NCBI RefSeq assembly: GCF_037126435.1
Contig: NZ_CP147020.1
Coordinates: 1,715,293 to 1,779,292 of the forward strand
Source of the DNA: Bernardetia sp. ABR2-2B
Lineage (GTDB): Bacteria > Bacteroidota > Bacteroidia > Cytophagales > Bernardetiaceae
Length of the DNA stretch: 64,000 bases
Reading direction: 5' to 3'
The position numbers and the translations under genes were made by a program. The notes below the pieces were generated by a model. The model was not told the DNA's origin. It ran no database searches and saw only the letters and a program-made list of their open reading frames with translations. Positions 1 through 64,000 of this stretch are shown here, in pieces (the stretch's first letter is position 1; each line of letters begins with the position of its first letter).

Positions 1-1247
1 AGCCAAAAATCAGTCAGAAAAAAGAAGAAGTAATAGAAGCCGAACGAGCGTATTATGATTTGAATGATAAATATTCTATTCAAAATGAGCGTTTTGGAGA
101 AATTGCAGAAGAATTGCAAGAAAAAAACATGAATTTTATTCAGTTTGAAAATAAGCTAGAAAATCTCAAACAAGAAATAAAATTCAAACAAACCTCATTA
201 TTGACAGGAAAAGAACGCATTACACAAAGTCAAGTTCAGTTACAAGAAATTGCAGAAGAAGTAAGTCAGCTTAAAGAAAAAATAGCTTCTCAAATTGAAG
301 AAATAGCTTCTTTAGAGGAAATTAAAGTCGATTTGCAAGGCGATTTATCAGAAATTGAAAGTCAGTTTTACAAGCTCCGTGAAGAAATAACGAGAGTAGA
401 AAAGGTAATCAAAGAACTACAAAGACAACGAGAAAACTGCGATACTCGTACCATGTCTTTTCAAAATAAACTCAATGAAACGAAACTAAAACTCACAGCA
501 ACAAGAGAACGCCTTTCAGCAGAATTTGAAATAGAACTTACAGATGAACTCTTAGAAGCCCAAACAGAAGAAGACGAGCTTCCAGACGAAACACTCATCG
601 ACGAAATAGAAGCAGCAAAACGCCGTCTGCAACGCATCGGAACAATCAATGCCACAGCAAAAGAAGCCTACGACGAAATAAAAGGCAGACATGATTTTAT
701 TACAGAACAACGCAGCGACCTTTTCGATGCTCAAAAACTCTTAGAAGACACCATAGCAGAACTTGATGAGGCAGCCAAAACAGCCTTTTTAGATGCTTTC
801 AATCAAATCCGTGAAAATTTTATTCGTGTTTTCCGTTCGCTCTTTTCAGAAGAAGATAATTGTGATTTAGTTTTATCCAATCCAGAAGACCCATTGGAGT
901 CTAAAATTGAAATCATTGCACAGCCAAAAGGTAAGCGACCTCTTACCATCAAACAGCTTTCGGGTGGAGAAAAAACACTTACAGCCGTTGCGCTTTTGTT
1001 TGCGCTTTATCTCTTGCGTCCTGCGCCTTTCTGTATTTTTGATGAAGTAGATGCGCCTTTAGATGATGCAAATATTGATAAATTCAACAGAATCATCAAG
1101 AAGTTTGCAGAAGAAGTACAGTTTATTATCGTTACCCACAACAAGCGCACAATGGTAAGTACCGATGTTGTTTATGGCGTTACGATGCCTGAAATCGGTG
1201 TTTCTAAAGTCTTGCCTGTGGATTTGAAAGGGATTTTGGTAGAGTAG
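1..1247 (+). CDS. smc: Chromosome segregation protein SMC, C-terminal part (5' partial; the frame is open from the window edge)
   Basis: Coiled-coil E/Q/K-rich region, then the ABC signature LSGGEKTLTAVALLFA and Walker B CIFDEVDAPLD. The reading frame has no stop back to position 1. Confidence 0.8.
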   Translation, partial: PKISQKKEEVIEAERAYYDLNDKYSIQNERFGEIAEELQEKNMNFIQFENKLENLKQEIKFKQTSLLTGKERITQSQVQLQEIAEEVSQLKEKIASQIEEIASLEEIKVDLQGDLSEIESQFYKLREEITRVEKVIKELQRQRENCDTRTMSFQNKLNETKLKLTATRERLSAEFEIELTDELLEAQTEEDELPDETLIDEIEAAKRRLQRIGTINATAKEAYDEIKGRHDFITEQRSDLFDAQKLLEDTIAELDEAAKTAFLDAFNQIRENFIRVFRSLFSEEDNCDLVLSNPEDPLESKIEIIAQPKGKRPLTIKQLSGGEKTLTAVALLFALYLLRPAPFCIFDEVDAPLDDANIDKFNRIIKKFAEEVQFIIVTHNKRTMVSTDVVYGVTMPEIGVSKVLPVDLKGILVE

Positions 1248-1395
1248 AAAACAATAGTATAAGAAAGCTAAATATTAGTTAGCAGGGAGAGTTTAAAACT
1301 TGTAGGTATTTAAGAATAACAACGTAGAATATAATTTCTCTACTCTTAGGCAACCTCTTGTTTAACAAGAAAATAAAGAATCAATTAATTCAATT

Positions 1396-1821
1396 ATGGA
1401 AAACTCTGATATAAATACTTTTCACTTCGAAAATGACTGTTTCGTTTTTGATACAACTACTTTTCCTCAGATTTTTGTAAAATTCAAAACTCCACAACCT
1501 AACAAAAAACAATTCTATGAATATTTGGATTGTATGGACACTATTTTTCTACAAGAGAACAAATACGTCGTACTTATAGAATTGAATGGTTCGGAATATC
1601 TGAAAGCTGAGTTTAGAGAAAAACAGGCAGAATGGAATAATAAGCATCATCAACACATGAGAGAATATTGTCAAGGAATGGCTAATATTAGCCACTCCCA
1701 AGAACAAATAACAATTGTGAAAGCTATTATGAAAAGTTATCCACCTCCTTCCCCTATTTTGATAACAGATACAAGAGAAAAAGCCGAACACTGGTTGGCT
1801 AATAAAATGCCCTTATATTAA
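1396..1821 (+). CDS. hypothetical protein
   Basis: 141-aa ORF with an ATG start, no recognisable motif. Confidence 0.45.
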   Translation: MENSDINTFHFENDCFVFDTTTFPQIFVKFKTPQPNKKQFYEYLDCMDTIFLQENKYVVLIELNGSEYLKAEFREKQAEWNNKHHQHMREYCQGMANISHSQEQITIVKAIMKSYPPPSPILITDTREKAEHWLANKMPLY

Positions 1822-2022
1822 AGTTCACGATTTCAACAACAAAACTCAGTTCTATAGAATTGTGTGCTATTTTCCTGCCATTATTGGTGTTTAGTTTCGG
1901 TTTGGCGTTGTGATGACCAACAAAAAATAACAACGACTTTTTTTGTTTTGCTAGTTTTGCAAAAGGCGAATACCAACAAGTAAAAGCTACACGAACAGAA
2001 GTAGTTATTGATAAGAAAAAAT

Positions 2023-2047
2023 ATAGGCTAGAATCGCTCTAGCCTAT
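2023..2047. terminator. bidirectional hairpin terminator
   Basis: ataggctagaATCGCtctagcctat, flanked by A-runs on + and T-runs on -. Confidence 0.6.
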
Positions 2048-2058
2048 AAAAATTTGAT

Positions 2059-2625
2059 TTATTTTCCCATCTGTCCTACAAAAGTAATTTCATCTAAATC
2101 CTTTCTAGGAGATTCTGGAGTTTCTTGTTCTTTCAAGTCGTTTGGTAGCTGGTTTTTATCTCCTACATAGCCTATTGCTACAAAACTAACAGGCTCAAAA
2201 TCGGCTGTAATATTTAAGTTTTTTACAGTTCTTTCTTTATCATATCCTGCCATATTATGCAGGTAAATATCCATTGACATAGCTTGTAAGCTCATATTCC
2301 CCATAGCAAGTCCAAGGTCGTGCCACGAATGTTGATTCGGTTTGCCATTGTTTGAAAAACTCTTTTTTGCCACCGTAGCTACTAAAACAGAAGCATTCTT
2401 TGCCCACTCTTGATTAAATTCAACCAAACACTCTAACAATAAATTAAAATTTTCTGTGTCTTCTTTGTGTGCATAGACAAATCGCCAAGGTTGTTCATTA
2501 AAACAAGATGCTGCTTTTCCTGCTGCTTTGAAAAGTAAATTCAAATCTTCTTTAGAAATACTTTTTGATGAAAAAGCCCTTGGACTCCAACGCTCTTCAA
2601 TGATAGATAAAATAGAATTTGACAT
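2059..2625 (-). CDS. nitroreductase family protein
   Basis: ERWSPRAF, PWRFVY and HNMAGYD motifs typical of NfsB/NfnB-like nitroreductases. Start set to the internal ATG (MSNSILS); the upstream 35 codons translate as AT-rich junk. Confidence 0.75.
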   Translation of the reverse strand: MSNSILSIIEERWSPRAFSSKSISKEDLNLLFKAAGKAASCFNEQPWRFVYAHKEDTENFNLLLECLVEFNQEWAKNASVLVATVAKKSFSNNGKPNQHSWHDLGLAMGNMSLQAMSMDIYLHNMAGYDKERTVKNLNITADFEPVSFVAIGYVGDKNQLPNDLKEQETPESPRKDLDEITFVGQMGK

Positions 2626-2844
2626 AAAATAAAAATGTGTTTTTAGGTTAAAAAATGGAATATAACAACAGCTAAATAAGAATTTGATGCAAAATGTTTG
2701 GATAAAAGTCAATTGCTCGGTTATCAACAAAGTAATTTGATAGAGATAAATAAAGAATTAGGAACTTTCAAGCTACTTTTTTGGTATATTTGTATCACTA
2801 CAACATAAAAAGATATTTTTAAGAAAAAACATCGAAAATAAGTT

Positions 2845-4230
2845 ATGAAAAAACCTTCTGTTCCACAAGGAATGCGTGATTTTTCGCCCAATCAAATGCT
2901 CAAACGTCAATGGCTTTTTGATTCTATTAAAAAAGTATTTATAAAATATGGTTTCTTGCCTTTAGAAACACCTACCATGGAAAACCTAGATTCTCTGACA
3001 GGAAAATATGGTGATGAAGGTGACCAACTTCTTTTTAGAGTACTTAATTCAGGCGATTTTTTGAAAGATGTACGCAAAAAGGATAGTCAAAAGAAAGTAG
3101 AAGAATTAGATTATAAAGAAATTACTACAAAATTGAGTAAGCGAGGTTTGCGTTATGATTTGACTGTTCCATTTGCTCGTTACGTGGTGCAGCACCAAAG
3201 CGAAATTACTTTTCCTTTCCGTAGGTTTCAAATTCAGCCTGTTTGGCGTGCCGACCGTCCACAAAAAGGGCGTTATCGTGAGTTTTATCAATGTGATGCT
3301 GATGTCGTAGGTTCAGATTCATTGATTAATGAAGCCGAATTATTACAAATGGCTGATGAGGTGTTTCAAAAACTAAATCTGAAAGTTACCATAAAACTCA
3401 ACAGTAGAAAAATATTGCAAGGACTATCAGAAGTCGTTGGTTTTGCAGATAAAATGACAGATATTACTGTTGCAATTGATAAGCTAGATAAAATTGGCTG
3501 GGAAGGTGTGGCAAAAGAACTCAAAGAAAGAGAGCTTTCAGAAGAGGCTACTTCCAAAATACAAGAGTTTATAAAGGCAACAACAAGTGTAGGCACGAGT
3601 TTTAATAGCGAAAAACTAGAATATCTAAAGAAATTTTTCACAGGAAACCTAGTTGGAGAAGCTGGTATTATAGAATTAGAACAAGTACAGCAATTTCTGA
3701 ATGGTATTCCATTTGTCAATAACTTAGAAATTGACCCAACACTTGCACGAGGTTTGGGCTATTACACAGGTTGTATCTATGAAATAAAAGCTGATGAAGC
3801 CGAGATGGGAAGTATTGGTGGAGGTGGTCGTTATGATGACCTTACAGGAATTTTTGGTTTGAAAGGCTATTCAGGTGTAGGAATATCTTTTGGAATAGAA
3901 CGAATTTATGATGTTTTGGAAGACTTGGATTTATTTCCAAAAAACGTTTCAGAATCTACCAAACTGATTTTCTTAGCCTTTGATGAAACTGCACGTATTT
4001 GGAGTTTGCCTTTAGTAAGAAGACTTAGAGACAGAAATATTGCTACTGAAGTTTATACAGAAAATAAAAACATGAAGAAACAATTTAATTATGTTGATAA
4101 GAGAAATATTCCTTTTTCAGTAGTTGTAGGAGATAATGAAATGAAAACAGGCAAATTAGCTGTCAAAAATATGATTGATGGTTCGCAAGAATTGATGTCC
4201 ATTGATGAACTGATTGAAAAATTTTCTTAG
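2845..4230 (+). CDS. hisS: histidine--tRNA ligase
   Basis: Class II aaRS motifs: MRDFSP, FRRFQIQPVWRADRPQKGRYREFYQCD, GGGGRYDDL, and a C-terminal anticodon-binding domain. Confidence 0.95.
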   Translation: MKKPSVPQGMRDFSPNQMLKRQWLFDSIKKVFIKYGFLPLETPTMENLDSLTGKYGDEGDQLLFRVLNSGDFLKDVRKKDSQKKVEELDYKEITTKLSKRGLRYDLTVPFARYVVQHQSEITFPFRRFQIQPVWRADRPQKGRYREFYQCDADVVGSDSLINEAELLQMADEVFQKLNLKVTIKLNSRKILQGLSEVVGFADKMTDITVAIDKLDKIGWEGVAKELKERELSEEATSKIQEFIKATTSVGTSFNSEKLEYLKKFFTGNLVGEAGIIELEQVQQFLNGIPFVNNLEIDPTLARGLGYYTGCIYEIKADEAEMGSIGGGGRYDDLTGIFGLKGYSGVGISFGIERIYDVLEDLDLFPKNVSESTKLIFLAFDETARIWSLPLVRRLRDRNIATEVYTENKNMKKQFNYVDKRNIPFSVVVGDNEMKTGKLAVKNMIDGSQELMSIDELIEKFS

Positions 4231-4257
4231 GCAAACTGTCAATATTTTTTTTCAAAA

Positions 4258-4294
4258 AAGCCTTCAAAAATATCTAGTTCTTGAAGGCTTTTTC
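4258..4294. terminator. hairpin terminator between convergent hisS and blh
   Basis: aagccttcaa ... ttgaaggctt stem, followed by ttttt. Confidence 0.6.
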
Positions 4295-4331
4295 TTTCAC
4301 ATTTATTTAGCTTATATTTTGTGATATTGTA

Positions 4332-5288
4332 TCAATCATAAATGCTTTCTATCAACAAAGCGTGAGGAGCAGTAAGAATAGAAATCAAGACAAAAAATAC
4401 AAATAATAGGTTCGGAGTGCTAAACTCAAAAAAATACAACCCTGTTAGTATGATTCCAATTCCTAAAAAACTAATCAAAGAAAAAGGCAGTACATCTCTA
4501 CCATATTCTTTCAAAGAATAGCCTTTTTCAAAGCAATCATCAAATACTTTTATTTCTTTCTCAATCGTTTGTAAGCTATGCCATAAGGCAAAATAGATAG
4601 CAAAAGTCAGTAACAAAGACACACTCCAGCATAAAAATAGCAATAAGATAAGCAATGCTAATTCTTGTAAAACTTTCGAAAAACTTATCTTTTTTCTAGT
4701 AGCCAAATTTACTAATAACGCTACCAGAACAGCTATATTTGCTATTAGAATATATTCAAAACGAGCCAAAATATATTTCATTGGTTCAATGAAAGGCGTT
4801 CCAGAAAGAATAGAAAGAGTTTCATCTGCATTGAATCCTAAAATACTTAACAATAGTGTACTCCCCCAAAAAAAGTATAAGAGAGTTTTAAGCCATTTTT
4901 TGCTCTCAATAGTGAGATAATAAAGTTGTGATTGACCAAAATGATATGCTGAAAAAGCCAGAAAGACTATAAAACAAAATAGGGGCAAAAAATACCAAGC
5001 ACATGCGTAAGCTAACATTGTACCTAAATAAAATAGTAAAAAATACTTCCAAGAAGTGAGTTTGTTTTCTCTATTTTTTTGAGAAAAAAAAACAATATGG
5101 TCAGTTGCTCCGTGTGGAATGCCTAATGTTATCATAAGCACGATAAATATACCAAGCTCTGCCAAAGAAGTTAAATCAAAAAATGAGGAAAATAATCCTG
5201 CACTAAAGGTAAGTAGTATTACCCAATTTGAAACTACGCCTACTTTTGAGGTTAAAGATTTTCTTATTTTTCCAAAAATATTTCTCAT
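4332..5288 (-). CDS. blh: Brp/Blh family beta-carotene 15,15'-dioxygenase (retinal synthesis)
   Basis: Polytopic membrane protein with a GIPHGATDH motif and further conserved His, Brp/Blh-like. It lies next to a lycopene cyclase. The annotated ATG overlaps the upstream gene by 86 bp, so the true start may be internal. Confidence 0.55.
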   Translation of the reverse strand: MRNIFGKIRKSLTSKVGVVSNWVILLTFSAGLFSSFFDLTSLAELGIFIVLMITLGIPHGATDHIVFFSQKNRENKLTSWKYFLLFYLGTMLAYACAWYFLPLFCFIVFLAFSAYHFGQSQLYYLTIESKKWLKTLLYFFWGSTLLLSILGFNADETLSILSGTPFIEPMKYILARFEYILIANIAVLVALLVNLATRKKISFSKVLQELALLILLLFLCWSVSLLLTFAIYFALWHSLQTIEKEIKVFDDCFEKGYSLKEYGRDVLPFSLISFLGIGIILTGLYFFEFSTPNLLFVFFVLISILTAPHALLIESIYD

Positions 5289-6411
5289 ATACGGCTTTTA
5301 GAAAAGGATACCAAGATAAATTAAAAAAAATACGTGCTTCATCTAATAAGCTACTCTTTTGAGTCAGAAATTTTATTACTGATGGCAAATCATTGTTTTT
5401 AAACAAATTTTCCATTATTCCCTGAAAAGAATGGGGTCTCTTTTTGATAATATGTAAAAGCAAACCATCATAAAAAGAAAAGCGTTTTGGAGTAGCAAGT
5501 TTTTTTAGTTGGATTGTTTTGAAGTCTTTTTGCCAATGATTTATCAAATCTTCACAAAAAAATTGGATGTTCTGGAAGGTATATCCAGTCGTCGCTTTTG
5601 TCATTCCACCTGCTGCACCGACATGAAAAACCGAAGAAGAACTACGCAAGGGCATAGGCTTAATCGTCATGGGAATCATTCCTTTCTCCTCCTCTACTAC
5701 TTCAAAATCTACAACTCCAATTTTTTCTTTAATATACTTTCTAATTTTGGCTTGATACTTTTCAGGGTCTTGAAACTCTGTAGTAAAAACCGTACATTCA
5801 ATAAGAGCATATTTTTTAGTAAAAGGTAACACATAAAAAAACTCAATTTTGTCTTTCTCGTTCATAGAAAAATCCATAAGAGTAGCTGTATCTGTATCAA
5901 AAACTTCTTTATTCGTTTTGATAAAATATCCTTTAAAATATTGCTTTACTTCTGTTTTGTTTAGAGGAAAAGCAGAGCTAAATTGAGGTACGCTATTAAA
6001 AATCCAGTCAGCACTATATTTATTGATATCAGTTGTAACCTCACTATTTGATTCATTAATGGTTATAACTGTCTCTTGTTGCCATTTGATATTTTCAAAT
6101 TTCTTTAACTGTGTTTTTATTTCTTCGTAAAAATCTAGTCCTCTGATATGATAATAATTATAAGGAACTAGAGATGCTTTTTTTTCAAAATTTTTACCCA
6201 AAAACCTCATGTTTTGCCAATGTACTTTTCTTGCACATTCAAATTTAGGAGCTTCCTCTGACCAAAAACACCAAGTACGGTCATTATTTTGTTTGCTGTC
6301 TTTATCTAATAAAAGAATTTTTTTATCAGCCCAAATACTTTTGGATAAATGATACGCCAAACTAAGCCCTGCAGCACCTGCGCCCACTATAATAATATCA
6401 AACTTAGTCAA
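5203..6411 (-). CDS. crtY: lycopene cyclase family protein (CrtY-like)
   Basis: N-terminal FAD Rossmann motif DIIIVGAGAAGLSLA right at the start (TTG start codon), about 400 aa, CrtY/CrtL-like. Confidence 0.65.
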   Translation of the reverse strand: MTKFDIIIVGAGAAGLSLAYHLSKSIWADKKILLLDKDSKQNNDRTWCFWSEEAPKFECARKVHWQNMRFLGKNFEKKASLVPYNYYHIRGLDFYEEIKTQLKKFENIKWQQETVITINESNSEVTTDINKYSADWIFNSVPQFSSAFPLNKTEVKQYFKGYFIKTNKEVFDTDTATLMDFSMNEKDKIEFFYVLPFTKKYALIECTVFTTEFQDPEKYQAKIRKYIKEKIGVVDFEVVEEEKGMIPMTIKPMPLRSSSSVFHVGAAGGMTKATTGYTFQNIQFFCEDLINHWQKDFKTIQLKKLATPKRFSFYDGLLLHIIKKRPHSFQGIMENLFKNNDLPSVIKFLTQKSSLLDEARIFFNLSWYPFLKAVYEKYFWKNKKIFNLKSRRSFKLGNTTYL

Positions 6412-6556
6412 TGTTATGTTGTTATTTAAGAGTTGTTTTGAAAAGTATTCTATCTTATTTATTAGATAACTAATTTTAAAAGGTAGATAAACAATAATAA
6501 CATCATTAACTGTATCAATAGGCTTTTGTTGAAAAAATATAAGAGTAAAACAGATA

Positions 6557-6592
6557 AGCCTTCAAAAACTAGATGTTTTTGAAGGCTTTTTA
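6557..6592. terminator. hairpin terminator downstream of the M23 peptidase gene
   Basis: aagccttcaaaaa CTAGATG tttttgaaggctt stem with a T-run. Confidence 0.55.
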
Positions 6593-6611
6593 TATTTTTC
6601 TTTATTACTGT

Positions 6612-8105
6612 TTAGCGTACTCTCAAACGCCTTCCCAACCTCAAATTCGAACGTGTACTAATATTATTGAGTTTACAAATAGATGAAATAGTAACGCCAT
6701 ACTGACGACTGATTTTCCAAAGTGAATCTCCACTTTTTATTTTATGATAAATTACTCTTCTTACAGATGTATCACCATCTTCATCTCCGTCATCTTCGTG
6801 AGTATGTGTAGTATTTACTCGTGCGCCTAAGTGTTTGAAATTAGCAGCCGTAAGCTCAAAATCTTTCAATTTGATTTCATTTTTCTCAAAATCAAAAATA
6901 GTTGCTGGGTCTATCGAATTTCCTTCATAACGCATCTCAAAGTGCAAGTGAGGTCCTGTACTACGCCCTGTGCTTCCACCTTTTCCAATCATCTGACCAG
7001 CCTTTACATTATCTCCAATTTCTACGTTGGTTGCGCTAAGATGTCCGTAAACAGTTTCTAGTCCGTTGTTGTGCCGTATTACAATATGATTTCCAAAACC
7101 TCTACCATATTTTTTTACTCTAATCACTCCATCAAATACGGCATAAATCGGGTCTCCTGTGTCTAAGTCTAAGTCTGTTCCGTGATGCCAACGATAACGG
7201 CGATACCCAAAATTTGAGTTGATTCTATTACTTGCCATTGGTGGCGACCAATACTGATTTTTTGCCGAATCATAAAGAGCTATCTGAACTGTATCTCTAA
7301 ACTTAGAAGCATCAATTCCGTAAGGATTAACCATATTTGAATCCCAAACTTTATAATATTGGCGCATCGTAATCCAAACGCAGTCAATTGCAACTTCTTC
7401 TGAAATCAGAACGATATTACTCATTTTTGCATTATCGTAATTGCTTGTATCTTCTCTGAACAAACTCTTACGAGCATTCATGCTAATAGAAAGTGTATCT
7501 AAAAAAAGTGAATATCCCCAGCTTCCACCAAGCGTACTTAGGCGAAGCATTGTTGTATCAGAAAGATTTAAGAGGGTAGCATTGGCAGGACGAAATTTTT
7601 CCTCTTCATAACTATCTCCTCCAATAGAAGGAGCAGTTGTATTAATAACATCAGATTCTTCTGACGATTTTGCACCTATTCCCTTTAGTGAATCGTTCTT
7701 TATTTTTCCATTTGCAGAAGCAGCCATAAATAAGGCAGAATCAATAGTAGTTTTGGAAATACCAAAGGCATCTATCGAATCTTTCTTTGCAACAGCTAAA
7801 GTAAGTTTTAAAGAATCTATTTTTTCATCTTTTGTAGCATCTTCTTTTTGAGCTACTTTTTCAATATTTTTTTTATCTGATTTGTCTGTTTCTTGGTTTG
7901 TAGGAAGAATTAGTAGATTAGGAATTACAATAGTTTGAAAATCACTTTGATTATTTTTATTTTTCTGTGAGTTATTTTGAGCAGTAGCGTTATTTTTTTG
8001 AGCTAAAAAAGTGAATAGAATAAAAAAGAAACTGACAAACTTTATTGCTTTATTATACTTTAAAGTGTGATAAAATACTTTTTTTGAGTAATTATTCGAG
8101 TCCAT
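6612..8105 (-). CDS. M23 family metallopeptidase with C-terminal LysM domain
   Basis: HxxxD and HLHFE M23 motifs (WHHGTDLD ... GPHLHFEMR), a C-terminal LysM (YHKIKSGDSLWKISRQYGV) and an N-terminal signal/TM. Confidence 0.8.
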   Translation of the reverse strand: MDSNNYSKKVFYHTLKYNKAIKFVSFFFILFTFLAQKNNATAQNNSQKNKNNQSDFQTIVIPNLLILPTNQETDKSDKKNIEKVAQKEDATKDEKIDSLKLTLAVAKKDSIDAFGISKTTIDSALFMAASANGKIKNDSLKGIGAKSSEESDVINTTAPSIGGDSYEEEKFRPANATLLNLSDTTMLRLSTLGGSWGYSLFLDTLSISMNARKSLFREDTSNYDNAKMSNIVLISEEVAIDCVWITMRQYYKVWDSNMVNPYGIDASKFRDTVQIALYDSAKNQYWSPPMASNRINSNFGYRRYRWHHGTDLDLDTGDPIYAVFDGVIRVKKYGRGFGNHIVIRHNNGLETVYGHLSATNVEIGDNVKAGQMIGKGGSTGRSTGPHLHFEMRYEGNSIDPATIFDFEKNEIKLKDFELTAANFKHLGARVNTTHTHEDDGDEDGDTSVRRVIYHKIKSGDSLWKISRQYGVTISSICKLNNISTRSNLRLGRRLRVR

Positions 8106-8657
8106 TTGGGAAGATAATAGGGATTTAAGGCATAAAATCTATTCTGTAAAGAAACCTATTGTTTGATTAGTGAGAATGTATTTTTTTTATGAGTTTTAAT
8201 TATTAGAAATCTTAATTAATAACTACTTATTTTTTTATGAATTTAATAAATAAGTCCTTGATAATATTTTTGTGAGTAGATAGCGTTTAACTAAAAGTTA
8301 TGAATCAGAAACTAACTTTCTGAAAAAACGTTGAAATATTTTTTATTTAATAGGAACTAATCTTTGATTAATTTTCTTATAAATGAATGTGCAATTTACA
8401 ACTATTTTATAAACACTACCAAATATTATGATTCCTTTGTTTATTTTGTTGTACTTATCAATTGAAGAATAGGAATAAATTGATTATACTTCTATAAATC
8501 TTGAATTTTTAGATTTTGAATTAGATTAATTCACATAAAATCTGATTTTTCTCTGTCCTAAAGAATAAAAAAAGAAGCAAAAAACAGCAATCAGTTTTGC
8601 TCAAAAATCTATATTTTTGTAGATTAGGAAATTAGTTTTTCAAACAACAAGAAGCGC

Positions 8658-9470
8658 ATGGAAAATAAAGGTAATAGTAAAAAAGAAAATAATACTGCTC
8701 TCAAGCCTACCGAAAATATAACTGATTTAGTTTCAAAGAACTATATTTATGCTGCTACGCTTCATTACTTTGGAATAGATTTTTATAATCATAGGCATCA
8801 AACATTGGCTCAAAGCTGTGCAGAAAAGGGAATTGATGCTACATTATTGATAAAGCAATTGGAGGAAGCAGTTAGTAAAAAGAAAGATGCTTACTCTTCA
8901 AAGGTAATAAATCAAAATATTTCTCACTATCCTGTTGAGCTTGTCATTGATTACTTGAAGCACTCACACCGTATTTTTATGCGCCGTAGTTTGCCTTATA
9001 TGTCAAAGCTGGTTGATGATTGTGATAGTAGTAGATTCGAAAATAAATACAAATCCATTATAGAGGATTTGAAAATTGCCTTCCCATTGTTTGCAGAAGA
9101 TTTTATTCATCATATTTTTGAAGAAGAAGATTCGCTCTTCGATTATATTAGTCTTTTAGATAATGCTTTCTATGAAAAAATACCGATGACAAAGGTGTTT
9201 TATCCGATGCAAGAGCATTCTATTTCTCGTTTTTTACGTCAGCACCAACAAGATGATGATGAAATGAAGGGAATTAGGGAACTTACACAAAATTATAAAA
9301 CAAGTAAAGATACGCCTCTTTTAATAAAAGTATTATATTCAGAATTGAAAGATTTTGAAGAAGAATTACAACTTCATGCAGATATTGAAAACAGAGTTTT
9401 ACTTCCTAAAGCATTAAAATTAGAACTAAAATTAAAACAAAGTATAACAGAAAAAAGTAAGTTTAACTGA
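8658..9470 (+). CDS. hemerythrin-like / RIC (ScdA-YtfE)-like di-iron protein, degenerate
   Basis: N-terminal GIDFY...CAEKGID resembles ScdA_N. H...HxxxE spacing (HSHRIF, HHIFEEE) is consistent with hemerythrin cation-binding repeats. Confidence 0.35.
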   Translation: MENKGNSKKENNTALKPTENITDLVSKNYIYAATLHYFGIDFYNHRHQTLAQSCAEKGIDATLLIKQLEEAVSKKKDAYSSKVINQNISHYPVELVIDYLKHSHRIFMRRSLPYMSKLVDDCDSSRFENKYKSIIEDLKIAFPLFAEDFIHHIFEEEDSLFDYISLLDNAFYEKIPMTKVFYPMQEHSISRFLRQHQQDDDEMKGIRELTQNYKTSKDTPLLIKVLYSELKDFEEELQLHADIENRVLLPKALKLELKLKQSITEKSKFN

Positions 9471-9675
9471 TTGGGAACTAGGAATTGGATATTGAGAATG
9501 AGCTGAAAATAAATGATGATGAAAGTAAGCAACAAAAATACAAATATTCCTAAATCAGCTTGTTTCTGTAATCCTTTAAATAATTTTTACGTAAGTTGTA
9601 ATAGAGATTAAAAGCAAACTTGAAAACTTAGAGATTATATCACAAGTAAAAAAGATTAAGTCAATACTAAAGTAA

Positions 9676-10716
9676 ATGGGAAATTTAATATTACCACCTT
9701 CACTCACTCGTGAACTTCCTTATGCCGTTACTGCTCAACTTTCAGAACTGCCACAGGAAGCACAACGGGAATTTTTTGAAGAATATAACCGAAATGCACG
9801 TACTACTTCGATAGGCTATATTTTGCATTTGCTTGTTTTTGGGACACATTATGCTTATCTCAATCAATGGCTCTTACAATTTTTATATTGGTTTACGGCA
9901 GGAGGTTTTTTTATATGGACATTTATAGATTTATTTAGGATTCCTGCAATGATAGAATCACATAACAACAAAGTAGCAGACCAAACACTTCGTCATGTAC
10001 TTGTAAAGTATCGTTATGGACTCAAAAAACCAACAACAGCAGACGCTATTTCAGATTCTAACTATTCTTCGGCTAAAGGCTCACGATTTATGCTCCGAAC
10101 GCCTTATGACTTGCAGAAAAAAAATACTAAAAAAGATAATCATATTCATTTAGAAAAACGAAGTATTACCAAAATCCGTCCGATTGCACCACGTATTTTA
10201 GATGCTCCAGAAGCTGACCCAATGCGATTGAGTATTGTAAATATAAAAGCAGGATATTTGGTAGATTTTGACCTAACGACATGGGAAACAGTACAAGAAT
10301 GGCAATTTGATTGGGATAATGGAAATAGTGGAAAAGAGTTTCGTTTAATAAATGAAAAAGAAACGCTGCATTTGTATCTGCGAAATGAAGGCACTCAATT
10401 ACATACTATTTTAGCTAGAAAGGTAAATATTCATTCTATTGATAGAGAATTAGAGGAGGAAATTCAGACAAATAACCGTCCTCCTTCGGTACTTAATTAT
10501 CAAGAAATAGATTATTTTAGAGAAAACACAAAAACAGGTTGGAGACACGAACTGACAGCCAAAACAAGCGCAAACAAACTTACTATTTGGGAATATTTTG
10601 ATGAAACAATGACATTTTTTATGCGTGTCGAACAAATTGAAAATCAAACCTATAAAGTAACTGTTGGAGAGGTAATTTCTCCCTTTGAGTTTTCGAATGT
10701 ATTACCAAAAGAATAA
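9676..10716 (+). CDS. TM2 domain-containing membrane protein with uncharacterised C-terminal domain
   Basis: TM2 signature GTHYAYLNQWLLQFLYWFTAGGFFIWTFIDLFRIP. Confidence 0.55.
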   Translation: MGNLILPPSLTRELPYAVTAQLSELPQEAQREFFEEYNRNARTTSIGYILHLLVFGTHYAYLNQWLLQFLYWFTAGGFFIWTFIDLFRIPAMIESHNNKVADQTLRHVLVKYRYGLKKPTTADAISDSNYSSAKGSRFMLRTPYDLQKKNTKKDNHIHLEKRSITKIRPIAPRILDAPEADPMRLSIVNIKAGYLVDFDLTTWETVQEWQFDWDNGNSGKEFRLINEKETLHLYLRNEGTQLHTILARKVNIHSIDRELEEEIQTNNRPPSVLNYQEIDYFRENTKTGWRHELTAKTSANKLTIWEYFDETMTFFMRVEQIENQTYKVTVGEVISPFEFSNVLPKE

Positions 10717-10760
10717 TTTTTTTCGTAAATTTAAGTAGAATCTAGTTTTTCAATTTCAAA

Positions 10761-12143
10761 GTGTCTAAAAAAATCCTATCTAAAAATATACCTTTGGTTT
10801 CTGAATTTAATGCTCGCAAACTTTCCCTTGTTGCGAATCGCATTCAGATTTTTTATTTAGACGAAGAAGGGATTATACGAAATACGTGTCAAGCTATTTG
10901 GAAAATTAATCAAGAACAAGATATTATTTTTTTTGAAGTATTTGAAACTTTCAAAGCACACAAAGAAGCTATTGATTTTCTATTTAAGAATGTAAATAAG
11001 GAAGAAAAAAGTCTGTCTATTACTAATCAAGAAATTATTTTTGAAGAAGAAACCTTTTTTGTAGATGCTTTATTTACAATCAAGAAAAGTATAGAAAAAA
11101 ATGCTGTTCCTTATTTAGAATGTTTGCTTGAAGACAAAACTGATTATTATATCTCATTAAAGAATGCAGAAGAAAATAATAAACTAAAAGAAATTGAATT
11201 TTTGAATGAAAAATGGCAACTAACTAAAGATGCCGAACTTTCAGAGGTAACACATCAACAAGAATTAGCTACGCTTGATGAACAGTTGCGAGTAGATTGG
11301 ACAAACTTGTTAGCTAACGACCTAAAAAAAATTACTACTCAAAACTTTATTCAGAATTGTAGTGATACTATTCCAACAAATTTTCGTTACCTAACTGATT
11401 TATCAAATTCATTTGAAAAAATAAGTGGAATTTGTCTTTTCCCTCAAAAAATTGAACCTTTTCTTTCCACTACATTTTCTTATTTGGGAGAAAACATAGT
11501 TCATCAAAAACTAATTCATAACCTAGTAGAACTTGCAGGAGGAAAGTTTGTTGAAAGCACATTACACCAAGATTCAGAATTTGATTTTATCTTTATAGAA
11601 CAAAATTTTATTAAAAAAGAAATAAAAAATAAAAAACAGTCTTGTTTGCTTGTCGAACCTAGTTTTTTGGAAAAAAAACAGCATTTGATAAACAATGAAA
11701 CAAATTTATTAATTTATCCTTTGTATCCTTTTCAGATTTGGCAACAACTACTGTCCTTTACAAACACCAATACTATGAGCTACCACGAAAAAATTGACCT
11801 TTCTCAAATCTATGAAATTGTAGATAATGAGCCAATTCTTGTTCAGAATATGCTTCAAATTTTGGATAAAAACCTAAGAGAATATCCAGCACAGCTTCAA
11901 CAGGAATTTAATAATGGAGAGCTAGATACGCTTCGCCAAACGGTTCATAAATTCAAATCTTGTACGGCTTACACAGGCTTAACACAATTTAATACCACAC
12001 TTTCAGAGATAGAAGCAAGTCAGGAAAACGGCTGGACAATTGCACAGATTAAAGATAAATTAGATTTTGTTTTACAAGCCATTCCTGTTATTAAAGTACA
12101 GGTAGAAGAAAAGTTGAGTGACTTGGAGAAGGAAATTTCTTAG
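10761..12143 (+). CDS. hypothetical protein with C-terminal HPt-like domain
   Basis: C-terminal LRQTVHKFKSCTAYTGLTQ resembles the HPt phosphotransfer helix. GTG start. Confidence 0.4.
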   Translation: MSKKILSKNIPLVSEFNARKLSLVANRIQIFYLDEEGIIRNTCQAIWKINQEQDIIFFEVFETFKAHKEAIDFLFKNVNKEEKSLSITNQEIIFEEETFFVDALFTIKKSIEKNAVPYLECLLEDKTDYYISLKNAEENNKLKEIEFLNEKWQLTKDAELSEVTHQQELATLDEQLRVDWTNLLANDLKKITTQNFIQNCSDTIPTNFRYLTDLSNSFEKISGICLFPQKIEPFLSTTFSYLGENIVHQKLIHNLVELAGGKFVESTLHQDSEFDFIFIEQNFIKKEIKNKKQSCLLVEPSFLEKKQHLINNETNLLIYPLYPFQIWQQLLSFTNTNTMSYHEKIDLSQIYEIVDNEPILVQNMLQILDKNLREYPAQLQQEFNNGELDTLRQTVHKFKSCTAYTGLTQFNTTLSEIEASQENGWTIAQIKDKLDFVLQAIPVIKVQVEEKLSDLEKEIS

Positions 12144-12181
12144 TGTTTTCTAATTATCAGAGAATCTATATCAAAATAATT

Positions 12182-12637
12182 ATGATAGGAAGGTGGACTA
12201 TTTTTCCGTTTATAACACTAATTTTGATTCTATTGCTATTATTTTCTTGTAGTAAATCAATAGAAGATGATGATGAAACGAAGTGTATTTATTCTTTCTC
12301 TAAGGAAGGGGCAATGAGTGTAGGTATTTTTGAAGTAAAAGAAGATAATACTTTCAGATATTGGTTTAGAGGATTTGGAAACTCTAAGAATACAGAAGGA
12401 AGATGGTATTATAGAGGTAATACCATAATTTTGCATAAATACAGAGATAGCACAACTACTTATGGAAAGATTTTTTTGAAGTCTGGTACTATCCCCTATT
12501 TTAGTTTAACAGGAACAGATACTTTGTCTTTAAATGATTCAAACTTGCAAGATGGTTTGAAATATCATAACCCACCAAAAGATACTTTTTACAAAGTGAA
12601 AAGAAAAAAAGCAAATATGAAAATCAAGAAAAAATAG
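12182..12637 (+). CDS. hypothetical lipoprotein
   Basis: Internal ATG gives a signal peptide with lipobox LLLLFSCSK. Confidence 0.4.
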   Translation: MIGRWTIFPFITLILILLLLFSCSKSIEDDDETKCIYSFSKEGAMSVGIFEVKEDNTFRYWFRGFGNSKNTEGRWYYRGNTIILHKYRDSTTTYGKIFLKSGTIPYFSLTGTDTLSLNDSNLQDGLKYHNPPKDTFYKVKRKKANMKIKKK

Positions 12638-12690
12638 AGCAATAAATATTTATCTTATTGTTGTCTCCACCGACGACATACCAACCAATT

Positions 12691-13773
12691 TTAAAAAAAC
12701 GTCTTCTTAAACTCATCACTTATCATCTTAAAAACCCCTCTAAAAGAAGCATAAGCAGTTCCGTCTTTTTTATTCTGTTTACTAATCACTTGAATAATTT
12801 TCATGTGCCAAAAAATATCCTTGTAAGCTTTCAAGATAGGCGTTTTTGGGTCATAAATATGAGCGGGTTCGGAAGCGACACCATTTACTTCCATTATTTT
12901 TATTCCCTTTCCTTGTTTAAAATCCTTTACAGAAGGCACTTTTATATCAAACCTTCCATAATAATAATTCTCTAAAGGATTCATTATTTCATCAAAAGCA
13001 GCTAAGTTTTCTTTTGTGATAAGATTATTTCCATCTAAAAATTTTGTTCCTCTACAATGATTACCGATGTGTTCTAAAACAACCTCTTCATTTGTGGGAA
13101 TTGTTACACTCCATTCTTGAGCAAATTCCTTCTCTAGTCTTTTCTTTTGAAATCTTGCTCTATCAGAATCTTCAATAAGCTGGGCTAATGTTTTCTTTCC
13201 ATCTCCTCTTACAGTCAAAAATTCTTTTTGTACAATAGAAGTGATAGCTGAATCTTTAAAATTTCTTAGTCTAAACTCTTTCTTTACTTTGCTTTTCAAA
13301 TTATTTGGCAATCTGTAATATAGAACGCCTAATTCAATCGGTTCTTTCAGAAATTCTTGAATAATAAAATCAGACTTGTTTTCCTTCGTATATTCATTCA
13401 AATAATCTTGTAACTTTTCGAAAGAATTTATTTTTTCTACTCCTTTTCCACGCTCTCCAACTTCTGGCTTTATAATAAGGGGAAAATCAATTTCTTTTTT
13501 TTGAACTTCTGATTTTACAAACTCAAATTCAGAATCGTATTTGCAGTAAAGTGATTTAGGAAGATACTTTTCATCTAAAAGTTTGAGAATATCCTGTTTG
13601 GGTTGCCCTTTCATACCACTCAAAGGAACAGCAGGATTGACGGACGTAAAATACGCCATCGAACCCGAACGCAACGCTAAATATAAACCGTAAGGTAAAG
13701 TTGGTAAATAGAAAAACCACATAGACCAATATTCAAAATTGGTTAGTTTTATCCACCATAAAGGCTTTTTCAT
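12691..13773 (-). CDS. ATP-grasp domain protein (putative peptide/amino-acid ligase)
   Basis: IIKPEVGERGKGV motif and overall ATP-grasp layout, with a hydrophobic N-terminus. Confidence 0.5.
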   Translation of the reverse strand: MKKPLWWIKLTNFEYWSMWFFYLPTLPYGLYLALRSGSMAYFTSVNPAVPLSGMKGQPKQDILKLLDEKYLPKSLYCKYDSEFEFVKSEVQKKEIDFPLIIKPEVGERGKGVEKINSFEKLQDYLNEYTKENKSDFIIQEFLKEPIELGVLYYRLPNNLKSKVKKEFRLRNFKDSAITSIVQKEFLTVRGDGKKTLAQLIEDSDRARFQKKRLEKEFAQEWSVTIPTNEEVVLEHIGNHCRGTKFLDGNNLITKENLAAFDEIMNPLENYYYGRFDIKVPSVKDFKQGKGIKIMEVNGVASEPAHIYDPKTPILKAYKDIFWHMKIIQVISKQNKKDGTAYASFRGVFKMISDEFKKTFF

Positions 13774-13829
13774 ATCTATACAAACCGTCGTTGAGGCTCA
13801 AAATACAGCCATCGACAAGGATTTTATTT

Positions 13830-14324
13830 TTAATTGGTAATTATTTCTTGATGTTGGAGAGTTGCGTAAGCAACACCAAATTCATCAGCTATCTTAACAT
13901 GTGGAAATTCATTTTTGACAGCAATCTTGATAATTGCAAAATGATGAATGGTATGTTCCAAAACATATAAAAGCTCTCTTTCTACGGTAGAAGCTAACTT
14001 TACTCTATCGTGTGGAAGTGTTGCAAAAAGCTCTAACTCTGTTTTTTTATCTAAATTCAGTAATATATTAGAGACAAAATTTGAAGTTTCTAGTGCTTTT
14101 TCCGTATAATTTTCTAATTCAAGATTTCGTTTTCGTGCATCATAATCTACTGATTTATTTTCTATTCCTGTAATAAGGCAGGTATAAAACTCTAAAATAT
14201 GTCGAACGTGTTTTCCAATTGTATTTTGAGAAATAATTGGCAAGGCAGCAGAATATTCTGTATCTGAAAGTTGAGTAAGAAGTTCGTTGAGCTGCTTCAA
14301 AACAGCTATATTTGAGTGATTCAT
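13830..14324 (-). CDS. DinB/YfiT-like (DinB_2) metal-dependent hydrolase family protein
   Basis: His triad context HVRHILEFY ... LEHTIHHFAI, about 160 aa. Confidence 0.6.
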   Translation of the reverse strand: MNHSNIAVLKQLNELLTQLSDTEYSAALPIISQNTIGKHVRHILEFYTCLITGIENKSVDYDARKRNLELENYTEKALETSNFVSNILLNLDKKTELELFATLPHDRVKLASTVERELLYVLEHTIHHFAIIKIAVKNEFPHVKIADEFGVAYATLQHQEIITN

Positions 14325-14591
14325 AAAAGATTTTTTTGAGTAAAAGCGTCGTTTTAATATCGTTTCCTAAATGTTTGTGTGATTCCTAAAAATTATACAG
14401 AAAGATAGTATAAACTGTGAGAAACCCTCTTCAAGCTCATTGATACAATCAAATCATTTGAAAAGGGTAATTGTATTTTTGTAAAAATACGGAATCTATA
14501 ATAATTAATCGTGTTTTGCTCCCAAATCTACTAAAAATAGTATGCTAAACGAGCAAGTTCATAGAATAGATGATAGTTTGATCTATCAAGA

Positions 14592-15164
14592 TTAATTTTT
14601 TACTTCTAAATCGATATATACTTTTACATCATCGGAAAGAATCCAGCTAGAACCTCCAACACCATAATCTCTTCTGTCTATTTCAAATGAGCCTTTTAGT
14701 TTGTAGCCTGTGGTTGTTTTGTCATAAGAAAAAGGAAATGAAACTGCTTTTGTTTTTCCTTTTAAAGTAAGATTAAAAGTGGCTTTATACTTTCCATCAC
14801 TCACTTTTTCTATTTTTGTCGATTTCATTGAAATTTTTGGGTGTTTTTCTACTCCAAAATATTCCTCTTCTCTCAAATGATTGTCTCTCGTATTATTATC
14901 TGTATCAACTGTTTTAGATTCAACACTTACGTCAAATTTGCTACTTGCAAGGTCGTCAGGATTAAAATCTACTGTTCCTTGAAAGCCTTTAAAACTTCCA
15001 TCAACGCCAATTCCTGCATTTTTGATTTTGAAAGTAACAGAAGAAATAATAGTTTGCTTTACTTCTGTATTGTTTGTTGTTTCTTTATAAGAAGAAGAGT
15101 TTGAAAATGTAAATCCGAACATGAAAAGAAGGATAATAGGGAGAAATAAAAAATGATTTTTCAT
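14592..15164 (-). CDS. YceI family protein
   Basis: Signal peptide plus a YceI-like beta-barrel pattern (VDGSFKGFQGTVDFNPDD ... HLREEEYFGVEKHPKI). Confidence 0.7.
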   Translation of the reverse strand: MKNHFLFLPIILLFMFGFTFSNSSSYKETTNNTEVKQTIISSVTFKIKNAGIGVDGSFKGFQGTVDFNPDDLASSKFDVSVESKTVDTDNNTRDNHLREEEYFGVEKHPKISMKSTKIEKVSDGKYKATFNLTLKGKTKAVSFPFSYDKTTTGYKLKGSFEIDRRDYGVGGSSWILSDDVKVYIDLEVKN

Positions 15165-15455
15165 AAATAATCTGAATTAAACTAAAAAAATGATTAAAAG
15201 TATTGTTTTGAATTATTTGAATTATCTAAAAAGCAAATGTTAGTTTGCCTTTTACATTCCCCTTATTAATTTTTGATAAACAAAATACCATTATTGTACC
15301 CAAAATACAACTTTAGCTTTATTTTTTAATAAAAACTCTTAAAAGATAGGTTTTTATTAAAAATAGATTTTCCAAAAAAAATTATAAATTGGTCTTGTGT
15401 AGTTTTAAATATACTATTTTTGTTAGATTAAAATATAAATTCAAAATCAATAATT

Positions 15456-15809
15456 ATGGCAAGAGATAAAAAAAAGAAAAAAAGAATTTCAACAGATGGA
15501 AGTGGTGGTGGAATGGTATTTTCTACTAATCCAGATTTTGAGTTTCAAGAAGAACAAGAAATCGAAACGCTTCCCAATGAAGAGCAAAGACTTAAAGTAA
15601 GTCTAGACCGTAAACACCGAAAAGGTAAAAGCGTTGTTTTGATAGAAAACTTTGAAGGAAAAGAAGAAGATTTGAAATCTTTAGCAAAAGAAATCAAAAA
15701 TCATTGTGGCGTTGGTGGTTCTGCTAAAGATGGAGAAATAGTTATTCAAGGCGAATTATTAGACAAAGTAAAATCCTTCCTCAAAGAGAAAGGATTTAAA
15801 GGAATGTAA
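15456..15809 (+). CDS. yciH: translation initiation factor SUI1/YciH family
   Basis: 117 aa, C-terminal SUI1 fold motifs KGKSVVLIENF ... HCGVGGSAKDGEIVIQG. Confidence 0.8.
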   Translation: MARDKKKKKRISTDGSGGGMVFSTNPDFEFQEEQEIETLPNEEQRLKVSLDRKHRKGKSVVLIENFEGKEEDLKSLAKEIKNHCGVGGSAKDGEIVIQGELLDKVKSFLKEKGFKGM

Positions 15810-15810
15810 A

Positions 15811-15862
15811 ACAGACATCCTTGTCTGTTTATAATTTTTGGCACAGACAGGGATGTCTGTGC
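15811..15862. terminator. twin hairpins between convergent genes (bidirectional terminator)
   Basis: acagacaTCCTtgtctgt followed by a T-run, then gcacagacaGGGAtgtctgtgc; the two arms can also pair with each other. Confidence 0.55.
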
Positions 15863-15870
15863 TACTTTAC

Positions 15871-17433
15871 TTATATATCAAACTTGATTCCTTGAGCTAA
15901 AGGAAGTTCTGTTCCATAATTAATGGTATTTGTCTGACGGCGCATATATACTTTCCAAGCATCAGAACCTGATTCACGTCCTCCACCTGTATCTTTTTCG
16001 CCACCAAAAGCACCACCAATTTCTGCACCTGATGTTCCGATATTTACGTTAGCGATTCCACAATCAGAACCCCAATGTGCTAAAAATCCTTCTGCCTCAA
16101 GCATATTTTTAGTAAAAATAGCAGAAGAAAGTCCTTGACGAACATCATTTTGCATAGCAACTGCATTTTCTACATCGCCAGAATATTTCAATAAATATAA
16201 AATTGGTGCAAACGTTTCTTCCTGTACCATTTTGTATTCATTTTTGGCTTCTACGATTGCAGGTTTTACATACGTTCCAGAAGAATATTTTTCGCCTTCC
16301 AAAACCTCGCCACCACAGATAAGTTTTCCACCTTCTGCTTGAACTTCTTTAAGTGCATTCTCAAAACCTTTAACAGCATCTTTGTCGATAAGTGGTCCTA
16401 CTAAAGTGTCTTTATCTAATGGATTTCCGATAGGAAGGTTTTTGTAAGCATTAATCAAACGTTCCTTAATCGTATCATAAACAGAATCATGCAAAATCAA
16501 ACGACGAGTAGAGGTACAACGCTGTCCACACGTTCCGACAGAACCAAAAATGATAGCACGAATTGCCATTTCTAAATCGGCTTCTGGCGTAACAATAATT
16601 GCATTGTTTCCACCTAACTCCAATAAAGAACGACCCAAACGCTGTCCTACTGTTGCACCAACTGATTTACCCATACGAGTAGAACCTGTTGCAGAAACCA
16701 AAGGCAAACGCTCATCTTCTGCCATTGCCTTTCCGATAGTTGCATCTCCAATAATTACAGAGAAAATACCTTCTGGAACATCGTTTTCTTTCAAAACATC
16801 TGTAATGATATTCTGACAAGCCAAAGCCGTAAAAGGAGTTTTTTCAGATGGTTTCCACACAGAAGCATCACCACAAGTAGCAGCCAACATCGAATTCCAA
16901 GCCCAAACAGCTACTGGAAAATTAAATGCTGAAATAATTCCAACTACACCAAGTGGGTGATATTGGTCATACATACGGTGTTTTGGACGCTCAGAGTGCA
17001 TTGTGAAGCCGTGAAGTTGGCGAGAAAGTCCAACAGCAAAATCACAAATATCAATCATTTCTTGAACCTCGCCCAAGCCTTCTTGATAAATTTTACCCAT
17101 TTCGTAGCTTACCAATTTACCTAAATTATCTTTGTGCTTACGAAGAGCCTCACCTATTTGACGAACAATTTCTCCACGTTGAGGAGCAGGAAGAGTACGC
17201 CATTTTTTGAATCCTTCTTGCGCCGTTTTAATTACTGTATCGTAATCTTCTTTTGTTGCCATATCTACTGATGCGATAAGTTTTCCATCAGCAGGAGAAT
17301 ATATTTTTCTAGTTTCTCTATTTGAGCCAGTAGAAGCCCATTTTAAGCCTGTCGAATAACAAGTATTATGTTCTTTTATTCCTAATTCGTTCAATACATT
17401 TTGTATTGCCGAGGTTTCTGTCATTGTTGCCAT
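15871..17433 (-). CDS. aldehyde dehydrogenase family 7 (alpha-aminoadipic semialdehyde / piperideine-6-carboxylate dehydrogenase)
   Basis: High similarity to ALDH7A1/AmaB: PAPQRGEIVRQIG, EVQEMIDICDFAVGLSRQLHG, catalytic Cys region GQRCTSTRR, 520 aa. Confidence 0.85.
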   Translation of the reverse strand: MATMTETSAIQNVLNELGIKEHNTCYSTGLKWASTGSNRETRKIYSPADGKLIASVDMATKEDYDTVIKTAQEGFKKWRTLPAPQRGEIVRQIGEALRKHKDNLGKLVSYEMGKIYQEGLGEVQEMIDICDFAVGLSRQLHGFTMHSERPKHRMYDQYHPLGVVGIISAFNFPVAVWAWNSMLAATCGDASVWKPSEKTPFTALACQNIITDVLKENDVPEGIFSVIIGDATIGKAMAEDERLPLVSATGSTRMGKSVGATVGQRLGRSLLELGGNNAIIVTPEADLEMAIRAIIFGSVGTCGQRCTSTRRLILHDSVYDTIKERLINAYKNLPIGNPLDKDTLVGPLIDKDAVKGFENALKEVQAEGGKLICGGEVLEGEKYSSGTYVKPAIVEAKNEYKMVQEETFAPILYLLKYSGDVENAVAMQNDVRQGLSSAIFTKNMLEAEGFLAHWGSDCGIANVNIGTSGAEIGGAFGGEKDTGGGRESGSDAWKVYMRRQTNTINYGTELPLAQGIKFDI

Positions 17434-17471
17434 AGTGTGTGTTTATTATTTGATTAATTCTAACTTTCTAC

Positions 17472-17520
17472 AAAGAAACAAAAACCATTTTTGATTTAGA
17501 AATTACAGCTCACTTTCTGT
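17472..17520. repeat. copy 1 of a roughly 50-bp duplicated 3'-end element
   Basis: aaagaaacaaaaaccatttttgatttagaaatt plus a similar tail; 33 nt identical to 18097-18129; overlaps the stop of 17503..18060. Confidence 0.8.
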
Positions 17521-18060
17521 CAAAACATTATATTTTCTCATCGTCATTTCATCAAAAAAAACACTAACATGGTCAGCCATATAGGGAGTTATATTCTCAC
17601 TTATCTCAACAGCCGAGACCCAAATACTTTTATTATTTTCAAATTGTAATTTGATAGTTTCAGGATAATGTTTTTTATCTCCATTAATAGAACAATTAAC
17701 CCAAATACTTTCTATTGAAATAATTTTTTGTCCTAATAACTCTTTCCATTTTGAATTTGTAATGAGGTGCTTTTTGATGTTGCTGTTTTTAGCAAATTCT
17801 TGTTCAATTTTACCTTTTACAAACTTTAAATCATACTGAATAAAAACTTTATCCCATATAAAATAATAGGTTTGACTATCATTTGTCTTAATTTCAAGAC
17901 CATAATCTAAAGAATGATGATCGACTTTATTCCAATATGGATTGTTACAATCGATTTCATAGCCAATTTCATAATAATTGACAGACATAATTGATTTTCC
18001 AATTAACTCCTTAATAGGATTTTCATAATGCTCTATTTGAAGTGGTAATACTTTTGTCAT
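17503..18060 (-). CDS. hypothetical protein
   Basis: 185-aa ORF with an ATG start. Confidence 0.45.
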   Translation of the reverse strand: MTKVLPLQIEHYENPIKELIGKSIMSVNYYEIGYEIDCNNPYWNKVDHHSLDYGLEIKTNDSQTYYFIWDKVFIQYDLKFVKGKIEQEFAKNSNIKKHLITNSKWKELLGQKIISIESIWVNCSINGDKKHYPETIKLQFENNKSIWVSAVEISENITPYMADHVSVFFDEMTMRKYNVLTESEL

Positions 18061-18096
18061 CTTATTTCAAATTTTGATAAAAAATACTGTATCAAG

Positions 18097-18149
18097 TAAA
18101 GAAACAAAAACCATTTTTGATTTAGAAATTTCACTTTTCTTTCTGTTCC
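18097..18149. repeat. copy 2 of the duplicated 3'-end element
   Basis: Same sequence, overlapping the stop of 18131..19711. Confidence 0.8.
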
Positions 18150-19711
18150 AATAAAAACAAAGGACGAATACGAGAAGGATTATAATTATGATTTGTCATT
18201 CGTTCTATCAATAATGTATCATTTTCGTTTTTAGCAGACACAATCATTTTTCGATAATCTATTTCTTTGAGCAAAAAATAATTTAAACCCAAACGTTTTA
18301 CTTTATTTTCATTTTTCAAATCATTTCCCAAGTTATCTTTCAAATAATACTCAAATTCTTCTTTTCTGATATGTGTAGCCAAACGATACAAATTTTCATC
18401 TGAAATCTCCTCTTTTAATGCAGGTTCTGGCAGCCAAGGCAAAGCATCAATTTTAGTTCTGAAAGTAAAATATTCAGCAAACGATTTGTGTAAAATCAAT
18501 AATTTAACTTTTGATTCTAATCTATTACTTTGTTTTTCAAAATTATCTGTTATAACTTTATAGGTTTGATTTGTTGGGTCGTGAAGAGTTGGGGTATAAG
18601 ATTGTGAAGAGAAGAACGAAAAGATAATCAAAAATAAAGTAGCACAGACTTCCAGTCTGTGAAGAAAAATAGTAGTATAATTTAATTTATTAAACAGGCA
18701 AGATGCTTGTTCTACCAAAATAGGAATTATAAGCAACCACAAAACACCAAAAAGCATAAAAAAACGAAAACTAACTCCTTCTAAATCCCATTTGAAGACA
18801 GGCAAAAGAAGTAACGAAAGTGTAATTACAGTTACTTTGTGAAATAGAGTTATTTTATTTTTATCAAAAAGAAGTATGACTAAAGAAAAAAGCACTACAA
18901 AGAATGAAATTATAATTTCAGTTCTCCAAAAAATAGAAATTCGTTCATTTCCAAAACTCTCCCAAAAATGATAAGGCACAAATGAAAATCCACCCAAAGC
19001 ATCGTGTATTCTTCTCCATTGCGACCAATATTCTGTCAAATCAACTTTCAAAAAACTTATCAGAATCAAACCACAAATTCCTACAAAAATCAGTTTTAAT
19101 TGATTTACTTTCGCAAAAAAATAAATACAAATCCAAAGAAGAGCAATAAAAAAAGTGAGTTTGTGAGAAAAATAATTAAGGATTAAGATAAGAATTAAAA
19201 TTGTAACTTGATAAATTAGATTACTTCGCTTTGATGAAAATTCTTTAGGAAAAACTAGCCAAAACAAAATTAAACTAACAACTCCCAACATATTTTTAGG
19301 ATATTGAGATACAAAATAGGTCAGATGAGGACTACATAAAATTAAAACTCCTATAAGAAGAGCTATTTTTTTTGTAGAATACTTTTTTGTTAGAACAATT
19401 AGTAGAAACGTAAAAATACCCACTAACAAAGAGATGCCAATTTTATAAGAAATGACATAATCTTGAAAAATGAAATAAAAGAAAGTTAGAAAGTGGTAAA
19501 TAATAGAAGCGTCGCCAGTATGAGCTTTTCCTGTTTCGAATAAAGATTGCATTTGCACCAAATAAAAATAACCATCCCAACCATTGGCAAAGTCAGTTTG
19601 AAAAAGTGCATACCCTCTCAAAAATGAACTTAATAAACTAATTAAGAGAATTGAAAGCAGGAAGTATAGATTTTTATGATTTTGATAATTTCTGTAAAAA
19701 GTAGATTTCAT
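18131..19711 (-). CDS. polytopic membrane protein (possible PMT/ArnT-like glycosyltransferase)
   Basis: At least 12 predicted hydrophobic helices, 526 aa. No catalytic motif was confidently recognised. Confidence 0.45.
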   Translation of the reverse strand: MKSTFYRNYQNHKNLYFLLSILLISLLSSFLRGYALFQTDFANGWDGYFYLVQMQSLFETGKAHTGDASIIYHFLTFFYFIFQDYVISYKIGISLLVGIFTFLLIVLTKKYSTKKIALLIGVLILCSPHLTYFVSQYPKNMLGVVSLILFWLVFPKEFSSKRSNLIYQVTILILILILNYFSHKLTFFIALLWICIYFFAKVNQLKLIFVGICGLILISFLKVDLTEYWSQWRRIHDALGGFSFVPYHFWESFGNERISIFWRTEIIISFFVVLFSLVILLFDKNKITLFHKVTVITLSLLLLPVFKWDLEGVSFRFFMLFGVLWLLIIPILVEQASCLFNKLNYTTIFLHRLEVCATLFLIIFSFFSSQSYTPTLHDPTNQTYKVITDNFEKQSNRLESKVKLLILHKSFAEYFTFRTKIDALPWLPEPALKEEISDENLYRLATHIRKEEFEYYLKDNLGNDLKNENKVKRLGLNYFLLKEIDYRKMIVSAKNENDTLLIERMTNHNYNPSRIRPLFLLEQKEK

Positions 19712-19942
19712 TAATTAATTTTAGATGGTGTTTGACAAAGCTATGAGTATTTTAAGATTACTAATAATATTGTTGAATCAAAAAGACTGCTCAACCTGCT
19801 GTTATTTGGTGTTTTAGCAAAGCAACACCAACAACCGAATATCCTAAAAAACCTTTTTTGAGATTTTTTATAAGTCATTTATTGAGTAAGTTGAATAAAG
19901 TTAGCAACTTGTTTGTATTTTTGATAAAACACAAAAAAAATT

Positions 19943-20863
19943 ATGCAAGAATTAGATATACAAGCCATTCGCCAGTTCGGAAATATAGAGTTTTTGGCTC
20001 GTCAGGTAGTAGAAGGATTTATTTCAGGACTTCACAAATCGCCTTATCACGGTTTTTCAGTAGAATTTGCCGAACACCGTCTTTATAATACAGGAGAAAG
20101 CACTCGTCATATTGATTGGAAAGTCTATGCACGAACCGACAAACTTTTTGTAAAACGCTACGAAGAAGAGACTAATTTGAGGGCGCAACTTTTGATTGAT
20201 GTTTCGCCTTCTATGTATTACCCTAGAGAAGGACAGTATGAAAATGGCAAAATTACTTTTTCTATTATGGCTGCTGCCTCTATCGCTTATATGCTTCAAA
20301 AACAGCGTGATGCTATTGGTGCAACCACTTTTTCGGATAAACTAGAACTTCAAACGCCTATAAAAGCGACCTCAAAACATATTCATACACTTTTTTTAGA
20401 GTTCCAAAGGTTATTAAATGTACCAGCTCCAAACAATAAAAAAACATCTACTGCAAAGGTTTTGCACGAAATAGCTGAGCGATTACACAAACGTTCTTTG
20501 GTTATTATTTTTAGTGATATGTTGGATAATATGAATGAAACAGATGAGCTTTTTGCAGCTCTTCAACACCTCAAGCATCGTCATCATGAGGTTTTGTTGT
20601 TTCATGTGAAAGACTCAAAAACAGAAACTGAGTTTGACTTTGAAGACCGTCCGTATATTTTTACAGACGTAGAAACAGGCGAAAAAATAAAACTTCAACC
20701 TGCTCAAGTTAGAGAATATTATCGTGAGCAAACTAAAGCAAAAGAACAGGCTCTAAAACTCAAAAGTGGACAGTATAAAATCGATTTTGTGGAGGTAGAT
20801 ATTCGTCAACCAATGAACAAAGTTTTGTTGCCTTATCTGATAAAACGAGCGAAAATGAAATAG
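19943..20863 (+). CDS. DUF58 (vWA-like) domain protein
   Basis: HKSPYHGFSVEFAEHRLYNTGESTRHIDWKVYARTDKLFVKRY is the DUF58 signature. Confidence 0.7.
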   Translation: MQELDIQAIRQFGNIEFLARQVVEGFISGLHKSPYHGFSVEFAEHRLYNTGESTRHIDWKVYARTDKLFVKRYEEETNLRAQLLIDVSPSMYYPREGQYENGKITFSIMAAASIAYMLQKQRDAIGATTFSDKLELQTPIKATSKHIHTLFLEFQRLLNVPAPNNKKTSTAKVLHEIAERLHKRSLVIIFSDMLDNMNETDELFAALQHLKHRHHEVLLFHVKDSKTETEFDFEDRPYIFTDVETGEKIKLQPAQVREYYREQTKAKEQALKLKSGQYKIDFVEVDIRQPMNKVLLPYLIKRAKMK

Positions 20864-21141
20864 AAAATTATTAAACCAGTTGAGTTAATTTTTAATTTAA
20901 AATTAGCTGTTCAGTTGCTGTTTTCTTGATTTACTTTCTTGCAAAACGCTTATACGAGAGAATGAAATAAAAAGTTTTGAAATAAAAGCTACTTTTTTTA
21001 GAAAAATTGATTATTTCGCTTAGTTTTTGTTATCTGAATGATTTAAAGGCTATCTTGTCGACTAATTCTACTTTTCACAGTTAGTTAAATAGCATTAGCA
21101 GTATTCCAAAATTATTTCATTCTAGTTGCATTCTTAGCACA

Positions 21142-24100
21142 ATGAGTTCTACCATCTGTTTTTTTTATAATTTTTTCTCTATTCGTAATTTCTTTGCGTC
21201 ATTTTTTTGTGCGTTTCTATTCTTTTTTGTTCTTGTGGATAAACTACAAGCACAAGCTATTCCGACAACAGAACATTATAGTATCTATGATTATCATGCC
21301 CACCCTCAAAACTGGTCTGTTGTTCAAGATGATATTGGTAGAATCTATGTAGCAAATACAAAAGGAATTTTGGAATATGATGGAAATAGCTGGACACTTA
21401 TCGAATTACCTAATTTGGCAAGTGTAACAGCACTCACAAAAGGAAAAGATGGGAAAATTTATGTCGGAGCGACATCAGAAATAGGCTATTTAGATTCAGA
21501 TTCAATAGGAAACAAAACTTACGTTTCTCTATTAGATAAAATGAATGAACAAGACAAAAAATTCTCTACAATTTGGAAAGCATTTTCTACTTCAGATGGT
21601 ATTGTATTTCAGTCTTTTGAAAAGGTTTTTTGGTATAAAAACGAAAAAATTAAAGTTATTGCTCCTAATTCGGCTTTTCATTTAGCTTTTCAGATTAAAG
21701 GAAAAGACAATGAAAATAGTGAATTATTTGTTAGAGAATGGGGAAAGGGATTGCATAGCCTTACTTCAAAAGGCTTAGAGTTTATTGCAGGAAGTGAAAT
21801 TTTTGCAGACGAAAAAATCTATTCTATTCTCCCTAAAAAAACAGCTCATTATTTTGTTGTAACCGAGCAGAAAGGAATTTATACTTATAATAAAAACACA
21901 GGTTTTTTACCTTTTCCTACTTCGGCAGATTCTCTTTTAAAATCAAGTCAAGTATATTGTGGAACTTCACTTGCTGATGGAAGCTATGCGCTAGGTACAC
22001 GCCTAGCAGGAATTTTGATTTTTGATTCCAATTTTCAGTTTCTTTATAAAATATCTTCAAAAAATGGTTTGAAAGATGATAGAGTAGCCTATCTATATCA
22101 AGATTCTAATAAGCAACTTTGGGCTGCCCTTAGCAACGGAATCGCTTATATTGATGTTGCTTCGTCCTTCCGTTATTTTGATAAAAATACTGACATAAAC
22201 AGAAATATTTTGAGTATTTCTCCTCCTTTCAATCAAAGTATTTATATCGGAACCGTACAAGGAATATTCAAATCAAATGCTGACAAAGCAGAAACAATAA
22301 AAGAATTTCAACTCTTGCCCTATTCAGAACGAGAAACTTGGAAGCTTGATGTATATAAAGATATACTTTTGGGAGCGCAAAACCCTGGTATTGCGTGGAT
22401 AGGAGAACGAGGTGTAGAAGAGCTTCTAGCTGCCAGTAACCCATTTATTCAAGATTTTGCATTAGTGAAAAACGATACTTCTCACTTAATTGCAGCTTCT
22501 ATTGAAGGTCTTTTACTTTTGAGGTGGCAAAACAATCATTGGATTTTTGTAGATAAAATTAAGGGTTTTTCAGGTGCAGCTACCAAAATCATTCAAGATG
22601 AGAACAACGACTTTTGGGTAAGTGATTATAACAGAGGAATTTTTAGACTTCAATTAGGTACAGACTTACTAACTGTTACACATTCTGAATTTTTTGGAGA
22701 GCTTAATGGACTTCCCAAAAATCAAGGAAATCATGTCTTTCAGCTTGATGAAAAAGCTATTTTTGGTACTTTAGAAGGAATTTATGGGTTTAGTGAAAAT
22801 ACATTTTCGCCACATCCTGTTTTTGAAAACTTGATAGAAAAAAGAGCCATTACCATTTTTGAGAAAGATAAAAAAGATAATCTGTGGATAGTAACTCAAA
22901 ATGAACAAAATAAATTTAGTAGTTCTCAAACGCTACTTGTTCAACTCAAAAAAACAGATTCTACCTACCAAAGATATGATGCTCCTTTTTATAAAATAAA
23001 GCAAATCATTCAGGCAGTTCGTCCAGTTGATGAAAATCTAGTTTTGATTGGTACAAATGAAGGACTAATTTCGTACAACCCTCTTAATACGATTGCAGAC
23101 AAACAGCCATTTTCTGCTTTTATTACGCAGATAGAGCATAGTGGTTCAAGAGATTCTTTACTTTTCTCTACTGATTTTATTCTTAATCAAGAAAATAATA
23201 AACAGAATAATTTGTCAGAAACTAAACCTGTAAAATTACCTTATGCACTTAATTCGCTACGTTTTAGTTTTGGAAGTTCATTTTTTGAGCAACGTAGTGA
23301 AGTCTATTATCAAACTAAATTAGAACCCTTAGACAAAGGCTTATCTAATTGGACAAACGATAACAACTGGTCATCTTGGACAACCGAAACACAAGATAAG
23401 TTTACCAATCTTTCAGAGGGAGACTATATGTTTCGTCTTAGAGCAAAAAATCTATATGGTGTAGAAAGCAAAGAAGTTACTTTCAGATTTACTATCAAAA
23501 CGCCTTGGTTTAGACACCCTTTATTTTATCTTTTTATTGTTCTTGTTCTTGGGTTTTTAGTTCAATATGGAGTAAAAATTTACACCAAACGACTAAAATC
23601 TGAAAAAAACCTTTTAGAAAATACTGTTAGAGAGCGTACTGAAGATATGCGTCAAGCGTATTTTAATACTCGTGTTTTGAGTAAACTAGGACAGGAAATT
23701 ACCTCTACTCGTTCGATTGATGAAATTACAGATATGATTTATCAACATGTCAGTAAATTAATGGATGCTTCTGTTTTTGCTATCGGTATTCATAATGAAG
23801 AAAATGAAACGCTAGAATTTCCTGTGGCAATAGAAAATGGCGAAAAACTACCTTTTCACTTCGAAAATTTGGATGATACAGGGCGTTTTGCTGTATGGTG
23901 TTTTTTAAATGAACAAGACCTTTTCATAAATGATAGTGAAGTGGATTATGAACTTTATATGTCGCATCGTCCAAAAACAACTGTTGGAAAAGCTGCTCCT
24001 TCACTTATTTATCTTCCTCTCAAAATCAAGAAAAAAGTAATTGGAGTAATTACAGTACAGAGTTTTGAGAAAAATGCCTATAATGATTACCATCTCAATT

Positions 24101-24957
24101 TATTACGTAGTTTGGCTGTTTATACAGGAATTGCGATTGAAAATGCAAACTCTTATCATCAAATTAATGAACAAAAAGATATTATTCAAGATAAAAACAA
24201 GCAGCTTATTTCAAGTATCAATTATGCAAAACGTATTCAGAATGCTATTCTTCCACCTTTAGAAACAATTCAAGAAGAGTTTGAAGATACTTTTGTTTTA
24301 TTTTTGCCTCGTGATATTGTAAGTGGGGATTTTTATTATTTCAATAAAATAAATGGAAAATCTATCATTAGTGCTATCGATTGTACAGGTCATGGCGTTC
24401 CAGGGGCATTTATGTCTATGATAGGTTATGAGCTTTTGAATGAAATTATTTTAGCTAAACATATTACAAACCCTGCCAAAATATTAGATGCTCTGCATGA
24501 AGGAATTTCTAAGGGATTACGTCAAGAACAAACCTTTACACAAGATGGAATGGACATGACACTTTGTACGTGGGACGAAAAAACAAAGGTTTTGGAAGTG
24601 GCTGCTGCAAGAAATCAATTATATCTGTTCAATTCGGAAGATAAAGAGAGATTTTTTGAATTAGGAGCTGATAGGCAATCCATAGGAGGAAAAATGAATG
24701 AGGATTTTGAGTTCAAATCACATCAAGTTCAGATTCAAAAAAACGATACTATTTATTTACTTACCGATGGTTATCAAGACCAATTTGGAGGGCTGCAAGA
24801 TAGAAAATACTTACGTCGTCGTTTGAGAGAGTTTTTACAAAACAACCAGCATCTTTCTATGACTCAACAGCGCAGAGCCTTACAGAGAGAACTCACAGAA
24901 TGGAAAGGTAATGCTGAACAAGTAGATGATATTTTGATTATCGGCATTCGATTTTAA
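21142..24957 (+). CDS. sensor protein: periplasmic two-component-regulator propeller + Y_Y_Y domain, TM helix, GAF, C-terminal PP2C/SpoIIE-type Ser/Thr phosphatase
   Basis: Signal peptide, long beta-propeller repeat region, Y_Y_Y-like segment (GDYMFRLRAKNLYG), a TM helix, a GAF domain, then PP2C motifs (SGDFYYF, DCTGHGVPGAFMS, LLTDGYQDQFGG). Confidence 0.8.
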   Translation: MSSTICFFYNFFSIRNFFASFFCAFLFFFVLVDKLQAQAIPTTEHYSIYDYHAHPQNWSVVQDDIGRIYVANTKGILEYDGNSWTLIELPNLASVTALTKGKDGKIYVGATSEIGYLDSDSIGNKTYVSLLDKMNEQDKKFSTIWKAFSTSDGIVFQSFEKVFWYKNEKIKVIAPNSAFHLAFQIKGKDNENSELFVREWGKGLHSLTSKGLEFIAGSEIFADEKIYSILPKKTAHYFVVTEQKGIYTYNKNTGFLPFPTSADSLLKSSQVYCGTSLADGSYALGTRLAGILIFDSNFQFLYKISSKNGLKDDRVAYLYQDSNKQLWAALSNGIAYIDVASSFRYFDKNTDINRNILSISPPFNQSIYIGTVQGIFKSNADKAETIKEFQLLPYSERETWKLDVYKDILLGAQNPGIAWIGERGVEELLAASNPFIQDFALVKNDTSHLIAASIEGLLLLRWQNNHWIFVDKIKGFSGAATKIIQDENNDFWVSDYNRGIFRLQLGTDLLTVTHSEFFGELNGLPKNQGNHVFQLDEKAIFGTLEGIYGFSENTFSPHPVFENLIEKRAITIFEKDKKDNLWIVTQNEQNKFSSSQTLLVQLKKTDSTYQRYDAPFYKIKQIIQAVRPVDENLVLIGTNEGLISYNPLNTIADKQPFSAFITQIEHSGSRDSLLFSTDFILNQENNKQNNLSETKPVKLPYALNSLRFSFGSSFFEQRSEVYYQTKLEPLDKGLSNWTNDNNWSSWTTETQDKFTNLSEGDYMFRLRAKNLYGVESKEVTFRFTIKTPWFRHPLFYLFIVLVLGFLVQYGVKIYTKRLKSEKNLLENTVRERTEDMRQAYFNTRVLSKLGQEITSTRSIDEITDMIYQHVSKLMDASVFAIGIHNEENETLEFPVAIENGEKLPFHFENLDDTGRFAVWCFLNEQDLFINDSEVDYELYMSHRPKTTVGKAAPSLIYLPLKIKKKVIGVITVQSFEKNAYNDYHLNLLRSLAVYTGIAIENANSYHQINEQKDIIQDKNKQLISSINYAKRIQNAILPPLETIQEEFEDTFVLFLPRDIVSGDFYYFNKINGKSIISAIDCTGHGVPGAFMSMIGYELLNEIILAKHITNPAKILDALHEGISKGLRQEQTFTQDGMDMTLCTWDEKTKVLEVAAARNQLYLFNSEDKERFFELGADRQSIGGKMNEDFEFKSHQVQIQKNDTIYLLTDGYQDQFGGLQDRKYLRRRLREFLQNNQHLSMTQQRRALQRELTEWKGNAEQVDDILIIGIRF

Positions 24958-24984
24958 TAGTATTCTAGTTTTCTTAAAAATCAA

Positions 24985-25015
24985 AAAGCCTTTTCAAATA
25001 AGTGAAAAGGCTTTC
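24985..25015. terminator. bidirectional hairpin terminator
   Basis: aaaagccttttc / gaaaaggcttt stem with T-runs on both sides, between convergent genes. Confidence 0.6.
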
Positions 25016-25053
25016 TTCTTTAAAAATATCTACTTTTTTCTACTTTCAGTAAT

Positions 25054-25764
25054 TTATGAAATAGAACTCTCATCAAGCTCAACTAATTTGAAACCTGTGC
25101 CATGAACATTCAAAATTTTGAGATGAGCATCTGCACGAAGATATTTACGTAATTTTGTTACATAAACATCCATACTACGAGCATTGAAGTAATTATCATC
25201 GCCCCAAATTTCGTTTAAAGCTTTTGAACGCTCTAACGTTTGATTTTTATTTTCACAAAGCATACGTAAAAGTTCAGTTTCTTTCGAAGTGAGTTTTGTA
25301 TCCTCTCCTTCATTATTTTTCAAAAGCTGTGCGTCATAATCAAAAAGAAGCTCACCAATATTGAATTTACGAAGTGCAGGAGAGCTATCTGTAACGATAG
25401 TACGACGCAAAATTGCCTGTACACGAAGAAGAAGCTCTTCCATCGAAAAAGGCTTTGTCATATAATCGTCTGCTCCAATTTGAAGTCCTTCAATACGGTC
25501 TTCCTTCATTCCTTTTGCTGTCAAGAATACAATAGGAGTATGCTTATCTATTTTTCTGATTTCTTTAGCTGCCGTAAAGCCATCTATATTTGGCATCATA
25601 ACATCTAAGATACAAATATCAAAAACGTTATCTTCTTTAAAAAAGGCATCTAATGCTTCTTTTCCATCTCTGGCAAGTGTAACACCAAATCCTTTGATTT
25701 CTAAATACTCACTTAAAATTTGACCTAAATTGTGGTCGTCTTCGGCTAACAATATATTGTGCAT
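25054..25764 (-). CDS. OmpR-family response regulator transcription factor (orphan)
   Basis: Receiver domain (LLAEDD ... ILDVMMPNIDG ... TAKG) plus a C-terminal winged helix (ELLLRVQAILRR ... VYVTKLRKYL). Confidence 0.85.
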   Translation of the reverse strand: MHNILLAEDDHNLGQILSEYLEIKGFGVTLARDGKEALDAFFKEDNVFDICILDVMMPNIDGFTAAKEIRKIDKHTPIVFLTAKGMKEDRIEGLQIGADDYMTKPFSMEELLLRVQAILRRTIVTDSSPALRKFNIGELLFDYDAQLLKNNEGEDTKLTSKETELLRMLCENKNQTLERSKALNEIWGDDNYFNARSMDVYVTKLRKYLRADAHLKILNVHGTGFKLVELDESSIS

Positions 25765-25947
25765 AAATGTAATTTTAGGGTTTTAATGATATTGATTTAA
25801 CATTTAAACGAGAGAAATGTTAAAATCGCTGCATTTTTAGTGTTAAAAATCCTTAGAAGTCATTTGAATGTTCTATAATAAGTGTGAATAGAGAGAGATG
25901 TTACTCATTTAATGGCAAACAATAGGTTTATTTTTAATGCTCATTTA

Positions 25948-26772
25948 TTAAAACCTAAATTCTGATTTTGTATTATTAAGTTCTTCTATTTCTTTATCGC
26001 CTTTGAATTTATCAAGATAGTTGCTACCATCAGCAGGTAAGTCATTCGGATTATAGCCTAACAAGAATAGTTTTTTATCAGCTAATTTTTGAGCCACTTT
26101 ACGGAGTTCGTAGCCTATATATTCTGAGTCATTATTTGTCTTTTCTATGGCGTATTCTTTTAATTCACTCTCAAAACTACGAACATATTTTATGGCAGCA
26201 ATATAATCTTCCTTCGTAATTTCAAGCATTGGTTTTAGCTTAGGCAAAGTATTTTTCTTATACTCTCCTGAAAATAAAATTTCTTGATTTATATTTTGGA
26301 ACTTAGCTTCTTGCATTGCTTTTTTTGCTTCCTCAATCGTTTCGAAGCCTTTTTGCTTAGGAGTAAAAACTGTTTTCATTCCCTTTACTTCCGTCGTGCT
26401 AAATAAGAAAGAATTGTATTGAGCTTTTCCATCTCTTTGTCTTTCCATAACTAAAAGAATAGCGTCTTTACCTTCATCGTTTTTTACAAAACTTTTTTCT
26501 ATGACTTTGATGGTATCTTTGGTTTCCCATTTACCTATTTTTTCTTTTATATCTTGTGGGGTATTTTCAGTTACTTCTGTGTCTTGACTATAAGGCATTC
26601 TTTGAGGAATGAATGATTTCTGATTTATCAATACTCTAACATTTCCATCAGGTTTTTTGGGATACCAAGTCCCTATAATGTCATTTTCATTGCTATTTAT
26701 TTTGGAAGAAGTACAAGAAAAAAAGCTGAATAAGAAAATAACAAGTAGAAATGAGAAAATACGATGTTTCAT
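25948..26772 (-). CDS. hypothetical lipoprotein (paralog pair member)
   Basis: Signal peptide plus Cys lipobox; homologous to the downstream neighbour. Confidence 0.5.
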   Translation of the reverse strand: MKHRIFSFLLVIFLFSFFSCTSSKINSNENDIIGTWYPKKPDGNVRVLINQKSFIPQRMPYSQDTEVTENTPQDIKEKIGKWETKDTIKVIEKSFVKNDEGKDAILLVMERQRDGKAQYNSFLFSTTEVKGMKTVFTPKQKGFETIEEAKKAMQEAKFQNINQEILFSGEYKKNTLPKLKPMLEITKEDYIAAIKYVRSFESELKEYAIEKTNNDSEYIGYELRKVAQKLADKKLFLLGYNPNDLPADGSNYLDKFKGDKEIEELNNTKSEFRF

Positions 26773-26841
26773 AATTTGAGATGTTTTGATGTGTAGATTA
26801 TATAAGTTATTACAATAATATGCTTATAAAAAGCTCACTGC

Positions 26842-27588
26842 TTATTCTATGAAACTTCTGATTTGATTTTTGAGTTGCTTTACTTTCGCATCAGATTCAA
26901 AACTTTTCAATACAGTTGTTTTGTTTTTTGCATATCCATCATAGTCCATTAAAAACATTTTTTTTTCTATCAAATCTGTTACTCTTCCGTTCAGTAAAGA
27001 TACCTTACTCTCATCAAATTCTTCTAAATAATTAGCTTTTACAAACTCTTGTAGGTTATTTTTTAAACTAACAATATATTCTAAGATTTTTATATACTCT
27101 TCTTTTGTGAGTTCTGTTAGTGGTTTTGTATTCTCAAAATCATATTCTTCTGAAAAAAAAGGTTGTTCTACTACTACTCTAATTTTATCATTAGACAATG
27201 CTTCAAAAGCTTCTTTAGCTGTAAAGAAATTTCTTTGGACTTCATAAAGAGTAACTAAGCCTTTTACATCTGTATTATGAATTGTAATAGATTTGTATTT
27301 TGCTGTTTCTTTCTCTTCAAAAATAACTAAAGCAATTCCATTTTTAATAGCTTTATGTTCGACTATTTTTATAGTATCGATACCATTCCAAAAGTCATAT
27401 TCTAGTAAAGAGTCTTCTACAATAATATTGGTAAAATTATTATTAATGTTTAGCCTTTGTGTGCTCTTGCTCTTATCTGGATGAAAATAGAAGATTTTTT
27501 CGTACTTTTCTTTTGTAATGTTTTTTGAGGATTTACATGATGTTATACCAATAAGTAAGAAGAGAAATAGATACAATATATTTTTCAT
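26842..27588 (-). CDS. hypothetical lipoprotein (paralog pair member)
   Basis: Signal peptide LIGITSCKSS; shares the central TAKEAFEAL and C-terminal EEYIKILEYI-like segments with 25948..26772. Confidence 0.5.
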   Translation of the reverse strand: MKNILYLFLFLLIGITSCKSSKNITKEKYEKIFYFHPDKSKSTQRLNINNNFTNIIVEDSLLEYDFWNGIDTIKIVEHKAIKNGIALVIFEEKETAKYKSITIHNTDVKGLVTLYEVQRNFFTAKEAFEALSNDKIRVVVEQPFFSEEYDFENTKPLTELTKEEYIKILEYIVSLKNNLQEFVKANYLEEFDESKVSLLNGRVTDLIEKKMFLMDYDGYAKNKTTVLKSFESDAKVKQLKNQIRSFIE

Positions 27589-27665
27589 AAAAGAAATTTA
27601 TTTATAAAAAAACGCCTTATTTTCTTTAAAAAAGGCGTTTTATATATTTTTTAATTTTTAAACAG

Positions 27666-29294
27666 TTAATCTACATTATCATGTAAAAAACGATTTCCTC
27701 CCAAAAGCTCATTATCTTCATCTACTTTATAACGAGAACTAGAAGATTCTGACGAATGAGGCATTTCTTTTAGTTTTACATTTCTACGAAGATAAGCAGG
27801 AACATCTCTACGTTCTTGTAATTCTTCATCACTCAAATCAGAAAGACTTTTTGTTGGAACAGAAACAGGTTTTACTTGTTCTACTCTTTTCTCTACAACT
27901 TGATTTTGAGTAACTGTATTTTGTGAAGAAGTAGAAGTTACATTTTGATGACTTGTATTCTGCTGACTATTAGAGCTTTGAGAATGCTGATTCATATAAC
28001 CATAAGCACTTACAGCTGGTGTATTTTGTGGTGCTTGATTAGTTATTTTTTTTTTTGAATCATCTTCATTAAAATAATCATCTTCTAAACTAAAGATTAC
28101 TTTATCTGTTTTTTTAGGCTCTGTATAAGCAGGTTTTGTTTCTTCAACAGGTTGCTTTTGAGCTTGTGTTTCTATTTGATTTGATTGAGTAGTTTCTTCA
28201 TTTTCTTTTTCCTCAAAGAAATCTTTTTTCTCATAATCCTTTACTTCAATTCTATTCTTAATTCTTTTATTGCTAGTAAGGTCAAAAACTTTGCGTTCTG
28301 GTCTTTCTGGTGGCAAATCTTCTGAATGCTCAAAACCAGTTGCAATAATAGTAACACTAATGCTGTCTCCGAGTGTTTCGTCAGTAGCTTGACCAAAGAT
28401 AATCTCTGCATCATCACCAGCTTGTTCTTGTACGTAATCTGTAACTTCTTCAAGTTCATCCATTTGAAACTCTTCTTCATTTCCAATAACAATAGAAAGC
28501 AAGATATATTTTGCTCCAAAAATATTGGTATTATTAAGAAGAGGAGAAGAAATAGCTCCTTCGGCTGCACGTCTTGCTCTGTTTTCGCCCTCGGCAGTAG
28601 ATGAACCCATAACGGCAGCACCTGCACCTTGCATAACAGTACGAACATCTTCAAAATCAACGTTTATTGTACCCGAAACAGTAATAATTTCAGCAATAGA
28701 TTTTGCACCTTTCAAGAGAACATTATCAGCTTGACGGAATGCCTCACGCATAGAAGCCTTTCCATAAACATCTCTCAAACGGTCGTTTAGGATTACCAAA
28801 ACTGTATCACAGTGTTCACGAAGCGCATTTACGCCTTCTTGCGCTCTTACTCGCTTAGGTCTTCCTTCGAAGCTAAATGGAGCAGTTACGATTCCGACAG
28901 TCAAGACACCTAGACTTTGAGCAATTTCGGCAATTACTGGAGCTGCACCTGTACCCGTACCACCACCCATTCCAGCAGTAATAAAAAGCATTTTGGTATT
29001 TTCTCCTAATATTGTTTTTATATCTTCTTTGCTTTCAAGAGCAGCACTTCTTCCACGTTCAGGGTTTGCTCCTGCACCTAGCCCTTGTGTAAGTGTTTTT
29101 CCTATCTGTACTTTGTTTGGAACAGGACTTAAATCAAGTGCTTGTATATCCGTATTACAGATATAAAAATCTACTCCTTTTATTCCATGCAAATACATAT
29201 GTGCAACAGCGTTGCCACCACCACCACCAACACCAATTACTTTGATGATTGAAGGTTCTGTTCCGAAATTATAATTTGTAACGTCTGACATCAT
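27666..29294 (-). CDS. ftsZ: cell division protein FtsZ
   Basis: GVGGGGGNAV and tubulin signature GGGTGTGAAPV, a long Q/S/T-rich linker and the C-terminal DVPAYLRR peptide. Confidence 0.95.
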   Translation of the reverse strand: MMSDVTNYNFGTEPSIIKVIGVGGGGGNAVAHMYLHGIKGVDFYICNTDIQALDLSPVPNKVQIGKTLTQGLGAGANPERGRSAALESKEDIKTILGENTKMLFITAGMGGGTGTGAAPVIAEIAQSLGVLTVGIVTAPFSFEGRPKRVRAQEGVNALREHCDTVLVILNDRLRDVYGKASMREAFRQADNVLLKGAKSIAEIITVSGTINVDFEDVRTVMQGAGAAVMGSSTAEGENRARRAAEGAISSPLLNNTNIFGAKYILLSIVIGNEEEFQMDELEEVTDYVQEQAGDDAEIIFGQATDETLGDSISVTIIATGFEHSEDLPPERPERKVFDLTSNKRIKNRIEVKDYEKKDFFEEKENEETTQSNQIETQAQKQPVEETKPAYTEPKKTDKVIFSLEDDYFNEDDSKKKITNQAPQNTPAVSAYGYMNQHSQSSNSQQNTSHQNVTSTSSQNTVTQNQVVEKRVEQVKPVSVPTKSLSDLSDEELQERRDVPAYLRRNVKLKEMPHSSESSSSRYKVDEDNELLGGNRFLHDNVD

Positions 29295-29775
29295 TGAATG
29301 ATTATTTCAAGGTTTTTGGTCTTGTATTTATATCTTAATTTCTACCAAAATTAATTTGCTCTAAAAAATGTGTATTTACATTTAGAATACAATATAAAAA
29401 TTATTTTGAATAGAATATTTGTAATCTTAAATTATTTTATAATTAACTCCTAAAATCTTACTTTAGTTTGTTAGTTTTGCGCTCGTTGTGATTTTTTTCA
29501 CAGCTTTTTTATTCTTTTGGCTTTACTTTGTTTCACTCATTCTTATACTTTTGAGTTAATCATGTACAAAGAAACAAAAATAGTTTGATTAAGCTACGAT
29601 AAGTTAAGCTAAATTATTTCAAATATGCAAAAAATAATTAAAAAATCTAAGAATTTGTGTATTTAATTTCAAAATACTGTGATTTTATATATTTCTACAT
29701 AAGAAAGGAATCGTTTTGAATTCGTTTTTGCTCCTGTGTGTCTGTATTATTTTGGCTGATTAAATCAAATAAACT

Positions 29776-30609
29776 ATGAAATCAATTACTTTTAGGAATT
29801 TAGTTTTGGGGTTTTATGTTAGCTTAGGGATTACTGTTTTTCCGTCATTTTATTATTCACTAGAATATTTAATAGACTTATTATGGTGGTTTTCTGAAAA
29901 TAGTCAGAATTTATTTACTGCCATTTTTTCTGTTTTGTTTTTTGTTTTAGTAGTAATTACAACTAGATTTAGACAAGGTTCTATTCTTTTTGGAATTTAT
30001 TTTGGTGGAATTTCTGCATTTTCTATTGCTGTTTTGGGAGTTAATAATGGAGATAAAGCTGTTTTTGGTATTATCCTTTTTAGTGTTTTATTACTTATAA
30101 TTTCATTGGCTTATCATCCTTCTTTCAAAACAAACAATGCTCCTACTATCAAAAATGAGACTATTTTAGATGATTTTGATACACAAGAAAAAGGATATAT
30201 AATCAGTAAAACAAGTTATTTTTTACGTATTAATCGTATTTTTTCTTTTGTTATTGTTTTGGCTGCTTTGGGGCTTATTTTCTTGGGAACATTTATGACA
30301 GGAGGACATATTTCAGAAGAAGAAGGTTTTGGCTTAATATTACTTTCTGTTCCTATTTTTATTATAGCTTTTCTAAATTGGAAGTTTCCAAAAGTATTTA
30401 GTTATTTGGTAGCTATCACGGTTTTTATTGGAGGAACATTTTTAGAATTAGCTATTCTTGAACAGATGTATCGTTCTTTATTTAAAAATGATTCTAGGTT
30501 TTTAATGGAGTTTTTCGTTATTGGACAGGTAGGCTTTGTTTTATCTTGTCTATTTTTAATCTTTATAGTTCTCTCCAAAACAGCCAAAGAAGAATGGAAA
30601 ATGAAATAA
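29776..30609 (+). CDS. polytopic membrane protein, tandem paralog 1 of 3
   Basis: N-terminus MKSITFRNLVLGFY, central YFLRINRIFSF, C-terminus SKTAKEEWKMK. Confidence 0.6.
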   Translation: MKSITFRNLVLGFYVSLGITVFPSFYYSLEYLIDLLWWFSENSQNLFTAIFSVLFFVLVVITTRFRQGSILFGIYFGGISAFSIAVLGVNNGDKAVFGIILFSVLLLIISLAYHPSFKTNNAPTIKNETILDDFDTQEKGYIISKTSYFLRINRIFSFVIVLAALGLIFLGTFMTGGHISEEEGFGLILLSVPIFIIAFLNWKFPKVFSYLVAITVFIGGTFLELAILEQMYRSLFKNDSRFLMEFFVIGQVGFVLSCLFLIFIVLSKTAKEEWKMK

Positions 30610-30612
30610 ACT

Positions 30613-31455
30613 ATGAAATCAATTACTTTTAGAAATTTAGTTTTGGGGTTTTACTTTTGTGTGGGATTTTCCTTGTTACTTCTTAATGAGAGGAGTTTTA
30701 TAACTCTTTGGAATACTTGGAATCAAAGTAAGATAGTAGCAGAAGATTTGATAATAAATAACAACAAATATGTCTTTTTAGTTACTTTACCTTTTTTTGT
30801 AGGTGTAGTATTATGCTTATTTTATAGAGAAACATGGATATTATGTGTAATTTATTATGTGTTTGCTGCTTCTGTCTATGTGTTACTTGATCCTTTTCAT
30901 TCTAATATGGATATTATTTTAAGTATGACAGGTATTTTTGTTATTTTATTTACTTTAATTTGTCTTGGAATGCACCCTCATTTTTCTGAGTTCTCTTTCT
31001 CAAAAAAGGATAGTAATATTATTTTAGATGAATTTGAAATTAGTGCAAAAACCAAAGAAAGTAAATCCTATTTTTTACGTATTCATAGAGTTTTTTCATT
31101 GGCTTTTATGATTATAACCATAACAGCTATTATTTCTTCTATTGATGCAAATCTTAATCATTACAAAGATATAAGTTTAATATTTTTGCTTTTTGGTTTT
31201 GTCATTCTCATATTTACTGTTGTTCTGTGGAACTTTCCTAAAGTTGCCAGTTGGATTATAGCTTTAACTTTAATAGTAGCTTTTATAGCAATAGAGTTTT
31301 TTGTATGTACTGACCTATTGAATGAAGACTATACAAATTATCGTATAATGAGTTGGTTAGAATCGACTTCTATTATAGGTTTAGCTTTTATACCTCTGTT
31401 TATCGCTTTAATACTTATTTCAAAAACAGCCAAAGAAGAATGGAAAATGAAATAA
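30613..31455 (+). CDS. polytopic membrane protein, tandem paralog 2 of 3
   Basis: Same N-terminal, central and C-terminal motifs; only 3 bp from the previous stop. Confidence 0.6.
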   Translation: MKSITFRNLVLGFYFCVGFSLLLLNERSFITLWNTWNQSKIVAEDLIINNNKYVFLVTLPFFVGVVLCLFYRETWILCVIYYVFAASVYVLLDPFHSNMDIILSMTGIFVILFTLICLGMHPHFSEFSFSKKDSNIILDEFEISAKTKESKSYFLRIHRVFSLAFMIITITAIISSIDANLNHYKDISLIFLLFGFVILIFTVVLWNFPKVASWIIALTLIVAFIAIEFFVCTDLLNEDYTNYRIMSWLESTSIIGLAFIPLFIALILISKTAKEEWKMK

Positions 31456-31458
31456 ACT

Positions 31459-32304
31459 ATGAAATCAATTACTTTTAGAAATTTAGTTTTGGGGTTTTAC
31501 TTTTGTGTGGGATTTTTGTTGTTAAATATTCTTGATTACACTCTGAGAATTAAAACGATAGATTCATCGGTAATAAGAAATGTTCCTTTCCAAAAAGATT
31601 ATATACCTTTTCTATTTTCACTACCTTTCTTTCTAATACCTTTTTTACTAAGAAAATATTTAATTTTTGGTATTATCTATTTTGGATTGGTGTCTTTAGT
31701 TTGCACATTACTTCAGTCCCAACTCTTTGAATCAGATACAACTTTTAGTCTCATCATCATTTCTACTGTTTTTCTTCTTTTAATTCTGTTTGTAAAACAC
31801 CCTCTATTTTCTAAACAAGAAAACTCAAATAGTAGTGATATTATTTTAGATGACTTAGAAGGAGATAATAAATCTCAAGAAAAAACTAATACATATTTCT
31901 TACGCATTCATAGAGTTTTTTCATTTGCTTTTATTATAATTGGAATCGGTTATCTATTCCTCTCTACTGAAACAAGTGGACATAACTTATTTGATAAACG
32001 TATAAAATTTGTGGAGTTTATAGTTTTAGGTTTAGTTATGTTTTTAATTGCCTTAACACTATGGAAATTCCCTAAAATAATAAGTTGGATTGTGGCTTTA
32101 CTTTTTGTTGGAATGTTTCTCTTTATGTTGATACGTTTCTATGAGTTGTTTGTAATTATTATTACTAGTATACATAATGCTGACCTTACTAGTAGAGAAA
32201 GTTGGGTGCGTATAGTTTCTTTACTATTTTTTGCATTTAGTTTTCTATTTCTAGCTCTAATAATACTTTCAAAAACAGCTAGAGAAGAATGGAAAATGAA
32301 GTAA
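31459..32304 (+). CDS. polytopic membrane protein, tandem paralog 3 of 3
   Basis: Same motifs; C-terminus SKTAREEWKMK. Confidence 0.6.
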   Translation: MKSITFRNLVLGFYFCVGFLLLNILDYTLRIKTIDSSVIRNVPFQKDYIPFLFSLPFFLIPFLLRKYLIFGIIYFGLVSLVCTLLQSQLFESDTTFSLIIISTVFLLLILFVKHPLFSKQENSNSSDIILDDLEGDNKSQEKTNTYFLRIHRVFSFAFIIIGIGYLFLSTETSGHNLFDKRIKFVEFIVLGLVMFLIALTLWKFPKIISWIVALLFVGMFLFMLIRFYELFVIIITSIHNADLTSRESWVRIVSLLFFAFSFLFLALIILSKTAREEWKMK

Positions 32305-32392
32305 TTGAATTCCTACAAAAACAAAAAAAATCCATTTCCCTAAACTAAATTAGAAAAATGGATTTTAAATATATTGTCTAAAGGACTAAAAA

Positions 32393-34234
32393 TTAAGCTT
32401 TTTCAAACTCTACTTTTTTACCTTTTATTTTAGATTTGTTCATTACTCTGATTACGTTATCAACATCAGATTGTGGTACTTCTACAAAAGATTCTTTTTC
32501 ATTTACACGAATAGCACCTATTTTGTCGCCACGCATTCCTGTTTCTCCTGCAATTGCTCCCAAAATATCACCTTTACGTACATTTTCAGTTGCTCCTAAG
32601 TCAATACGCAAACGAATCATAGTACCACGGTCGCCACGGTCTTTGTAAGAAGGACGGCTTCCTCTGTCATTTCTATCACGTCCACCTCTGTCATCACGAC
32701 GGTTACGGCTTCCTCTATCATTACGTCCACCTCTACGGTCATTTCTTCCTCCTCTATTTCTGTCTCTATCTCTTCCACCACGTCCATCTCTTCTTCTGTC
32801 TCTAGTATCCCAGATTTCAGCTTCTGTAAGACGGTCAGTAGGTTTGTTTGATAATTGAAGGCTCAAAACAGCAGCAGCTACTTGTTTTGAAGTGATTCCT
32901 TCAATTTCTAACATTTCGATAAGAGCTGTAAAACCTTCTAATTCTTCAGCTTTTTTCTCATTTCCAATAATTTCTTTCAAGTTTTCCATAAAACGAACTT
33001 GCTTTTTAGCCAAAACTTCGTCTTGTGTAGGAATTGTTCCTTGAGATATTTTAGACTTAGAATAACGTTCGATATCATTCAAACGATATTGTTCTCTACG
33101 ACCAGAAATAAATGTAATCGAAACACCTTTATTTCCTGCACGACCTGTACGACCAATACGGTGAACATAATATTCTGGGTCTAAAGGCACGTCATAATTA
33201 ATAACTGCTTCTACGTTATCTACATCAATTCCACGAGCTGCAACATCTGTCGCTACCAAAATCTGAACACGTCCATGACGGAATTTATTCATTACCAAAT
33301 TACGTTGGTGTTGTGCCAAATCTCCGTGTAGTGCTTCTGCTGCATATCCTTTTTGAATAAGTCTTTCTGCTACTTCGTCGGTTCTCTGTTTTGTATTACA
33401 GAAAATAAGCATTGATTCCCAACCGTTATATGCCAACAAACGAACTAAAACATCAGTTTTGTAATTCGGATTGATTGGTAAGAATGATTGTTCGATATTA
33501 TCACTTGTAAGTTCTTTACTGATTACCTTTACAATTTCTGGATTGTTTTGGTATTTTCTAGCAATTTGAAGGATTGGTTTTGGCATTGTAGCAGAAAACA
33601 AAACTGTTTGGTGTTCTGTCGTAATTTGCTCCAAAATCAATTCAATATCTTCTTTAAAGCCCATATTAAGCATCTCATCAGCTTCATCCAAAATAATGTT
33701 TGTTATTTCTTCTAGCTTCAAAGTTCCTCTTTTGATATGGTCAATCGTACGCCCTGGTGTTCCTACAACGATTTGAACACCTCTTTTTAGATTACGAATC
33801 TGTTTTTCAATAGACTCTCCACCATAAATAGCTGTTACGAAAATATCTTTACGATACTTTGCTAATTTCTCTAATTCTCCTGCTACTTGAACAGCAAGTT
33901 CACGAGTAGGACATAAAATAATTCCTTTTGGTAATCTTGAATTTCTATCAAATTCGCTGTTTTCATTTGCTTTGATGATTCTTTCAATAAGAGGAATACC
34001 AAATGCAGCTGTTTTTCCTGTTCCTGTTTGTGCTTGTCCGATTACATCTCTTCCTTCTAATAAGAAAGGAATTGCTTCTTCTTGAATTGGAGAAGGAGAT
34101 TCAAATCCCATTTTCTCAACTGCCTTTTGCACATCTTCAGAAAGATTCATTTCTGAAAATTTTATTTTCACTTCTGTTTCTTGTACTTCTGTTGCTTTTT
34201 CTGCTGTCTTTGTTTTTTCAATTGTCTTTTCCAT
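32393..34234 (-). CDS. deaD: DEAD-box ATP-dependent RNA helicase (DeaD/CsdA-like) with RD/RGG-rich C-terminal tail
   Basis: Q-motif, AQTGTGKT, DEAD, SAT and HRIGRTGR motifs; a DbpA-like C-terminal RNA-binding domain; (R-D/G)n low-complexity stretch. Confidence 0.9.
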   Translation of the reverse strand: MEKTIEKTKTAEKATEVQETEVKIKFSEMNLSEDVQKAVEKMGFESPSPIQEEAIPFLLEGRDVIGQAQTGTGKTAAFGIPLIERIIKANENSEFDRNSRLPKGIILCPTRELAVQVAGELEKLAKYRKDIFVTAIYGGESIEKQIRNLKRGVQIVVGTPGRTIDHIKRGTLKLEEITNIILDEADEMLNMGFKEDIELILEQITTEHQTVLFSATMPKPILQIARKYQNNPEIVKVISKELTSDNIEQSFLPINPNYKTDVLVRLLAYNGWESMLIFCNTKQRTDEVAERLIQKGYAAEALHGDLAQHQRNLVMNKFRHGRVQILVATDVAARGIDVDNVEAVINYDVPLDPEYYVHRIGRTGRAGNKGVSITFISGRREQYRLNDIERYSKSKISQGTIPTQDEVLAKKQVRFMENLKEIIGNEKKAEELEGFTALIEMLEIEGITSKQVAAAVLSLQLSNKPTDRLTEAEIWDTRDRRRDGRGGRDRDRNRGGRNDRRGGRNDRGSRNRRDDRGGRDRNDRGSRPSYKDRGDRGTMIRLRIDLGATENVRKGDILGAIAGETGMRGDKIGAIRVNEKESFVEVPQSDVDNVIRVMNKSKIKGKKVEFEKA

Positions 34235-34998
34235 ATAGAAAATATATAAATTATATGTGTATGATAAATAATTTTAGAAAGCGACTTAAAAAAACGATAA
34301 GCAGACGGTCAGAGTGTGTACCAATTTAGATAAACAGAATTATTGTAATTAATGAGAAAATAAAAAGCATTCAATAAAAACTACATAGTATGTATGCAGA
34401 ACTTTATTTTGAAATTTATTTTTCTAGATAATTAAACAAATACGGTATTGTATCAAGTGTTGATAAGAGCAAAAATGACGAAACCTAGATGACTTTGAGG
34501 TTTGTGCTAAGTGAGAAGCTTTTGTGGGAGGCGTTGAACGATTTGTTTTGTGATTTGAAATCTAACATATTATTTTAATAATAAAATTAAATTTCACAAC
34601 GCAAGCTAACTCAACAAAGACTTCTTATGTAGTGAACAGAAAAGAGGTACATTATATAAATTCAAAAATTAGAATTTAGAATTCAGAATTAATTCGGAAT
34701 ACTTGATATGTACTTTTAAATCAAAGTTTTCTATATTTCAATAGTTAAGTTTTGACTTTTAATAATTTGATTATAACTTTTATAATCTTTTCATTATCTA
34801 AAACTTAATTAAACGCAATAGCTTAGGCTTTTCCCTATGGCTTTCTTTAACGAGTTGCAAAGATAAGAATTATTTTTTTATTAACCTAATTATTTGAGCT
34901 TATTTCCTATAATTTTGCTTCAATAAAAAAGTTTAATACAGCTATTTTATTTTTCCTAACTTTGTACATTGAAACCAAAAATAATCAGAATAGTAAAT

Positions 34999-36414
34999 AT
35001 GGGAAGAAGAAAACACAAAAACCGAATTATAGAAAATGTTGTCATTCTTGATGCAGGAGCAGAAGGAAAATGTATTGCCAGACCAGAAGAAGCCGATGGA
35101 AGAGTAGTTTTCGTTACAGGCGTAGTACCAAAAGACGTAGTAGATTTACGAGTTACCAAACAAAGAAAAAGTTATTGGGAAGCCACAGTAGTAAAGTTTC
35201 ATTCTTATTCTGATGAACGTGTAGAACCTTTTTGTCAGCATTTCGGAGTTTGTGGAGGCTGTAAATGGCAACATTTGAGCTATGAAAGACAGCTTTTTTA
35301 TAAAGAAAAACAAGTAAAAGATAACTTAGAACGTTTGGCAAAGATAGAATTACCAGAAATAAAGCCTATTCTAGCATCAGAAAACACTACTTTTTATAGA
35401 AATAAATTAGAATTTACGTTTTCTTCTCGTCGTTGGCTAACTAGCGAACAAATAGCAACAGGACAAGATTTTGACAATCGTGCTTTGGGTTTTCATATAC
35501 CGGGGCGTTACGATAAACTCGTTGATTTGAATGAGTGTTATCTACAAGCCGAGCCGTCAAATTCTATTCGTTTGGCAGTCAATAAATATGCTAGAGAACA
35601 CGATTTAGAGTTTTATAATGTAATGGCTTTTGAAGGTCTGTTGAGAAACTTGATGATTCGTAATTCTCAAACAACATCAGATTTGATGGTTATGTTGCAA
35701 GTAACAGCATTCAATGAAGAAGTAGAAAAGTTAATGCAATTTATAAAGACTTCTTTTCCTGAGATTACGTCTTTGCAATATGTTGTAAACACAAAAAGAA
35801 ATGATACTTTCCAAGACTTGGAGATTGTTTGTTTTGCAGGGAAAGATTATATTACTGAAACGATGGAAGGCTTAGAATTCAGAATTCAAGCTAAATCATT
35901 CTATCAAACTAACTCTATTCAAGCCTATAATTTATATAAAATTACTAGAGATTTTGCACAGCTTACAGGCGAAGAAGTCGTTTATGACCTTTATACAGGA
36001 ACAGGAACAATAGCAAACTTTGTAGCAAAACAAGCCAAACAAGTAATTGGAGTAGAATATATCGAACCAGCCATTGAAGATGCAAAAATCAATTCTAAAT
36101 TAAATGGAATTGATAATACACTTTTTTATGCAGGTGACATGAAAGATGTTTTGAATGAGGAATTTTTAGAAAAACACGCCCGTCCAGATGTTATTTTGAC
36201 CGACCCACCAAGAGCAGGAATGCACCCAGATGTAATTGCTATGCTTTTGAGAATTGGTGCAAAACGCATTGTTTATGTGAGTTGTAACCCAGCTACACAA
36301 GCACGAGATTTACAACTTTTGGATGAAAAATATAGCGTAAAAGCTATTCAACCTGTTGATATGTTTCCACAAACGCATCATGTAGAAAACGTGGTTTTGT
36401 TGGAGTTGAAATAA
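34999..36414 (+). CDS. rlmD: 23S rRNA (uracil-5-)-methyltransferase RlmD/RumA family
   Basis: TRAM domain, 4Fe-4S Cys cluster FCQHFGVCGGCKWQH, SAM-dependent MTase motifs (DLYTGTGT, DPPRAG). Start moved to the ATG (MGRRKHK) from the upstream TTG. Confidence 0.8.
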   Translation: MGRRKHKNRIIENVVILDAGAEGKCIARPEEADGRVVFVTGVVPKDVVDLRVTKQRKSYWEATVVKFHSYSDERVEPFCQHFGVCGGCKWQHLSYERQLFYKEKQVKDNLERLAKIELPEIKPILASENTTFYRNKLEFTFSSRRWLTSEQIATGQDFDNRALGFHIPGRYDKLVDLNECYLQAEPSNSIRLAVNKYAREHDLEFYNVMAFEGLLRNLMIRNSQTTSDLMVMLQVTAFNEEVEKLMQFIKTSFPEITSLQYVVNTKRNDTFQDLEIVCFAGKDYITETMEGLEFRIQAKSFYQTNSIQAYNLYKITRDFAQLTGEEVVYDLYTGTGTIANFVAKQAKQVIGVEYIEPAIEDAKINSKLNGIDNTLFYAGDMKDVLNEEFLEKHARPDVILTDPPRAGMHPDVIAMLLRIGAKRIVYVSCNPATQARDLQLLDEKYSVKAIQPVDMFPQTHHVENVVLLELK

Positions 36415-36494
36415 ATAATAGTATTCTCAATAAACTCAAACTATTGATAATTTATCAGATAAGTTTGTCAAAGTTTGAGTTTATATTCTAGTTG

Positions 36495-37091
36495 TTACCT
36501 TTTCCTACTCATCTCAAAGTCCAATAATTTTTTCACGCCCTGCCATTCAATATTTATAATCGAAAAAACAACTGTATCTCTAAGTATCCCATTTGAATCA
36601 ATTTGATGATTTCTTAAAACACCATCTTGTTTTGCTCCTAACCTTAAAATAGCTTTTCTTGATGCTTGGTTATACCAACTTGTTCGAAACTCCACAGCAA
36701 TACATTTTAATTTTTCAAAAGCATATTGCAACAATAAATATTTACATTCAGTATTGACTCCTGTTCGTTGATAGCTTTTCGAATACCATGTATAACCAAT
36801 TTCTACCCTTTTATTTGATTCTACAACATTACAAAAACGAGTAGAACCGATAATTTTATTTGTTTTTTTATCAATAATCGCAAAAGGTAAAGCTCTATTG
36901 GCTTCTTGTTCTGAAAAAGCAAAATCTAAATAATCATCAATTTTTTCTTGAGAAGGAACAGAAGTAAACCACAAATTCCATAACTCGCCATCTGATGCAG
37001 CTTCTAAAAGCTCATTTTTATGAGAACTAGACAAAGAAATTAATTTTACTAAATTTCCTTCTAAAGTAACAGGAGAAAGCCATTTTTTCAT
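36495..37091 (-). CDS. GNAT family N-acetyltransferase (RimJ/RimL-like)
   Basis: Acetyltransf_3-like layout with QRTGVNTECKYLLLQYAFEKL. Confidence 0.7.
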   Translation of the reverse strand: MKKWLSPVTLEGNLVKLISLSSSHKNELLEAASDGELWNLWFTSVPSQEKIDDYLDFAFSEQEANRALPFAIIDKKTNKIIGSTRFCNVVESNKRVEIGYTWYSKSYQRTGVNTECKYLLLQYAFEKLKCIAVEFRTSWYNQASRKAILRLGAKQDGVLRNHQIDSNGILRDTVVFSIINIEWQGVKKLLDFEMSRKR

Positions 37092-37176
37092 AAGAATTGA
37101 TTTTTGATGAAATTTCAGATAGATAATGAGTATTTTTACTTTCTAAAGTAAAACGAAACATAAGATAAAAACAAAA

Positions 37177-37860
37177 ATGCTCGCTCTCCAAACTCAAAAT
37201 CTCAATAAAATATTCAATAAAGGAAAAAGTAATGAATTTGTTGCTTTATCTGATATTTCTTTGTCTATAAAAAAAGGAAGTTGTACACTTTTGAAAGGCT
37301 CATCAGGTTCTGGAAAAACTACGCTGATTAGTATTTTGGCAGGACTTACAAAGCCTACTTCTGGGAGTTATATCTGTTTGGAGGAAAATGTTTCGCACTG
37401 GTCAGAGAAATTTTTGACACAGTTTAGGCGAGAACATATAGGCATTGTTTTTCAGCATTTTAATCTTATTCAAGGACTTACTGTTGAGCAAAATATCATT
37501 CTTCCTCTTCTTCCTCTTAATTATTCTTCCAAAAAAATGGATTTTATGAGTCAAGAAGCTGCGACTTTAGCTCAAATTTCTCATAAATTAAATCAAAAAA
37601 TAGATATTCTTTCAGGTGGAGAACTCCAACGCACAGCCATTGCAAGGGCATTAATCCGAAAACCTGCTATTCTTTTTGCTGACGAACCTACTTCACATTT
37701 AGACAGGAAAAATGCCATAGAGGTTTTTGAAGTTTTTGAAAAACTAAAAACAAACGGACAAACAATAATCCTTACTACACACGACGAATGGCTCAAAAAC
37801 CATCCAATTATTGATAATGTAATTGAGCTAAATGATGGGGAATTAGTGATTAGTGATTAG
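37177..37860 (+). CDS. ABC transporter ATP-binding protein (no adjacent permease)
   Basis: Walker A GSSGSGKTT, signature LSGGELQRTAIARAL, Walker B ILFADEPTSHLD, H-loop TTHD. The last codons and the stop lie inside the heptamer array. Confidence 0.85.
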   Translation: MLALQTQNLNKIFNKGKSNEFVALSDISLSIKKGSCTLLKGSSGSGKTTLISILAGLTKPTSGSYICLEENVSHWSEKFLTQFRREHIGIVFQHFNLIQGLTVEQNIILPLLPLNYSSKKMDFMSQEAATLAQISHKLNQKIDILSGGELQRTAIARALIRKPAILFADEPTSHLDRKNAIEVFEVFEKLKTNGQTIILTTHDEWLKNHPIIDNVIELNDGELVISD

Positions 37861-37996
37861 TGATTAGTGATTAGTGATTAGTGATTAGTGATTAGTGATT
37901 AGTGATTAGTGATTAGTGATTAGTGATTAGTGATTAGTGATTAGTGATTAGTGATTAGTGATTAGTGATTAGTGATTAGTGATTAGTGATTAGTGA
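37843..37996. repeat. tandem heptanucleotide array (GATTAGT)n, about 22 copies
   Basis: Perfect 7-bp periodicity, visible directly; starts inside the last codons of the upstream ABC ATPase gene. Confidence 0.95.
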
Positions 37997-38068
37997 AAAA
38001 TTCTCTTTTCAAATTATTGTTTCATTTTTTGCGAAAAAATTCCGTAATCCGTAATCTTTAATTCGTAA

Positions 38069-38605
38069 TTAATTCTCTGGTTTTCTCTTCATCATAAAAA
38101 GAGCTGCCACTATCGAAACTACAAATCCTATAACTCCCATCTTTACGAATTTATCGACAGCCATTCCAGCAGGTGTTATTCTATCATTATTTTTTGTGGC
38201 TTCTAAAAGAACACTACTTAATTCTTCTGATTCTTCTAAATGAGCCTCTGCACCTTCTTTCAAAGCTTTACTGTATGCATCTACTTCAATTTGATGTTTT
38301 TCTAAAGCCTCTGGAACGGTTCTTAAAAAGCCATATAAAAGCCCACAATACAAAATAATAGCTACAAAATTAGCCAAAAGACCGAAACTGATTGCTCTCC
38401 AACCTTCCAAATAACCATTCAAAACTTTTCTTCTATAATTAAAAAGTCCCCACACTAAAAGTCCAAAATAAATTGGCATAAACATAAACTCATACTCTCT
38501 AAACGGATTTTTTCCAAGTGCATGAAACGTAACATTGAGCAAAAGAACACCAACAGCCATTGTTGCAGCCGTCATAAAGGCATATTTCCAAAAAGGATTT
38601 TTCAT
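38069..38605 (-). CDS. membrane protein (DUF4199-like)
   Basis: Four predicted TM helices and an acidic amphipathic C-terminal half. Confidence 0.45.
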   Translation of the reverse strand: MKNPFWKYAFMTAATMAVGVLLLNVTFHALGKNPFREYEFMFMPIYFGLLVWGLFNYRRKVLNGYLEGWRAISFGLLANFVAIILYCGLLYGFLRTVPEALEKHQIEVDAYSKALKEGAEAHLEESEELSSVLLEATKNNDRITPAGMAVDKFVKMGVIGFVVSIVAALFMMKRKPEN

Positions 38606-38789
38606 TTTTTATATAAATACGGATGATAGATTCTGATATAAGTTGCAAAAATACATATCCTTTTATTGGTTTCCTTATTTGAAACCGTATTTTTTATTAA
38701 AAATGAGATTTTATAGAATTTTGAAAATGCACAAAGATTTCATTATTTTACTAAAAATTTCCTTTTAAATCAATAAATACAAAAACACT

Positions 38790-39773
38790 ATGAGTGATAT
38801 TTTATATGATGAAGTACCGTCAGTAGATTTGGCAGACTTTAGAGCAGGTGGAGAGCGCAAAGCAAAATTTGTTCAAGAACTCGGTAAAGCGTGGGAAAAT
38901 ATCGGTTTTGTTGCCGTCAAAAATCACGGTTTGGCAGATGAAAACAGAGATAAGTTGTACAGTTCGGTACAAGATTTTTTCCAGTTAGACGAAGATACCA
39001 AACGCAAATACGAAAACTTGGCTTTGGCTGGTCAGCGTGGTTATATCAGCAAAGGAAGAGAAACAGCAAAGGGTTTCAAAACACCAGATTTGAAAGAGTT
39101 TTATCACGTCGGACAAATCTTTGAAGAAAAAGAAAAGGAAACCGATTCAGCCTTAAATGAATATCCAGATAATATTTTCCCAAAAGAAACGCCTGAGTTT
39201 GAAAAATATACAACTCACGCTTATCAAACATTAGAAAATTCGGGTAAAGAACTTTTACAAGCTGCTGCTTTGTATTTGGGCTTAGAAGAACATTATTTTG
39301 ATAATAAAATTCATAATGGAAATAGTATTTTGAGAGCTATCCATTATTTCCCAATTCCAAATCCAGAAGAATTAGCTCCTGATGCTGTTCGTGCTGCTGC
39401 ACATGGCGACATCAATTTGATTACGCTTTTGATGGGTGCAAGTGCTGACGGTTTGCAGGTTTTGCGTCGTGATGACAAATGGATTCCGATTACTGCGCTT
39501 CCTGAGCAAGTAGTTGTAAATGTTGGCGATATGCTGTCTCGTCTGACAAACAACAAACTCAAATCTACAATTCACAGAGTGGTTAATCCTCCAAAAGACA
39601 AAATGAATACGTCTCGTTATTCAATTCCATTTTTTATGCACCCACGTTCGGAAATGGATTTGAGTTGTTTGGAAAACTGTACGGATGCTCAAAACCCAAA
39701 ACAATTTGAAGACATCACAGCAGGAGAGTTTTTGAATGAGCGTTTGATAGAATTAGGTTTGAAAAAAGCGTAA
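38790..39773 (+). CDS. 2OG-Fe(II) oxygenase superfamily protein (isopenicillin N synthase-like)
   Basis: HxD...H facial triad (HGDINLITLL ... STIHRV), 327 aa. Confidence 0.8.
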   Translation: MSDILYDEVPSVDLADFRAGGERKAKFVQELGKAWENIGFVAVKNHGLADENRDKLYSSVQDFFQLDEDTKRKYENLALAGQRGYISKGRETAKGFKTPDLKEFYHVGQIFEEKEKETDSALNEYPDNIFPKETPEFEKYTTHAYQTLENSGKELLQAAALYLGLEEHYFDNKIHNGNSILRAIHYFPIPNPEELAPDAVRAAAHGDINLITLLMGASADGLQVLRRDDKWIPITALPEQVVVNVGDMLSRLTNNKLKSTIHRVVNPPKDKMNTSRYSIPFFMHPRSEMDLSCLENCTDAQNPKQFEDITAGEFLNERLIELGLKKA

Positions 39774-39996
39774 TTTTTGAATTGTAAATTGTGAGTGATA
39801 AATGGTAAATGAAATGCATAACATAAAATTTCATTTGCCATTTATTACAAGTTTTGTTAGAAAAGAAACTTTGTGAAAATAATTGAATGCTGTTGTGTTT
39901 ATTAATAAGTTAGCAGTAATTTTAAGAAAACGAAGAGCAAAAATGGTTTTCAAAACAGATATTTTTTCAACAAGCCATATTATTTTGTGCACAATT

Positions 39997-40557
39997 ATGA
40001 AAATCATCCTAGCACTAATACTAATTTTGATTTATACGACAGAATTATATTCGCAAAATCTACTTGAAGTTGCATTAGATAACGAGTCAGTAATTGTCTA
40101 TGACCAACCAGCTAAACCTATACTTCGACTTCCCCTTCTTTACGAAAAAAAGCTTTTTATTGGAGAAAGTAAATCTGACTCTTTAAATATCCGAGAGTTA
40201 ATGTCAAAAATAGATACTTTAAAAATTGATTATGAAAATTGGACGAAGCAAGATATTGGAAATAAAATTCTTGTTTCTAAAAACAAAAAAATTGATTTAA
40301 AACAAGAGATTCTAAAAGTATCTGATAAGACGAAAGAAGAACAGAAAAAGTTAAAAAAAGAAATAAGAGGTTTCAACAATAACCAAGGTGGATGGAAAAA
40401 CTATCCTCTGTACGTTTCAAAACCAATTTTTACGAATGACAAAAAGTTAGCATTAATAACGATAATCAGAGGTAATTCTAGTGGAAGTACAGTTTTATAT
40501 AAGTTTGATGACGGAAAATGGAGTCACTATAAATATTTAAGTAAGTGGTATTATTAA
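39997..40557 (+). CDS. hypothetical secreted protein
   Basis: The internal ATG gives a signal peptide MKIILALILILIY..YSQ; the upstream TTG extension looks non-coding. Confidence 0.4.
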   Translation: MKIILALILILIYTTELYSQNLLEVALDNESVIVYDQPAKPILRLPLLYEKKLFIGESKSDSLNIRELMSKIDTLKIDYENWTKQDIGNKILVSKNKKIDLKQEILKVSDKTKEEQKKLKKEIRGFNNNQGGWKNYPLYVSKPIFTNDKKLALITIIRGNSSGSTVLYKFDDGKWSHYKYLSKWYY

Positions 40558-40596
40558 AAACGATTTTCCTACTATCAATCGTAAAACCACAGGCTA

Positions 40597-40660
40597 TCAC
40601 TCGTTTTTAATGAGTGACTTATATGTATTCGGCTTGTAGCCGTGGTTTTTGTATCTTTTA
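40597..40660 (+). terminator. nested hairpins with U-run (intrinsic terminator)
   Basis: tcactcGTTTTTAATgagtga, then cggctTGTagccg followed by tggtttttgtatctttt. Confidence 0.55.
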
Positions 40661-40714
40661 TTCAAGTAGTCTTTTTTCCTATCAGATAAATAAAACTTCT
40701 CAAAGCAAATATAG

Positions 40715-41131
40715 ATGAACACGAAATTCACAATAGAGAAAAATCAAATTGAAGTTGATGTCAAAGCAACTCGTGAATTTTATCTAACCCAAAATAAAAT
40801 TCCGAAAGACTGCAAATGTGAAGATTGTGAATACTTCTATAATGAATTTACTAATTTATCATCAAAAACTCTTGAACAACTAAAATCATTTGGAGTCGAC
40901 TTAGGCAAAAACTTAACAAGCGAACCAACTGGTGTTTGGTGTGTAAGAGATGATAGAGGGGAAGTAATTCATATATTTCAAGTGTATCAAATAAGTGGAA
41001 AGCTGCTTGAAACAAATGAAAAGGAATTTGAATATTCAAACATAGAAAATGGATTGAAAATGAATATCAAATTTCTGCAATCATCACTTGACAAGATTGA
41101 TATTGAATTGACTGTTGATGAGATAAGATGA
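40715..41131 (+). CDS. hypothetical protein
   Basis: 138-aa ORF with an ATG start. Confidence 0.45.
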   Translation: MNTKFTIEKNQIEVDVKATREFYLTQNKIPKDCKCEDCEYFYNEFTNLSSKTLEQLKSFGVDLGKNLTSEPTGVWCVRDDRGEVIHIFQVYQISGKLLETNEKEFEYSNIENGLKMNIKFLQSSLDKIDIELTVDEIR

Positions 41132-41341
41132 AAGTGTTTTTTTTAACAACAAAGCATCTTTGCCGAGAAATTAAACATAACTCAATAAAAAAAGGAATTT
41201 GATTTTACTCAAATTCCTTTTTTGCTTTAACAAGAAATACTACGCACTAGGAAAAGGCAAACCATTTTCTCTACAAAAAGATGTATTCGTCGTTCTCCTT
41301 TATCTCTTTAAACTCTGTGGTTCAAAAGTATTTGTAGTTCC

Positions 41342-41983
41342 TTATTTGCGTTGAAACAAAAACTTCACAAAATCAAAAGCTGAATCGGCTAAATTTCTAC
41401 CAATCAAATCCATTGCAAAATTGACTGTTTTTTCTACGGCTGCATCAGTTCTTTCAAAGTTTTTGCTATCGTCTCTTACCCAAAAGCGAATCAGAAATTC
41501 AGTTTCTGCCCATAGTAATTTATCATATTTACTTCCTACAAACATACGTTGTTCTACTTCGCCAGTATCCATTCCTTCTTCCAAAAGAACATTTATATAT
41601 TCATAAAAGCCGTTTTTGAAGTCCGATAATACTTTTCTTCTAAAACCTCCATTTCTTGCACTGAGTTCGTTGGTTACAAAACTGCGATTTTCCTTTAATA
41701 CTTCTATTAACGTAAAATAAAAGGCAAGTAACTTTTCACGCACCATATATTCTGCATAAACAGACTCAGAACGCAAACGCTGAACAGTTTCAGTCAAATA
41801 TTCTCCCCAAATCTCTTGTTCTATATTATTAAAGCTTGAATAATTATCATAAAAATATTTCTCATCTTCTCCTAGCTCTGCCATTAGGTTATAAGGCGTG
41901 GCTGGAGCTTTTCCATGCTGTCTTATATATTGAATGAATATGTTTTTGATTTGCTGCTTTGCTGATGTGGTTGTATTGTCCAT
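41342..41983 (-). CDS. TetR/AcrR family transcriptional regulator
   Basis: N-terminal HTH pattern IKNIFIQYIRQHGKAPATPYNLMAELGEDEKYFYDNYSS. Confidence 0.5.
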   Translation of the reverse strand: MDNTTTSAKQQIKNIFIQYIRQHGKAPATPYNLMAELGEDEKYFYDNYSSFNNIEQEIWGEYLTETVQRLRSESVYAEYMVREKLLAFYFTLIEVLKENRSFVTNELSARNGGFRRKVLSDFKNGFYEYINVLLEEGMDTGEVEQRMFVGSKYDKLLWAETEFLIRFWVRDDSKNFERTDAAVEKTVNFAMDLIGRNLADSAFDFVKFLFQRK

Positions 41984-42083
41984 TTATGTATAAACTGTTT
42001 TTTGATTTAATTTTAATTCTAATGTAATCTAAACGAACATTGTCATAGAATGGTTTTGATATTTTTTTGTTCTTGTTATTCAA

Positions 42084-43058
42084 TTAAATAAATCTCCTTC
42101 TTATCAAATCTTTTAGGCTTTGATATAATCTACCTCTTGTGTACCACTTTGAAACATGAAGAATTAAAGTCGTTTCTTTTGGTTGATTATTTGTGTCTTG
42201 TTCTTTTATGTTTTCTTTATGAAGTTTTTTTGGTTCACCAGTATCAAGTTTGAATTGAAGTTTAGGTTCAAGATTATCAGGTTCAATATCTCCTTTTATC
42301 CAACATTTACTATATTCTACAGGTTGTAAATTTACAAAACCTAATGTTATTGTTTCAAGCTCAAAATATTTTATAATTGATTTTTCAATTATAGGCTTTT
42401 TTATTTCTTCTAGAGTTAACTTCATAGGTTTAGCAAAATCTATACTTATAAATTGATTATCAGTTGAAGAAATAACAACCTCAATTTCTTTGTTTTCAAA
42501 CCCTTCATATTCTGCTACTAAAATAATACTGTCTTGCTGTTGAAGAGTATCTTGAGGAATCAAAAATGAAAAAACTCCATTTTCTAAAGAAGTTGTTTTA
42601 TGTTTTGTGCCTTTTATAGAAATGATAGCTTCTGATAAAACCTCATTTCCATTGACTACTTTTCCATTGATAGCAAAAGGAGGAGCTATACTTTCAATTG
42701 AATCCGTTTCAATTTTTTGATTGTATTCTACTTGTGTTGTGTCATTTTGCGATTTGGCAGTCGTAGAAGTTAGAAAGAAAGCAACCGAAGCAGCTACCAA
42801 TTCCTTAAAGAAAAATCTTCGTCTTGGAGTTTCTATTTTTTCTTTTTGAGGTTGTAATGTTCGGTTTACTTGTGTTGTAGAGAATAAACCACACGTTTTT
42901 TGACTTCCTATTTTTTTGAAATAATCAACAATCTCAGCATCTGTCATAGACGAAAAATCAATAACTACTTTCTGATAAGAGCCACAAAAAATTCCTCTTT
43001 CTGTTGGACTCATAGTATTCAAGTCTTCATGACAAGGTTTTGGTATCTGTATTTTCAT
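42084..43058 (-). CDS. membrane-anchored protein with Cys/His-rich N-terminus and carboxypeptidase-regulatory-like domain
   Basis: N-terminal CHEDL ... C ... C motif, one TM helix, and an Ig-like VNGNEVLSEAIISIKGTKHKTTSLENGVFSF segment. Start moved to the ATG (MKIQIP). Confidence 0.4.
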   Translation of the reverse strand: MKIQIPKPCHEDLNTMSPTERGIFCGSYQKVVIDFSSMTDAEIVDYFKKIGSQKTCGLFSTTQVNRTLQPQKEKIETPRRRFFFKELVAASVAFFLTSTTAKSQNDTTQVEYNQKIETDSIESIAPPFAINGKVVNGNEVLSEAIISIKGTKHKTTSLENGVFSFLIPQDTLQQQDSIILVAEYEGFENKEIEVVISSTDNQFISIDFAKPMKLTLEEIKKPIIEKSIIKYFELETITLGFVNLQPVEYSKCWIKGDIEPDNLEPKLQFKLDTGEPKKLHKENIKEQDTNNQPKETTLILHVSKWYTRGRLYQSLKDLIRRRFI

Positions 43059-43632
43059 TTTATTCAAATTTTTAAATTCTGCTTTACTGTTAAGAAACGC
43101 AACATGAAATAAAAATGCTGCAAAGAATATAGACCTTTATTTATAGGATGCCAAAAAAACAATTTATCCATAAAATAATAAGTTAGAAAAGAGCTACTCA
43201 ATTTTTTTGAAGAGAAACGTGTATTTTTCTATTCTTACACACAACTGAAAAATTGTACTATTAGCAATAAAAAATACAACTATTCTATTTATCAAAAAAA
43301 CTTACTTCAATGTAAATTCACAAACTATTCATAGACTCATAAAAAAACTCTCCTAGAATATCACAACTTAGACACACAGCTATTAAATATAATTTTGAAT
43401 TATTTTAAATAATCCGAGTATAATTCTGCAAAAAATGTCATTAAAAGAGTTAAAAATTAAAATATCTGTATTTTTTAGTTTTAAATTTTGATTCACCCCC
43501 TTAATTATATTACCTTTGTAGCACAAGGAAAGAGTTTAACAAATCATTACAACTTCTAATCAAAGTTAAAAACATACTTCCTTAATAAATAATTATTACA
43601 TAAAGCAATTAATTCCCCTTTTTAATATCCCT

Positions 43633-44712
43633 ATGAAAAAGCAGTCATTATTCCTCTTAGCTCTAATCGGTTTAGCATTCGGAGCATGTGAACATAAAAC
43701 AGAAGTTACTTCGAAATTAGAACAAAGTGTAAACATGGACGATTTCTATGTTTATACAGATGATCATGATAATCATTCTCATCAAAAAGTAGCAACAAAA
43801 AAAGACGACCGTGTTTGTTATAGTATGCGAGTTTTGAATGAAAAACTAAAGCAAAATCCAGGTCTTGAGAAAAAAATGTTTGATATTGAACTACACACAC
43901 GTAAGAATATCCTAGCCAAAAAAGGTGGGGGAGGAAACGGAAACGGTGGTGGTGGCAATGGTGGAGGAGGAGGAGATACTCCTGTTGATAACCTAGGTAC
44001 AATCACAATCCCAGTTTACGTTCACGTTATTTATAGCAACAATCAAGAGAATATTAGTGATGCACAAATCAATTCTCAAATGGCTGTTTTGAATGAAGAT
44101 TTTAGAAAAACTAATAACGATATAAATCAAGTTCCTTCTGAGTTTGCAGGTCTTGCAGCAGATTCAGAAATTCAGTACACACTTGCAGGTGTTACTCGTA
44201 CAGCATCTAGCCGTACTTCTTGGGGAACTAATGATGATATGAAAAGAGCTAGTGCTGGTGGTGTTAATCCAATCACTCCTTCAACACATTTGAATATTTG
44301 GGTTTGTGAAATAGGTGGTGGAATCTTGGGTTATGCTCAATTTCCTGGTGGTTCATCTTCTACTGACGGTGTCGTTGTAGGTCCTCAATATTTTGGAACT
44401 ACTGGTTATGTTGCTGCTCCTTTTAATGGAGGAAGAACACTTACTCACGAAATTGGTCATTACTTAAACTTACGTCATATTTGGGGTGATGGTCGTTGTC
44501 GTCAAGATGATTTTGTATCTGATACACCTTCTTCTGATGGTCCTAACTATGGTTGTCCTAGTTACCCTACTGTAAATTGTAAAAGCAATGATATGACAAT
44601 GAATTATATGGATTATGTAAATGATGCTTGTATGTATATGTTCTCTGAAGGACAAAAATCTAGAATGCGTGCGCTTTTTGCAGCAGGTGGAACTAGAGAG
44701 TCTATGAGATAA
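43633..44712 (+). CDS. zinc metalloprotease, M43 (cytophagalysin/pappalysin-like) family lipoprotein
   Basis: Lipobox LAFGAC, a Gly/Asn linker, HEIGHYLNLRH with HExxHxxxxxH spacing, and a Met-turn region. Confidence 0.7.
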   Translation: MKKQSLFLLALIGLAFGACEHKTEVTSKLEQSVNMDDFYVYTDDHDNHSHQKVATKKDDRVCYSMRVLNEKLKQNPGLEKKMFDIELHTRKNILAKKGGGGNGNGGGGNGGGGGDTPVDNLGTITIPVYVHVIYSNNQENISDAQINSQMAVLNEDFRKTNNDINQVPSEFAGLAADSEIQYTLAGVTRTASSRTSWGTNDDMKRASAGGVNPITPSTHLNIWVCEIGGGILGYAQFPGGSSSTDGVVVGPQYFGTTGYVAAPFNGGRTLTHEIGHYLNLRHIWGDGRCRQDDFVSDTPSSDGPNYGCPSYPTVNCKSNDMTMNYMDYVNDACMYMFSEGQKSRMRALFAAGGTRESMR

Positions 44713-44790
44713 GAAAAAATTATATTTAGTTATCACATCAAAAAAGCAACAAGAAATTGTTGCTTTTTTGATTTCTTAAAGTTTTATAAA

Positions 44791-45120
44791 TTACTCTTCA
44801 TCAAAAATATTTTTATTCCAACTTCTAAGTTCATAATATTTTTCTTTTGGTTTTCCTGTCCAGCCATTAATTCCCTTTTTTGGCAAATCTATCAAATGAA
44901 TATACAAAACAGGAATGTAAAGCAGACTGTACGAAATAAGAGCTATTTTTTGACCGAAAAAATATGATAAAGAAATTACCACAACTAAAATAAAAATATA
45001 CTTTGTTAGTTTTTTCCATCTAGAAGTGCGTTCCTCAAAGTGTCCTAAAAGAATATGACCTAGCGCAATCGTAGTACTTACTATCGAAATATCAAACCAA
45101 ATTGTATTTGTTTGCCACAT
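44791..45120 (-). CDS. small membrane protein
   Basis: Three predicted TM helices, 109 aa. Confidence 0.4.
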   Translation of the reverse strand: MWQTNTIWFDISIVSTTIALGHILLGHFEERTSRWKKLTKYIFILVVVISLSYFFGQKIALISYSLLYIPVLYIHLIDLPKKGINGWTGKPKEKYYELRSWNKNIFDEE

Positions 45121-45160
45121 AATTAAAATAAATATTATTTCTTTTTAATGTAAAATAAAT

Positions 45161-46414
45161 CTAAAATTTCCAAGCTCGTCCATTTTCTCCATACAAATTA
45201 TCATAAACACGATGGGCGATTTGAAAACCTCTGTATTTTTCTGCAATATTTCTTATTTTTTGATGTAAATCTGTTTCTTCTTTATGAATCAAAAGCTCAT
45301 TAATTTCTTCTGCAATTCGTAAATATTCTTTTTCTGTAAATTCATTCATAATAGAACCAATTTTATACTTTTCTATTGTATCAGAATCATCTGAAATATT
45401 TGGTGTAATCACAACAGGAAGTCCCATTGACCAATATTCGCCAGTTTTGATTGGTGTCCCATAGCGTTTTGAAGCAGCAGGTTTGAAAGGCGTAACTCCA
45501 AAATCTCCCAAACCAATATAAGATGGAATATGCTCATGAAAAACAAACTTTGTAGTAACAATATCTCTATCCAAATCACTTGCTTTGCAATACAAATTTA
45601 TTTCTTCTTCTTTATGAGAAGTAAGTATCAAAACTCTAAATTTATCTCCCCAATAGGTATGACAGACTTTCCAAAAATCAAATATTTCTTTCTCTAAGTA
45701 CGAACTTCCAAACTTTCCTGCATAAACACTCACTATTTTATCTTCTAAGCCTAGTTCTTTAAGTAACTTTGGATTTTTCCTTTTCTCAAAATCAAATAAA
45801 TCTAAATCTACACAAGCAGGTTTTGATTCCAAACAACGATTAGAGACATCTACTTCATATCTATTTTTGGCATAATTTTTCATTTCATTTACACAAGGAA
45901 TAAAAGCAGATGCATGTGAGGTTTGTAACTTTTCTAAGTTCCACAAAACCTTAAATGCAAGACTATTTTTTGACCATGTATTGCTTTCTAGCATTGCCTC
46001 TGCGTGTGGTTCAAAACTGTCTATTATTAGTTTTCTTCCTGTCAGTTTTGAAACTAAATATCCTCCTGCTCCTGCTGGAACACAAAAAGGATGTATAAAA
46101 CGTATTTTTTTTATTAAAACTGTCTTGACAAGTACACTAACGATTCTTCCCCAATTTACTATCGAACGAAAACCAAAACGGTAATAAGGAAAATCTAATA
46201 GATAAATGTTGTATTTATCTTGAAGCTCTGTTTTTACTTGTTTTTTTTGCTCTTCACTCATCTTAAAGTGAGGTTGTTCTAGTGTCATTAAATAAATTTT
46301 ACTACCTTTTGGTAAATATTTTTTCATAATTTTGACATACGGCAACGTATAAGTTTGCATTAGTGCATCTCTAAATGAAAAAAATGTCGGTACAAGAATA
46401 TGAACAGGTTTCAA
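45161..46414 (-). CDS. glycosyltransferase (GT-B fold, GT4-like)
   Basis: C-terminal GT1/GT4-type nucleotide-sugar binding region (YAGKFGSSY ... GLPVVITP). The TTG start abuts the heptamer repeat. Confidence 0.6.
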   Translation of the reverse strand: MKPVHILVPTFFSFRDALMQTYTLPYVKIMKKYLPKGSKIYLMTLEQPHFKMSEEQKKQVKTELQDKYNIYLLDFPYYRFGFRSIVNWGRIVSVLVKTVLIKKIRFIHPFCVPAGAGGYLVSKLTGRKLIIDSFEPHAEAMLESNTWSKNSLAFKVLWNLEKLQTSHASAFIPCVNEMKNYAKNRYEVDVSNRCLESKPACVDLDLFDFEKRKNPKLLKELGLEDKIVSVYAGKFGSSYLEKEIFDFWKVCHTYWGDKFRVLILTSHKEEEINLYCKASDLDRDIVTTKFVFHEHIPSYIGLGDFGVTPFKPAASKRYGTPIKTGEYWSMGLPVVITPNISDDSDTIEKYKIGSIMNEFTEKEYLRIAEEINELLIHKEETDLHQKIRNIAEKYRGFQIAHRVYDNLYGENGRAWKF

Positions 46415-46417
46415 AAT

Positions 46418-46442
46418 AGTGATTAGTGATTAGTGATTAGTA
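46418..46442. repeat. (AGTGATT) x 3.5 heptamer repeat, same unit as the 37.9-kb array
   Basis: Direct observation. Confidence 0.9.
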
Positions 46443-46496
46443 AAAAATTGTATTTCTATACTCATTGTTTTGATTTTCTTGTCTTTAAAAAAATAA

Positions 46497-46526
46497 ATTC
46501 GTAATTCGTAATTCGTAATTCGTAAC
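46497..46526. repeat. (ATTCGTA) x 4 heptamer repeat
   Basis: Direct observation; related CGTAAT-containing motifs occur at 38038-38076, 47031-47060, 49103-49115 and 55853-55887. Confidence 0.9.
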
Positions 46527-46542
46527 TTTAACTTTAATATTT

Positions 46543-46953
46543 ATGAAATTTCTCACAAAAATAAGCGCATTATTTATATTTTGTCTATTTGCTGTTTTAT
46601 TAGTCTCATTTACGGCTTGTCAGACGGATGATATCATGAAAAAAGTAATCGGCACTACTTGGATTCGCTCTTTCGAAGACGATAAAAATGGTACAGAAGC
46701 CTACCGACCAGAAACGTACGAATTTCCTCCTGCTCGTGGTCGTGAAGGGTGGAAATTTGAAGAAGACGGAACACTCAAAAAACAAGCTATTGCAGCTACG
46801 GATGGTTATGTTGGCAAAGAAGGAACATGGACTTTCTCTAATGAGAACAACCAAAACATTATTCATATTTCATTGAAAGACATAAAGTCAAGCTATGAGA
46901 TTATTTCTGTTTCTGATTCTATTCTTTTTGTAAAACCAGTAGAAGATAATTAA
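46543..46953 (+). CDS. hypothetical lipoprotein
   Basis: Signal peptide plus lipobox SFTAC. Confidence 0.5.
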   Translation: MKFLTKISALFIFCLFAVLLVSFTACQTDDIMKKVIGTTWIRSFEDDKNGTEAYRPETYEFPPARGREGWKFEEDGTLKKQAIAATDGYVGKEGTWTFSNENNQNIIHISLKDIKSSYEIISVSDSILFVKPVEDN

Positions 46954-47064
46954 GTCAATAATTTGTCAGTAAAGAAACTTATTTACAAGATTATAAATTA
47001 AATAAGTTCTTATTTTTAAATAGGCTAATTTACATTCGTAATTTTTAATCCGTAATTGTCCCTT

Positions 47065-47985
47065 ATGAATTATTCTTCTCTTCGAATACGAATCTATACC
47101 ATCATAGAACGTGGCGAAAAACATGACAAAAAAAGTGTTTATTTTGATTATTTCATAATCGTACTAGTTCTTTTGAGTGTAATTTCTACTATTTGGGAAT
47201 CTTATCCAACAGCACAACAAAAGTATGGCGAATACTTTCACTCTTTTGAACTCTTTTCTATTGCTATTTTTACAGTCGAATACTTGTTACGCCTCTGGAC
47301 TGCTCCTCTAAAATATCCTCATCTTCCAGCTTGGAAAGCCTATCTAAAGTATATCTTTTCTTTTATTGCTTTGGTAGATTTACTTGCCATTCTTCCATTT
47401 TACCTACCATTTTTGGGTGTAGAGGATTTACGTCTTTTGAGAATGATGCGACTTTTGCGTCTGTTGCGTGTTTTTAAACTCAACCGTTATTCTCGTGCCT
47501 TAAATTTGGTATATGATGTCTTAAAAGAAAAGGGAGAAGAGCTTGTTACAACTGTATTTTTTGCCTTGATTTTACTTTTAGTTTCTTCTACCTTGATGTA
47601 TTATGTAGAACATGAAACTAACCCAGAAGGCTTTCCTAATATCATTGCTACGCTTTGGTGGGCTGTTGTTACACTTACTACGGTTGGTTATGGCGACGTT
47701 GTCCCTGTTACGATGCTAGGTAAAATACTAAATGGCGCAACAGCTCTTATCGGAATTGGCGTAGTGGCACTTCCTACCAGTATTTTGAGTGCAGGTTTTT
47801 TAGAGAAAGTAGAGGAACGCAAAAAAGCTGAAAAAGAAGCAAAAGAACAATTAGAAAAACAGCTTTTACAAGATTTGAAGCAACGGAATGGAGAAATAGA
47901 AGAAGAATCAGAAAACTCTACTACTCATTCTACACACCTTTGTTATTGTCCTCATTGTGGAGGGAAATTGCCTGAGATAAGTTAG
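47065..47985 (+). CDS. voltage-gated potassium channel (6TM, S4 sensor, TVGYGD filter)
   Basis: S4 helix RLLRMMRLLRLLRVFKL with Arg every third residue, selectivity filter TTVGYGD, C-terminal CxCxxC zinc-ribbon-like tail. Start moved to the ATG. Confidence 0.8.
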   Translation: MNYSSLRIRIYTIIERGEKHDKKSVYFDYFIIVLVLLSVISTIWESYPTAQQKYGEYFHSFELFSIAIFTVEYLLRLWTAPLKYPHLPAWKAYLKYIFSFIALVDLLAILPFYLPFLGVEDLRLLRMMRLLRLLRVFKLNRYSRALNLVYDVLKEKGEELVTTVFFALILLLVSSTLMYYVEHETNPEGFPNIIATLWWAVVTLTTVGYGDVVPVTMLGKILNGATALIGIGVVALPTSILSAGFLEKVEERKKAEKEAKEQLEKQLLQDLKQRNGEIEEESENSTTHSTHLCYCPHCGGKLPEIS

Positions 47986-48196
47986 AGTGAACAAACTTTT
48001 TCTAATCAAGATACTCACTTATCTACACTAATTCATAGATTATCAATTAATTGCTTATATAATTGATAAAAAATGTTATCTTAGGCTTGTAAAGTTTAAA
48101 AGAAGCATGTACTTTGCCTAATAAACTTATAAACTAAAGATAAAATTAGGACAAACATTAGATTCACAAACAAGAAAACAACTTAAAACTTCCCTT

Positions 48197-49033
48197 ATGT
48201 CTGCAAATATGGGCGAAATAGAAATAGCCGAGCTACGCAAACTGACTACTTTCATTAAAGAAAAGTTTGATTATAACTTTAAGGACTATGCCATGTCGTC
48301 TTTTCGAAGACGAATCAAGCGTATGCTTGATTTATACAAGCTTCAAACTGTCGATGAACTGATTCATATTCTCAATACAAAAGAAGGCTTTTTTGAGGAG
48401 TTTGTTTCTGAACTTACTGTAAATGTTACTGAAATGTTTCGTGACCCTACGTTTTGGCGTGTCTTACGTGAGCATATCATTCCTAACATTATGCTCAATC
48501 ACAACAAAATAAGTATTTGGCACGCAGGCTGTTCTTCTGGTGAAGAGATTGTTTCTATGTCTATTGTTTTAGATGAAATGGGTATTTTGGATAAGGCAAA
48601 AATTGTAGCCACAGATATTGACCGTTCTATTATTGCTAGAGCAAAAGAAGGACGTTACCCTCTCAAGCACATGGAAGTAAATCGTAAGAATTATTTGCGT
48701 TATCAAGGTAAATATTCTTTAGAGAAATATTATACAGAGGTAGGTTCGGAAGCTGTAATAAATAAATCTCTTTTAGAAAATGTATCCTATCGCAAACACG
48801 ATTTGGTACAGGGAAGTGTTTTTTCAAAATTTGATTTAGTTTTGTGTAGAAACGTAATGATTTATTTTAATCAAACACTACAAAATCAAGTTTTACACCG
48901 TTTGCACGAAAGTTTGTTCAAATATGGCTACTTAGTTATCGGTTCGAAAGAATCTTTAATTTGGTGTGATATTGCTCACAAATTTATTGTAGTAAATAAC
49001 GAAGAAAAGATTTATAAAAAAATTAAAGATTAA
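48197..49033 (+). CDS. cheR: protein-glutamate O-methyltransferase CheR
   Basis: CheR N-terminal domain (FKDYAMSSFRRRIKRM) plus a SAM-binding domain (ISIWHAGCSSGEE ... VLCRNVMIYF). Confidence 0.9.
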   Translation: MSANMGEIEIAELRKLTTFIKEKFDYNFKDYAMSSFRRRIKRMLDLYKLQTVDELIHILNTKEGFFEEFVSELTVNVTEMFRDPTFWRVLREHIIPNIMLNHNKISIWHAGCSSGEEIVSMSIVLDEMGILDKAKIVATDIDRSIIARAKEGRYPLKHMEVNRKNYLRYQGKYSLEKYYTEVGSEAVINKSLLENVSYRKHDLVQGSVFSKFDLVLCRNVMIYFNQTLQNQVLHRLHESLFKYGYLVIGSKESLIWCDIAHKFIVVNNEEKIYKKIKD

Positions 49034-49138
49034 TTTAATATTAATAAAAAAATTTTATATATAATCACAATTTTTAATTAGCTATGCTGATTATTTCATA
49101 ATTCGTAATTGTTCCTAAGTCAGCTAACTTTGAGCTAA

Positions 49139-49747
49139 ATGGTAAAAGAAGCACATCTTATAAATAAATACAAGGCAGTCGTAATTGGTGGTTCGGCAGG
49201 AAGTTTTCAACCTATGGTTCAAATTCTTTCTTCTATTCCTCGTGAGTTTCCCTTACCTATATTTCTATGTTTGCATCGGCTCAAACATGTGCGTCATGGT
49301 TTTGTAGAAGCTCTCTCCATAAAAAGCCAAAAAGAAATTATAGAGCCAATGGACAAGGAAAGTATTAAAAAAGGAATTGTATATTTAGCTCCAGCCAACT
49401 ATCACATGGCAGTCGAACTTGGCAACTCTGTTTCACTGAATACCGAAGGTTTATTAAACAATTCTCGTCCAGCAATAGATATAACCTTCGAATCAGCAGC
49501 TTATGTATATCGTGATAAATTAATTGGTATCCTACTTTCAGGTGCAAATAAAGATGGAGCTGTAGGAATGCAGAAAATAAAACACCGTAAAGGACTTACA
49601 ATTATTCAAGATATTGAAGAAAGTATGATTAATGCAATGCCATTAGCTGCAAAAAACATTGTAGATATTGATTACGAGTTGAAGGTAGATGAAATTATAG
49701 GTTTTTTATTAAAATTAAATAAAATCTATCAACAAGAAAAGATATAG
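49139..49747 (+). CDS. cheB: protein-glutamate methylesterase CheB catalytic domain only (no receiver domain)
   Basis: VIGGSAGS active-site Ser context and the His/Asp motifs of the CheB methylesterase fold; 202 aa, no REC domain. Confidence 0.8.
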   Translation: MVKEAHLINKYKAVVIGGSAGSFQPMVQILSSIPREFPLPIFLCLHRLKHVRHGFVEALSIKSQKEIIEPMDKESIKKGIVYLAPANYHMAVELGNSVSLNTEGLLNNSRPAIDITFESAAYVYRDKLIGILLSGANKDGAVGMQKIKHRKGLTIIQDIEESMINAMPLAAKNIVDIDYELKVDEIIGFLLKLNKIYQQEKI

Positions 49748-49793
49748 TTTAAAGTTTTTAGAGCATCAAAAGAGACAAAAAAATTGAGAATAA

Positions 49794-50579
49794 ATGAAAA
49801 AATTCTTTCAAAATAGTATCTGGTTTGGTTTGGCAGTAATATATGCCATAGGTATTCTTGTGTCTGGTCTATTATTGCTTTATTTATACGAAAAACTTTC
49901 AGATGCAGGAATTTTGACTGAAAATGATCATCTTTTAATGGGTTTTATAATCTTTGAATTATTATTAGGACTTGTTTTAATGTTTGGTTTCTATGTTAAG
50001 TGGCAACGCAAACAAGCGCAAGGAGATATTATTTATGTAGATAGATATGTGAATGAAAATACACAGGAATCAGAAATTAAAACAAAAGTTTTAGATTGGA
50101 ATAATCAAAGAGCTATTTTATCCGAAATAATCAAAAACCCTAATAAATCACAGTCTTCAAACGAGATTCTCAAACATATTTGTAATGAGTTAGAAGCTGT
50201 TTCTGGGGCGTTTTATGTCTCTCATATAGATACAGATGTAAGAAGAATAGAACTTATTGCTACCTATGCTTTTGCTCTGCCTGATAGTCAATCTCTATTT
50301 TACGAATTTGGAGAAGGGATTGCAGGGCAAGTAGCCAAAGTAGGTCAAAAAACATATCTTAGAGACATTCCAGAAGGATACCTGAATATTCTTTCAGGCT
50401 TAGGAGAAAGTCAGCCTTCTGTTCTTTTGGCTGTTCCGATACAACAAGATAATACTCAAAAAGATATAGAAGAAAACCCAGTAAAAGGAGTTATTGAATT
50501 AGCTTCCTTTAAAGAATTTACTGATTCAGAGAAAGAATATATAGATAAAGTAGCTGATTTAGTAGCCAAACATCTATAA
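49794..50579 (+). CDS. membrane-anchored GAF domain protein
   Basis: Two N-terminal TM helices, then a GAF domain clearly homologous to the GAF of the downstream sensor (ATYAFALPDS..FGEGIAGQVA vs ATYAYHKRKY..FAEGLVGQAA). Confidence 0.7.
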   Translation: MKKFFQNSIWFGLAVIYAIGILVSGLLLLYLYEKLSDAGILTENDHLLMGFIIFELLLGLVLMFGFYVKWQRKQAQGDIIYVDRYVNENTQESEIKTKVLDWNNQRAILSEIIKNPNKSQSSNEILKHICNELEAVSGAFYVSHIDTDVRRIELIATYAFALPDSQSLFYEFGEGIAGQVAKVGQKTYLRDIPEGYLNILSGLGESQPSVLLAVPIQQDNTQKDIEENPVKGVIELASFKEFTDSEKEYIDKVADLVAKHL

Positions 50580-50647
50580 AATTTAAAATTATTAGTTAAT
50601 TTTAAAAATAAATCTAACTATTTAATTAATCACTTTAATTAATCTCT

Positions 50648-53600
50648 ATGCTCAATCGATTCAGCATTCGTACCAAAATCACAATACGACTTATAGTGGT
50701 AGTGCTTATGGCTGCATTTGTGCTAAGTTGGGTTTCTTACGATCGTGGAAAAGAAGCCGTCGAACAGCGTTATTGGCAAAACCTTAAAGTAATTAATAAA
50801 CTTAAAAGTAAAGAAATTCAAGGAGTATTTTCTCAGATTAGTTCGCATGTTAAATTACTTCAAGAATATTCTTCTGTACTTCAATCCCTTCGCAGTGTAA
50901 GTACAATTAGTGAGAGTAAATATACAGATACATTACAAAATCAGCTTCGCAATAAATTAAATGAATCATTACTTCCCTTTAAAGAAACCTATGACTATCC
51001 AAATCTAGTGCTTGTCAATAAAGACGGAAGGATAATTTATAAAACTAATTCAACAGCTGATTATCTTATTTTTGGTAGAATACACGACCGTTATCAAGAG
51101 CTTCTGACACACGCTAATGATGGAATTTATTTTAATGAACCAAGAATAGCAAAAGAGCTTTCAGGAAACCCTAGCCGTATGGAAGCGATTGCTCCTATCT
51201 ACGACCCACAACAAAATTACTTAAAGATAGGCTATATCATTGTCGAACTAGATATGGAAGTTATCTATAATGTTGTTGAAGATAAAACAGGACTAGGAGA
51301 AACAGGTGAGATTGTTTTGGGAAGACAAAAAAGTGCTACTACCATTACTATTTTAAATGAATTAAAAACTCAAGGTCCAAATACTCCTAAAATAATGGGA
51401 GATGGAAAAGCAGAAGCATTGGAAAAAGCATTAAAAGAAAAAACAGAAGGCTATGAGTTTTCAATAGACTATAAAGGCGACGAAACACTTGCTACTTGGA
51501 ATTATATTGAACCTGTCGGTTGGGGAATGGTTACACAAGTAAACAAAAGTGCCGTAGAAAGTGATTTGAATGGGCTTGTCATTGCATTTATCCTAACAGG
51601 TGTAGTGATTATCGTTGTTGCTGGTGGACTTTCTTTTATATTCTCTACTCTTCTTACTCGTCCTATCGAACGCCTACAAGTTGTTTTAGGAATTGTAGCA
51701 AAAGGAGAACTACCAAAAGAAATAAAAAAAGAAACCAATGATGAAATTGGACAAATGACAGAGGCTGTCAATAATTTAGTACAAGCTCTCAAACGAACAG
51801 CTGACTTTGCCTATCAGATTGGAAAGGGAAATTATAAAGCCTCTTTCAAACCTATGGGCAATAATGACACCTTGGGTAATGCTTTGATTACGATGCGAGA
51901 TAGTATTCAAGATGCAGATAGTAAAGACAAACAAAGAAACTGGATTGTATCAGGTGTAGCAGAAGTAGGACAGATTTTACGTGAATATCAAACTATAGAG
52001 CTTCTTTCAGAAAAAATCATTGCTTTTATCACAGAAAAAATAAACGCTGTTCAAGGCAGTTTTTATATTGTAGAAGAAGATGAAATTACACAAGAAAGCA
52101 CCATTGAAATAAGTGCAACCTATGCTTATCATAAAAGAAAATATCTCAAAAAATCATTTCGTTTTGCAGAGGGATTAGTAGGACAAGCAGCTATTGAGCA
52201 AGATATTATTCTTCGCACCGAAATTCCTGATAATTATATGACCATTAGTTCAGGACTTTTAGGAGAACAGAAGCCAAAAGCTTTACTTATCGTACCTCTT
52301 ATTACAGATGAAAAAGTATTTGGAGTAATGGAATTTGCAGGGTTTTCAAGATTTACTGATACAGAGGTAAATTTTGTTCGTGAAATTAGTATTATTATTG
52401 CCCGAACTATCTTCAATATAAAGGTAAATGACCGTACTGTTTCTCTTCTTCAAGAATCACAGCAAATGAGTGAAGAGCTTCAATTACAACAAGAAGTCTT
52501 GCGCCAAAATGCAGAAGAAATGGAATCTACACAAGAGGAACTCCGTAAATCTAATGCACGACTAGAAGAGCAAGTCTTGGAAGTAAATCGTACTCAAAAA
52601 CGTATGCAAGTCCTGCTAGAAAATGCCTCAGAAGTAATTACTATTTATGAGAAGAATGGAAAAGTTCGCTACATAAGTCCATCTATTGAATCTATTTTGG
52701 GCTACGAACAATCTGAACTCATCGGAACAAATGATGTAGATAATGTTCAACAAGCAAGTAAAGAAGCCTTTAGGCAACTTTTTGAAAACCTTTTAGAACA
52801 TCCAGACGAAAATATTACTATTCAATATGAATACCGTAAAAAAAATGGAGATGCTGTTTGGTTAGAAGCTACAGGAACAAATCGTTTGAGCGACCCTGCT
52901 ATTAGAGGTATTGTTATTAACTCTAGAGATATTACAGAGCGAAGACGTGCCGAACAAGAATCTCGTATGCGTGGACAAATGCAAGCACTTTCGGAAAACT
53001 CACCTGACCTTATTATGCGTCTGAACCCAGACGGAAAGATTTTTTATGTCAATCCAACCATCAAAAATTTAACTGGTTTAGAGCCTTCAACACTGACAAA
53101 CAAGATGATGAAAGGTTCAGAATTGCCTACTGCTATTGTCAAACGTATTGAAGAAATTACAGAAAAAGTAAATAGAACAGGAAATAAAGTGCTAAGGGAA
53201 CTAGAAATTGATTCGGTTGCAGGTCAGCGTGTCATGCAAACAACAGCGATTCCTGAGTACAACGACCAAGCTTATTTAGAATCAATACTGGTAGTTTCTC
53301 ACGATATAACAGAGAGAAAAAGAACTGAATTTGAGGTTAGAGAAACAAACCGTAAAATTTCAGAAAGTATTAACTATGCAAGACGTATTCAAGGTGCAAT
53401 TTTACCAGAAAGTCGTCATTTACAAAGCATTTTTCCAGATTCCTTTATTTTTTATAAACCTAGAGATATTGTTAGTGGAGATTTTCCTTGGTATGTACAA
53501 AAGGGCGATGATGTTTATATTGCAGCCGTTGATTGTACAGGACATGGAGTACCTGGGGCTTTGATTTCTCTTATTGGATACTTTATTTTAAATGAAATTT

Positions 53601-54115
53601 TAAGTTCTAGTCAGACTATTCTTTCTCCTGCCCAAATACTAGATAGACTAAATAAAGGAGTTGCACAAACACTAAGACAGGATACAGAAGGAAATACCAA
53701 AGACGGTATGGACATTGCACTTTGTCGTATTAATAGAAAACAAAATAAGGTAGAATTTGCTGGAGCACATCGTCCTTTATATGTCTTACCAAAAGAAGGT
53801 AACTTAATACAAATAAAAGGAGACCGAAAACCAATTGGTGGTGGAGCTATTTACAGTAAATCTGATGACTTTAGTAATCATAATTATAAAATTTCTAAAG
53901 GAGATTCACTTTATATTTTCTCTGATGGTTTGCCTGACCAGTTTGGAGGAGAAGAGGATAAAAAATTCTCTGCTAAACAGATACGTGAAATTTTAGTAGA
54001 AAATAGAAATCAAAACATGGAAGAAATGCATATTACTTTCGAAAATCGTTTTGAGCAATGGATGGGAAATAGTAAACAAATTGATGATATTTTGATGATT
54101 GGCATTAAGTTTTGA
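50648..54115 (+). CDS. multidomain sensor PP2C phosphatase (Cache-like periplasmic domain, TM, HAMP, GAF, coiled coil, 2 PAS, PP2C/SpoIIE; SiaA-like)
   Basis: TM helices flank a roughly 270-aa periplasmic region; HAMP (LTRPIERLQVVLG ... DEIGQMTEAVNNLV); GAF; PAS motifs; C-terminal PP2C motifs SGDFPWY, DCTGHGVPGALIS, FSDGLPDQFGG. Confidence 0.85.
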   Translation: MLNRFSIRTKITIRLIVVVLMAAFVLSWVSYDRGKEAVEQRYWQNLKVINKLKSKEIQGVFSQISSHVKLLQEYSSVLQSLRSVSTISESKYTDTLQNQLRNKLNESLLPFKETYDYPNLVLVNKDGRIIYKTNSTADYLIFGRIHDRYQELLTHANDGIYFNEPRIAKELSGNPSRMEAIAPIYDPQQNYLKIGYIIVELDMEVIYNVVEDKTGLGETGEIVLGRQKSATTITILNELKTQGPNTPKIMGDGKAEALEKALKEKTEGYEFSIDYKGDETLATWNYIEPVGWGMVTQVNKSAVESDLNGLVIAFILTGVVIIVVAGGLSFIFSTLLTRPIERLQVVLGIVAKGELPKEIKKETNDEIGQMTEAVNNLVQALKRTADFAYQIGKGNYKASFKPMGNNDTLGNALITMRDSIQDADSKDKQRNWIVSGVAEVGQILREYQTIELLSEKIIAFITEKINAVQGSFYIVEEDEITQESTIEISATYAYHKRKYLKKSFRFAEGLVGQAAIEQDIILRTEIPDNYMTISSGLLGEQKPKALLIVPLITDEKVFGVMEFAGFSRFTDTEVNFVREISIIIARTIFNIKVNDRTVSLLQESQQMSEELQLQQEVLRQNAEEMESTQEELRKSNARLEEQVLEVNRTQKRMQVLLENASEVITIYEKNGKVRYISPSIESILGYEQSELIGTNDVDNVQQASKEAFRQLFENLLEHPDENITIQYEYRKKNGDAVWLEATGTNRLSDPAIRGIVINSRDITERRRAEQESRMRGQMQALSENSPDLIMRLNPDGKIFYVNPTIKNLTGLEPSTLTNKMMKGSELPTAIVKRIEEITEKVNRTGNKVLRELEIDSVAGQRVMQTTAIPEYNDQAYLESILVVSHDITERKRTEFEVRETNRKISESINYARRIQGAILPESRHLQSIFPDSFIFYKPRDIVSGDFPWYVQKGDDVYIAAVDCTGHGVPGALISLIGYFILNEILSSSQTILSPAQILDRLNKGVAQTLRQDTEGNTKDGMDIALCRINRKQNKVEFAGAHRPLYVLPKEGNLIQIKGDRKPIGGGAIYSKSDDFSNHNYKISKGDSLYIFSDGLPDQFGGEEDKKFSAKQIREILVENRNQNMEEMHITFENRFEQWMGNSKQIDDILMIGIKF

Positions 54116-54496
54116 TAAACTTCTTTTCGACTTTATTGAAGGTTCATTTAAGTTTTCAAGAAAATCAACTTTTTTTTAATTTATTTTAATTCTTACTTTG
54201 TTCTTCTAATAATTTATCCTAACTTAAAGGCATGTTTAAAGATAAAGGTTTAGATAAAAACCAAACAGTAGGTAAAAATCTTATACAAATGCTCTTTATT
54301 TTCGCTAAAAAGCCTTTTTATTTGGACAAAACCTTTGCTTAGAACATCATTTTCTATGTACTTTTGTTAAACTAGCTTGTAGCAGGTTTATCATACAGAT
54401 ATTTTGATTCAACTATTTTACTTAATTGTTTTAATATAGACTCTAATTTTTTTAAAGATACTCTCAAGACATTTTCAAGATATTAAGCCACTAATT

Positions 54497-55078
54497 ATGA
54501 AATATATTTATGACTTACACAAGGTTATGCTCAAACAAAGCTTGCTTTTAGTATATGAAGGCGAGTTTAGTCAAGAAATAACTAAGGCTGTTTTGGCAAT
54601 GGCAGAACGTAATATGGATTCCTTTGGTGAGCAACGCAAAGTCAAGACAAAGGTCTTTAATGTCATGGTAGAAGATTTACAAAACATCTTTAAACACTCT
54701 CAAAGCTATCAAGAAGAGATTTATGGAAAGAATAATGCTATTTTTTCTTTAGCCAAAACTGACGACCATTATTTCGTTCTTTCTGGGAATCCACTTTTTA
54801 CAAATGAAGTAGAAGCTTTAAAGAATCGTCTTGAAGAAATTAATTTGTTAGATGCTGCTGGTCTAAAAGAAGAATACAAACGCATTATCAAAAGTAAGAA
54901 AGGCGTTGGAAAAGATGGATTATCTGATAAAGGAGGCGCAGGTCTTGGGTTCATTGATATGGCTCGTAAATCAGGTAATAAAATTCGTTTTGACTTTGAG
55001 AAGATCAATGATGAACTTTCATTTTTCTCACTTCGCATGACAATCAATCGTAATCCTGATGCAGAAAAAAAAGGTTAA
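54497..55078 (+). CDS. SiaB-like GHKL-fold Ser/Thr protein kinase (anti-sigma-factor-like)
   Basis: About 190 aa with the G2-box-like GGAGLGFIDMARKSG of HATPase_c/RsbW-type kinases, directly upstream of a DUF1987 gene. Confidence 0.55.
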   Translation: MKYIYDLHKVMLKQSLLLVYEGEFSQEITKAVLAMAERNMDSFGEQRKVKTKVFNVMVEDLQNIFKHSQSYQEEIYGKNNAIFSLAKTDDHYFVLSGNPLFTNEVEALKNRLEEINLLDAAGLKEEYKRIIKSKKGVGKDGLSDKGGAGLGFIDMARKSGNKIRFDFEKINDELSFFSLRMTINRNPDAEKKG

Positions 55079-55185
55079 AATAACAGATAAAATATTCAAA
55101 ATACAGTCAATTTAATTTGACACTATATTAATTCAAACTTACAACTCATTTTAGAATTTTATACTAAAAATACTCTATAAAGAAT

Positions 55186-55548
55186 ATGGACGTAATCAAC
55201 TTAGAACCAACAGAAGACACACCAAAAGTAATCTTAGACAAAGATCGTCAGGCATTCGAAATATCTGGTCGTTCTCTTCCTGAAGATGCAGCCGAATTTT
55301 ATCAACCTATCTTAGATTGGTTAGACGAATACGAAAACCAAGTAAATCCAGACACGAAATTTATGTTTAAGTTGGAGTATTTCAATACTGCATCATCAAA
55401 ACTTATCTTGGATATTCTTTCTAAATTAGAAGAAATTGAAGGTGCATCTGTAATTTGGTATTTTCATGAAGATGATGAAGATATGGAGGAAGCAGGAGAA
55501 GAATTTTCTGACCTTGTAGATATTCCTTTTGACTTCAAAACCTATTAA
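55186..55548 (+). CDS. DUF1987 (SiaC-like) phospho-switch protein
   Basis: 120 aa, EYFNTASSK motif with Thr at position 68, acidic C-terminus. Confidence 0.65.
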   Translation: MDVINLEPTEDTPKVILDKDRQAFEISGRSLPEDAAEFYQPILDWLDEYENQVNPDTKFMFKLEYFNTASSKLILDILSKLEEIEGASVIWYFHEDDEDMEEAGEEFSDLVDIPFDFKTY

Positions 55549-55897
55549 TAAAAATAGTTTTTTTATAAGAATAACAGCTCATTTGAATTGATTATTTTTA
55601 TGTGAAGTTAATTTATACAGCTTGTGTAATTAAGGAGTTGATTATCAAATACTTAATTATTCATTGTCAATTAATTTTTATAGGGTAATTTCGCTTAGTC
55701 TTCTCTATTCGAAGTTTGCCCTTTTATGCCTTTTAAATAAAAATACTCTTGATTTACAAAACTGTATAGTTTAAAAGAGATAAGAAAGAAGATATTATAT
55801 AAATAGAAACTTGACTTTCAAGTGGCGAATCAGAAGTAATACTTAATAATGAATTTCGTAATTTTTAATGCGTAATTCGTAATCGACATTAAAGAAT

Positions 55898-58800
55898 ATG
55901 AGTGAAGAAATACTAAAAGCCCTAACCCAATTATTTGCAGTTGTTTCTAAACAAGACGGTGGCGTATCTGAAGCCGAGCGTAATTTTGTTATTCGATTCT
56001 TCGAACAAGAGTTGGATAGAAAAAGACTTGCTGAATATGTTGCACTCTATGACCAATATGCAGAATCAGGAGTAGAAGGAGAAGATAAAAAAGGAGCTGA
56101 AGCAACAGCAGAAAATCCAGAAGATATAGTTATAATAACAGAAGGCAAAACACCTGAAGAAATAGAACAGCAAGAAAAAGATAAAGCTAGAGCCATACGA
56201 AGAGCTAAACGAAAAGCAAAAAAAGCAGCAGAAGGAGGAGATAGTGGAAACATTAAGTTAAAAGATAGTATGCGTACGCTTAAAGTATGTAGAAATATCA
56301 ATAAAACACTTGCTCAAAAGCAAAAAGTTATTGTTACATTTAAGATTTTAGAGATGCTTGCCGTTGATAGAAACTTTAGTAGCCATAGATTAGAAATTAT
56401 ACAAACAGCTTCTGAAATCTTTAGAATTCCAAAAGAAGAATATGAATTGATGGAAAACTTTGTTATCTCAACAGATTCTCCTCAAATGTTCGATTCCCCA
56501 GACCTTTTAGTATTTGATGAAGAAGCTCCTCCAGTAGAGAGCAGAAAAAAATTCATTGATTCAGGACTTTTAGATGGCGAAATTGTTTTTATTCGTCTGA
56601 AAAGTGTTGAATTATATTTTACAAAATATAATGGTAATGATGAGATTTTCCTAAATGGTCAGCTTGTCAAAAAGGGAACAATCGTTCTTTTCTCAAATGG
56701 TAGTGTTTTCAAAACACCGAAAGGTGCGCCTCTTTATTATAGTGATTTAGTTACTCGTTATAATGATACAGCTCAACAAAATCCTATCTCATTTAATGTC
56801 ATTAATTTAGATTTCCGTTTTCCAGACGGAACTATCGGACTTCGCAACGTAAATATTGCAGAAGGACCAGGAAAACTGCTCAGTATAATGGGAGCAAGTG
56901 GAGCAGGAAAAACTACGCTTCTCAATGTTTTGGCTGGTTTGGAAAATCCTTATAAGGGCGAAGTACGTATAAACGGTTTCAATCTTCATACAGAATCAGA
57001 TATGGTAGAGGGCGTAATTGGTTACGTTTCTCAAGATGATTTACTAATAGAAGAACTCAGTGTTTATCAAAACTTGTATTATAACGCTAAGCTTTGCTTT
57101 AAAAATCTTAGTGAAGAAGAGCTTGATGCTCGTGTGATGGAGGTTTTGGCAAGTTTAGGATTAGATAGAATAAAAGACATTACAGTGGGTAGTGTATTGA
57201 ATAAAATGATAAGTGGAGGGCAACGTAAGCGTCTCAATATTGCTTTGGAGCTTATTCGTGAACCTGCCGTTATGTTCGTAGATGAGCCTACATCAGGTCT
57301 TTCTTCAAGAGATTCAGAAAATGTAATTGACCTTCTAAAAGAACTTTCACTCAAAGGAAAACTTATTTTCGTAGTAATTCACCAGCCTTCTTCAGACATT
57401 TATAAGATGTTTGATAAAATGATTTTGTTAGATACAGGAGGCTATCCAATTTATTATGGAAATCCTGTTGAAGCGATTGCTTATTTCAAACGTGCTACAA
57501 ATCAAGTAGGAAGTGATAACGGACAATGTCAAACATGTGGAACAGTTACACCAGAACTTCTCTTTAATATAATTGAAGCAAGAGTAGTAAATGAATATGG
57601 AGAATATACAGGTGTAAGAAAAATAGCTCCACCAGAATGGAACGATTTGTACAAACAAACACATTCTATTTCACCAGTAGAAACTGTAAACGAGCCACCA
57701 CCAAACTCACTCAGTATTCCTTCAAAGATAAAACAGGCTGCTATTTTTATGACTAGAGATTTTCTCTCTAAGATTAGTAATACGCAGTATATGATGATAA
57801 ATCTTTTAGAAGCTCCTTTACTTGCACTTTTACTCTCTGTAATCGTCCGATTCAAAAATGCAAAAGATGCAGAAGAATATATATTCCGATATAATGATAA
57901 TGTACCTGCTTATATGCTGATTGCTATTATTGTTGCTCTTTTTATGGGATTAACAGTAAGTGCTGAGGAAATCATTCGGGATAGAAAAATTCAGAGGAGA
58001 GAATCGTTCTTAAATCTAAGTAGGATAAGTTATCTGACTTCGAAGGTAGGTATTTTGTTTACTCTTTCAGCTATTCAAACGCTCACTTTTGCGCTCATTG
58101 GTAATACTATTTTAGAGATTCAAGGGATGTATTGGCAATATTGGCTTGTTTTATTTAGTATTTCTTGTTTTGCCAATGCCTTAGGACTAAATATTTCAGC
58201 TTCCTTCAATTCGGCTGTAACTGTTTATATTCTTATTCCATTATTACTTATTCCTCAAATGATTTTGAGTGGTGCAATTTTTAGATTTGACCAACTTAAT
58301 AATTCAATTGTAGAAAAGGGACGTATTCCACTTGTTGCTGACTTGATGGCTTCTCGTTGGGCGTATGAAGCGTTGGCTGTTGAGCAGTTTAAGGATAATC
58401 CTTTTGAAAGGCAGATTTTTGATGTAGAATTTGAGATTAGTCAGTATCAACATAAAGCCAATTTCTGGATTCCAAAGATGCAAGAAATTTTAGACCGTTC
58501 AGCAAATTATGCAGAGAGCGCACAAAATGAGAATGCTGATTCTGTTATGGTATTGCTTCAAGATGATATTGCATTGCTTAAACACGAATGGGAAAGTGAA
58601 AAAGTAAACGAAATACTTGATCGTTTGAAGATTCAGGCAGAAGACTTAGAACTTTCTTCAGAAGAGCAAAAACTATTAAATATAGATTTGGAAAAGACAC
58701 TTCAAATTATAGAGTTTGATAGAGAAATGGCTGACAAACTGAAAGCTGTCTTGGAAATGATACGCTCAAAGGTATTGACTCCCAAGTTTGTGATGGCTGG

Positions 58801-59203
58801 TGAAAGAAAAGATAGCATCATAAATGCAATGGAACAAAACCCTGCAAACAAACTTTCAGTAGTTGAACGAAAAAATAAATACACCAATGAGTATTTAGAA
58901 TCACAGGTGAAAAATGAAATGATAAAAGATAAATATGTAGAAGGAAATGGATTTTTGGTACAACAAACAGACCCTATTTTTGCTGTTCGTAATCCAAATA
59001 ACCTTTCTAGCCCATTAGACTATCGTACTCACTTCTTTGCTCCTGAAAAGCAATTTTTAGGTAATTATTTTGATACAATGTGGTTTAATGTATGTGTAAT
59101 GTGGGTAATGACAATTTTACTACTTATTACTCTTTATTTTGAATTACTCAAAAGATTAATTGATGTACTTGGAGGTATTAACTTTAGGAAAAAGAAAAAA
59201 TAA
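55898..59203 (+). CDS. ABCG-type half transporter (ATPase then ABC-2 permease) with N-terminal TerB-like domains and a possible FHA-like beta-sandwich
   Basis: N-terminal TerB-like DGGVSEAERNFVIRFF; Walker A GASGAGKTT, signature ISGGQRKRLNIALEL, Walker B MFVDEPTSGLSS; six C-terminal TM helices. Segment IFLNGQLVKKGTIVLFSNGSVF is FHA-like (uncertain). Confidence 0.8.
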   Translation: MSEEILKALTQLFAVVSKQDGGVSEAERNFVIRFFEQELDRKRLAEYVALYDQYAESGVEGEDKKGAEATAENPEDIVIITEGKTPEEIEQQEKDKARAIRRAKRKAKKAAEGGDSGNIKLKDSMRTLKVCRNINKTLAQKQKVIVTFKILEMLAVDRNFSSHRLEIIQTASEIFRIPKEEYELMENFVISTDSPQMFDSPDLLVFDEEAPPVESRKKFIDSGLLDGEIVFIRLKSVELYFTKYNGNDEIFLNGQLVKKGTIVLFSNGSVFKTPKGAPLYYSDLVTRYNDTAQQNPISFNVINLDFRFPDGTIGLRNVNIAEGPGKLLSIMGASGAGKTTLLNVLAGLENPYKGEVRINGFNLHTESDMVEGVIGYVSQDDLLIEELSVYQNLYYNAKLCFKNLSEEELDARVMEVLASLGLDRIKDITVGSVLNKMISGGQRKRLNIALELIREPAVMFVDEPTSGLSSRDSENVIDLLKELSLKGKLIFVVIHQPSSDIYKMFDKMILLDTGGYPIYYGNPVEAIAYFKRATNQVGSDNGQCQTCGTVTPELLFNIIEARVVNEYGEYTGVRKIAPPEWNDLYKQTHSISPVETVNEPPPNSLSIPSKIKQAAIFMTRDFLSKISNTQYMMINLLEAPLLALLLSVIVRFKNAKDAEEYIFRYNDNVPAYMLIAIIVALFMGLTVSAEEIIRDRKIQRRESFLNLSRISYLTSKVGILFTLSAIQTLTFALIGNTILEIQGMYWQYWLVLFSISCFANALGLNISASFNSAVTVYILIPLLLIPQMILSGAIFRFDQLNNSIVEKGRIPLVADLMASRWAYEALAVEQFKDNPFERQIFDVEFEISQYQHKANFWIPKMQEILDRSANYAESAQNENADSVMVLLQDDIALLKHEWESEKVNEILDRLKIQAEDLELSSEEQKLLNIDLEKTLQIIEFDREMADKLKAVLEMIRSKVLTPKFVMAGERKDSIINAMEQNPANKLSVVERKNKYTNEYLESQVKNEMIKDKYVEGNGFLVQQTDPIFAVRNPNNLSSPLDYRTHFFAPEKQFLGNYFDTMWFNVCVMWVMTILLLITLYFELLKRLIDVLGGINFRKKKK

Positions 59204-59428
59204 CTCAATACAAGTTTAAAACAATTTTGGGTTATTACTTGATTTTTCTAATAGATTTACTAATTTAGTTTATTATTTAATTACTCATTTTAGTTTTAGA
59301 GTTAAACCTATTTAGTTTATCAAACTCATATCATTAAAATTATCTCAATTACGACAATATTCTCTTATATGAAACATCTAGTTTATTCTATTCATACCAG
59401 TTCTATAATTAAGAAAAAAATGCTTTCT

Positions 59429-60352
59429 ATGAAAAAACTACAACTCATCGCTTTTCTACTCACTTTTGGTCTTTTTACACTTACTTCTTGTGGAGGAGAT
59501 AAGCCAACAGAAGAAACAACAGGAACAACAGAAGCAAATGCAGGAACTGCTGATACAGGAGCTGACGAAGATATCTTAGCCCCAGGGGTTATGAACGATA
59601 TTATTCAGTCTATCCCTTCACCTTTAGAGGTTTCTATTTTAATAAAAGATTTGGGAACAGATTATCACAAAGATAATTTGAGTAATCCTGATTTAGTAGA
59701 TAATTATACTAATAATTACAAAAAGGCTCTGAACTTGGGTGTGTATAGTACGGATTTAGGTTATGCTAATATTTATGAAAAAAATCAAGATGCACTAAAC
59801 TATCTCAACTCTGTCAAAAAATTAGCTGATGGACTAAATATTGGTCAGTTCTTCGATTATACAACCATCAAAAAACTAACTCAATCTAACAAAGATTTAG
59901 ATTCTCTCTTACAACTTACTACTCAGAATTTTGAGAAAATCAATACAGAACTTCGTAAGCAGAAACGTGAGTATTTAAGTATTCTTATTCTTACAGGTGG
60001 TTGGTTAGAGGCTAACTATATTACTTCTTTAGTTTTCAAAGAAAGTGGTAATGAAGACCTTAGAGAAAAAATAGGAGAACAAAAACTTGTTCTGAACCGT
60101 ATTCTTTTAGTTTTGAATGTTTATAAAAACAAACCTAACTTTAGTGGTTTCATAGCTGATTTGGAAGAACTCAAAAAAGTATATGAAAATGTAGAAATTG
60201 TAGAAAAAGACGGGCAGCCAAAAATGGAAGTCGTAAATGGTGAAATTGTAATCACAGATACAAAAGAAACTGTTGTCAATATATCCGAGTCTGATGTACA
60301 GTCTATCAATAGTTTGGTAGCTTCTATCCGTAATAAAATTATCAGTAATTAA
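59429..60352 (+). CDS. hypothetical lipoprotein
   Basis: The internal ATG gives MKKLQLIAFLLTFGLFTLTSCGG; the upstream extension to 59369 is possible. Confidence 0.45.
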   Translation: MKKLQLIAFLLTFGLFTLTSCGGDKPTEETTGTTEANAGTADTGADEDILAPGVMNDIIQSIPSPLEVSILIKDLGTDYHKDNLSNPDLVDNYTNNYKKALNLGVYSTDLGYANIYEKNQDALNYLNSVKKLADGLNIGQFFDYTTIKKLTQSNKDLDSLLQLTTQNFEKINTELRKQKREYLSILILTGGWLEANYITSLVFKESGNEDLREKIGEQKLVLNRILLVLNVYKNKPNFSGFIADLEELKKVYENVEIVEKDGQPKMEVVNGEIVITDTKETVVNISESDVQSINSLVASIRNKIISN

Positions 60353-60502
60353 TTTTATTCTAAATTTTTGACACAAAAATATAATCAAAAAACCCCTTTA
60401 GCTCCTCAAATAGACCGATTTTAATAAGAATTCAATATAAAATTTAAGATTGGACGGTTTTTTGATTATATCACAATAAAGAAGCGTATCAACAATAAAA
60501 TA

Positions 60503-60528
60503 ATAATCAATAACTAGTTATTGATTAT
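60503..60528. promoter_or_regulatory. perfect 26-bp palindrome ATAATCAATAACTAGTTATTGATTAT (candidate operator)
   Basis: Exact dyad symmetry in an intergenic region about 240 bp upstream of the 60767 gene. Confidence 0.35.
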
Positions 60529-60766
60529 TTGGAGATAAATTAAAACTTATCTTTACTTTTAGAAGTCTTCTAAAATAGAATAAAACCTTTAGTATAATTT
60601 GAGTACAATTTATTAGGTTGAGAGAAACGTTTCTTTATTTTTATCTATCTTTTTTACTTTTGGAAAAGTATTTGCAACATCACTCATTATTAACCTAATT
60701 GTTACATTAATTATACTATTTCCTAATTCCTAATTGAACAAGTTTTTGTCCAAATAAGCAAAACGT

Positions 60767-61198
60767 ATGAAACATTTATTAATTCTTTTCTGTGCTTTTT
60801 TCTTTGTCGCATTTGCAGCTACTGACGCTCAAGCACAATGTAATACTGACCTTTATAACAACCTTGCGCTCAAAAAACTCGCTCCAGGTTACACTTTCGT
60901 AAAAAGTTACCGTATTGACGGTAAAGGAGGAAGTCGTAAAAAAATTGAATACACGTGTGTATTCAGTAAAGGTACTGATTATATGATTCGTATGGCTGGT
61001 AAAGATGGAGGACCAAATGGTCTTATTGCTACTCTTTATGACTCTCGTCGTTCGCAGTTAGCAACTAGCTACTTGAATAACAAGTATTATGATGGTCTCG
61101 TTTTCAAATGTGCATCAACAGGTATCTATTATTTGAGTTTTACTTTTAAAGACTCAAATAGTTATTGTGGAGCTGCCGTTTTAGGTTTCCGTCGCTAA
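60767..61198 (+). CDS. hypothetical secreted protein
   Basis: Signal peptide ending AQAQ, 143 aa. Confidence 0.5.
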   Translation: MKHLLILFCAFFFVAFAATDAQAQCNTDLYNNLALKKLAPGYTFVKSYRIDGKGGSRKKIEYTCVFSKGTDYMIRMAGKDGGPNGLIATLYDSRRSQLATSYLNNKYYDGLVFKCASTGIYYLSFTFKDSNSYCGAAVLGFRR

Positions 61199-61313
61199 AA
61201 CCTCGCTATTTATAGAAAAAGTTTACTAATTATATTAATTAGCTAAAGCATTACAGAGCAAAAGAACATATCTTTTGCTCTTTTTTCATGTTTAATTTAA
61301 AGAAAGGTAAATA

Positions 61314-61979
61314 ATGACAAAAAAAACAATCTCCTTTTCGCATCAAGCTAGATATTTCACTTTTGGAAATTTATCCAATGAGACAGAATATATATGGATA
61401 GTATTTCACGGATATGGACAGTTAGCTGAATATTTTATAAAAAAATTTGAAGGGCTAAATTCTCAATCTAATACTGAAAGACATTACGTAATTGCACCTC
61501 AAGGACTTTCAACAGCTTATTTGAAGAGCTTTACAGGAAGAGTGGGAGCAAACTGGATGACCAAATATGATAGAGAATTAGATATAGAAAATAACTTAAA
61601 TTACTTAGAAACTTTAATAAGCAATGAATTAAAAGATATTTCTAGCAGTAAAAACAAAAAAATAATTGTTTTAGGGTTTTCACAGGGAGCTGCTACGGCA
61701 AGTCGTTGGATTGCTCATACAAATTTTGAAATTTCTGAGTTTCTAGTATGGGGAGGAATGATAGCTCACGATATTGATAGTATTTTCTATAAAAAAATGA
61801 AAGATAAAATAACACTTTTTTACGGCGACCAAGATGAATTTATAAGTGAAGAAGGACTAAAAACAAATCTTATAAAATTAGAAAAACTAGATATTACTCC
61901 AAGTTTAATTCCCTACAAAGGTACTCATAGAATATATACAGATGTTTTAAATGAATTTATTGAAAACTCTTTAAGGTAG
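61314..61979 (+). CDS. alpha/beta hydrolase (phospholipase/carboxylesterase family)
   Basis: Nucleophile elbow GFSQGA, 221 aa. Confidence 0.65.
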   Translation: MTKKTISFSHQARYFTFGNLSNETEYIWIVFHGYGQLAEYFIKKFEGLNSQSNTERHYVIAPQGLSTAYLKSFTGRVGANWMTKYDRELDIENNLNYLETLISNELKDISSSKNKKIIVLGFSQGAATASRWIAHTNFEISEFLVWGGMIAHDIDSIFYKKMKDKITLFYGDQDEFISEEGLKTNLIKLEKLDITPSLIPYKGTHRIYTDVLNEFIENSLR

Positions 61980-62058
61980 TTTTGAGTTATTTAGACAAGA
62001 CACAACACTACTTATACATTTTTTTAACTTGATTTTTAAATTATAACTCATAATAAAT

Positions 62059-62577
62059 ATGTCGAATACACCCAAAGCAAGTCCTACTAATTTTACAGAA
62101 GAAGATTTTGTGCAACAAAAAAATCCAATAGTTACTCCTAACTCTCAAATTGATACAGAAGAACAAGTCGAAAAATCTAAATTTTATAAAGTAGCAACTA
62201 AAAAAGCAGTTAAGGTAATTGCAAGTAGAAATAAAATGTTTGCTTTACTAAATAAAGCATATAATCATTTCAATAATAAAGAAAATGACCGACCAATGAG
62301 TCAAGAGGTAAAAGAAAAATTCAAAACTCTTTTGCGTTTGATTCGTGCGCTTTACAAAAAAGAATACAAAGATTTTCCTTGGGGTTCTTTAGTAAAAGCA
62401 ACAGCAACTATTATCTATTTGGTTTCTCCATTGGACTTAGTTCCTGATTTCATTCCTTTTATTGGAATGATGGACGATTTTGCTCTTATCTCTTGGACAA
62501 TTGGCTCTCTGAGTGATGATATTAAAGACTTTGAAGATTGGGAAGAAGCTCAACAAATTGCTCGTCTGACAACATAG
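62059..62577 (+). CDS. DUF1232 (YkvA-like) domain protein
   Basis: PLDLVPDFIPFIGMMDDFALI motif. Confidence 0.65.
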   Translation: MSNTPKASPTNFTEEDFVQQKNPIVTPNSQIDTEEQVEKSKFYKVATKKAVKVIASRNKMFALLNKAYNHFNNKENDRPMSQEVKEKFKTLLRLIRALYKKEYKDFPWGSLVKATATIIYLVSPLDLVPDFIPFIGMMDDFALISWTIGSLSDDIKDFEDWEEAQQIARLTT

Positions 62578-62941
62578 AATAATAGAAAACAAAGATATTT
62601 TTATATAAAAAACTCATATCAACTTTGTCAAACTCTACTCTTGTTTTGGCAAAGTTTTTTTGTTGTCTATGCTAAATCTAAGAATTTACTTCGTTTAATC
62701 TGATAAACTCTTGACTAGATTTCTCTACAAAAAATCTTTTTGCATAATAATTGCAGACTAAGAATATAGTTGATAGGTAACATTTCACTTACTCATCATC
62801 TATTTTTAAATATATGAACTTTAGCATTGTCTTTGATTTAGATTAAAGAAAACTAATCAATATTTCAATCATACTATTTATATCCAAACTTATTTCGGTT
62901 GTATGTAACAACTTTATTCACTCTTTTTTAAGAATCTCAAA

Positions 62942-63769
62942 ATGAAATTATTTATGAAAAAATTGCTTTATTTATTCCGTATAAGCATTTTTTGTAGTGT
63001 ATGCTTTCTTATAACTACACAGGCTAATGCACAACTCTCAACAAGTTGGTGGAACTCTTTAGATAAAAACTGGAAAAAAGTTTTTATGACCAAATTTGGT
63101 GTTGGTGCTTCTCCTTCAGCTGCAGAACTAAGTAAGATTTATGCTGCCGAAAAACTTGATTGTAAAGATAGTGGACTAAGCACATTAGAACCTTTAGCAG
63201 AACTCAAAAATTTAAAAATTCTTTGGTGTGATGGTAATTCAGGAATTTCTTCTTTAGACCCATTAAGAAATATTGTAGGACTTAAAGAATTAGATTGCTC
63301 AGGAACTGGAATAAGTGATTTAGAGCCATTACGTTCAATGACAGGACTTAGTCGCTTAGATTGTTATGAAACTCGTATTTCTAACCTTGCTCCTCTTAGT
63401 GGAATGCGTAAGCTTAGAGTATTAGATTTTTCAAATACGCCTGTCAGTAATATTTTTCCGTTAAAATATATAAAGTCTTTAGAAGTGCTTTATATGGCTC
63501 GTACGAAAGTGGCTAGTCTTGCTCCTCTAAAAGACCTTACCAATCTAGGAGAACTTACTTTTTCAGAGACAAAGGTGTCAAGTCTTGCTCCTCTTTCTAA
63601 TCTTTTGAAACTTAGAGAAATCGTATTTGCAAAAACAGAAGTTTCAGACCTTTCACCTCTTAGTAGAGCAAGTACACTTTCAATTGTTTATTGTGAAAAC
63701 ACAAGAGTAACTGAAGCTACTGCAAACGCTTTACAGAAGAAACAGCCTGATTGTACAGTATTTTTCTAA
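62942..63769 (+). CDS. leucine-rich repeat (LRR) protein, secreted
   Basis: Signal peptide, then about 9 tandem 22-residue LxxLxxLxxLxxLdcsxTxisdLxPL repeats. Confidence 0.75.
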   Translation: MKLFMKKLLYLFRISIFCSVCFLITTQANAQLSTSWWNSLDKNWKKVFMTKFGVGASPSAAELSKIYAAEKLDCKDSGLSTLEPLAELKNLKILWCDGNSGISSLDPLRNIVGLKELDCSGTGISDLEPLRSMTGLSRLDCYETRISNLAPLSGMRKLRVLDFSNTPVSNIFPLKYIKSLEVLYMARTKVASLAPLKDLTNLGELTFSETKVSSLAPLSNLLKLREIVFAKTEVSDLSPLSRASTLSIVYCENTRVTEATANALQKKQPDCTVFF

Positions 63770-63799
63770 AACATTGTTTTCGTTTTTATATAAAAATCA

Positions 63800-63837
63800 A
63801 AAGTCTTTATTCAATCAAGAATAAAGACTTTTTTTAT
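63800..63837. terminator. intrinsic terminator hairpin
   Basis: aaagtctttattc AATCAA gaataaagacttt followed by a T-run. Confidence 0.65.
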
Positions 63838-63858
63838 GCTGAAATTTTGAACGAAAAA

Positions 63859-64000
63859 TTACCCTTTATACTCATACTCACTCAAATCTGTTCCCAAAAA
63901 CTTAACTATTACAGATGCTTTTTGAGAGTCAAAACAAGACTCAATTGCTTTTTCCAAACTTAGCATGACTTCATTTAATTCTCCAAAAATCTGTGTACTG
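63859..64000 (-). CDS. hypothetical protein, C-terminal fragment (continues beyond the window)
   Basis: The minus-strand frame is open from the window edge to TAA at 63861-63859 (...SVIVKFLGTDLSEYEYKG*). It replaces the overlapping + strand 70-aa ORF. Confidence 0.3.
   Translation of the reverse strand, partial: STQIFGELNEVMLSLEKAIESCFDSQKASVIVKFLGTDLSEYEYKG

What the first reader, a model, noticed from the sequence alone, without database searches (positions are those of the whole stretch)
48197..59203. Chemotaxis-type methylation pair (CheR plus receiver-less CheB) wired to a SiaABC-like PP2C / GHKL-kinase / DUF1987 partner-switching module, with no c-di-GMP, MCP, CheA or CheW component
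Six consecutive same-strand genes sit here: CheR, a CheB methylesterase domain alone, a membrane GAF protein, a 1155-aa Cache-HAMP-GAF-PAS-PAS-PP2C sensor, a roughly 190-aa kinase-like protein with a GHKL G2 box, and a 120-aa DUF1987 protein. The next gene is a TerB-domain ABCG-like transporter. In the established Pseudomonas SiaABCD system, the PP2C SiaA and kinase SiaB toggle phosphorylation of SiaC (DUF1987), which then controls the diguanylate cyclase SiaD. This window has no GGDEF gene, so the downstream effector is unknown. CheR/CheB normally act on MCP signalling domains, and none is present, which suggests the PP2C sensor or the GAF protein is the methylation substrate. That would be reversible methylation adaptation layered on a Ser/Thr partner switch. 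I do not know this combination as a described system.
Basis: partly seen in the sequence, partly recalled or inferred. Interest (0 to 1): 0.85.

Follow-up and report, generated by a model that had tools for sequence, protein, structure and literature searches.

The report
Methylation-tuned phospho-switch controlling an exporter
A gene cluster conserved across gliding Cytophagales bacteria joins chemotaxis-type methylation enzymes, which have no chemoreceptor here, to a sensor phosphatase, kinase and phosphoprotein switch whose likely target is a membrane exporter; this wiring appears undescribed, and all biochemical steps are inferred.

Summary
All six domain calls hold, and so does the TerB/ABCG call. 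The source is Bernardetia sp. (Cytophagales).

The unit is larger than reported. CheR, CheB, TM-GAF, sensor PP2C, SiaB, SiaC, ABC exporter, a lipoprotein (p327) and a secreted protein (p143) are colinear:
- 61 of 67 related loci keep the upstream genes.
- 60 of 63 keep ABC plus p327.

No GGDEF motif and no conserved MCP, CheA or CheW appears. The one exception is Rapidithrix, where a complete Che cluster follows the block.

New findings:
1. The exporter sits where SiaD sits in Pseudomonas. It has a TerB plus FHA-fold N-terminus, like Rv1747, so it is the likely SiaC target.
2. The sensor's most conserved segment is a GAF-adjacent coiled coil of heptad-spaced Glu-Glu pairs.
3. The same GAF-coil module lies immediately upstream of the closest CheR relatives in 35 of 40 plasmid records. 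These come from Alphaproteobacteria, Betaproteobacteria (Caballeronia), Deinococcota and Bacillota, where the output is usually a histidine kinase.
4. When the cluster splits, CheR-CheB-GAF stay together.

Best reading: a SiaABC-type partner switch gating an exporter, with CheR/CheB methylation acting on a non-MCP coiled coil. Methylation, phosphorylation and SiaC-exporter binding are all inferred, not shown. I rate it a new variant of a known kind, interest about 0.7.

The parts
48197..49033 (+). CheR-type protein-glutamate methyltransferase (278 aa). It has the N-terminal helical domain, with an Arg-rich helix FRRRIKR at aa 36, and a SAM domain with AGCSSGEE at aa 110.
   Evidence: Pfam CheR 150 bits and CheR_N 31 bits. 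Motif positions and conservation in 65 orthologues. Left boundary of the conserved block: upstream genes differ between genera.
49139..49747 (+). Receiver-less CheB methylesterase (202 aa). Candidate catalytic triad S19 (GGSAGS), H46 (LHRLKH), D139 (ANKDG).
   Evidence: Pfam CheB_methylest 150 bits, no Response_reg. Triad motifs lie in invariant columns of 65 orthologues. 100% identical to a protein of Bernardetia sp. ABR2-2B.
49794..50579 (+). Small membrane GAF protein (261 aa): hydrophobic N-terminal stretches read by eye as two membrane helices, a variable acidic linker, then a GAF domain of the same subfamily as the sensor's GAF. No coiled coil after it.
   Evidence: Pfam GAF_2/GAF. Alignment of 67 orthologues. 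It stays with CheR-CheB when the cluster is split (L093, L094).
50648..54115 (+). Sensor phosphatase (1155 aa): dCache-like periplasmic domain, TM, HAMP, GAF, coiled coil, PAS, PAS, SiaA-like PP2C (SpoIIE). Motifs SGDF at 943, DCTGHG at 962, SDGLPDQ at 1092, IDDIL at 1145.
   Evidence: Pfam. NCBIfam SiaA model hits aa 891-1155 at 208 bits, below the equivalog cutoff of 700. Motif positions.
52427..52585 (+). Coiled coil between GAF and PAS1 (sensor aa 594-646): N-[E/D]-R-T, then xEE[L/M]xxx heptads (SEELQLQ QEVLRQN AEEMEST QEELRKS NARLEEQ). Candidate methyl-accepting segment.
   Evidence: Most conserved region of the sensor: identity to the window protein 0.71 against 0.48 overall and 0.55 for PP2C, in 63 orthologues below 70% identity. 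Per-column table with a binary E37/Q31 position at aa 626. The same motif follows GAF in proteins next to CheR in other phyla. No Pfam family matches it, MCPsignal included.
54334..54366 (+). Bacteroidetes-type promoter-like motif (TTTG, about 21 nt, TACTTTTG) in the 381-bp gap before siaB.
   Evidence: Pattern search in intergenic regions. A consensus match only, not tested for function.
54497..55078 (+). SiaB-family protein kinase (193 aa, DUF6272) with an invariant GGAGLG box.
   Evidence: Pfam DUF6272 133 bits. PDB 6kko_A E 4.4e-13. NCBIfam NF038262 172 bits, above the cutoff of 85. Adjacent to SiaC in 80 of 80 loci.
55186..55548 (+). SiaC-family (DUF1987) phosphoprotein (120 aa). Thr68 in LEYFNT68ASSK aligns with the mapped phosphosite LLYLNT68SSIK of P. 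aeruginosa SiaC.
   Evidence: Pfam SiaC 134 bits. PDB 6kko_C/6k4f alignment. T68 and neighbouring residues invariant in 86 orthologues. Phosphosite from bioRxiv 10.1101/674879.
55898..59203 (+). ABCG-type exporter (1101 aa): TerB-like helical domain (aa 3-190, with a disordered charged insert), FHA-fold beta-sandwich (aa 203-290; nt 56504-56767), ABC_tran NBD, ABC-2 membrane domain, and a C-terminal extension of about 270 aa ending in a hydrophobic stretch. Proposed output of the switch.
59369..60352 (+). Conserved hypothetical protein p327. The likely true start is 59420. It probably is a lipoprotein (LTSC lipobox, read by eye) and belongs to no family. The model shows a helical bundle plus a small sheet.
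60767..61198 (+). Conserved secreted small protein p143 (signal peptide and 4 Cys, read by eye), no family.
   Evidence: No Pfam, NCBIfam or PDB match. Present after p327 in 59 of 63 loci.
61255..61281 (+). Terminator-like hairpin (11-bp stem, T-run) just after p143. Possible right end of the unit.
   Evidence: The number of such sites in the region is not above chance.
61314..61979 (+). Alpha/beta hydrolase p221 (Abhydrolase_2/FSH1), often but not always linked.
   Evidence: Pfam. Present downstream in 34 of 59 loci.

Best explanation
This is a conserved Cytophagales signalling-and-export unit built from four modules.

- M2, the sensor: a membrane protein (dCache-HAMP-GAF-coiled coil-PAS-PAS) with a SiaA-like PP2C phosphatase domain.
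- M3, the switch: a SiaB-family kinase and a SiaC-family phosphoprotein. By homology with Pseudomonas SiaABC, the kinase phosphorylates SiaC on Thr68 and the sensor PP2C removes the phosphate. The phosphorylation state of SiaC therefore reports the sensor's input.
- M4, the output: there is no diguanylate cyclase. The gene in the SiaD position is an ABCG-type exporter whose cytoplasmic N-terminus is a TerB domain plus an FHA-fold domain. A lipoprotein and a small secreted protein follow it. One form of SiaC most likely binds this N-terminal region and switches export on or off.
- M1, the methylation layer: CheR, a receiver-less CheB and a small membrane GAF protein. CheR most likely methylates, and CheB demethylates or deamidates, heptad-spaced Glu-Glu pairs in the near-invariant coiled coil just after the sensor's GAF domain. 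Paralogous GAF-coil proteins elsewhere in the genome may be substrates too. Methylation would reset phosphatase output, as adaptation does in chemoreceptors. The GAF protein would act as membrane partner or adaptor.

Shown: domain identities, conserved residues, gene order and its conservation, and the cross-phylum CheR/GAF-coil linkage.

Inferred: every biochemical step (methylation site, phosphotransfer, SiaC-exporter binding) and the exported substrate.
For: 1. Domain and homology calls: Pfam, NCBIfam and PDB. SiaC T68 aligns with the mapped phosphosite and is invariant.

2. Synteny:
- 61 of 67 loci keep CheR+CheB+sensor upstream.
- 60 of 63 keep ABC+p327 downstream, and 59 of those also keep p143.
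- SiaB is adjacent in 80 of 80 loci.
- Genes upstream of CheR differ between genera.
- SiaB-SiaC-ABC-p327-p143 persists without CheR/CheB/sensor in L018, L034 and L076. This links SiaBC to the exporter.

3. [quoted passage not shown] That paper suggests DUF1987 proteins modulate adjacent proteins.

5. Coiled coil:
- It is the most conserved part of the sensor.
- AEEM[E/Q][A/S]T fits the [EQ][EQ]xx[AS][ST] half of the MCP methylation consensus (consensus recalled from my own knowledge).
- One position is a binary E/Q.
- The Arg-rich CheR N-domain helix is conserved.

6. Cross-phylum linkage:
- 35 of the 40 plasmid records with the closest CheR relatives carry a GAF-coil coding stretch 2-3 kb upstream on the same strand.
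- In the loci inspected, the two genes overlap or abut.
- A receiver-less CheB follows CheR in the Brucella and Neorhizobium loci.
- The annotated genes of the Brucella, Deinococcus and Neorhizobium loci include no MCP, CheA or CheW.

7. A second PP2C sensor in the window (21142-24957) has GAF-SpoIIE but no such coil.
Against: - No biochemical evidence exists for any step.
- The FHA-fold domain is not recognised by Pfam's FHA model. It seems to lack the canonical Arg and His of the phosphothreonine pocket; only Gly227, Ser236 and Asn253-Gly254 are conserved. Phospho-SiaC binding is therefore uncertain.
- The MCP-like consensus match is limited to the Cytophagales coil. Across phyla, only the xEELxxx heptads are conserved.
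- None of the 150 best coil-bearing representatives has a fused CheR or CheB domain.
- Many paralogous GAF-coil proteins are not next to CheR/CheB. The coil could be a general signalling helix.
- When the cluster splits, CheR-CheB stay with the small GAF protein and not with the sensor.
- Some Cytophagales have true Che systems. I could not check the rest of the Bernardetia genome for MCPs.
- Large intergenic gaps (381, 349 and 414 bp) and promoter-like motifs suggest several transcription units in this strain.
Confidence: 0.45

Rival explanations
1. CheR and CheB here are ordinary adaptation enzymes for conventional chemoreceptors (MCPs) encoded elsewhere in the genome. Their place at the head of the cluster would reflect shared ancestry or co-regulation with a Che-to-PP2C pathway, not action on the sensor.
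For: - Rapidithrix has PAS-MCP, CheW, CheY, REC-CheB and CheA directly after p143. No CheR is visible in that Che cluster.
- Persicobacter has a Che cluster whose CheC-REC-SpoIIE output carries a PP2C domain 43.6% identical to the window sensor's.
- So Che systems exist in the order and feed the same kind of phosphatase.
Against: - Only 1 of 85 loci (1.5 Mb scanned) has an MCP motif nearby.
- Persicobacter's Che cluster has its own CheB and CheR, only 26% and 29% identical to the window proteins.
- Rapidithrix keeps both a REC-CheB and the receiver-less CheB.
- The closest CheR relatives in other phyla sit next to GAF-coil kinases with no MCP/CheA/CheW among the annotated neighbours.
Confidence: 0.2
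2. The methyl-accepting substrate is the small membrane GAF protein, or the GAF domain shared by it and the sensor. It would act as a methylatable co-receptor that modulates the sensor through GAF-GAF contacts. The coiled coil would be only a signalling helix.
For: - CheR-CheB-GAF remain a three-gene unit when separated from the sensor and SiaBC in two lineages.
- Its GAF domain shares the subfamily motifs (EGLxGQ, SGLG, GVxExASF) with the sensor and with the CheR-linked kinases.
Against: - The small GAF protein is the least conserved member of the cluster (26-43% identity).
- Its acidic linker is variable and has no conserved Glu pairs.
- No counterpart of it is annotated in the alphaproteobacterial or Deinococcus CheR clusters, or seen among the ORFs of the Bacillus locus. 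There the shared element is GAF plus coil inside the kinase.
Confidence: 0.2
3. The SiaC-like protein does not regulate the ABC exporter. Its partner would be encoded elsewhere (for example a diguanylate cyclase, a sigma-factor regulator or another enzyme), and the exporter genes would be conserved neighbours for unrelated reasons.
For: - In L012 and L056, SiaB-SiaC occur with no ABC gene nearby. L050 lacks p327 and p143.
- The FHA-fold domain lacks most canonical phosphothreonine-binding residues.
- In this strain a 349-bp gap separates siaC from the ABC gene.
Against: - ABC+p327 follow SiaC in 60 of 63 loci.
- The SiaB-SiaC-ABC-p327-p143 block survives loss of the upstream genes (L018, L034, L076).
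- The exporter occupies SiaD's position.
- It carries an otherwise unexplained cytoplasmic regulatory N-terminus.
- No GGDEF motif was found in 1.5 Mb of loci.
Confidence: 0.25

Closest known systems
Pseudomonas aeruginosa SiaABCD partner-switch system
   Same: - Sensor PP2C with HAMP (SiaA-like), a SiaB-family kinase, and a DUF1987/SiaC phosphoprotein with the same Thr68 site.
- Same gene order: phosphatase, kinase, SiaC, effector.
   Different: - There is no diguanylate cyclase. An ABCG-type exporter with a TerB plus FHA-fold N-terminus sits in the effector position.
- The sensor is far larger (dCache, GAF, coiled coil, two PAS).
- CheR, CheB and a GAF protein are attached.
- The sensor, kinase and SiaC fall below NCBIfam's equivalog cutoffs for SiaA, SiaB and SiaC.
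Chemosensory adaptation (CheR/CheB acting on MCPs), including systems with a receiver-less CheB such as the Campylobacterota F3 class
   Same: - CheR with both of its domains.
- A CheB methylesterase with candidate triad motifs conserved.
- A receiver-less CheB has precedent (PMC9239204).
- The candidate substrate is an acidic helix with Glu pairs spaced seven residues apart.
   Different: - No MCP signalling domain, CheA or CheW in the unit.
- The candidate substrate has no sequence match to MCPsignal.
- The output is a Ser/Thr phosphatase, not a histidine kinase acting on a motor.
Hybrid histidine kinase - CheR - receiver-less CheB - REC/kinase clusters of Alphaproteobacteria, and related arrangements in Deinococcus and Bacillus. 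These are annotated but, as far as I could find, not described.
   Same: - They hold the closest CheR relatives outside the Cytophagales orthologues (35-43% identity).
- A sensor gene with the same GAF subfamily followed by the same LLxESQ...EELQxQxEEL coil lies immediately upstream.
- A receiver-less CheB follows CheR in the Brucella and Neorhizobium loci.
   Different: - In the loci whose domains I checked (Brucella, Deinococcus), the output is HisKA/HATPase with receiver domains. Neither has a PP2C on the sensor, SiaB/SiaC, an exporter or a small GAF protein.
- In Deinococcus and Bacillus no separate CheB was seen next to CheR.
Mycobacterium tuberculosis Rv1747 (FHA-FHA-ABCG-like exporter regulated by Ser/Thr phosphorylation)
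   Same: - A fused NBD and ABC-2 exporter preceded by a cytoplasmic FHA-fold regulatory domain.
- It is linked to a Ser/Thr phosphorylation module.
   Different: - One divergent FHA-fold domain preceded by TerB, not two canonical FHA domains.
- Pfam's FHA model does not match, and the Arg/His of the phosphothreonine pocket appear absent.
- The kinase is SiaB-type (GHKL-like), not Hanks-type.
- Rv1747's regulation is cited from my own knowledge.
Che pathway with PP2C output found here in Persicobacter psychrovividus pPP4 (PAS-MCP, CheW, CheY, CheA, CheC-REC-SpoIIE, REC-CheB, CheR)
   Same: - Same bacterial order.
- The PP2C domain is 43.6% identical to the sensor's (E 6e-63).
- Methylation enzymes are coupled to a PP2C output.
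   Different: - It has MCP, CheA, CheW, CheY and a receiver-bearing CheB.
- Its CheR and CheB are only 29% and 26% identical to the window's.
- No SiaB/SiaC or exporter was found in the locus shown.

Membership tests
SiaABCD-type partner switch | Membrane sensor with a PP2C (SpoIIE-family) phosphatase domain related to SiaA | tested here: met
   Pfam SpoIIE 73 bits. The NCBIfam SiaA model aligns to aa 891-1155 at 208 bits, below the equivalog cutoff of 700, so it is a relative and not an orthologue. Conserved PP2C motifs were located.
SiaABCD-type partner switch | SiaB-family protein kinase | tested here: met
   NF038262 SiaB_fam_kinase 172 bits, above the cutoff of 85. The equivalog model scores 85 bits, below its cutoff of 225. 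PDB 6kko_A E 4.4e-13 over the full length.
SiaABCD-type partner switch | DUF1987/SiaC protein with the phosphorylatable Thr68 | tested here: met
   Pfam SiaC 134 bits. Alignment to 6kko_C places T68 on T68. Invariant in 86 orthologues. Phosphosite from 10.1101/674879.
SiaABCD-type partner switch | Diguanylate cyclase (GGDEF) effector SiaD | tested here: not met
   No GGDEF domain in any cluster protein, none in the Pfam-annotated homologous loci, and no R[YFLIV]GG[DE]EF motif in 1.53 Mb of loci plus window.
SiaABCD-type partner switch | Reversible phosphorylation of SiaC by the kinase and phosphatase | not testable with these tools
   Needs kinase and phosphatase assays or phosphoproteomics.
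Chemosensory (Che) adaptation system | CheR methyltransferase with N-terminal and SAM-binding domains | tested here: met
   Pfam CheR and CheR_N. The SAM motif and the basic N-domain helix are conserved.
Chemosensory (Che) adaptation system | CheB methylesterase with a Ser-His-Asp triad | tested here: met
   Pfam CheB_methylest 150 bits. The GGSAGS, LHRLKH and ANKDG motifs lie in invariant columns. Assignment of the triad residues comes from motif comparison from my own knowledge, not from a structure.
Chemosensory (Che) adaptation system | Receiver (REC) domain on CheB for feedback from CheA | tested here: not met
   The 202-aa protein has the methylesterase domain only. Orthologues are 195-207 aa.
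Chemosensory (Che) adaptation system | MCP signalling domain as substrate, with CheA and CheW | tested here: not met
   None in the cluster or in the window proteins scanned. None in the Pfam-annotated loci of Marivirga, Flammeovirga, Limibacter, SKYG131 and Thermoflexibacter. The MCP hairpin motif occurs in 1 of 85 loci, Rapidithrix only. The rest of the Bernardetia genome could not be searched.
FHA-regulated ABCG-like exporters (Rv1747 type) | Fused ABC_tran NBD plus ABC-2 membrane domain | tested here: met
   Pfam ABC_tran 105 bits and ABC2_membrane 56 bits. The best NCBIfam match is the ABCG/white-type TIGR00955, below its cutoff.
FHA-regulated ABCG-like exporters (Rv1747 type) | N-terminal FHA domain | tested here: inconclusive
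FHA-regulated ABCG-like exporters (Rv1747 type) | Canonical phosphothreonine-binding residues (GR, SxxH, NG) | tested here: inconclusive
   Gly227, Ser236 and Asn253-Gly254 are invariant or nearly so. No conserved Arg follows the Gly, and no His follows the Ser. A conserved R/K at 233 precedes the Ser. I mapped residues to the FHA loops by eye from the predicted secondary structure.
CheR / receiver-less CheB clusters linked to GAF-coiled-coil sensors (grouping defined here) | Sensor gene with this GAF subfamily followed by the LLxESQ...EELxxxxEEL coil immediately next to CheR | tested here: met
   Window order: CheR-CheB-GAF-sensor. 35 of 40 closest plasmid CheR hits have the module 2-3 kb upstream on the same strand. 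Sequences read in Brucella, Neorhizobium, Deinococcus and Bacillus. In about 133 of 150 coil-bearing representatives, the GAF ends about where the coil match begins in the rows I compared.
CheR / receiver-less CheB clusters linked to GAF-coiled-coil sensors (grouping defined here) | Glutamate methylation of the coil by CheR | not testable with these tools
   Needs an in vitro methylation assay or mass spectrometry.

The most novel reading that the evidence does not exclude
CheR and a receiver-less CheB form a methylation-adaptation system that needs no chemoreceptor, CheA or CheW. Their substrate would be a conserved GAF-adjacent coiled coil of heptad-spaced Glu-Glu pairs. This module is found in sensors of at least four phyla, with interchangeable outputs: histidine kinases in Alphaproteobacteria and Deinococcota, and a PP2C/SiaB/SiaC partner switch gating an FHA-bearing ABC exporter in Cytophagales. 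In gliding Cytophagales it could supply the sensory memory that flagellated bacteria obtain from MCP methylation.
Probability: 0.4. Interest if true: 0.88.

Novelty: new variant of a known kind. Interest (0 to 1): 0.72.

Why it matters
Reversible glutamate methylation by CheR and CheB is the textbook mechanism of sensory adaptation. It is known essentially only on chemoreceptor signalling domains.

A conserved CheR/CheB pair attached to non-MCP sensors would extend methylation-based adaptation to one-component-like phosphatases and to histidine kinases. This cluster offers a concrete, sequence-defined candidate site to test.

It would also give the widespread DUF1987/SiaC switch a second kind of output, transport rather than c-di-GMP synthesis. 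It suggests how an ABCG-type exporter could be gated by Ser/Thr phosphorylation in Bacteroidota.

The unit is conserved across many Cytophagales genera, several of which I recall as gliding bacteria. How gliding Bacteroidota sense and adapt is, to my knowledge, poorly understood. The cluster therefore makes that question experimentally approachable.

Tried and rejected
- **CheB-CheR fusion lead.** From memory I expected CheB-CheR-PAS-kinase fusion proteins to carry this coil, which would give domain-fusion evidence. Among the 150 best representatives bearing the coil, none has a CheR or CheB domain. I dropped the lead.
- **Coil alone against plasmids.** tblastn gave no match, presumably because of the low-complexity filter. 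The GAF plus coil query worked.
- **Coil against Pfam.** Only noise, no MCPsignal.
- **Pfam FHA on the exporter N-terminus.** No hit.
- **p143.** No PDB, Pfam or NCBIfam match.
- **afdb50 fold library.** Not available.
- **Sigma-70 promoter and terminator scans.** Counts were not above shuffled expectation. I report only one Bacteroidetes-type motif and one hairpin, as weak features.
- **Rfam.** Nothing in the window.
- **Exact-sequence look-up of the window CheB.** Not on record, although search for homologous proteins returned an identical NCBI protein.
- **Literature searches.** Searches for DUF1987+CheR, CheBR kinases, coil sequence strings, CHASE3+CheR+CheB, gliding+CheR/CheB, and SiaB/SiaC+Bacteroid found nothing relevant.
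- **Exceptions to the synteny.** I checked whether loci that lack parts of the cluster hide MCP or GGDEF genes. They do not.

Full report

Yes. On the + strand there are ORFs at exactly the reported coordinates.

Pfam gives the following:

| Coordinates | Domains | Length |
|---|---|---|
| 48197-49033 | CheR_N + CheR | 278 aa |
| 49139-49747 | CheB_methylest alone | 202 aa |
| 49794-50579 | GAF | 261 aa |
| 50648-54115 | HAMP-GAF-PAS-PAS-SpoIIE | 1155 aa |
| 54497-55078 | DUF6272 | 193 aa |
| 55186-55548 | SiaC/DUF1987 | 120 aa |
| 55898-59203 | TerB (weak) + ABC_tran + ABC2_membrane | 1101 aa |

- The GAF protein has hydrophobic N-terminal stretches that I read as two membrane helices.
- The sensor's periplasmic part matches dCache_1 end to end but below Pfam's cutoff. 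Orthologues have precomputed dCache_1 hits on record.
- The 193-aa protein aligns over its full length with chain A of PDB 6kko (E 4e-13). I identify that chain as SiaB from its length and the 6kko/6kkp SiaB-SiaC entries; the depositor's label differs. It passes NCBIfam's SiaB-family kinase model (172 bits, cutoff 85) but not the SiaB equivalog model.
- The 120-aa protein aligns with SiaC structures. Its Thr68, in LEYFNTASSK, falls on the phosphosite T68 in LLYLNTSSIK that was mapped by mass spectrometry in P. aeruginosa (10.1101/674879).
- The CheB-like protein is identical to one from Bernardetia sp. ABR2-2B, order Cytophagales.

**2. The unit is larger than reported and strongly conserved.**

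Three look-ups of orthologous CheB genes (Marivirga, Flammeovirga, Limibacter) gave the same nine-gene order. That order is CheR, CheB, GAF, sensor PP2C, DUF6272, SiaC, ABC exporter, a protein of about 300 aa and a protein of 142 aa. Upstream neighbours were unrelated in each genus.

A scan of one genome per species with the SiaC protein returned 80 loci, all Cytophagales-like, with SiaC 70-99% identical. I ran tblastn with twelve window proteins against these loci:

| Test | Result |
|---|---|
| CheR+CheB+sensor colinear, in loci with at least 7 kb upstream | 61 of 67 |
| ABC+p327, in loci with at least 5.5 kb downstream | 60 of 63 |
| p143 as well | 59 of 63 |
| SiaB adjacent to SiaC | 80 of 80 |
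| Hydrolase p221 following | 34 of 59 |

The conserved block in the window therefore runs from 48197 to 61198. A terminator-like hairpin lies at 61255-61281.

**3. The exceptions reveal modules.**

- L018, L034 and L076 have SiaB-SiaC-ABC-p327-p143 with unrelated genes upstream.
- L050 has sensor-SiaB-SiaC-ABC without CheR/CheB.
- L012 and L056 have SiaB-SiaC alone.
- In two lineages, CheR-CheB-GAF form a three-gene unit far from the rest (SKYG131 in L093, Thermoflexibacter in L094).
- Thermoflexibacter keeps sensor-SiaB-SiaC-ABC-p327-p143 elsewhere, preceded by a second GAF-SpoIIE sensor.

So there are four modules:
- M1: CheR-CheB-GAF
- M2: the sensor
- M3: SiaB-SiaC
- M4: ABC-p327-p143

**4. 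No c-di-GMP or Che core, with one instructive exception.**

None of the Pfam-annotated loci has GGDEF, MCPsignal, CheA or CheW near the cluster. A motif scan of 1.53 Mb (loci plus window) found no GGDEF motif and one MCP hairpin.

That one hit is in Rapidithrix thailandica. There, 685 bp after p143, come a PAS-rich MCP, CheW, CheY, a receiver-bearing CheB and CheA.

A Persicobacter plasmid has a similar Che cluster that also encodes CheC-REC-SpoIIE, REC-CheB and CheR. Its PP2C domain is 43.6% identical to the window sensor's. Its CheR and CheB are only 29% and 26% identical to the window's.

Some Cytophagales therefore have true Che pathways that feed this type of phosphatase. The window cluster looks like a version without MCP, CheA and CheW, and with a different CheR/CheB lineage. 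I could not search the rest of the Bernardetia genome.

**5. What might be methylated?**

I aligned the full-length sensor orthologues and measured conservation over the 63 that are less than 70% identical to the window protein. The GAF-to-PAS linker (aa 594-646) is the most conserved part. Identity to the window protein is 0.71 there, against 0.48 overall and 0.55 for the PP2C domain.

The linker reads N-[E/D]-R-T, then heptads SEELQLQ / QEVLRQN / AEEMEST / QEELRKS / NARLEEQ. Features of this segment:
- Glu-Glu pairs recur every seven residues.
- There is a near-invariant RQNAEEM[E/Q][A/S]TQEEL core.
- One column (aa 626) is split E37/Q31.
- AEEMx[A/S]T fits the second half of the MCP methylation consensus, [EQ][EQ]xx[AST][AST]. 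Heptad spacing of sites is also the MCP pattern. Both points are from my own knowledge.
- CheR keeps its Arg-rich N-domain helix.

The second PP2C sensor in the window has no such coil.

**6. Cross-phylum linkage.**

The window CheR's closest relatives on plasmids (35-43% identity) lie in clusters without MCPs.

- **Brucella anthropi:** a CHASE3-GAF-coil-HisKA-HATPase-REC3 kinase overlaps the start of CheR. A 190-aa receiver-less CheB and a REC-kinase follow.
- **Deinococcus:** a polyHAMP-GAF-coil kinase precedes CheR.
- **Bacillus sp.:** an 896-aa GAF-coil protein is followed directly by CheR.

Their coils read:
- LLEETQRQSEELQVQSEELRVSNEELEEQ
- LLSQSQDMAQELQSQQEELRQTNEELEQK
- LLHESQAMTEELQVQSEELQTQAEELQMQAEEL

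I cross-matched coordinates from three searches. In 35 of the 40 best CheR records, a GAF-coil coding stretch lies 2-3 kb upstream on the same strand. The other five were simply not among the rows displayed.

Cytophagales plasmids also carry many paralogues of the module that are not next to CheR/CheB. Some are Cache-GAF-coil proteins that end right after the coil.

A scan of 1.8 billion representative proteins found 285 with the coil. Of the top 150, about 133 have this GAF, and in the rows I compared it ends about where the coil match begins. None has a CheR or CheB domain. Of eight that I scanned against Pfam, most are GAF-coil-PAS-array proteins with no enzymatic output domain detected.

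One enzyme pair serving many potential substrates resembles MCP logic. It equally allows the coil to be a general signalling helix. Also, the small GAF protein is what stays with CheR/CheB when the cluster splits. I therefore rate 'the coil is the substrate' at roughly even odds.

**7. The output.**

The exporter occupies the position of SiaD. The SiaC-SiaD paper suggests that DUF1987 proteins modulate adjacent proteins (PMC8457831).

Its first 311 residues were modelled with a 50-sequence alignment (pLDDT 82.7). The model shows a helical domain and a beta-sandwich.
- Foldseek agrees.
- A profile of the sandwich weakly hits the MEK1 FHA domain (E 0.0024).
- Most of the 78 sequence homologues found for the N-terminus carry a precomputed TerB hit.

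The architecture parallels Rv1747. However, Pfam's FHA model does not match. Only Gly227, Ser236 and Asn253-Gly254 of the usual pocket are conserved. Binding of phospho-Thr68 is therefore plausible, not established.

p327 appears to be a lipoprotein and p143 a secreted protein, judged by eye from their N-termini. Neither belongs to a known family, and their folds or sequences gave no functional clue. The transported substrate is unknown.

**8. Comparison, novelty and verdict.**

- The M2-M3 core is a relative of SiaABC, but it fails the SiaD feature.
- CheR/CheB are genuine family members, but they lack the MCP/CheA/CheW context and the CheB receiver domain.
- The exporter resembles Rv1747 in architecture.

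I found no paper describing CheR/CheB with DUF1987, or with GAF-coil kinases. The searchable library does not hold most subscription-journal papers.

I classify the cluster as a new variant of known kinds. The gene cluster is robust and real. The mechanism is well motivated but unproven.

Noticed in passing
window 21142-24957 (+) and 25054-25764 (-): A second large sensor phosphatase (Reg_prop/Y_Y_Y propeller, GAF, SpoIIE) lies next to an OmpR-type response regulator. It has no Glu-Glu heptad coil after its GAF. It could be another input to the same SiaC switch. Thermoflexibacter has a comparable second sensor directly upstream of the cluster (L095).
   Followed up: partly
window 29776-30609, 30613-31455, 31459-32304 (+): Three tandem paralogous membrane-protein genes (277-281 aa). 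They share the N-terminus MKSITFRNLVLGFY and the C-terminus SKTAKEEWKMK. Function unknown.
   Followed up: no
L096 12104-19353 (Rapidithrix thailandica): A complete chemosensory cluster (PAS-MCP, CheW, CheY, REC-CheB, CheA) starts 685 bp after the p143 orthologue. No CheR is visible in it. This is the only one of 85 loci with an MCP near the unit.
   Followed up: yes
L097 4906-14752 (Persicobacter psychrovividus plasmid pPP4): A Che cluster with an embedded CheC-REC-SpoIIE phosphatase, whose PP2C domain is 43.6% identical to the window sensor's, plus its own REC-CheB and CheR.
   Followed up: yes
L091 4951-6672, L092 5251-6654, L088 5999-7702; proteins P0319, P0322, P0323, P0326, P0335, P0336: Cytophagales encode many paralogues of the GAF-coil module. 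Some are Cache-GAF-coil proteins that stop right after the coil. Others are proteins of up to about 2000 aa, made of GAF-coil followed by PAS arrays with repeated coil matches and no enzymatic output domain detected.
   Followed up: partly
L098 6793-7935 (-) (Bacillus sp. N5-665): A gene of about 380 aa with a PP2C-like match lies convergent to the GAF-coil/CheR pair. This hints that a PP2C link to this CheR type is not confined to Bacteroidota. The PLSDB record called 'plasmid p1' is 5.5 Mb, so it is evidently a chromosome.
   Followed up: no
L090 5275-8715 (Neorhizobium plasmid): The protein annotated 'diguanylate cyclase' upstream of cheR-cheB has a coil and a following FLANMSHE stretch almost identical to those of the Brucella hybrid kinase. 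The annotation looks wrong, but I did not scan its domains.
   Followed up: partly
window 47056-47985 (+): An Ion_trans-family channel gene lies directly upstream of CheR. The tblastn comparison detected it upstream only in two close Bernardetia-type relatives (L006, L009), so it is not part of the conserved unit.
   Followed up: yes
window 54116-54496, 55549-55897, 60353-60766: Intergenic gaps inside the cluster are unusually long in this strain (381, 349 and 414 bp). In Marivirga the corresponding sensor-to-SiaB and SiaC-to-ABC gaps are under 130 bp. No Rfam family matches them. Two carry TAnnTTTG promoter-like motifs.
   Followed up: partly

What the first reader, a model, noticed from the sequence alone, without database searches (positions are those of the whole stretch)
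52440..52620. Candidate methyl-accepting coiled coil inside the PP2C sensor
Between the GAF and the first PAS domain, the sensor carries a Glu/Gln-rich heptad segment (QESQQMSEELQLQQEVLRQNAEEMESTQEELRKSNARLEEQVLEVN). It contains AEEMEST and QEEL pairs that resemble the EExxA(S/T) methylation consensus of chemoreceptors. No MCP signalling domain exists in the locus, so this is the most plausible CheR/CheB target.
Basis: inference. Interest (0 to 1): 0.6.

Follow-up and report, generated by a model that had tools for sequence, protein, structure and literature searches.

The report
Methylatable signalling helix in phosphatase sensor
A gliding bacterium with no chemotaxis receptors in this region keeps a CheR/CheB methylation enzyme pair next to a membrane sensor-phosphatase, and that sensor has a Glu-Glu coiled coil homologous to the only non-chemoreceptor helix known to be methylated by a CheR-type enzyme (RsbK of Bacillus cereus).

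Summary
Window 52439-52618 encodes aa 598-657 of a 1155-aa sensor: dCache-HAMP-GAF-coiled coil-PAS-PAS-PP2C. The segment has a strict 7-residue hydrophobic repeat with Glu-Glu pairs just before the core Leu/Met.

The pairs are conserved in 101 orthologues: E610 97%, E623/E624 about 91%, E630/E631 96% and 92%. Position 631 alternates E/Q, as chemoreceptor methylation sites do.

The operon cheR-cheB-GAF protein-sensor-siaB-siaC-ABC is conserved across Cytophagales.

GAF plus helix aligns without gaps in the helix to B. cereus RsbK (32% identity, E 2e-31). RsbK's "S-helix" is methylated by the CheR-type enzyme RsbM, and the window's CheR is 43% identical to an RsbM orthologue.

In 32 of 34 metagenomic loci, and 6 of 6 plasmid loci, this CheR subfamily sits beside a GAF + EE-heptad sensor. 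It is never beside an MCP or CheW.

What differs here is the output. There is no histidine kinase. A fused PP2C phosphatase feeds a SiaB/SiaC partner switch, and a receiver-less CheB is present.

Verdict: a new variant of a known kind. Methylation itself is untested.

The parts
48197..49033 (+). cheR: RsbM-like protein-glutamate O-methyltransferase (278 aa)
   Evidence: Pfam CheR_N + CheR. 43% identical (E 3e-78) to the RsbM orthologue of a Bacillus sigB cluster. Only 30% identical to the CheR of a canonical Che cluster in Persicobacter, another Cytophagales genus.
49139..49747 (+). cheB: methylesterase catalytic domain only, no receiver domain (202 aa)
   Evidence: Pfam CheB_methylest covers aa 14-188 and no Response_reg domain is found. 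It is conserved next to cheR in 69 orthologous loci.
49794..50579 (+). small membrane protein with a C-terminal GAF domain (261 aa), a conserved operon member of unknown role
   Evidence: Pfam GAF_2/GAF. It is present but weakly conserved (28-48% outside the Bernardetia group) between cheB and the sensor in related loci. It ends with the GAF domain and has no EE helix.
50648..54115 (+). sensor phosphatase (1155 aa): periplasmic dCache-like domain, HAMP, GAF, EE-heptad helix, PAS, PAS, PP2C
   Evidence: Pfam scan. dCache_1 is listed for the orthologues. The PP2C part matches the SiaA model. 100% identical to a Bernardetia sp. ABR2-2B protein.
52004..52411 (+). GAF domain (aa 453-588) whose last helix runs into the EE-heptad helix
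   Evidence: Pfam. GAF and helix align together to RsbK aa 254-490, 32% identity, E 2e-31. The AlphaFold model has a continuous helix 571-612.
52439..52618 (+). candidate methyl-accepting signalling helix (aa 598-657), RsbK S-helix type
   Evidence: Strict 7-residue hydrophobic repeat and no indels in 101 orthologues. Aligns without gaps in the helix to the RsbK S-helix.
52472..52477 (+). Glu pair E609-E610, equivalent to RsbK E431-E432
   Evidence: E610 is Glu in 97% of orthologues. E609 is variable (N/E/K). Register.
52514..52519 (+). Glu pair E623-E624 (AEEMEST; EEMEAT in most orthologues), equivalent to RsbK E445-E446
   Evidence: Glu in 91% and 90% of orthologues. About 9% carry I/V/M/R instead while keeping cheR and cheB. 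Register.
52535..52540 (+). Glu pair E630-E631 (TQEEL), equivalent to RsbK E452-E453; the best-conserved pair, with E/Q alternation at 631
   Evidence: E630 96%. E631 92% Glu plus 7% Gln.
52601..53323 (+). two PAS domains (aa 652-762 and 783-892) between the helix and the phosphatase
   Evidence: Pfam PAS, PAS_4 and PAS_9.
53504..54109 (+). PP2C (SpoIIE-type) phosphatase output domain (aa 953-1154)
   Evidence: Pfam SpoIIE E 3.6e-20. NCBIfam SiaA model E 3e-61 over aa 891-1155, below the equivalog cut-off.
54497..55078 (+). SiaB-family protein kinase (193 aa)
   Evidence: NCBIfam SiaB_fam_kinase, 172 bits against a cut-off of 85. Pfam DUF6272.
55186..55548 (+). SiaC-family regulatory phosphoprotein (120 aa), the presumed substrate of the PP2C domain
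   Evidence: Pfam SiaC, 134 bits against a cut-off of 24.5. 67-99% identical in nearly all orthologous loci.
55898..59203 (+). ABC transporter fusion (1101 aa) always found downstream of siaC; possible effector of the switch (tentative)
   Evidence: Pfam ABC_tran + ABC2_membrane, with a weak sub-threshold TerB match at the N-terminus. Present downstream of siaC in essentially all loci long enough to show it.

Best explanation
The segment is an RsbK-type methylatable signalling helix. It is a parallel dimeric coiled coil that continues the last helix of the GAF domain and leads into the PAS-PAS-PP2C output.

The proposed mechanism has four steps, and all of them are inferred.

1. The co-transcribed CheR uses S-adenosylmethionine to methyl-esterify the second Glu of one or more exposed Glu-Glu pairs. 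Candidates are E631, E624 and E610, in that order of likelihood.
2. The receiver-less CheB removes the methyl groups. In orthologues that encode Gln at 631 it would also deamidate that residue.
3. Neutralising these charges alters the packing or rotation of a deliberately marginal coiled coil, whose 'a' positions are polar (Q, A, Q, N). This biases the signal passing from dCache/HAMP/GAF to the PP2C domain.
4. The PP2C domain dephosphorylates SiaC, opposed by the kinase SiaB. Methylation level would therefore set the gain or memory of a partner-switch output rather than of a CheA kinase.

What is shown: the architecture, the conservation, homology to RsbK and RsbM, and the cross-phylum linkage of the genes.

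What is inferred: that methylation happens, which residues are modified, the direction of the effect, and SiaC as the substrate.
For: (1) GAF plus helix aligns to RsbK aa 254-490 at 32% identity, E 2e-31, without gaps in the helix. RsbK pairs E431/432, E445/446 and E452/453 fall on window pairs E609/610, E623/624 and E630/631. RsbK is methylated on its S-helix by RsbM, shown in vitro with 14C-SAM (PMC4574943; PMC9912610).

(2) The window's CheR is 43% identical (E 3e-78) to RsbM of a sigB cluster whose RsbK carries the published numbering D827/M829.

(3) The operon cheR-cheB-GAF protein-sensor-siaB-siaC is present in 69 related genome loci.

(4) The pairs are conserved at fixed heptad positions, with E/Q alternation at 631.

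(5) This CheR subfamily is linked to such helices well beyond this operon. In 6 of 6 sampled plasmid loci (Bacillus, Brucella, Novosphingobium, Caballeronia, Paracoccus, Deinococcus) the sensor beside cheR has GAF followed by EELQxQxEELRxxNEEL. Among the 80 metagenomic CheR loci kept, 34 have at least 3.5 kb upstream of cheR. Of these, 32 encode a GAF + helix homologue, 25 of them directly upstream. None of the 80 has an MCP or CheW.

(6) A CheB/CheR fusion protein carries the same EE[LM] heptads in the same polypeptide.

(7) The same pattern marks both methylation helices of a genuine MCP.

(8) Internal contrast: the window's other GAF-PP2C sensor (21142..24957), which has no cheR or cheB beside it, has only a short linker without EE heptads.

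(9) The window has no MCP, CheA or CheW.
Against: There is no experimental evidence for this protein.

The AlphaFold monomer model gives pLDDT below 50 for aa 607-660 and does not draw a helix for 613-650. The coiled coil therefore rests on sequence periodicity alone.

Three orthologous loci with at least 8 kb upstream (L008, L013, L014) lack cheR and cheB there, yet keep NAEEMEATQEEL unchanged.

About 9% of orthologues replace E623 and/or E624 by I/V/M/R while keeping cheR and cheB.

The residue matching RsbK E439 is Val or Ile in this orthologue group.

Hundreds of related helix-PAS modules exist. Two examined carriers, P0114 and P0116, have no cheR or cheB within 10 kb. Conservation of the motif could therefore be structural.

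No sequence similarity to MCP adaptation regions is detectable.
Confidence: 0.7

Rival explanations
1. The helix is only a mechanical signalling helix linking GAF to PAS. Its Glu pairs are conserved for solubility, inter-helix electrostatics or marginal stability. The neighbouring CheR/CheB act mainly on other proteins encoded elsewhere in the genome, such as the abundant (helix-PAS)n sensors of Bacteroidota.
For: A profile of the helix finds 305 cluster representatives, many with 3-10 helix-PAS repeats and none of the 144 newly retrieved top representatives fused to CheR or CheB. Two such proteins have no cheR or cheB within 10 kb. Three orthologous loci keep the motif without cheR or cheB nearby. 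In L080 the sensor's own helix has lost its Glu pairs, while a multi-repeat helix-PAS protein sits directly upstream of cheR.
Against: cheR and cheB are in the sensor's own operon in 69 loci. The same gene pair sits beside a single GAF-helix sensor in other phyla. The homologous helix of RsbK is an experimentally shown substrate (PMC4574943). This rival also does not exclude the sensor from being one of several substrates.
Confidence: 0.17
2. CheR/CheB modify a different operon product or a different region: the small GAF membrane protein, SiaC, SiaB, the N-terminal domain of the ABC transporter, or another linker of the sensor.
For: All of these genes are co-conserved with cheR and cheB. None has been tested.
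Against: None carries heptad-spaced Glu pairs. The pattern search finds one site in the window, the helix. The GAF membrane protein ends with its GAF domain. In other phyla the only shared neighbour of this CheR subfamily is the GAF-helix sensor, with no SiaB, SiaC or ABC genes.
Confidence: 0.06
3. The segment is a degenerate chemoreceptor adaptation region, that is, the sensor is a divergent MCP.
For: EEMEAT matches the classical EExxA(S/T) site. Fragments of orthologues give a weak MCPsignal match (E 0.002, 18 bits).
Against: The MCPsignal score is far below the gathering score of 34.6, and the full protein has no MCPsignal hit. There is no hairpin signature. No CheA or CheW is present. A profile search of solved structures returns only generic coiled coils. 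The helix runs on into a PAS domain instead of folding back as a hairpin.
Confidence: 0.02

Closest known systems
RsbK-RsbM(-RsbY) module of the Bacillus cereus sigma-B pathway (Chen et al. 2012 Environ Microbiol 14:2788, not held in the library; Chen et al. 2015, PMC4574943; de Been et al. 2010, 2011)
   Same: GAF is followed directly by an EE-heptad helix that aligns without gaps in the helix. The adjacent CheR-type methyltransferase is 43% identical. The pathway ends in a PP2C phosphatase acting on a partner switch. RsbK-like kinases are reported in 10 phyla (PMC4574943).
   Different: RsbK is a CHASE3-HAMP-GAF hybrid histidine kinase with a receiver domain, and its PP2C (RsbY) is a separate response regulator. 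Here there is no kinase or receiver. The helix leads through two PAS domains into a fused PP2C, the switch is SiaB/SiaC rather than RsbV/RsbW/sigma-B, and a dedicated CheB is present. The B. cereus operon has none, and its chemotaxis CheB is reported not to matter (PMC4574943). The residue matching RsbK E439 is Val or Ile here.
Adaptation (methylation) helices of methyl-accepting chemotaxis proteins with CheR/CheB
   Same: Heptad-spaced Glu-Glu or Glu-Gln pairs on a coiled coil, an EExxA(S/T)-like context, E/Q alternation at one site, and a CheR plus CheB enzyme pair. The same pattern search hits both methylation helices of the Persicobacter MCP.
   Different: There is no MCPsignal domain, no hairpin and no CheA or CheW. 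The geometry is presumably a parallel two-helix coil rather than an antiparallel four-helix bundle. CheB lacks the receiver domain, so there can be no CheA-driven feedback. No sequence homology is detectable.
CheB/CheR fusion sensor kinases (annotated 'two-component system, chemotaxis family, CheB/CheR fusion protein'), e.g. Nitrobacter hamburgensis plasmid 3 protein WP_011505251.1
   Same: A run of EE[LM]xxxN heptads (EEYQSVN EELQSSN EELETAK EEMQSVN EELQTVN) directly precedes a PAS-like region in the same polypeptide as CheB and CheR. This is a gene-fusion link between the enzymes and this kind of helix.
   Different: The enzymes are fused rather than separate, no GAF precedes the helix, and the output is a histidine-kinase-like domain. 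To my knowledge methylation of that helix has not been shown.
SiaABCD partner switch of Pseudomonas aeruginosa
   Same: A membrane HAMP-containing PP2C sensor, a SiaB-family kinase (above the NCBIfam cut-off) and a SiaC phosphoprotein (above the Pfam cut-off), in the same gene order.
   Different: From my knowledge of the family, SiaA has no GAF, EE helix or PAS domains and no CheR/CheB partners. No SiaD diguanylate cyclase is found here. An ABC transporter fusion follows siaC instead.
Signalling helix (S-helix) of Anantharaman, Balaji and Aravind 2006
   Same: A roughly 40-60-residue coiled-coil connector between sensory and output modules. The C-terminal part reads E-V-[N/E]-R-T, and 18% of orthologues have an exact ERT. 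ERT as the family's signature is recalled from memory.
   Different: The N-terminal EE-heptad part is not a feature of the general S-helix. I did not test membership with a curated model, because the libraries searched contain none.

Membership tests
RsbK/RsbM-type methylatable sensor module | GAF domain immediately followed by a coiled-coil S-helix with heptad-spaced Glu-Glu pairs | tested here: met
   BLASTP to RsbK aa 254-490: 32% identity, E 2e-31, no gaps in the helix. Register and pairs shown. Periodicity.
RsbK/RsbM-type methylatable sensor module | Adjacent CheR-type methyltransferase of the RsbM subfamily | tested here: met
   43% identity, E 3e-78 to RsbM. The best plasmid matches are RsbM-like or sensor-kinase-linked CheRs rather than chemotaxis CheRs. 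32 of 34 metagenomic relatives sit beside a GAF-helix sensor.
RsbK/RsbM-type methylatable sensor module | Hybrid histidine kinase output (HisKA, HATPase, receiver) | tested here: not met
   Pfam finds PAS, PAS and SpoIIE, with no HisKA, HATPase_c or Response_reg. No kinase-core homologue is found anywhere in the window.
RsbK/RsbM-type methylatable sensor module | Methyl esterification of S-helix glutamates by the partner enzyme | not testable with these tools
   Shown for RsbK only (PMC4574943, PMC9912610). Here it needs mass spectrometry or labelled-SAM assays.
Methyl-accepting chemotaxis protein | MCP signalling domain with the conserved hairpin | tested here: not met
   The sensor has no MCPsignal hit. 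Orthologue fragments score 18 bits against a gathering score of 34.6. No hairpin signature in six frames.
Methyl-accepting chemotaxis protein | Works with CheA and CheW | tested here: not met
   No CheA or CheW homologue in the window or in 80 CheR-relative loci, apart from one kinase-like hit.
Methyl-accepting chemotaxis protein | Methylation consensus [EQ][EQ]xx[ASTG][ASTG] at heptad spacing | tested here: met
   EEMES/AT at 623-628, with pairs 7 residues apart at 623/624 and 630/631. The upstream half of the extended consensus (small residues at -4 and -3) is not matched (R619, Q620).
SiaABC partner-switch system | SiaB-family kinase and SiaC phosphoprotein encoded next to a PP2C sensor | tested here: met
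   NF038262: 172 bits against a cut-off of 85. PF09345: 134 bits against 24.5. The SpoIIE domain matches the SiaA model at E 3e-61.
SiaABC partner-switch system | True SiaA, SiaB and SiaC orthologues (equivalog level) with a SiaD diguanylate cyclase | tested here: not met
   All three equivalog models score below their cut-offs: 208 against 700, 85 against 225, and 74 against 150. No GGDEF protein is encoded in the operon.
LegC2/C7 coiled-coil family (PF28175, NF043058) | Score above the curated threshold | tested here: not met
   The precomputed PF28175 hits are flagged weak. NF043058 scores 28 bits against a cut-off of 350. This is a coincidental coiled-coil match.

The most novel reading that the evidence does not exclude
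The EE-heptad helix may be a general methyl-accepting module of Bacteroidota. Hundreds of sensor families there carry 'QEEELRQNMEELsATQEEM' before each PAS domain, up to ten times per protein, and some have no output domain at all. One or a few receiver-less CheR/CheB pairs could service all of them. Gliding bacteria without CheA, CheW or MCPs would then have methylation-based adaptation or memory, wired into PP2C partner switches and other outputs. This would be a chemoreceptor-independent adaptation system parallel to the Che pathway.
Probability: 0.25. Interest if true: 0.8.

Novelty: new variant of a known kind. Interest (0 to 1): 0.55.

Why it matters
Many bacteria, including non-flagellated Bacteroidota, encode CheR and CheB without chemoreceptors, and what these enzymes modify is largely unknown. 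This locus offers a concrete, testable substrate: three Glu pairs on a 60-residue helix.

It would extend the one experimentally supported case, RsbK/RsbM in Bacillus cereus, in three ways. The methylatable helix would control a phosphatase instead of a kinase. The output would be a SiaB/SiaC partner switch. And because a dedicated esterase is present, the modification would be reversible.

If confirmed, reversible glutamate methylation would be a portable tuning device for coiled-coil signal transmission in general, not a speciality of chemotaxis arrays.

Tried and rejected
1. Word-indexed protein searches with the 81-aa segment and with its 46-sequence profile returned only a few short fragments. 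The exhaustive profile search was needed.

2. The Pfam family PF28175, precomputed on this segment, looked like a dedicated family. It is T4SS_LegC2C7, flagged weak, and the NCBIfam equivalent scores far below its cut-off. I rejected it as a chance coiled-coil match.

3. A profile search against solved structures gave only AF-10, syntaxins and similar coiled coils, and no MCP.

4. The weak MCPsignal hit is below threshold, so I rejected it.

5. The AlphaFold2 monomer of the full sensor models the domains well (mean pLDDT 81) but not the helix (pLDDT below 50 for 607-660). This is inconclusive. A dimer could not be submitted.

6. I tested whether loss of E623/E624 goes with loss of cheR and cheB. 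It does not. I also tested whether loss of cheR and cheB goes with decay of the motif. It does not in L008, L013 or L014.

7. Literature searches for the motif strings, for CheR/CheB with Sia proteins, and for Bacteroidetes without CheA found nothing relevant. The HmrABCX paper is unrelated. PMC3231935 had nothing on CheR in its main text. Chen et al. 2012 is not held, so the mapped residues E439 and E446 are quoted from memory only.

8. The genome scan for related loci used RQNAEEME as one of its search peptides, so those 80 loci are biased towards keeping the motif. Conservation figures are taken instead from the protein-based set.
Full report
WHAT IS THERE. The window matches Bernardetia sp. 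ABR2-2B (Cytophagales): the sensor is 100% identical to a protein of that genome. The finding lies in ORF 50648..54115 (+), 1155 aa. Pfam gives HAMP 334-382, GAF 453-588, PAS 652-762, PAS 783-892 and SpoIIE/PP2C 953-1154. Orthologues also carry a periplasmic dCache_1 hit.

The reported peptide is aa 602-647, exactly in the gap between GAF and the first PAS. The surrounding + strand genes are:
- cheR (48197..49033)
- a cheB that consists of the catalytic domain only (49139..49747)
- a small membrane GAF protein (49794..50579)
- the sensor
- a SiaB-family kinase (54497..55078)
- a SiaC phosphoprotein (55186..55548)
- an ABC transporter fusion (55898..59203)

The whole window contains no MCP hairpin signature and no homologue of MCP, CheA, CheW or a histidine-kinase core.

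IS THE OBSERVATION MORE THAN CHANCE? I aligned 101 full-length orthologues, 45-92% identical overall. The segment aa 598-660 has no insertion or deletion, and its mean consensus frequency is 0.81, against 0.61 for the whole protein. That puts it in the same range as the other best-conserved cytoplasmic blocks, including parts of the PP2C domain.

Positions 611, 618, 625, 632, 639, 646 and 653 are L/I/V/M in every sequence. The intervening core positions are polar and nearly invariant (Q615, A622, Q629, N636). The Glu pairs sit in the two positions before each core Leu or Met.

Conservation of the pairs is as follows:
- E610: 97%
- E623: 91%, E624: 90%
- E630: 96%
- E631: 92% Glu plus 7% Gln

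An E/Q swap restricted to the second residue of a pair is what chemoreceptor methylation sites show.

A three-heptad pattern [EQD][EQ][LMIVY]x4 has five hits in 379,342 ORF residues of the window plus 80 related loci. All five lie in helices of this family.

GENOMIC LINKAGE. In 80 genome loci encoding relatives of the sensor, cheR and cheB lie upstream in 69. Three loci with at least 8 kb upstream lack them (L008 Thermoflexibacter ruber, L013, L014). Eight are cut too short to tell. siaB, siaC and the ABC gene follow in essentially all loci that are long enough.

One caveat applies. One of the six peptides used to find these loci was RQNAEEME, so the motif's constancy is partly built in. For that reason I rely for conservation figures.

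WHAT IT IS HOMOLOGOUS TO. A tblastn of the window's CheR against plasmid records gave its best matches in Bacillus and Niallia (40-43%). Next came Rhizobiales, Sphingomonadales, Burkholderiales and Deinococcus (35-37%).

In Brucella (L085), Deinococcus (L086), Novosphingobium (L093), Caballeronia (L094) and Paracoccus (L095), the gene directly upstream of cheR is a sensor kinase. In each, a GAF domain is followed at once by LLxxxQxxxEELQxQxEELRxxNEELEEQ and then by HisKA.

The Bacillus locus (L087) is the sigma-B cluster of the B. cereus group: rsbK, rsbM, rsbY (receiver-PP2C), sigB and rsbW. Its RsbK has D827 and M829, as in the published numbering.

The literature establishes that RsbM, a CheR-type methyltransferase, methylates RsbK on a signalling helix between GAF and the kinase domain and thereby represses the pathway. 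In vitro methylation with 14C-SAM is shown in PMC4574943. The same statement appears in PMC9912610 and PMC12848376, which also recalls the RsbK-CheR genomic association noted by de Been and colleagues. PMC4574943 cites 127 RsbK-like kinases in 10 phyla.

BLASTP of the window sensor against this RsbK aligns aa 429-664 with aa 254-490 (32% identity, E 2e-31), with no gaps in the helix. The pairs correspond as follows:
- RsbK E431/E432 = window E609/E610
- RsbK E438/E439 = window E616/V617
- RsbK E445/E446 = window E623/E624
- RsbK E452/E453 = window E630/E631

From memory, Chen et al. 2012 mapped the methyl groups to E439 and E446. The paper is not held. In L087 both positions are the second Glu of a pair, 7 residues apart. 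The window's CheR is 43% identical to this RsbM (E 3e-78).

HOW GENERAL IS THE LINKAGE? I scanned metagenome contigs with an alignment of ten such CheRs. This returned 80 loci, 35-62% identical to the window's CheR. Of the 34 with at least 3.5 kb upstream of cheR:
- 32 encode a homologue of the GAF + helix region
- 25 of those lie directly upstream on the same strand
- all 32 are followed by a HisKA motif and show the EE heptads
- about three quarters also encode CheB (26 of 34, my count)
- none of the 80 loci has an MCP or CheW homologue

Canonical clusters look different. A Persicobacter plasmid has MCP-CheW-CheA-(PP2C protein)-CheB with receiver-CheR, and that CheR is only 30% identical to the window's. 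Ralstonia has the classical cheA-cheW-MCP-cheR set. The heptad pattern hits both methylation helices of the Persicobacter MCP.

A CheB/CheR fusion protein of Nitrobacter carries EEYQSVNEELQSSNEELETAKEEMQSVNEELQTVN before a PAS-like region. That is a fusion-type link between the enzymes and such a helix.

Within the window there is a second GAF-PP2C sensor (21142..24957), with no cheR or cheB beside it. It has only a short linker without EE heptads.

WHAT SPEAKS AGAINST, OR LIMITS, THE CLAIM.
- Nothing here shows methylation of this protein.
- The AlphaFold2 monomer model is confident for the globular domains but has pLDDT below 50 for 607-660, and draws no helix for 613-650. The polar 'a' positions suggest a marginally stable dimeric coil that a monomer model cannot capture, but that is inference.
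- About 9% of orthologues carry I/V/M/R at 623/624. Two such loci still have cheR-cheB-GAF protein upstream. E624 therefore cannot be the only site. E631 (with E/Q alternation) and E610 are better conserved.
- Three loci keep the motif without cheR or cheB nearby.
- A profile of the helix finds 305 cluster representatives at E below 0.001. Of the 144 newly retrieved top representatives, 120 match the GAF domain of the operon's small GAF protein, none is fused to CheR or CheB, and many repeat 'QEEELRQNMEELsATQEEM' before each of 3-10 PAS domains.
- Two such proteins have no cheR or cheB within 10 kb. Either one enzyme pair serves many substrates, or the motif also has a purely structural reason to be conserved.
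- In the most divergent locus (L080), the sensor's own helix has lost its Glu pairs, while a 1373-aa HAMP-GAF-(helix-PAS)n protein with good motifs lies directly upstream of cheR. That fits the idea that the enzymes follow the motif rather than the phosphatase.

MECHANISM (INFERRED). A ligand signal from the dCache domain passes through HAMP and GAF into the helix. CheR methylates exposed Glu residues at the positions before the core Leu/Met, and CheB reverses this. Because CheB has no receiver domain and there is no CheA, any feedback must come from conformation-dependent access to the sites.

Charge neutralisation would shift the helix between signalling states and so set the activity of the PP2C domain towards phospho-SiaC, opposed by SiaB. 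This assumes the switch works as in the Pseudomonas SiaABC system, which is known from the family and was not tested here. In B. cereus, methylation holds the pathway off. The sign here is unknown.

COMPARISON AND NOVELTY. The module (GAF + EE helix + RsbM-like CheR) is known, and one example has been characterised experimentally. This sensor fails the kinase criterion of the RsbK family. Its output is PAS-PAS-PP2C with a SiaB/SiaC switch, and it has its own esterase. I found no description of this arrangement in the searchable literature. I therefore rate it a new variant of a known kind.

Noticed in passing
window 55898..59203 (+): An 1101-aa ABC transporter fusion (weak, sub-threshold TerB match at the N-terminus, then ABC_tran and ABC2_membrane) follows siaC in essentially every related locus (49-94% identity). 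No SiaD-type diguanylate cyclase is present. It may be the effector that SiaC controls in Cytophagales.
   Followed up: partly
window 21142..24957 (+): A second large PP2C sensor (Reg_prop/Y_Y_Y propeller, GAF, SpoIIE; 1271 aa) has only a short GAF-PP2C linker without Glu-Glu heptads. An OmpR-type response regulator is encoded next to it on the opposite strand (25054..25764).
   Followed up: partly
proteins P0134-P0188, e.g. P0141 (1989 aa), P0153, P0160: This is a large family of sensor proteins, most sharing a GAF domain related to that of the operon's small GAF protein. 'QEEELRQNMEELsATQEEM' precedes each of 3-10 PAS domains, so helix-PAS behaves as a repeated cassette. Their taxonomy was not determined, because the library carries no annotation.
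   Followed up: partly
L081 10001-12304 (P0114), L083 5376-8132 (P0116): A dCache-HAMP-GAF-helix-PAS protein of 767 aa has no recognisable output domain, and a GAF-helix-PAS-hemerythrin protein was also found. Neither has cheR or cheB within 10 kb.
   Followed up: partly
L080 1..11000: This is the most divergent relative of the operon. The sensor's helix has lost its Glu pairs and gained an insertion. A multi-repeat helix-PAS protein lies just upstream of cheR. The siaB-siaC pair is duplicated in tandem (8990-9995 and 10054-10999).
   Followed up: partly
L089 (Persicobacter sp. JZB09 plasmid) 299..8807: A canonical MCP-CheW-CheA cluster in a Cytophagales member includes a 679-aa protein ending in a PP2C domain similar to the window's. 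CheB with a receiver domain and CheR follow. This is a Che-type pathway with a phosphatase output in the same order of bacteria.
   Followed up: no
L008, L013, L014 (sensor orthologues): Thermoflexibacter ruber and two Cytophagales MAG loci lack cheR, cheB and the small GAF gene in at least 8 kb upstream, but keep the helix sequence unchanged. Whether the genes have moved elsewhere in those genomes could not be checked.
   Followed up: partly
window 52466..52627 (aa 607-660): One of the most conserved stretches of the protein is the only internal region the AlphaFold2 monomer model cannot place (pLDDT 35-49), although every flanking domain is confident.
   Followed up: partly
L086 (Deinococcus sp. 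QL22 plasmid) 2..4993: The sensor kinase next to cheR carries at least eight near-identical tandem HAMP-like repeats before its GAF-helix-HisKA part. The gene after cheR is annotated only as an ATP-binding protein.
   Followed up: no
P0164 (4802 aa): This is a giant protein with 25-30 near-identical repeats (DELQKNLEEQQAENEELKKENEQL) that match the helix profile weakly. It is probably an unrelated repetitive coiled-coil protein and a false positive of the profile.
   Followed up: no

What the first reader, a model, noticed from the sequence alone, without database searches (positions are those of the whole stretch)
54497..55548. SiaB-like kinase and SiaC-like DUF1987 protein with the phospho-acceptor Thr68 conserved
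The DUF1987 protein carries Thr at residue 68 in the motif EYFNTASSK, at the position of the regulatory phosphothreonine of Pseudomonas SiaC. The upstream 193-aa protein has the GGAGLGF ATP-lid typical of RsbW/SiaB GHKL kinases. The PP2C domain of the adjacent sensor provides the phosphatase. This forms a complete kinase / phosphatase / substrate triad.
Basis: partly seen in the sequence, partly recalled or inferred. Interest (0 to 1): 0.65.

Follow-up and report, generated by a model that had tools for sequence, protein, structure and literature searches.

The report
SiaABC-type phospho-switch wired to an exporter
The two genes are genuine relatives of the Pseudomonas SiaB kinase and its threonine-phosphorylated target SiaC, but in this Cytophagales bacterium they sit in a conserved ten-gene cluster with no c-di-GMP cyclase, and SiaC appears to control the ABC exporter encoded next to it.

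Summary
ORF 54497-55078 passes NCBIfam's "SiaB family protein kinase" model. ORF 55186-55548 passes Pfam's "SiaC family regulatory phosphoprotein" model, and its T68 aligns without gaps to the phospho-Thr68 of P. aeruginosa SiaC. The PP2C domain of the upstream 1155-aa sensor is most like SiaA-PP2C. So the kinase / phosphatase / substrate triad holds, but curated models already name it.

- No SiaD-type cyclase is present.
- The triad lies in a gene order conserved across Cytophagales (at least 563 species-level genomes carry the SiaC type): CheR, CheB, TM-GAF, sensor-PP2C, SiaB, SiaC, ABCG-type exporter with a TerB-like and FHA-like N-terminus, lipoprotein, small secreted protein.
- 68 of 69 exporter-centred metagenome loci have SiaC directly upstream.
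- One sublineage lacks exactly the CheR-to-SiaB block and keeps SiaC plus exporter. There residue 68 is often Val or Ile. It is Thr in 143 of 143 loci that have the kinase.

Best model: unphosphorylated SiaC binds and regulates the exporter, and the sensor sets its phosphorylation state. CheR/CheB may methylate the sensor. All of this is comparative inference with no biochemistry.

The parts
48197..49033 (+). CheR-type protein-glutamate methyltransferase (278 aa)
   Evidence: PF01739 150 bits and PF03705. Best NCBIfam hit is CheR. Present in syntenic position in 61 of 67 assessable genome loci, 61-71% identical across the non-Bernardetia-like Cytophagales.
49139..49747 (+). CheB methylesterase/deamidase domain only, no receiver domain (202 aa)
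   Evidence: PF01339 150 bits over aa 14-188. NCBIfam CheB models match only their C-terminal halves. Syntenic in 62 of 68 loci.
49794..50579 (+). Small GAF protein (261 aa) with a hydrophobic N-terminus that looks membrane-anchored; role unknown
   Evidence: GAF_2/GAF over aa 120-260. The hydrophobic N-terminus is read from the sequence. Syntenic in 63 of 68 loci but fast-evolving, about 30-40% identity.
50648..54115 (+). Transmembrane sensor phosphatase (1155 aa): variable periplasmic domain, HAMP, GAF, coiled coil, PAS, PAS, SiaA-type PP2C
   Evidence: Pfam domains. Best NCBIfam model is SiaA (208 bits over aa 891-1155). Best PDB hit is SiaA-PP2C 6k4e, E 1.6e-35. The periplasmic part aa 30-310 is poorly conserved and the cytoplasmic part well conserved in 64 orthologues.
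52502..52543 (+). Near-invariant coiled-coil motif RQNAEEM[E/Q][A/S]TQEEL (sensor aa 619-632); candidate CheR/CheB methyl-accepting site
   Evidence: The alignment of 64 sequences (window plus 63 orthologues) is invariant or nearly so here. Position 626 is E in 32 and Q in 31, and EExxA[ST] matches the classical chemoreceptor methylation consensus. Function is inferred only.
53504..54109 (+). PP2C/SpoIIE catalytic domain of the sensor (aa 953-1154)
   Evidence: PF07228 73 bits. The metal-binding motifs GDF, DCTGHG, DGMD and SDG-PDQ are at least 90% conserved, and they and DD are aligned to SiaA.
54116..54496 (.). 381-bp intergenic gap before siaB, unusually long (orthologue median 96 bp)
   Evidence: It contains one TAnnTTTG element at 54359-54366. 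No Rfam match. Promoter and terminator scans are at chance level.
54497..55078 (+). SiaB-family Ser/Thr protein kinase (193 aa)
   Evidence: NF038262 172 bits (cutoff 85), PF19788 132.6 bits. 6kko_A E 4.4e-13. N-box E59/N63 and lid aa 145-160 conserved in 80 orthologues. Directly upstream of SiaC in 78 of 78 genome loci.
54932..54952 (+). GGAGLGF ATP-lid / G2-like motif of the kinase (aa 146-152)
   Evidence: Aligned to SGAGLGL of P. aeruginosa SiaB.
55186..55548 (+). SiaC-family regulatory phosphoprotein (120 aa, DUF1987)
   Evidence: PF09345 134 bits. 6kko_C E 2.5e-11. 71-81% identical across the non-Bernardetia-like Cytophagales.
55387..55389 (+). Codon ACT = Thr68, predicted phospho-acceptor
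   Evidence: Ungapped alignment to SiaC T68 (PMC7647112). Thr in 143 of 143 SiaC copies that have SiaB upstream. Val or Ile in 4 of 8 assessable copies without it.
55898..59203 (+). ABCG/PDR-type half-transporter (1101 aa) with an N-terminal cytoplasmic regulatory region; proposed target of SiaC
   Evidence: ABC_tran plus ABC2_membrane. Closest solved structures are Cdr1, Pdr5, ABCG2, ABCG1 and ABCG5/8. Downstream of SiaC in 72 of 74 genome loci. SiaC is upstream in 68 of 69 exporter-centred metagenome loci.
55898..56467 (+). TerB-like helical domain of the exporter (aa 1-190, with a disordered insert at about aa 59-118)
56495..56767 (+). FHA-like beta domain of the exporter (aa about 200-290), non-canonical
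59369..60352 (+). Conserved lipoprotein of unknown function (327 aa; the LTSC lipobox is read from the sequence)
   Evidence: No Pfam or NCBIfam family. Every homologue that carries an informative name is annotated 'hypothetical'. AF2 model is a helical bundle plus a small sheet, with only generic helical matches. Syntenic in 63 of 66 loci.
60767..61198 (+). Small secreted protein (143 aa) with a signal peptide, four Cys and a sequence that looks beta-rich; function unknown
   Evidence: Sequence. No family. Syntenic in 59 of 63 loci.
61314..61979 (+). Alpha/beta hydrolase (Abhydrolase_2/FSH1-like, 221 aa), loosely associated
   Evidence: Present in 34 of 60 loci. Also follows the exporter in the kinase-less sublineage.

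Best explanation
This is a SiaABC-type threonine phospho-switch with a different output from the one known in Pseudomonas.

Shown by sequence:
- The 193-aa protein is a SiaB-family kinase.
- The 120-aa protein is a SiaC-family protein, with Thr68 at the known acceptor site.
- The C-terminus of the neighbouring 1155-aa membrane sensor is a SiaA-type PP2C phosphatase.

Inferred mechanism:
1. The sensor reads an extracytoplasmic cue through its variable periplasmic domain. It passes the signal through HAMP, GAF, a coiled coil and two PAS domains to set phosphatase activity.
2. The kinase re-phosphorylates T68.
3. The unphosphorylated SiaC-like protein binds its target with the face that carries T68, and phosphorylation blocks that binding, as in P. 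aeruginosa.
4. The target here is not a diguanylate cyclase. It is most likely the cytoplasmic N-terminal TerB-like / FHA-like region of the ABCG-type exporter encoded immediately downstream. That exporter works with a conserved lipoprotein and a small secreted protein.
5. The cluster therefore splits into an input block (CheR, CheB, TM-GAF, sensor-PP2C, SiaB) and an output block (SiaC, exporter, lipoprotein, secreted protein).
6. CheR and a receiver-less CheB probably tune the sensor by reversible glutamate methylation or deamidation at the invariant coiled-coil motif NAEEM[E/Q]ATQEEL. This is the weakest step.
For: Triad identity. Motif conservation.

Absence of SiaD: no G[GAS][DE]EF motif in any window ORF of at least 150 aa, and in only 1 of 83 loci within 10 kb.

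Cluster conservation across Cytophagales genome loci: SiaB 78/78, exporter 72/74, sensor 65/70, CheR 61/67, lipoprotein 63/66. All genes are on the same strand, with median gaps of 8-115 bp.

Reciprocal test: 68 of 69 exporter-centred metagenome loci have a SiaC gene directly upstream.

Natural deletion experiment:
- A Cytophagales sublineage lacks exactly CheR, CheB, GAF, sensor and SiaB.
- It keeps SiaC 24-46 nt upstream of the exporter.
- It is bounded on the left by the same saccharopine-dehydrogenase and cytidine-deaminase genes that flank the full cluster in L003.
- In that sublineage residue 68 is V or I in L132/L135, L148, L151, L158 and L160. It is T in 143 of 143 copies with the kinase (Fisher p = 3e-6, not phylogenetically corrected).
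- Val and Ile are non-phosphorylatable shape mimics of Thr, not the phosphomimics Asp or Glu. This fits the unphosphorylated form being the active binder.

Precedent: in P. aeruginosa unphosphorylated SiaC binds SiaD through N67, T68 and S69. The authors proposed that DUF1987 proteins regulate adjacent proteins (PMC8457831).

Interface hints: SiaC is unusually conserved at 71-81% identity across families, and the exporter's N-terminal 30 residues are almost invariant.

CheR/CheB: both give strong Pfam hits and co-occur with the sensor. The motif is invariant, with an E/Q split of 32/31 at position 626.
Against: - No biochemical or genetic data exist for any member of this cluster. Only one paper in the searched library mentions DUF1987.
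- The SiaC-exporter link rests on gene neighbourhood alone. Complex prediction could not be run.
- In a few genomes the SiaB-SiaC pair sits among unrelated genes without the exporter (L010, L054), so the link is not obligatory.
- Four kinase-less SiaC copies still have Thr68.
- The T-versus-kinase correlation is not corrected for phylogeny and rests on perhaps two or three independent substitutions.
- The coiled-coil motif matches only half of the extended chemoreceptor methylation consensus. A related motif occurs in another sensor (L021), and the motif is retained in L048, where no CheR or CheB is nearby.
- The kinase lacks a canonical G1 box.
Confidence: 0.6

Rival explanations
1. Canonical SiaABCD logic with a remote output. 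The triad controls a diguanylate cyclase or another enzyme encoded elsewhere in the genome, and the exporter is only a conserved neighbour.
For: All three proteins are specifically Sia-like. In L010 and L054 the SiaB-SiaC pair occurs without the exporter. Whole genomes were not surveyed for GGDEF proteins.
Against: No GGDEF-like motif in the window and in only 1 of 83 neighbourhoods. SiaC stays glued to the exporter even where the kinase and sensor are absent (68 of 69). Both small proteins score well below the SiaB and SiaC equivalog cutoffs.
Confidence: 0.12
2. Classical partner switch with the kinase as effector. The SiaB-like protein sequesters the real target (the exporter's N-terminus or a transcription factor), as RsbW or SpoIIAB does. 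Unphosphorylated SiaC frees the target by binding the kinase.
For: P. aeruginosa SiaB and SiaC form a tight 2:2 complex that dissociates on phosphorylation, and the system is described as a partner switch (PMC7647112). The N-terminal 40 residues of the kinase are highly conserved.
Against: No sigma factor or other obvious SiaB target lies in the cluster. In the kinase-less sublineage SiaC is retained next to the exporter, so SiaC has a kinase-independent role there. In P. aeruginosa SiaB does not bind the output protein (PMC7278518).
Confidence: 0.15
3. Phosphothreonine read-out. The FHA-like domain of the exporter binds phospho-T68, so the phosphorylated SiaC is the form that engages the exporter. 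The comparison with FHA-bearing ABC exporters such as M. tuberculosis Rv1747 is from memory, not tested here.
Against: No Pfam FHA signal at E<=1. No invariant Arg or His in the domain among 25-41 orthologues, so the canonical pThr-binding residues are not kept. The FHA-like domain is retained in lineages whose SiaC has V or I at position 68 and which have no kinase. The replacements are V or I, never D or E.
Confidence: 0.07
4. The triad is a decayed, catalytically dead remnant, and the resemblance has no signalling function.
For: No canonical G1 box in the kinase. Scores are below the equivalog cutoffs.
Against: The ORFs are intact. Catalytic motifs of kinase and phosphatase, and T68 itself, are invariant across 60-80 orthologues from many families. 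SiaC is 71-81% identical across the order, which indicates strong purifying selection.
Confidence: 0.03

Closest known systems
SiaABCD network of Pseudomonas aeruginosa (PA0172-PA0169)
   Same: A membrane sensor with HAMP and a C-terminal PP2C (SiaA), an unusual GHKL-like kinase (SiaB), and a DUF1987 protein phosphorylated on T68 (SiaC) are encoded side by side in the same order. The acceptor Thr, its neighbour N67, the kinase N-box and lid, and the PP2C metal motifs are all conserved.
   Different: - There is no SiaD cyclase.
- The sensor is about 500 aa longer, with added GAF and two PAS domains.
- CheR, CheB and a TM-GAF protein are added upstream.
- The gene after SiaC is an ABCG-type exporter.
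- Scores are below the equivalog cutoffs for SiaA, SiaB and SiaC.
- S69 is Ala here.
RsbU/RsbV/RsbW and SpoIIE/SpoIIAA/SpoIIAB partner-switching systems
   Same: A PP2C phosphatase, a GHKL-type Ser/Thr kinase and a small antagonist are involved. [quoted passage not shown] SiaC is structurally STAS-like (PMC7647112, PMC8457831).
   Different: The antagonist is DUF1987, not STAS, by sequence. No sigma factor is in the cluster. The output is most likely the antagonist's own binding partner rather than release of a sigma factor.
Chemosensory (Che) pathways with CheR/CheB adaptation
   Same: A CheR methyltransferase and a CheB methylesterase are encoded next to a HAMP-containing transmembrane sensor. 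That sensor has an invariant Glu/Gln-rich coiled coil with an EExxA[ST] motif.
   Different: No CheA, CheW or CheY, and no MCP signalling domain. CheB lacks its receiver domain. The sensor's output is a PP2C phosphatase.
FHA-domain ABC exporters such as M. tuberculosis Rv1747 (recalled from memory, not tested here)
   Same: An ABCG-like exporter carries an N-terminal cytoplasmic FHA-fold domain and is linked to Ser/Thr phosphorylation signalling.
   Different: Here the FHA-like domain lacks the conserved Arg, Ser and His signature and any Pfam FHA signal. It is preceded by a TerB-like domain. The comparative evidence favours binding of the unphosphorylated partner.

Membership tests
SiaB family protein kinase (NCBIfam NF038262; Pfam PF19788 DUF6272) | Whole-protein HMM score above the curated cutoff | tested here: met
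   172.1 bits vs cutoff 85. PF19788 132.6 bits vs 26.6.
SiaB family protein kinase (NCBIfam NF038262; Pfam PF19788 DUF6272) | N-box Glu/Asn (P. aeruginosa predicted catalytic E61) and GxGLG ATP-lid | tested here: met
   E59/N63 in VMVEDLQNI aligned to YIEMTQNI. KGGAGLGFIDMARKSG aligned to SGAGLGLLDIARKS. Conserved in 80 orthologues. The mapping of chain residue E62 to native E61 is inferred.
SiaB family protein kinase (NCBIfam NF038262; Pfam PF19788 DUF6272) | Canonical GHKL G1 box (DxGxG) | tested here: not met
   The aligned position reads S96-G97-N98. P. aeruginosa SiaB reads SAGN there, so this box is not a feature of the family.
SiaB family protein kinase (NCBIfam NF038262; Pfam PF19788 DUF6272) | ATP-dependent phosphorylation of the SiaC-like partner on Thr68 | not testable with these tools
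   Needs an in vitro kinase assay.
SiaB equivalog (NCBIfam NF038264, biofilm regulation kinase SiaB) | Score above the equivalog cutoff | tested here: not met
   85.1 bits vs cutoff 225.
SiaC family regulatory phosphoprotein (Pfam PF09345 / DUF1987) | HMM score above the gathering threshold | tested here: met
   134 bits vs 24.5, covering aa 7-119 of 120.
SiaC family regulatory phosphoprotein (Pfam PF09345 / DUF1987) | Phosphorylatable Thr at the position of P. aeruginosa T68 (N-terminus of helix alpha-2) | tested here: met
   Ungapped alignment of NT(A)SSK to NTSSIK. Thr in 143 of 143 kinase-associated copies.
SiaC equivalog (NCBIfam NF038265) | Score above the equivalog cutoff | tested here: not met
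   73.6 bits vs cutoff 150.
SiaA phosphatase (NCBIfam NF038263) | SiaA-like PP2C domain with metal-binding Asp motifs | tested here: met
   Best PDB hit 6k4e, E 1.6e-35, with the GDF, DCxGHG, SDGxxDQ and DD motifs aligned and conserved.
SiaA phosphatase (NCBIfam NF038263) | Full-length equivalog score and architecture (TM-HAMP-PP2C) | tested here: not met
   207.8 bits vs cutoff 700. Only the C-terminal 265 aa match, and GAF and two PAS domains are inserted.
SiaABCD signalling network | Co-transcribed GGDEF diguanylate cyclase SiaD as the target of SiaC | tested here: not met
   No G[GAS][DE]EF motif in window ORFs of at least 150 aa, and in 1 of 83 related loci. The gene after SiaC is an ABC exporter.
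Chemosensory pathway (Che) | CheA kinase, CheW adaptor and an MCP signalling domain alongside CheR/CheB | tested here: not met
   Only CheR and a receiver-less CheB are present. There is no MCPsignal, CheA or CheW family hit among the cluster proteins.
FHA domain (phosphothreonine-binding) | FHA beta-sandwich fold | tested here: met
FHA domain (phosphothreonine-binding) | Sequence signature: conserved Arg, Ser and His of the pThr pocket; Pfam FHA match | tested here: not met
   No Pfam FHA hit at E<=1. No invariant Arg or His within aa 200-295 in 25 and 41 aligned homologues.

The most novel reading that the evidence does not exclude
A CheA-less signalling device that would be a new combination. 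A transmembrane PP2C sensor is adapted by CheR/CheB methylation of its own coiled coil. It sets the phosphorylation state of a SiaC-type protein, and that protein directly gates an ABCG-type envelope exporter. This would be a chemotaxis-style adaptation module grafted onto a partner switch that controls transport rather than transcription, c-di-GMP or motility. It is conserved across the order Cytophagales.
Probability: 0.3. Interest if true: 0.7.

Novelty: new variant of a known kind. Interest (0 to 1): 0.5.

Why it matters
The only characterised DUF1987/SiaC protein activates a diguanylate cyclase in Pseudomonas. This cluster gives a concrete, testable second output for the family: an ABC exporter.

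Nature has already supplied controls. Some lineages lack the kinase and sensor, and in these the acceptor Thr is replaced by Val or Ile.

The cluster also points to a use of CheR/CheB outside chemotaxis, in gliding bacteria that have no CheA. It assigns a regulatory context to four widespread Cytophagales proteins of unknown function.

The core call itself, that these are SiaB- and SiaC-family proteins, is already delivered by standard annotation models and is not new.

Tried and rejected
- Rfam scan of 47000-63000 at E<=0.1: no match.
- Sigma-70 promoter and terminator scans: counts equal to shuffled expectation.
- Bacteroidota -33/-7 pattern: 3 matches vs 2.7 expected, none in the cluster.
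- Profile search of the exporter N-terminus against PDB sequences: nothing at E<=10. The fold was only seen after structure prediction.
- PADLOC: only generic ABC-ATPase similarity, so not a defence system.
- Exact look-up of the window's SiaC: not on record.
- EMBO J 2020 SiaB-SiaC structure paper: not held in the library.
- Literature searches for a SiaC link to an ABC transporter, or a CheR/CheB link to PP2C, in Bacteroidota: nothing relevant.
- Weak match of SiaB aa 3-69 to a sigma-70 model (21.9 bits vs cutoff 287): treated as noise.
Full report
**1. The observation.**

The window is AT-rich, about 31% G+C. At the stated coordinates it holds two intact + strand ORFs: 54497-55078 (193 aa) and 55186-55548 (120 aa).

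The 120-aa protein:
- It scores 134 bits against Pfam PF09345, now named "SiaC family regulatory phosphoprotein".
- It aligns to the solved P. aeruginosa SiaC chains (6kko_C, 6k4f_U; E 2.5e-11), with no gap before residue 83. Its N67-T68 lies exactly on the N-T of LLYLNTSSIK.
- That peptide carries the SiaB-dependent, SiaA-reversible phosphate on T68 (PMC7647112).
- Codon 68 is ACT at 55387-55389.

The 193-aa protein:
- It scores 172 bits against NCBIfam NF038262 "SiaB family protein kinase" (cutoff 85) and 132.6 bits against PF19788.
- It aligns to P. aeruginosa SiaB (6kko_A, E 4.4e-13).
- GGAGLGF is at aa 146-152.

**2. The triad.**

The upstream 1155-aa ORF (50648-54115) reads as TM, periplasmic domain, TM, HAMP, GAF, coiled coil, PAS, PAS, SpoIIE/PP2C. 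Its PP2C domain is specifically SiaA-like:
- The best NCBIfam model is SiaA (208 bits).
- The best solved relative is SiaA-PP2C 6k4e at E 1.6e-35, against E 4e-6 for the next hit.

The metal-binding motifs are kept. GDF, DCTGHG, DGMD and SDG-PDQ are at least 90% conserved in 64 orthologues, and they and DD are aligned to SiaA.

In the kinase, the N-box (E59, N63) and the lid (KGGAGLGF-DMARKSG) are conserved in 80 orthologues. E59 aligns to the SiaB Glu taken to be the predicted catalytic E61 of PMC7647112, assuming a +1 chain offset. A canonical G1 DxGxG box is missing, but P. aeruginosa SiaB has the same SAGN/SGN at that position.

However, both small proteins fall below the equivalog cutoffs for SiaB (85 vs 225 bits) and SiaC (74 vs 150 bits). 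They belong to the families but need not share the Pseudomonas function.

**3. What surrounds it.**

The closest relatives are Bernardetia/Flexibacter-type Cytophagales. The SiaC is 99% identical in MAGs L004, L005 and L008, and the lipoprotein is 90% identical to Bernardetia litoralis.

A pattern scan of one genome per species found at least 563 genomes encoding this SiaC type. The best 80 are all Cytophagales, apart from a few MAG labels that look mis-binned.

Outside the Bernardetia-like MAGs, SiaC is 71-81% identical across families, which is remarkable for a 120-aa regulator. FKLEYFNTASSKLILD is invariant.

tblastn of the window's proteins against these loci shows a conserved, same-strand gene order: CheR, CheB, TM-GAF, sensor-PP2C, SiaB, SiaC, ABC exporter, 300-aa lipoprotein, 143-aa secreted protein, and often an alpha/beta hydrolase.

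| Gene | Present in assessable loci |
|---|---|
| CheR | 61/67 |
| CheB | 62/68 |
| TM-GAF | 63/68 |
| Sensor-PP2C | 65/70 |
| SiaB | 78/78 |
| ABC exporter | 72/74 |
| Lipoprotein | 63/66 |
| Secreted protein | 59/63 |
| Hydrolase | 34/60 |

Median intergenic gaps are 8-115 bp.

No GG[DE]EF-type motif occurs in any window ORF of at least 150 aa, and in only 1 of 83 neighbourhoods. SiaD, the defining output of the Pseudomonas system, is absent.

**4. Which neighbour is the output?**

I ran the reciprocal test. Searching metagenome contigs with the exporter's N-terminal region gave 80 loci. Of the 69 with at least 700 nt upstream, 68 have a SiaC gene directly upstream.

Among these is a sublineage: L098, L112, L132/L135, L144, L148, L151, L154, L158 and L160.
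- These are Cytophagales MAGs, labelled Cyclobacteriaceae or Flammeovirgaceae where named.
- They have SiaC, exporter, lipoprotein, secreted protein and hydrolase. No kinase, sensor, GAF protein, CheR or CheB is detectable, even with an HMM.
- Their left flank is saccharopine dehydrogenase (-) and cytidine deaminase (+). The same genes flank CheR in the full cluster of Cesiribacter, L003. So exactly the five-gene input block is missing.
- SiaC sits 24-46 nt from the exporter.

Residue 68 tracks the kinase:

| Loci | Residue 68 |
|---|---|
| SiaB upstream | Thr in 143 of 143 copies |
| No SiaB, assessable | Thr in 4; Val or Ile in 4 |
| Not assessable, but clearly in the same clades (L132, L151) | Val, Ile |

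A naive Fisher test gives p = 3e-6, but these loci are not phylogenetically independent. Two sequence types carry the change (FKFEYLN[IV]ESSK and IKFEYFNIATSR), so there were probably two or three independent events.

I read this as follows. SiaC is functionally a component or regulator of the exporter module. The Thr is under absolute constraint only where it can be phosphorylated. Because the replacements are Thr-shaped, non-phosphorylatable residues rather than Asp or Glu, the unphosphorylated state is the one that works with the exporter. This is the same polarity as SiaC-SiaD in Pseudomonas. There the T68 side chain inserts between the stalk helices and phosphorylation clashes (PMC8457831).

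**5. The exporter.**

It is an ABCG/PDR-type half-transporter with NBD before TMD. The closest solved structures are Cdr1, Pdr5, ABCG2, ABCG1 and ABCG5/8. It has a 310-aa N-terminal extension whose first 30 residues are nearly invariant.

An AF2 model of aa 1-311 (41-sequence alignment, mean pLDDT 82.9) shows two domains:

This raised the attractive idea that the exporter reads phospho-T68. The evidence is against it:
- There is no Pfam FHA signal at E<=1.
- There is no invariant Arg or His in the domain.
- The domain is retained in lineages without a kinase, where residue 68 is V or I.

I keep it as a low-probability rival.

**6. CheR/CheB.**

Both genes give strong Pfam hits of about 150 bits and are 61-74% identical across the non-Bernardetia-like Cytophagales. 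They almost always accompany the sensor. CheB lacks a receiver domain, and no CheA, CheW, CheY or MCP signalling domain is present.

The sensor's periplasmic domain is variable, while its cytoplasmic part is conserved. The most conserved stretch is the coiled coil between GAF and PAS. The motif RQNAEEM[E/Q][A/S]TQEEL is essentially invariant in 64 sequences. E623-E624-x-x-A/S-T matches the classical chemoreceptor methylation consensus EExxA(S/T), and position 626 is split E 32 / Q 31.

Glu/Gln alternation at an otherwise frozen site is what one sees at chemoreceptor sites that CheB deamidates. That comparison rests on established knowledge, not on a test here. I therefore propose, with modest confidence, that CheR/CheB adapt the sensor phosphatase.

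Caveats:
- Only half of the extended consensus is matched.
- A related motif occurs in another sensor (L021).
- L048 keeps the motif without CheR or CheB nearby.

**7. Comparison with what is known, and verdict.**

The system works like SiaABC, a PP2C / kinase / DUF1987 phospho-switch, and its proteins pass the family-level models. It fails the feature that defines the SiaABCD network, the SiaD cyclase, and all three equivalog thresholds.

The authors of the SiaC-SiaD structure already suggested that DUF1987 proteins regulate adjacent proteins (PMC8457831). No second output has been described in the searched literature.

I rate the cluster as a new variant of a known kind: new output (ABCG-type exporter), new input features (GAF/PAS sensor, CheR/CheB), wide conservation, and informative natural variants. 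Everything beyond family membership is comparative inference.

**8. Dead ends.**

- Rfam, promoter and terminator scans were uninformative.
- The lipoprotein's fold gave no lead.
- PADLOC excluded a defence system.

Noticed in passing
window 52502-52543 (sensor aa 619-632): The invariant coiled-coil motif RQNAEEM[E/Q][A/S]TQEEL resembles a chemoreceptor methylation site. Position 626 is E in 32 and Q in 31 of the 64 aligned sequences. CheR and a receiver-less CheB lie directly upstream, with no CheA, CheW or CheY.
   Followed up: partly
window 54116-54496: The gap between the sensor and siaB is 381 bp here, against a median of 96 bp in orthologues. It holds one TAnnTTTG element at 54359-54366, which may be an internal promoter. 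There is no Rfam match and no ORF of note.
   Followed up: partly
L003 15876-19255 (Cesiribacter sp. SM1): A second, divergent Sia-like module lies about 6 kb downstream of the first: a 615-aa SpoIIE phosphatase, a 128-aa SiaC-family protein and a 367-aa DUF6272 protein. These genomes therefore carry several such switches.
   Followed up: no
L001 18951-20363: The window's close relative (a metagenome contig from ERZ928254) has a 1371-aa Reg_prop/Y_Y_Y-GAF-SpoIIE sensor phosphatase downstream of the cluster. At the corresponding place the window has an LRR protein (62942-63769).
   Followed up: no
window 54497-54703 (SiaB-like aa 3-69): Weak sub-threshold NCBIfam match to a sigma-70 factor model (NF009196, 21.9 bits vs cutoff 287). 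Probably noise, but the N-terminal 40 residues are highly conserved and have no assigned role.
   Followed up: no
window 56072-56251 (exporter aa 59-118): The TerB-like domain contains a lineage-specific, charged, low-confidence insert of about 40-60 aa that most orthologues lack.
   Followed up: no
window 58400-59203 (exporter aa about 835-1101): After the ABC-2 membrane domain there is a C-terminal extension of about 270 aa with no family match. By eye it looks partly coiled-coil and ends in a hydrophobic helix. Its topology and role are unknown.
   Followed up: no
L159 571-882: This is the one exporter locus without a clear SiaC upstream. It has only a 19-bit remnant match to the SiaC profile, which may be a decayed copy.
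   Followed up: no
L014, L030 (genome contigs) and P0123, P0298: Some contigs with this Cytophagales cluster are labelled Roseobacteraceae, Thalassobius or Thalassovita in public MAG records. This is most likely a binning or taxonomy error.
   Followed up: no
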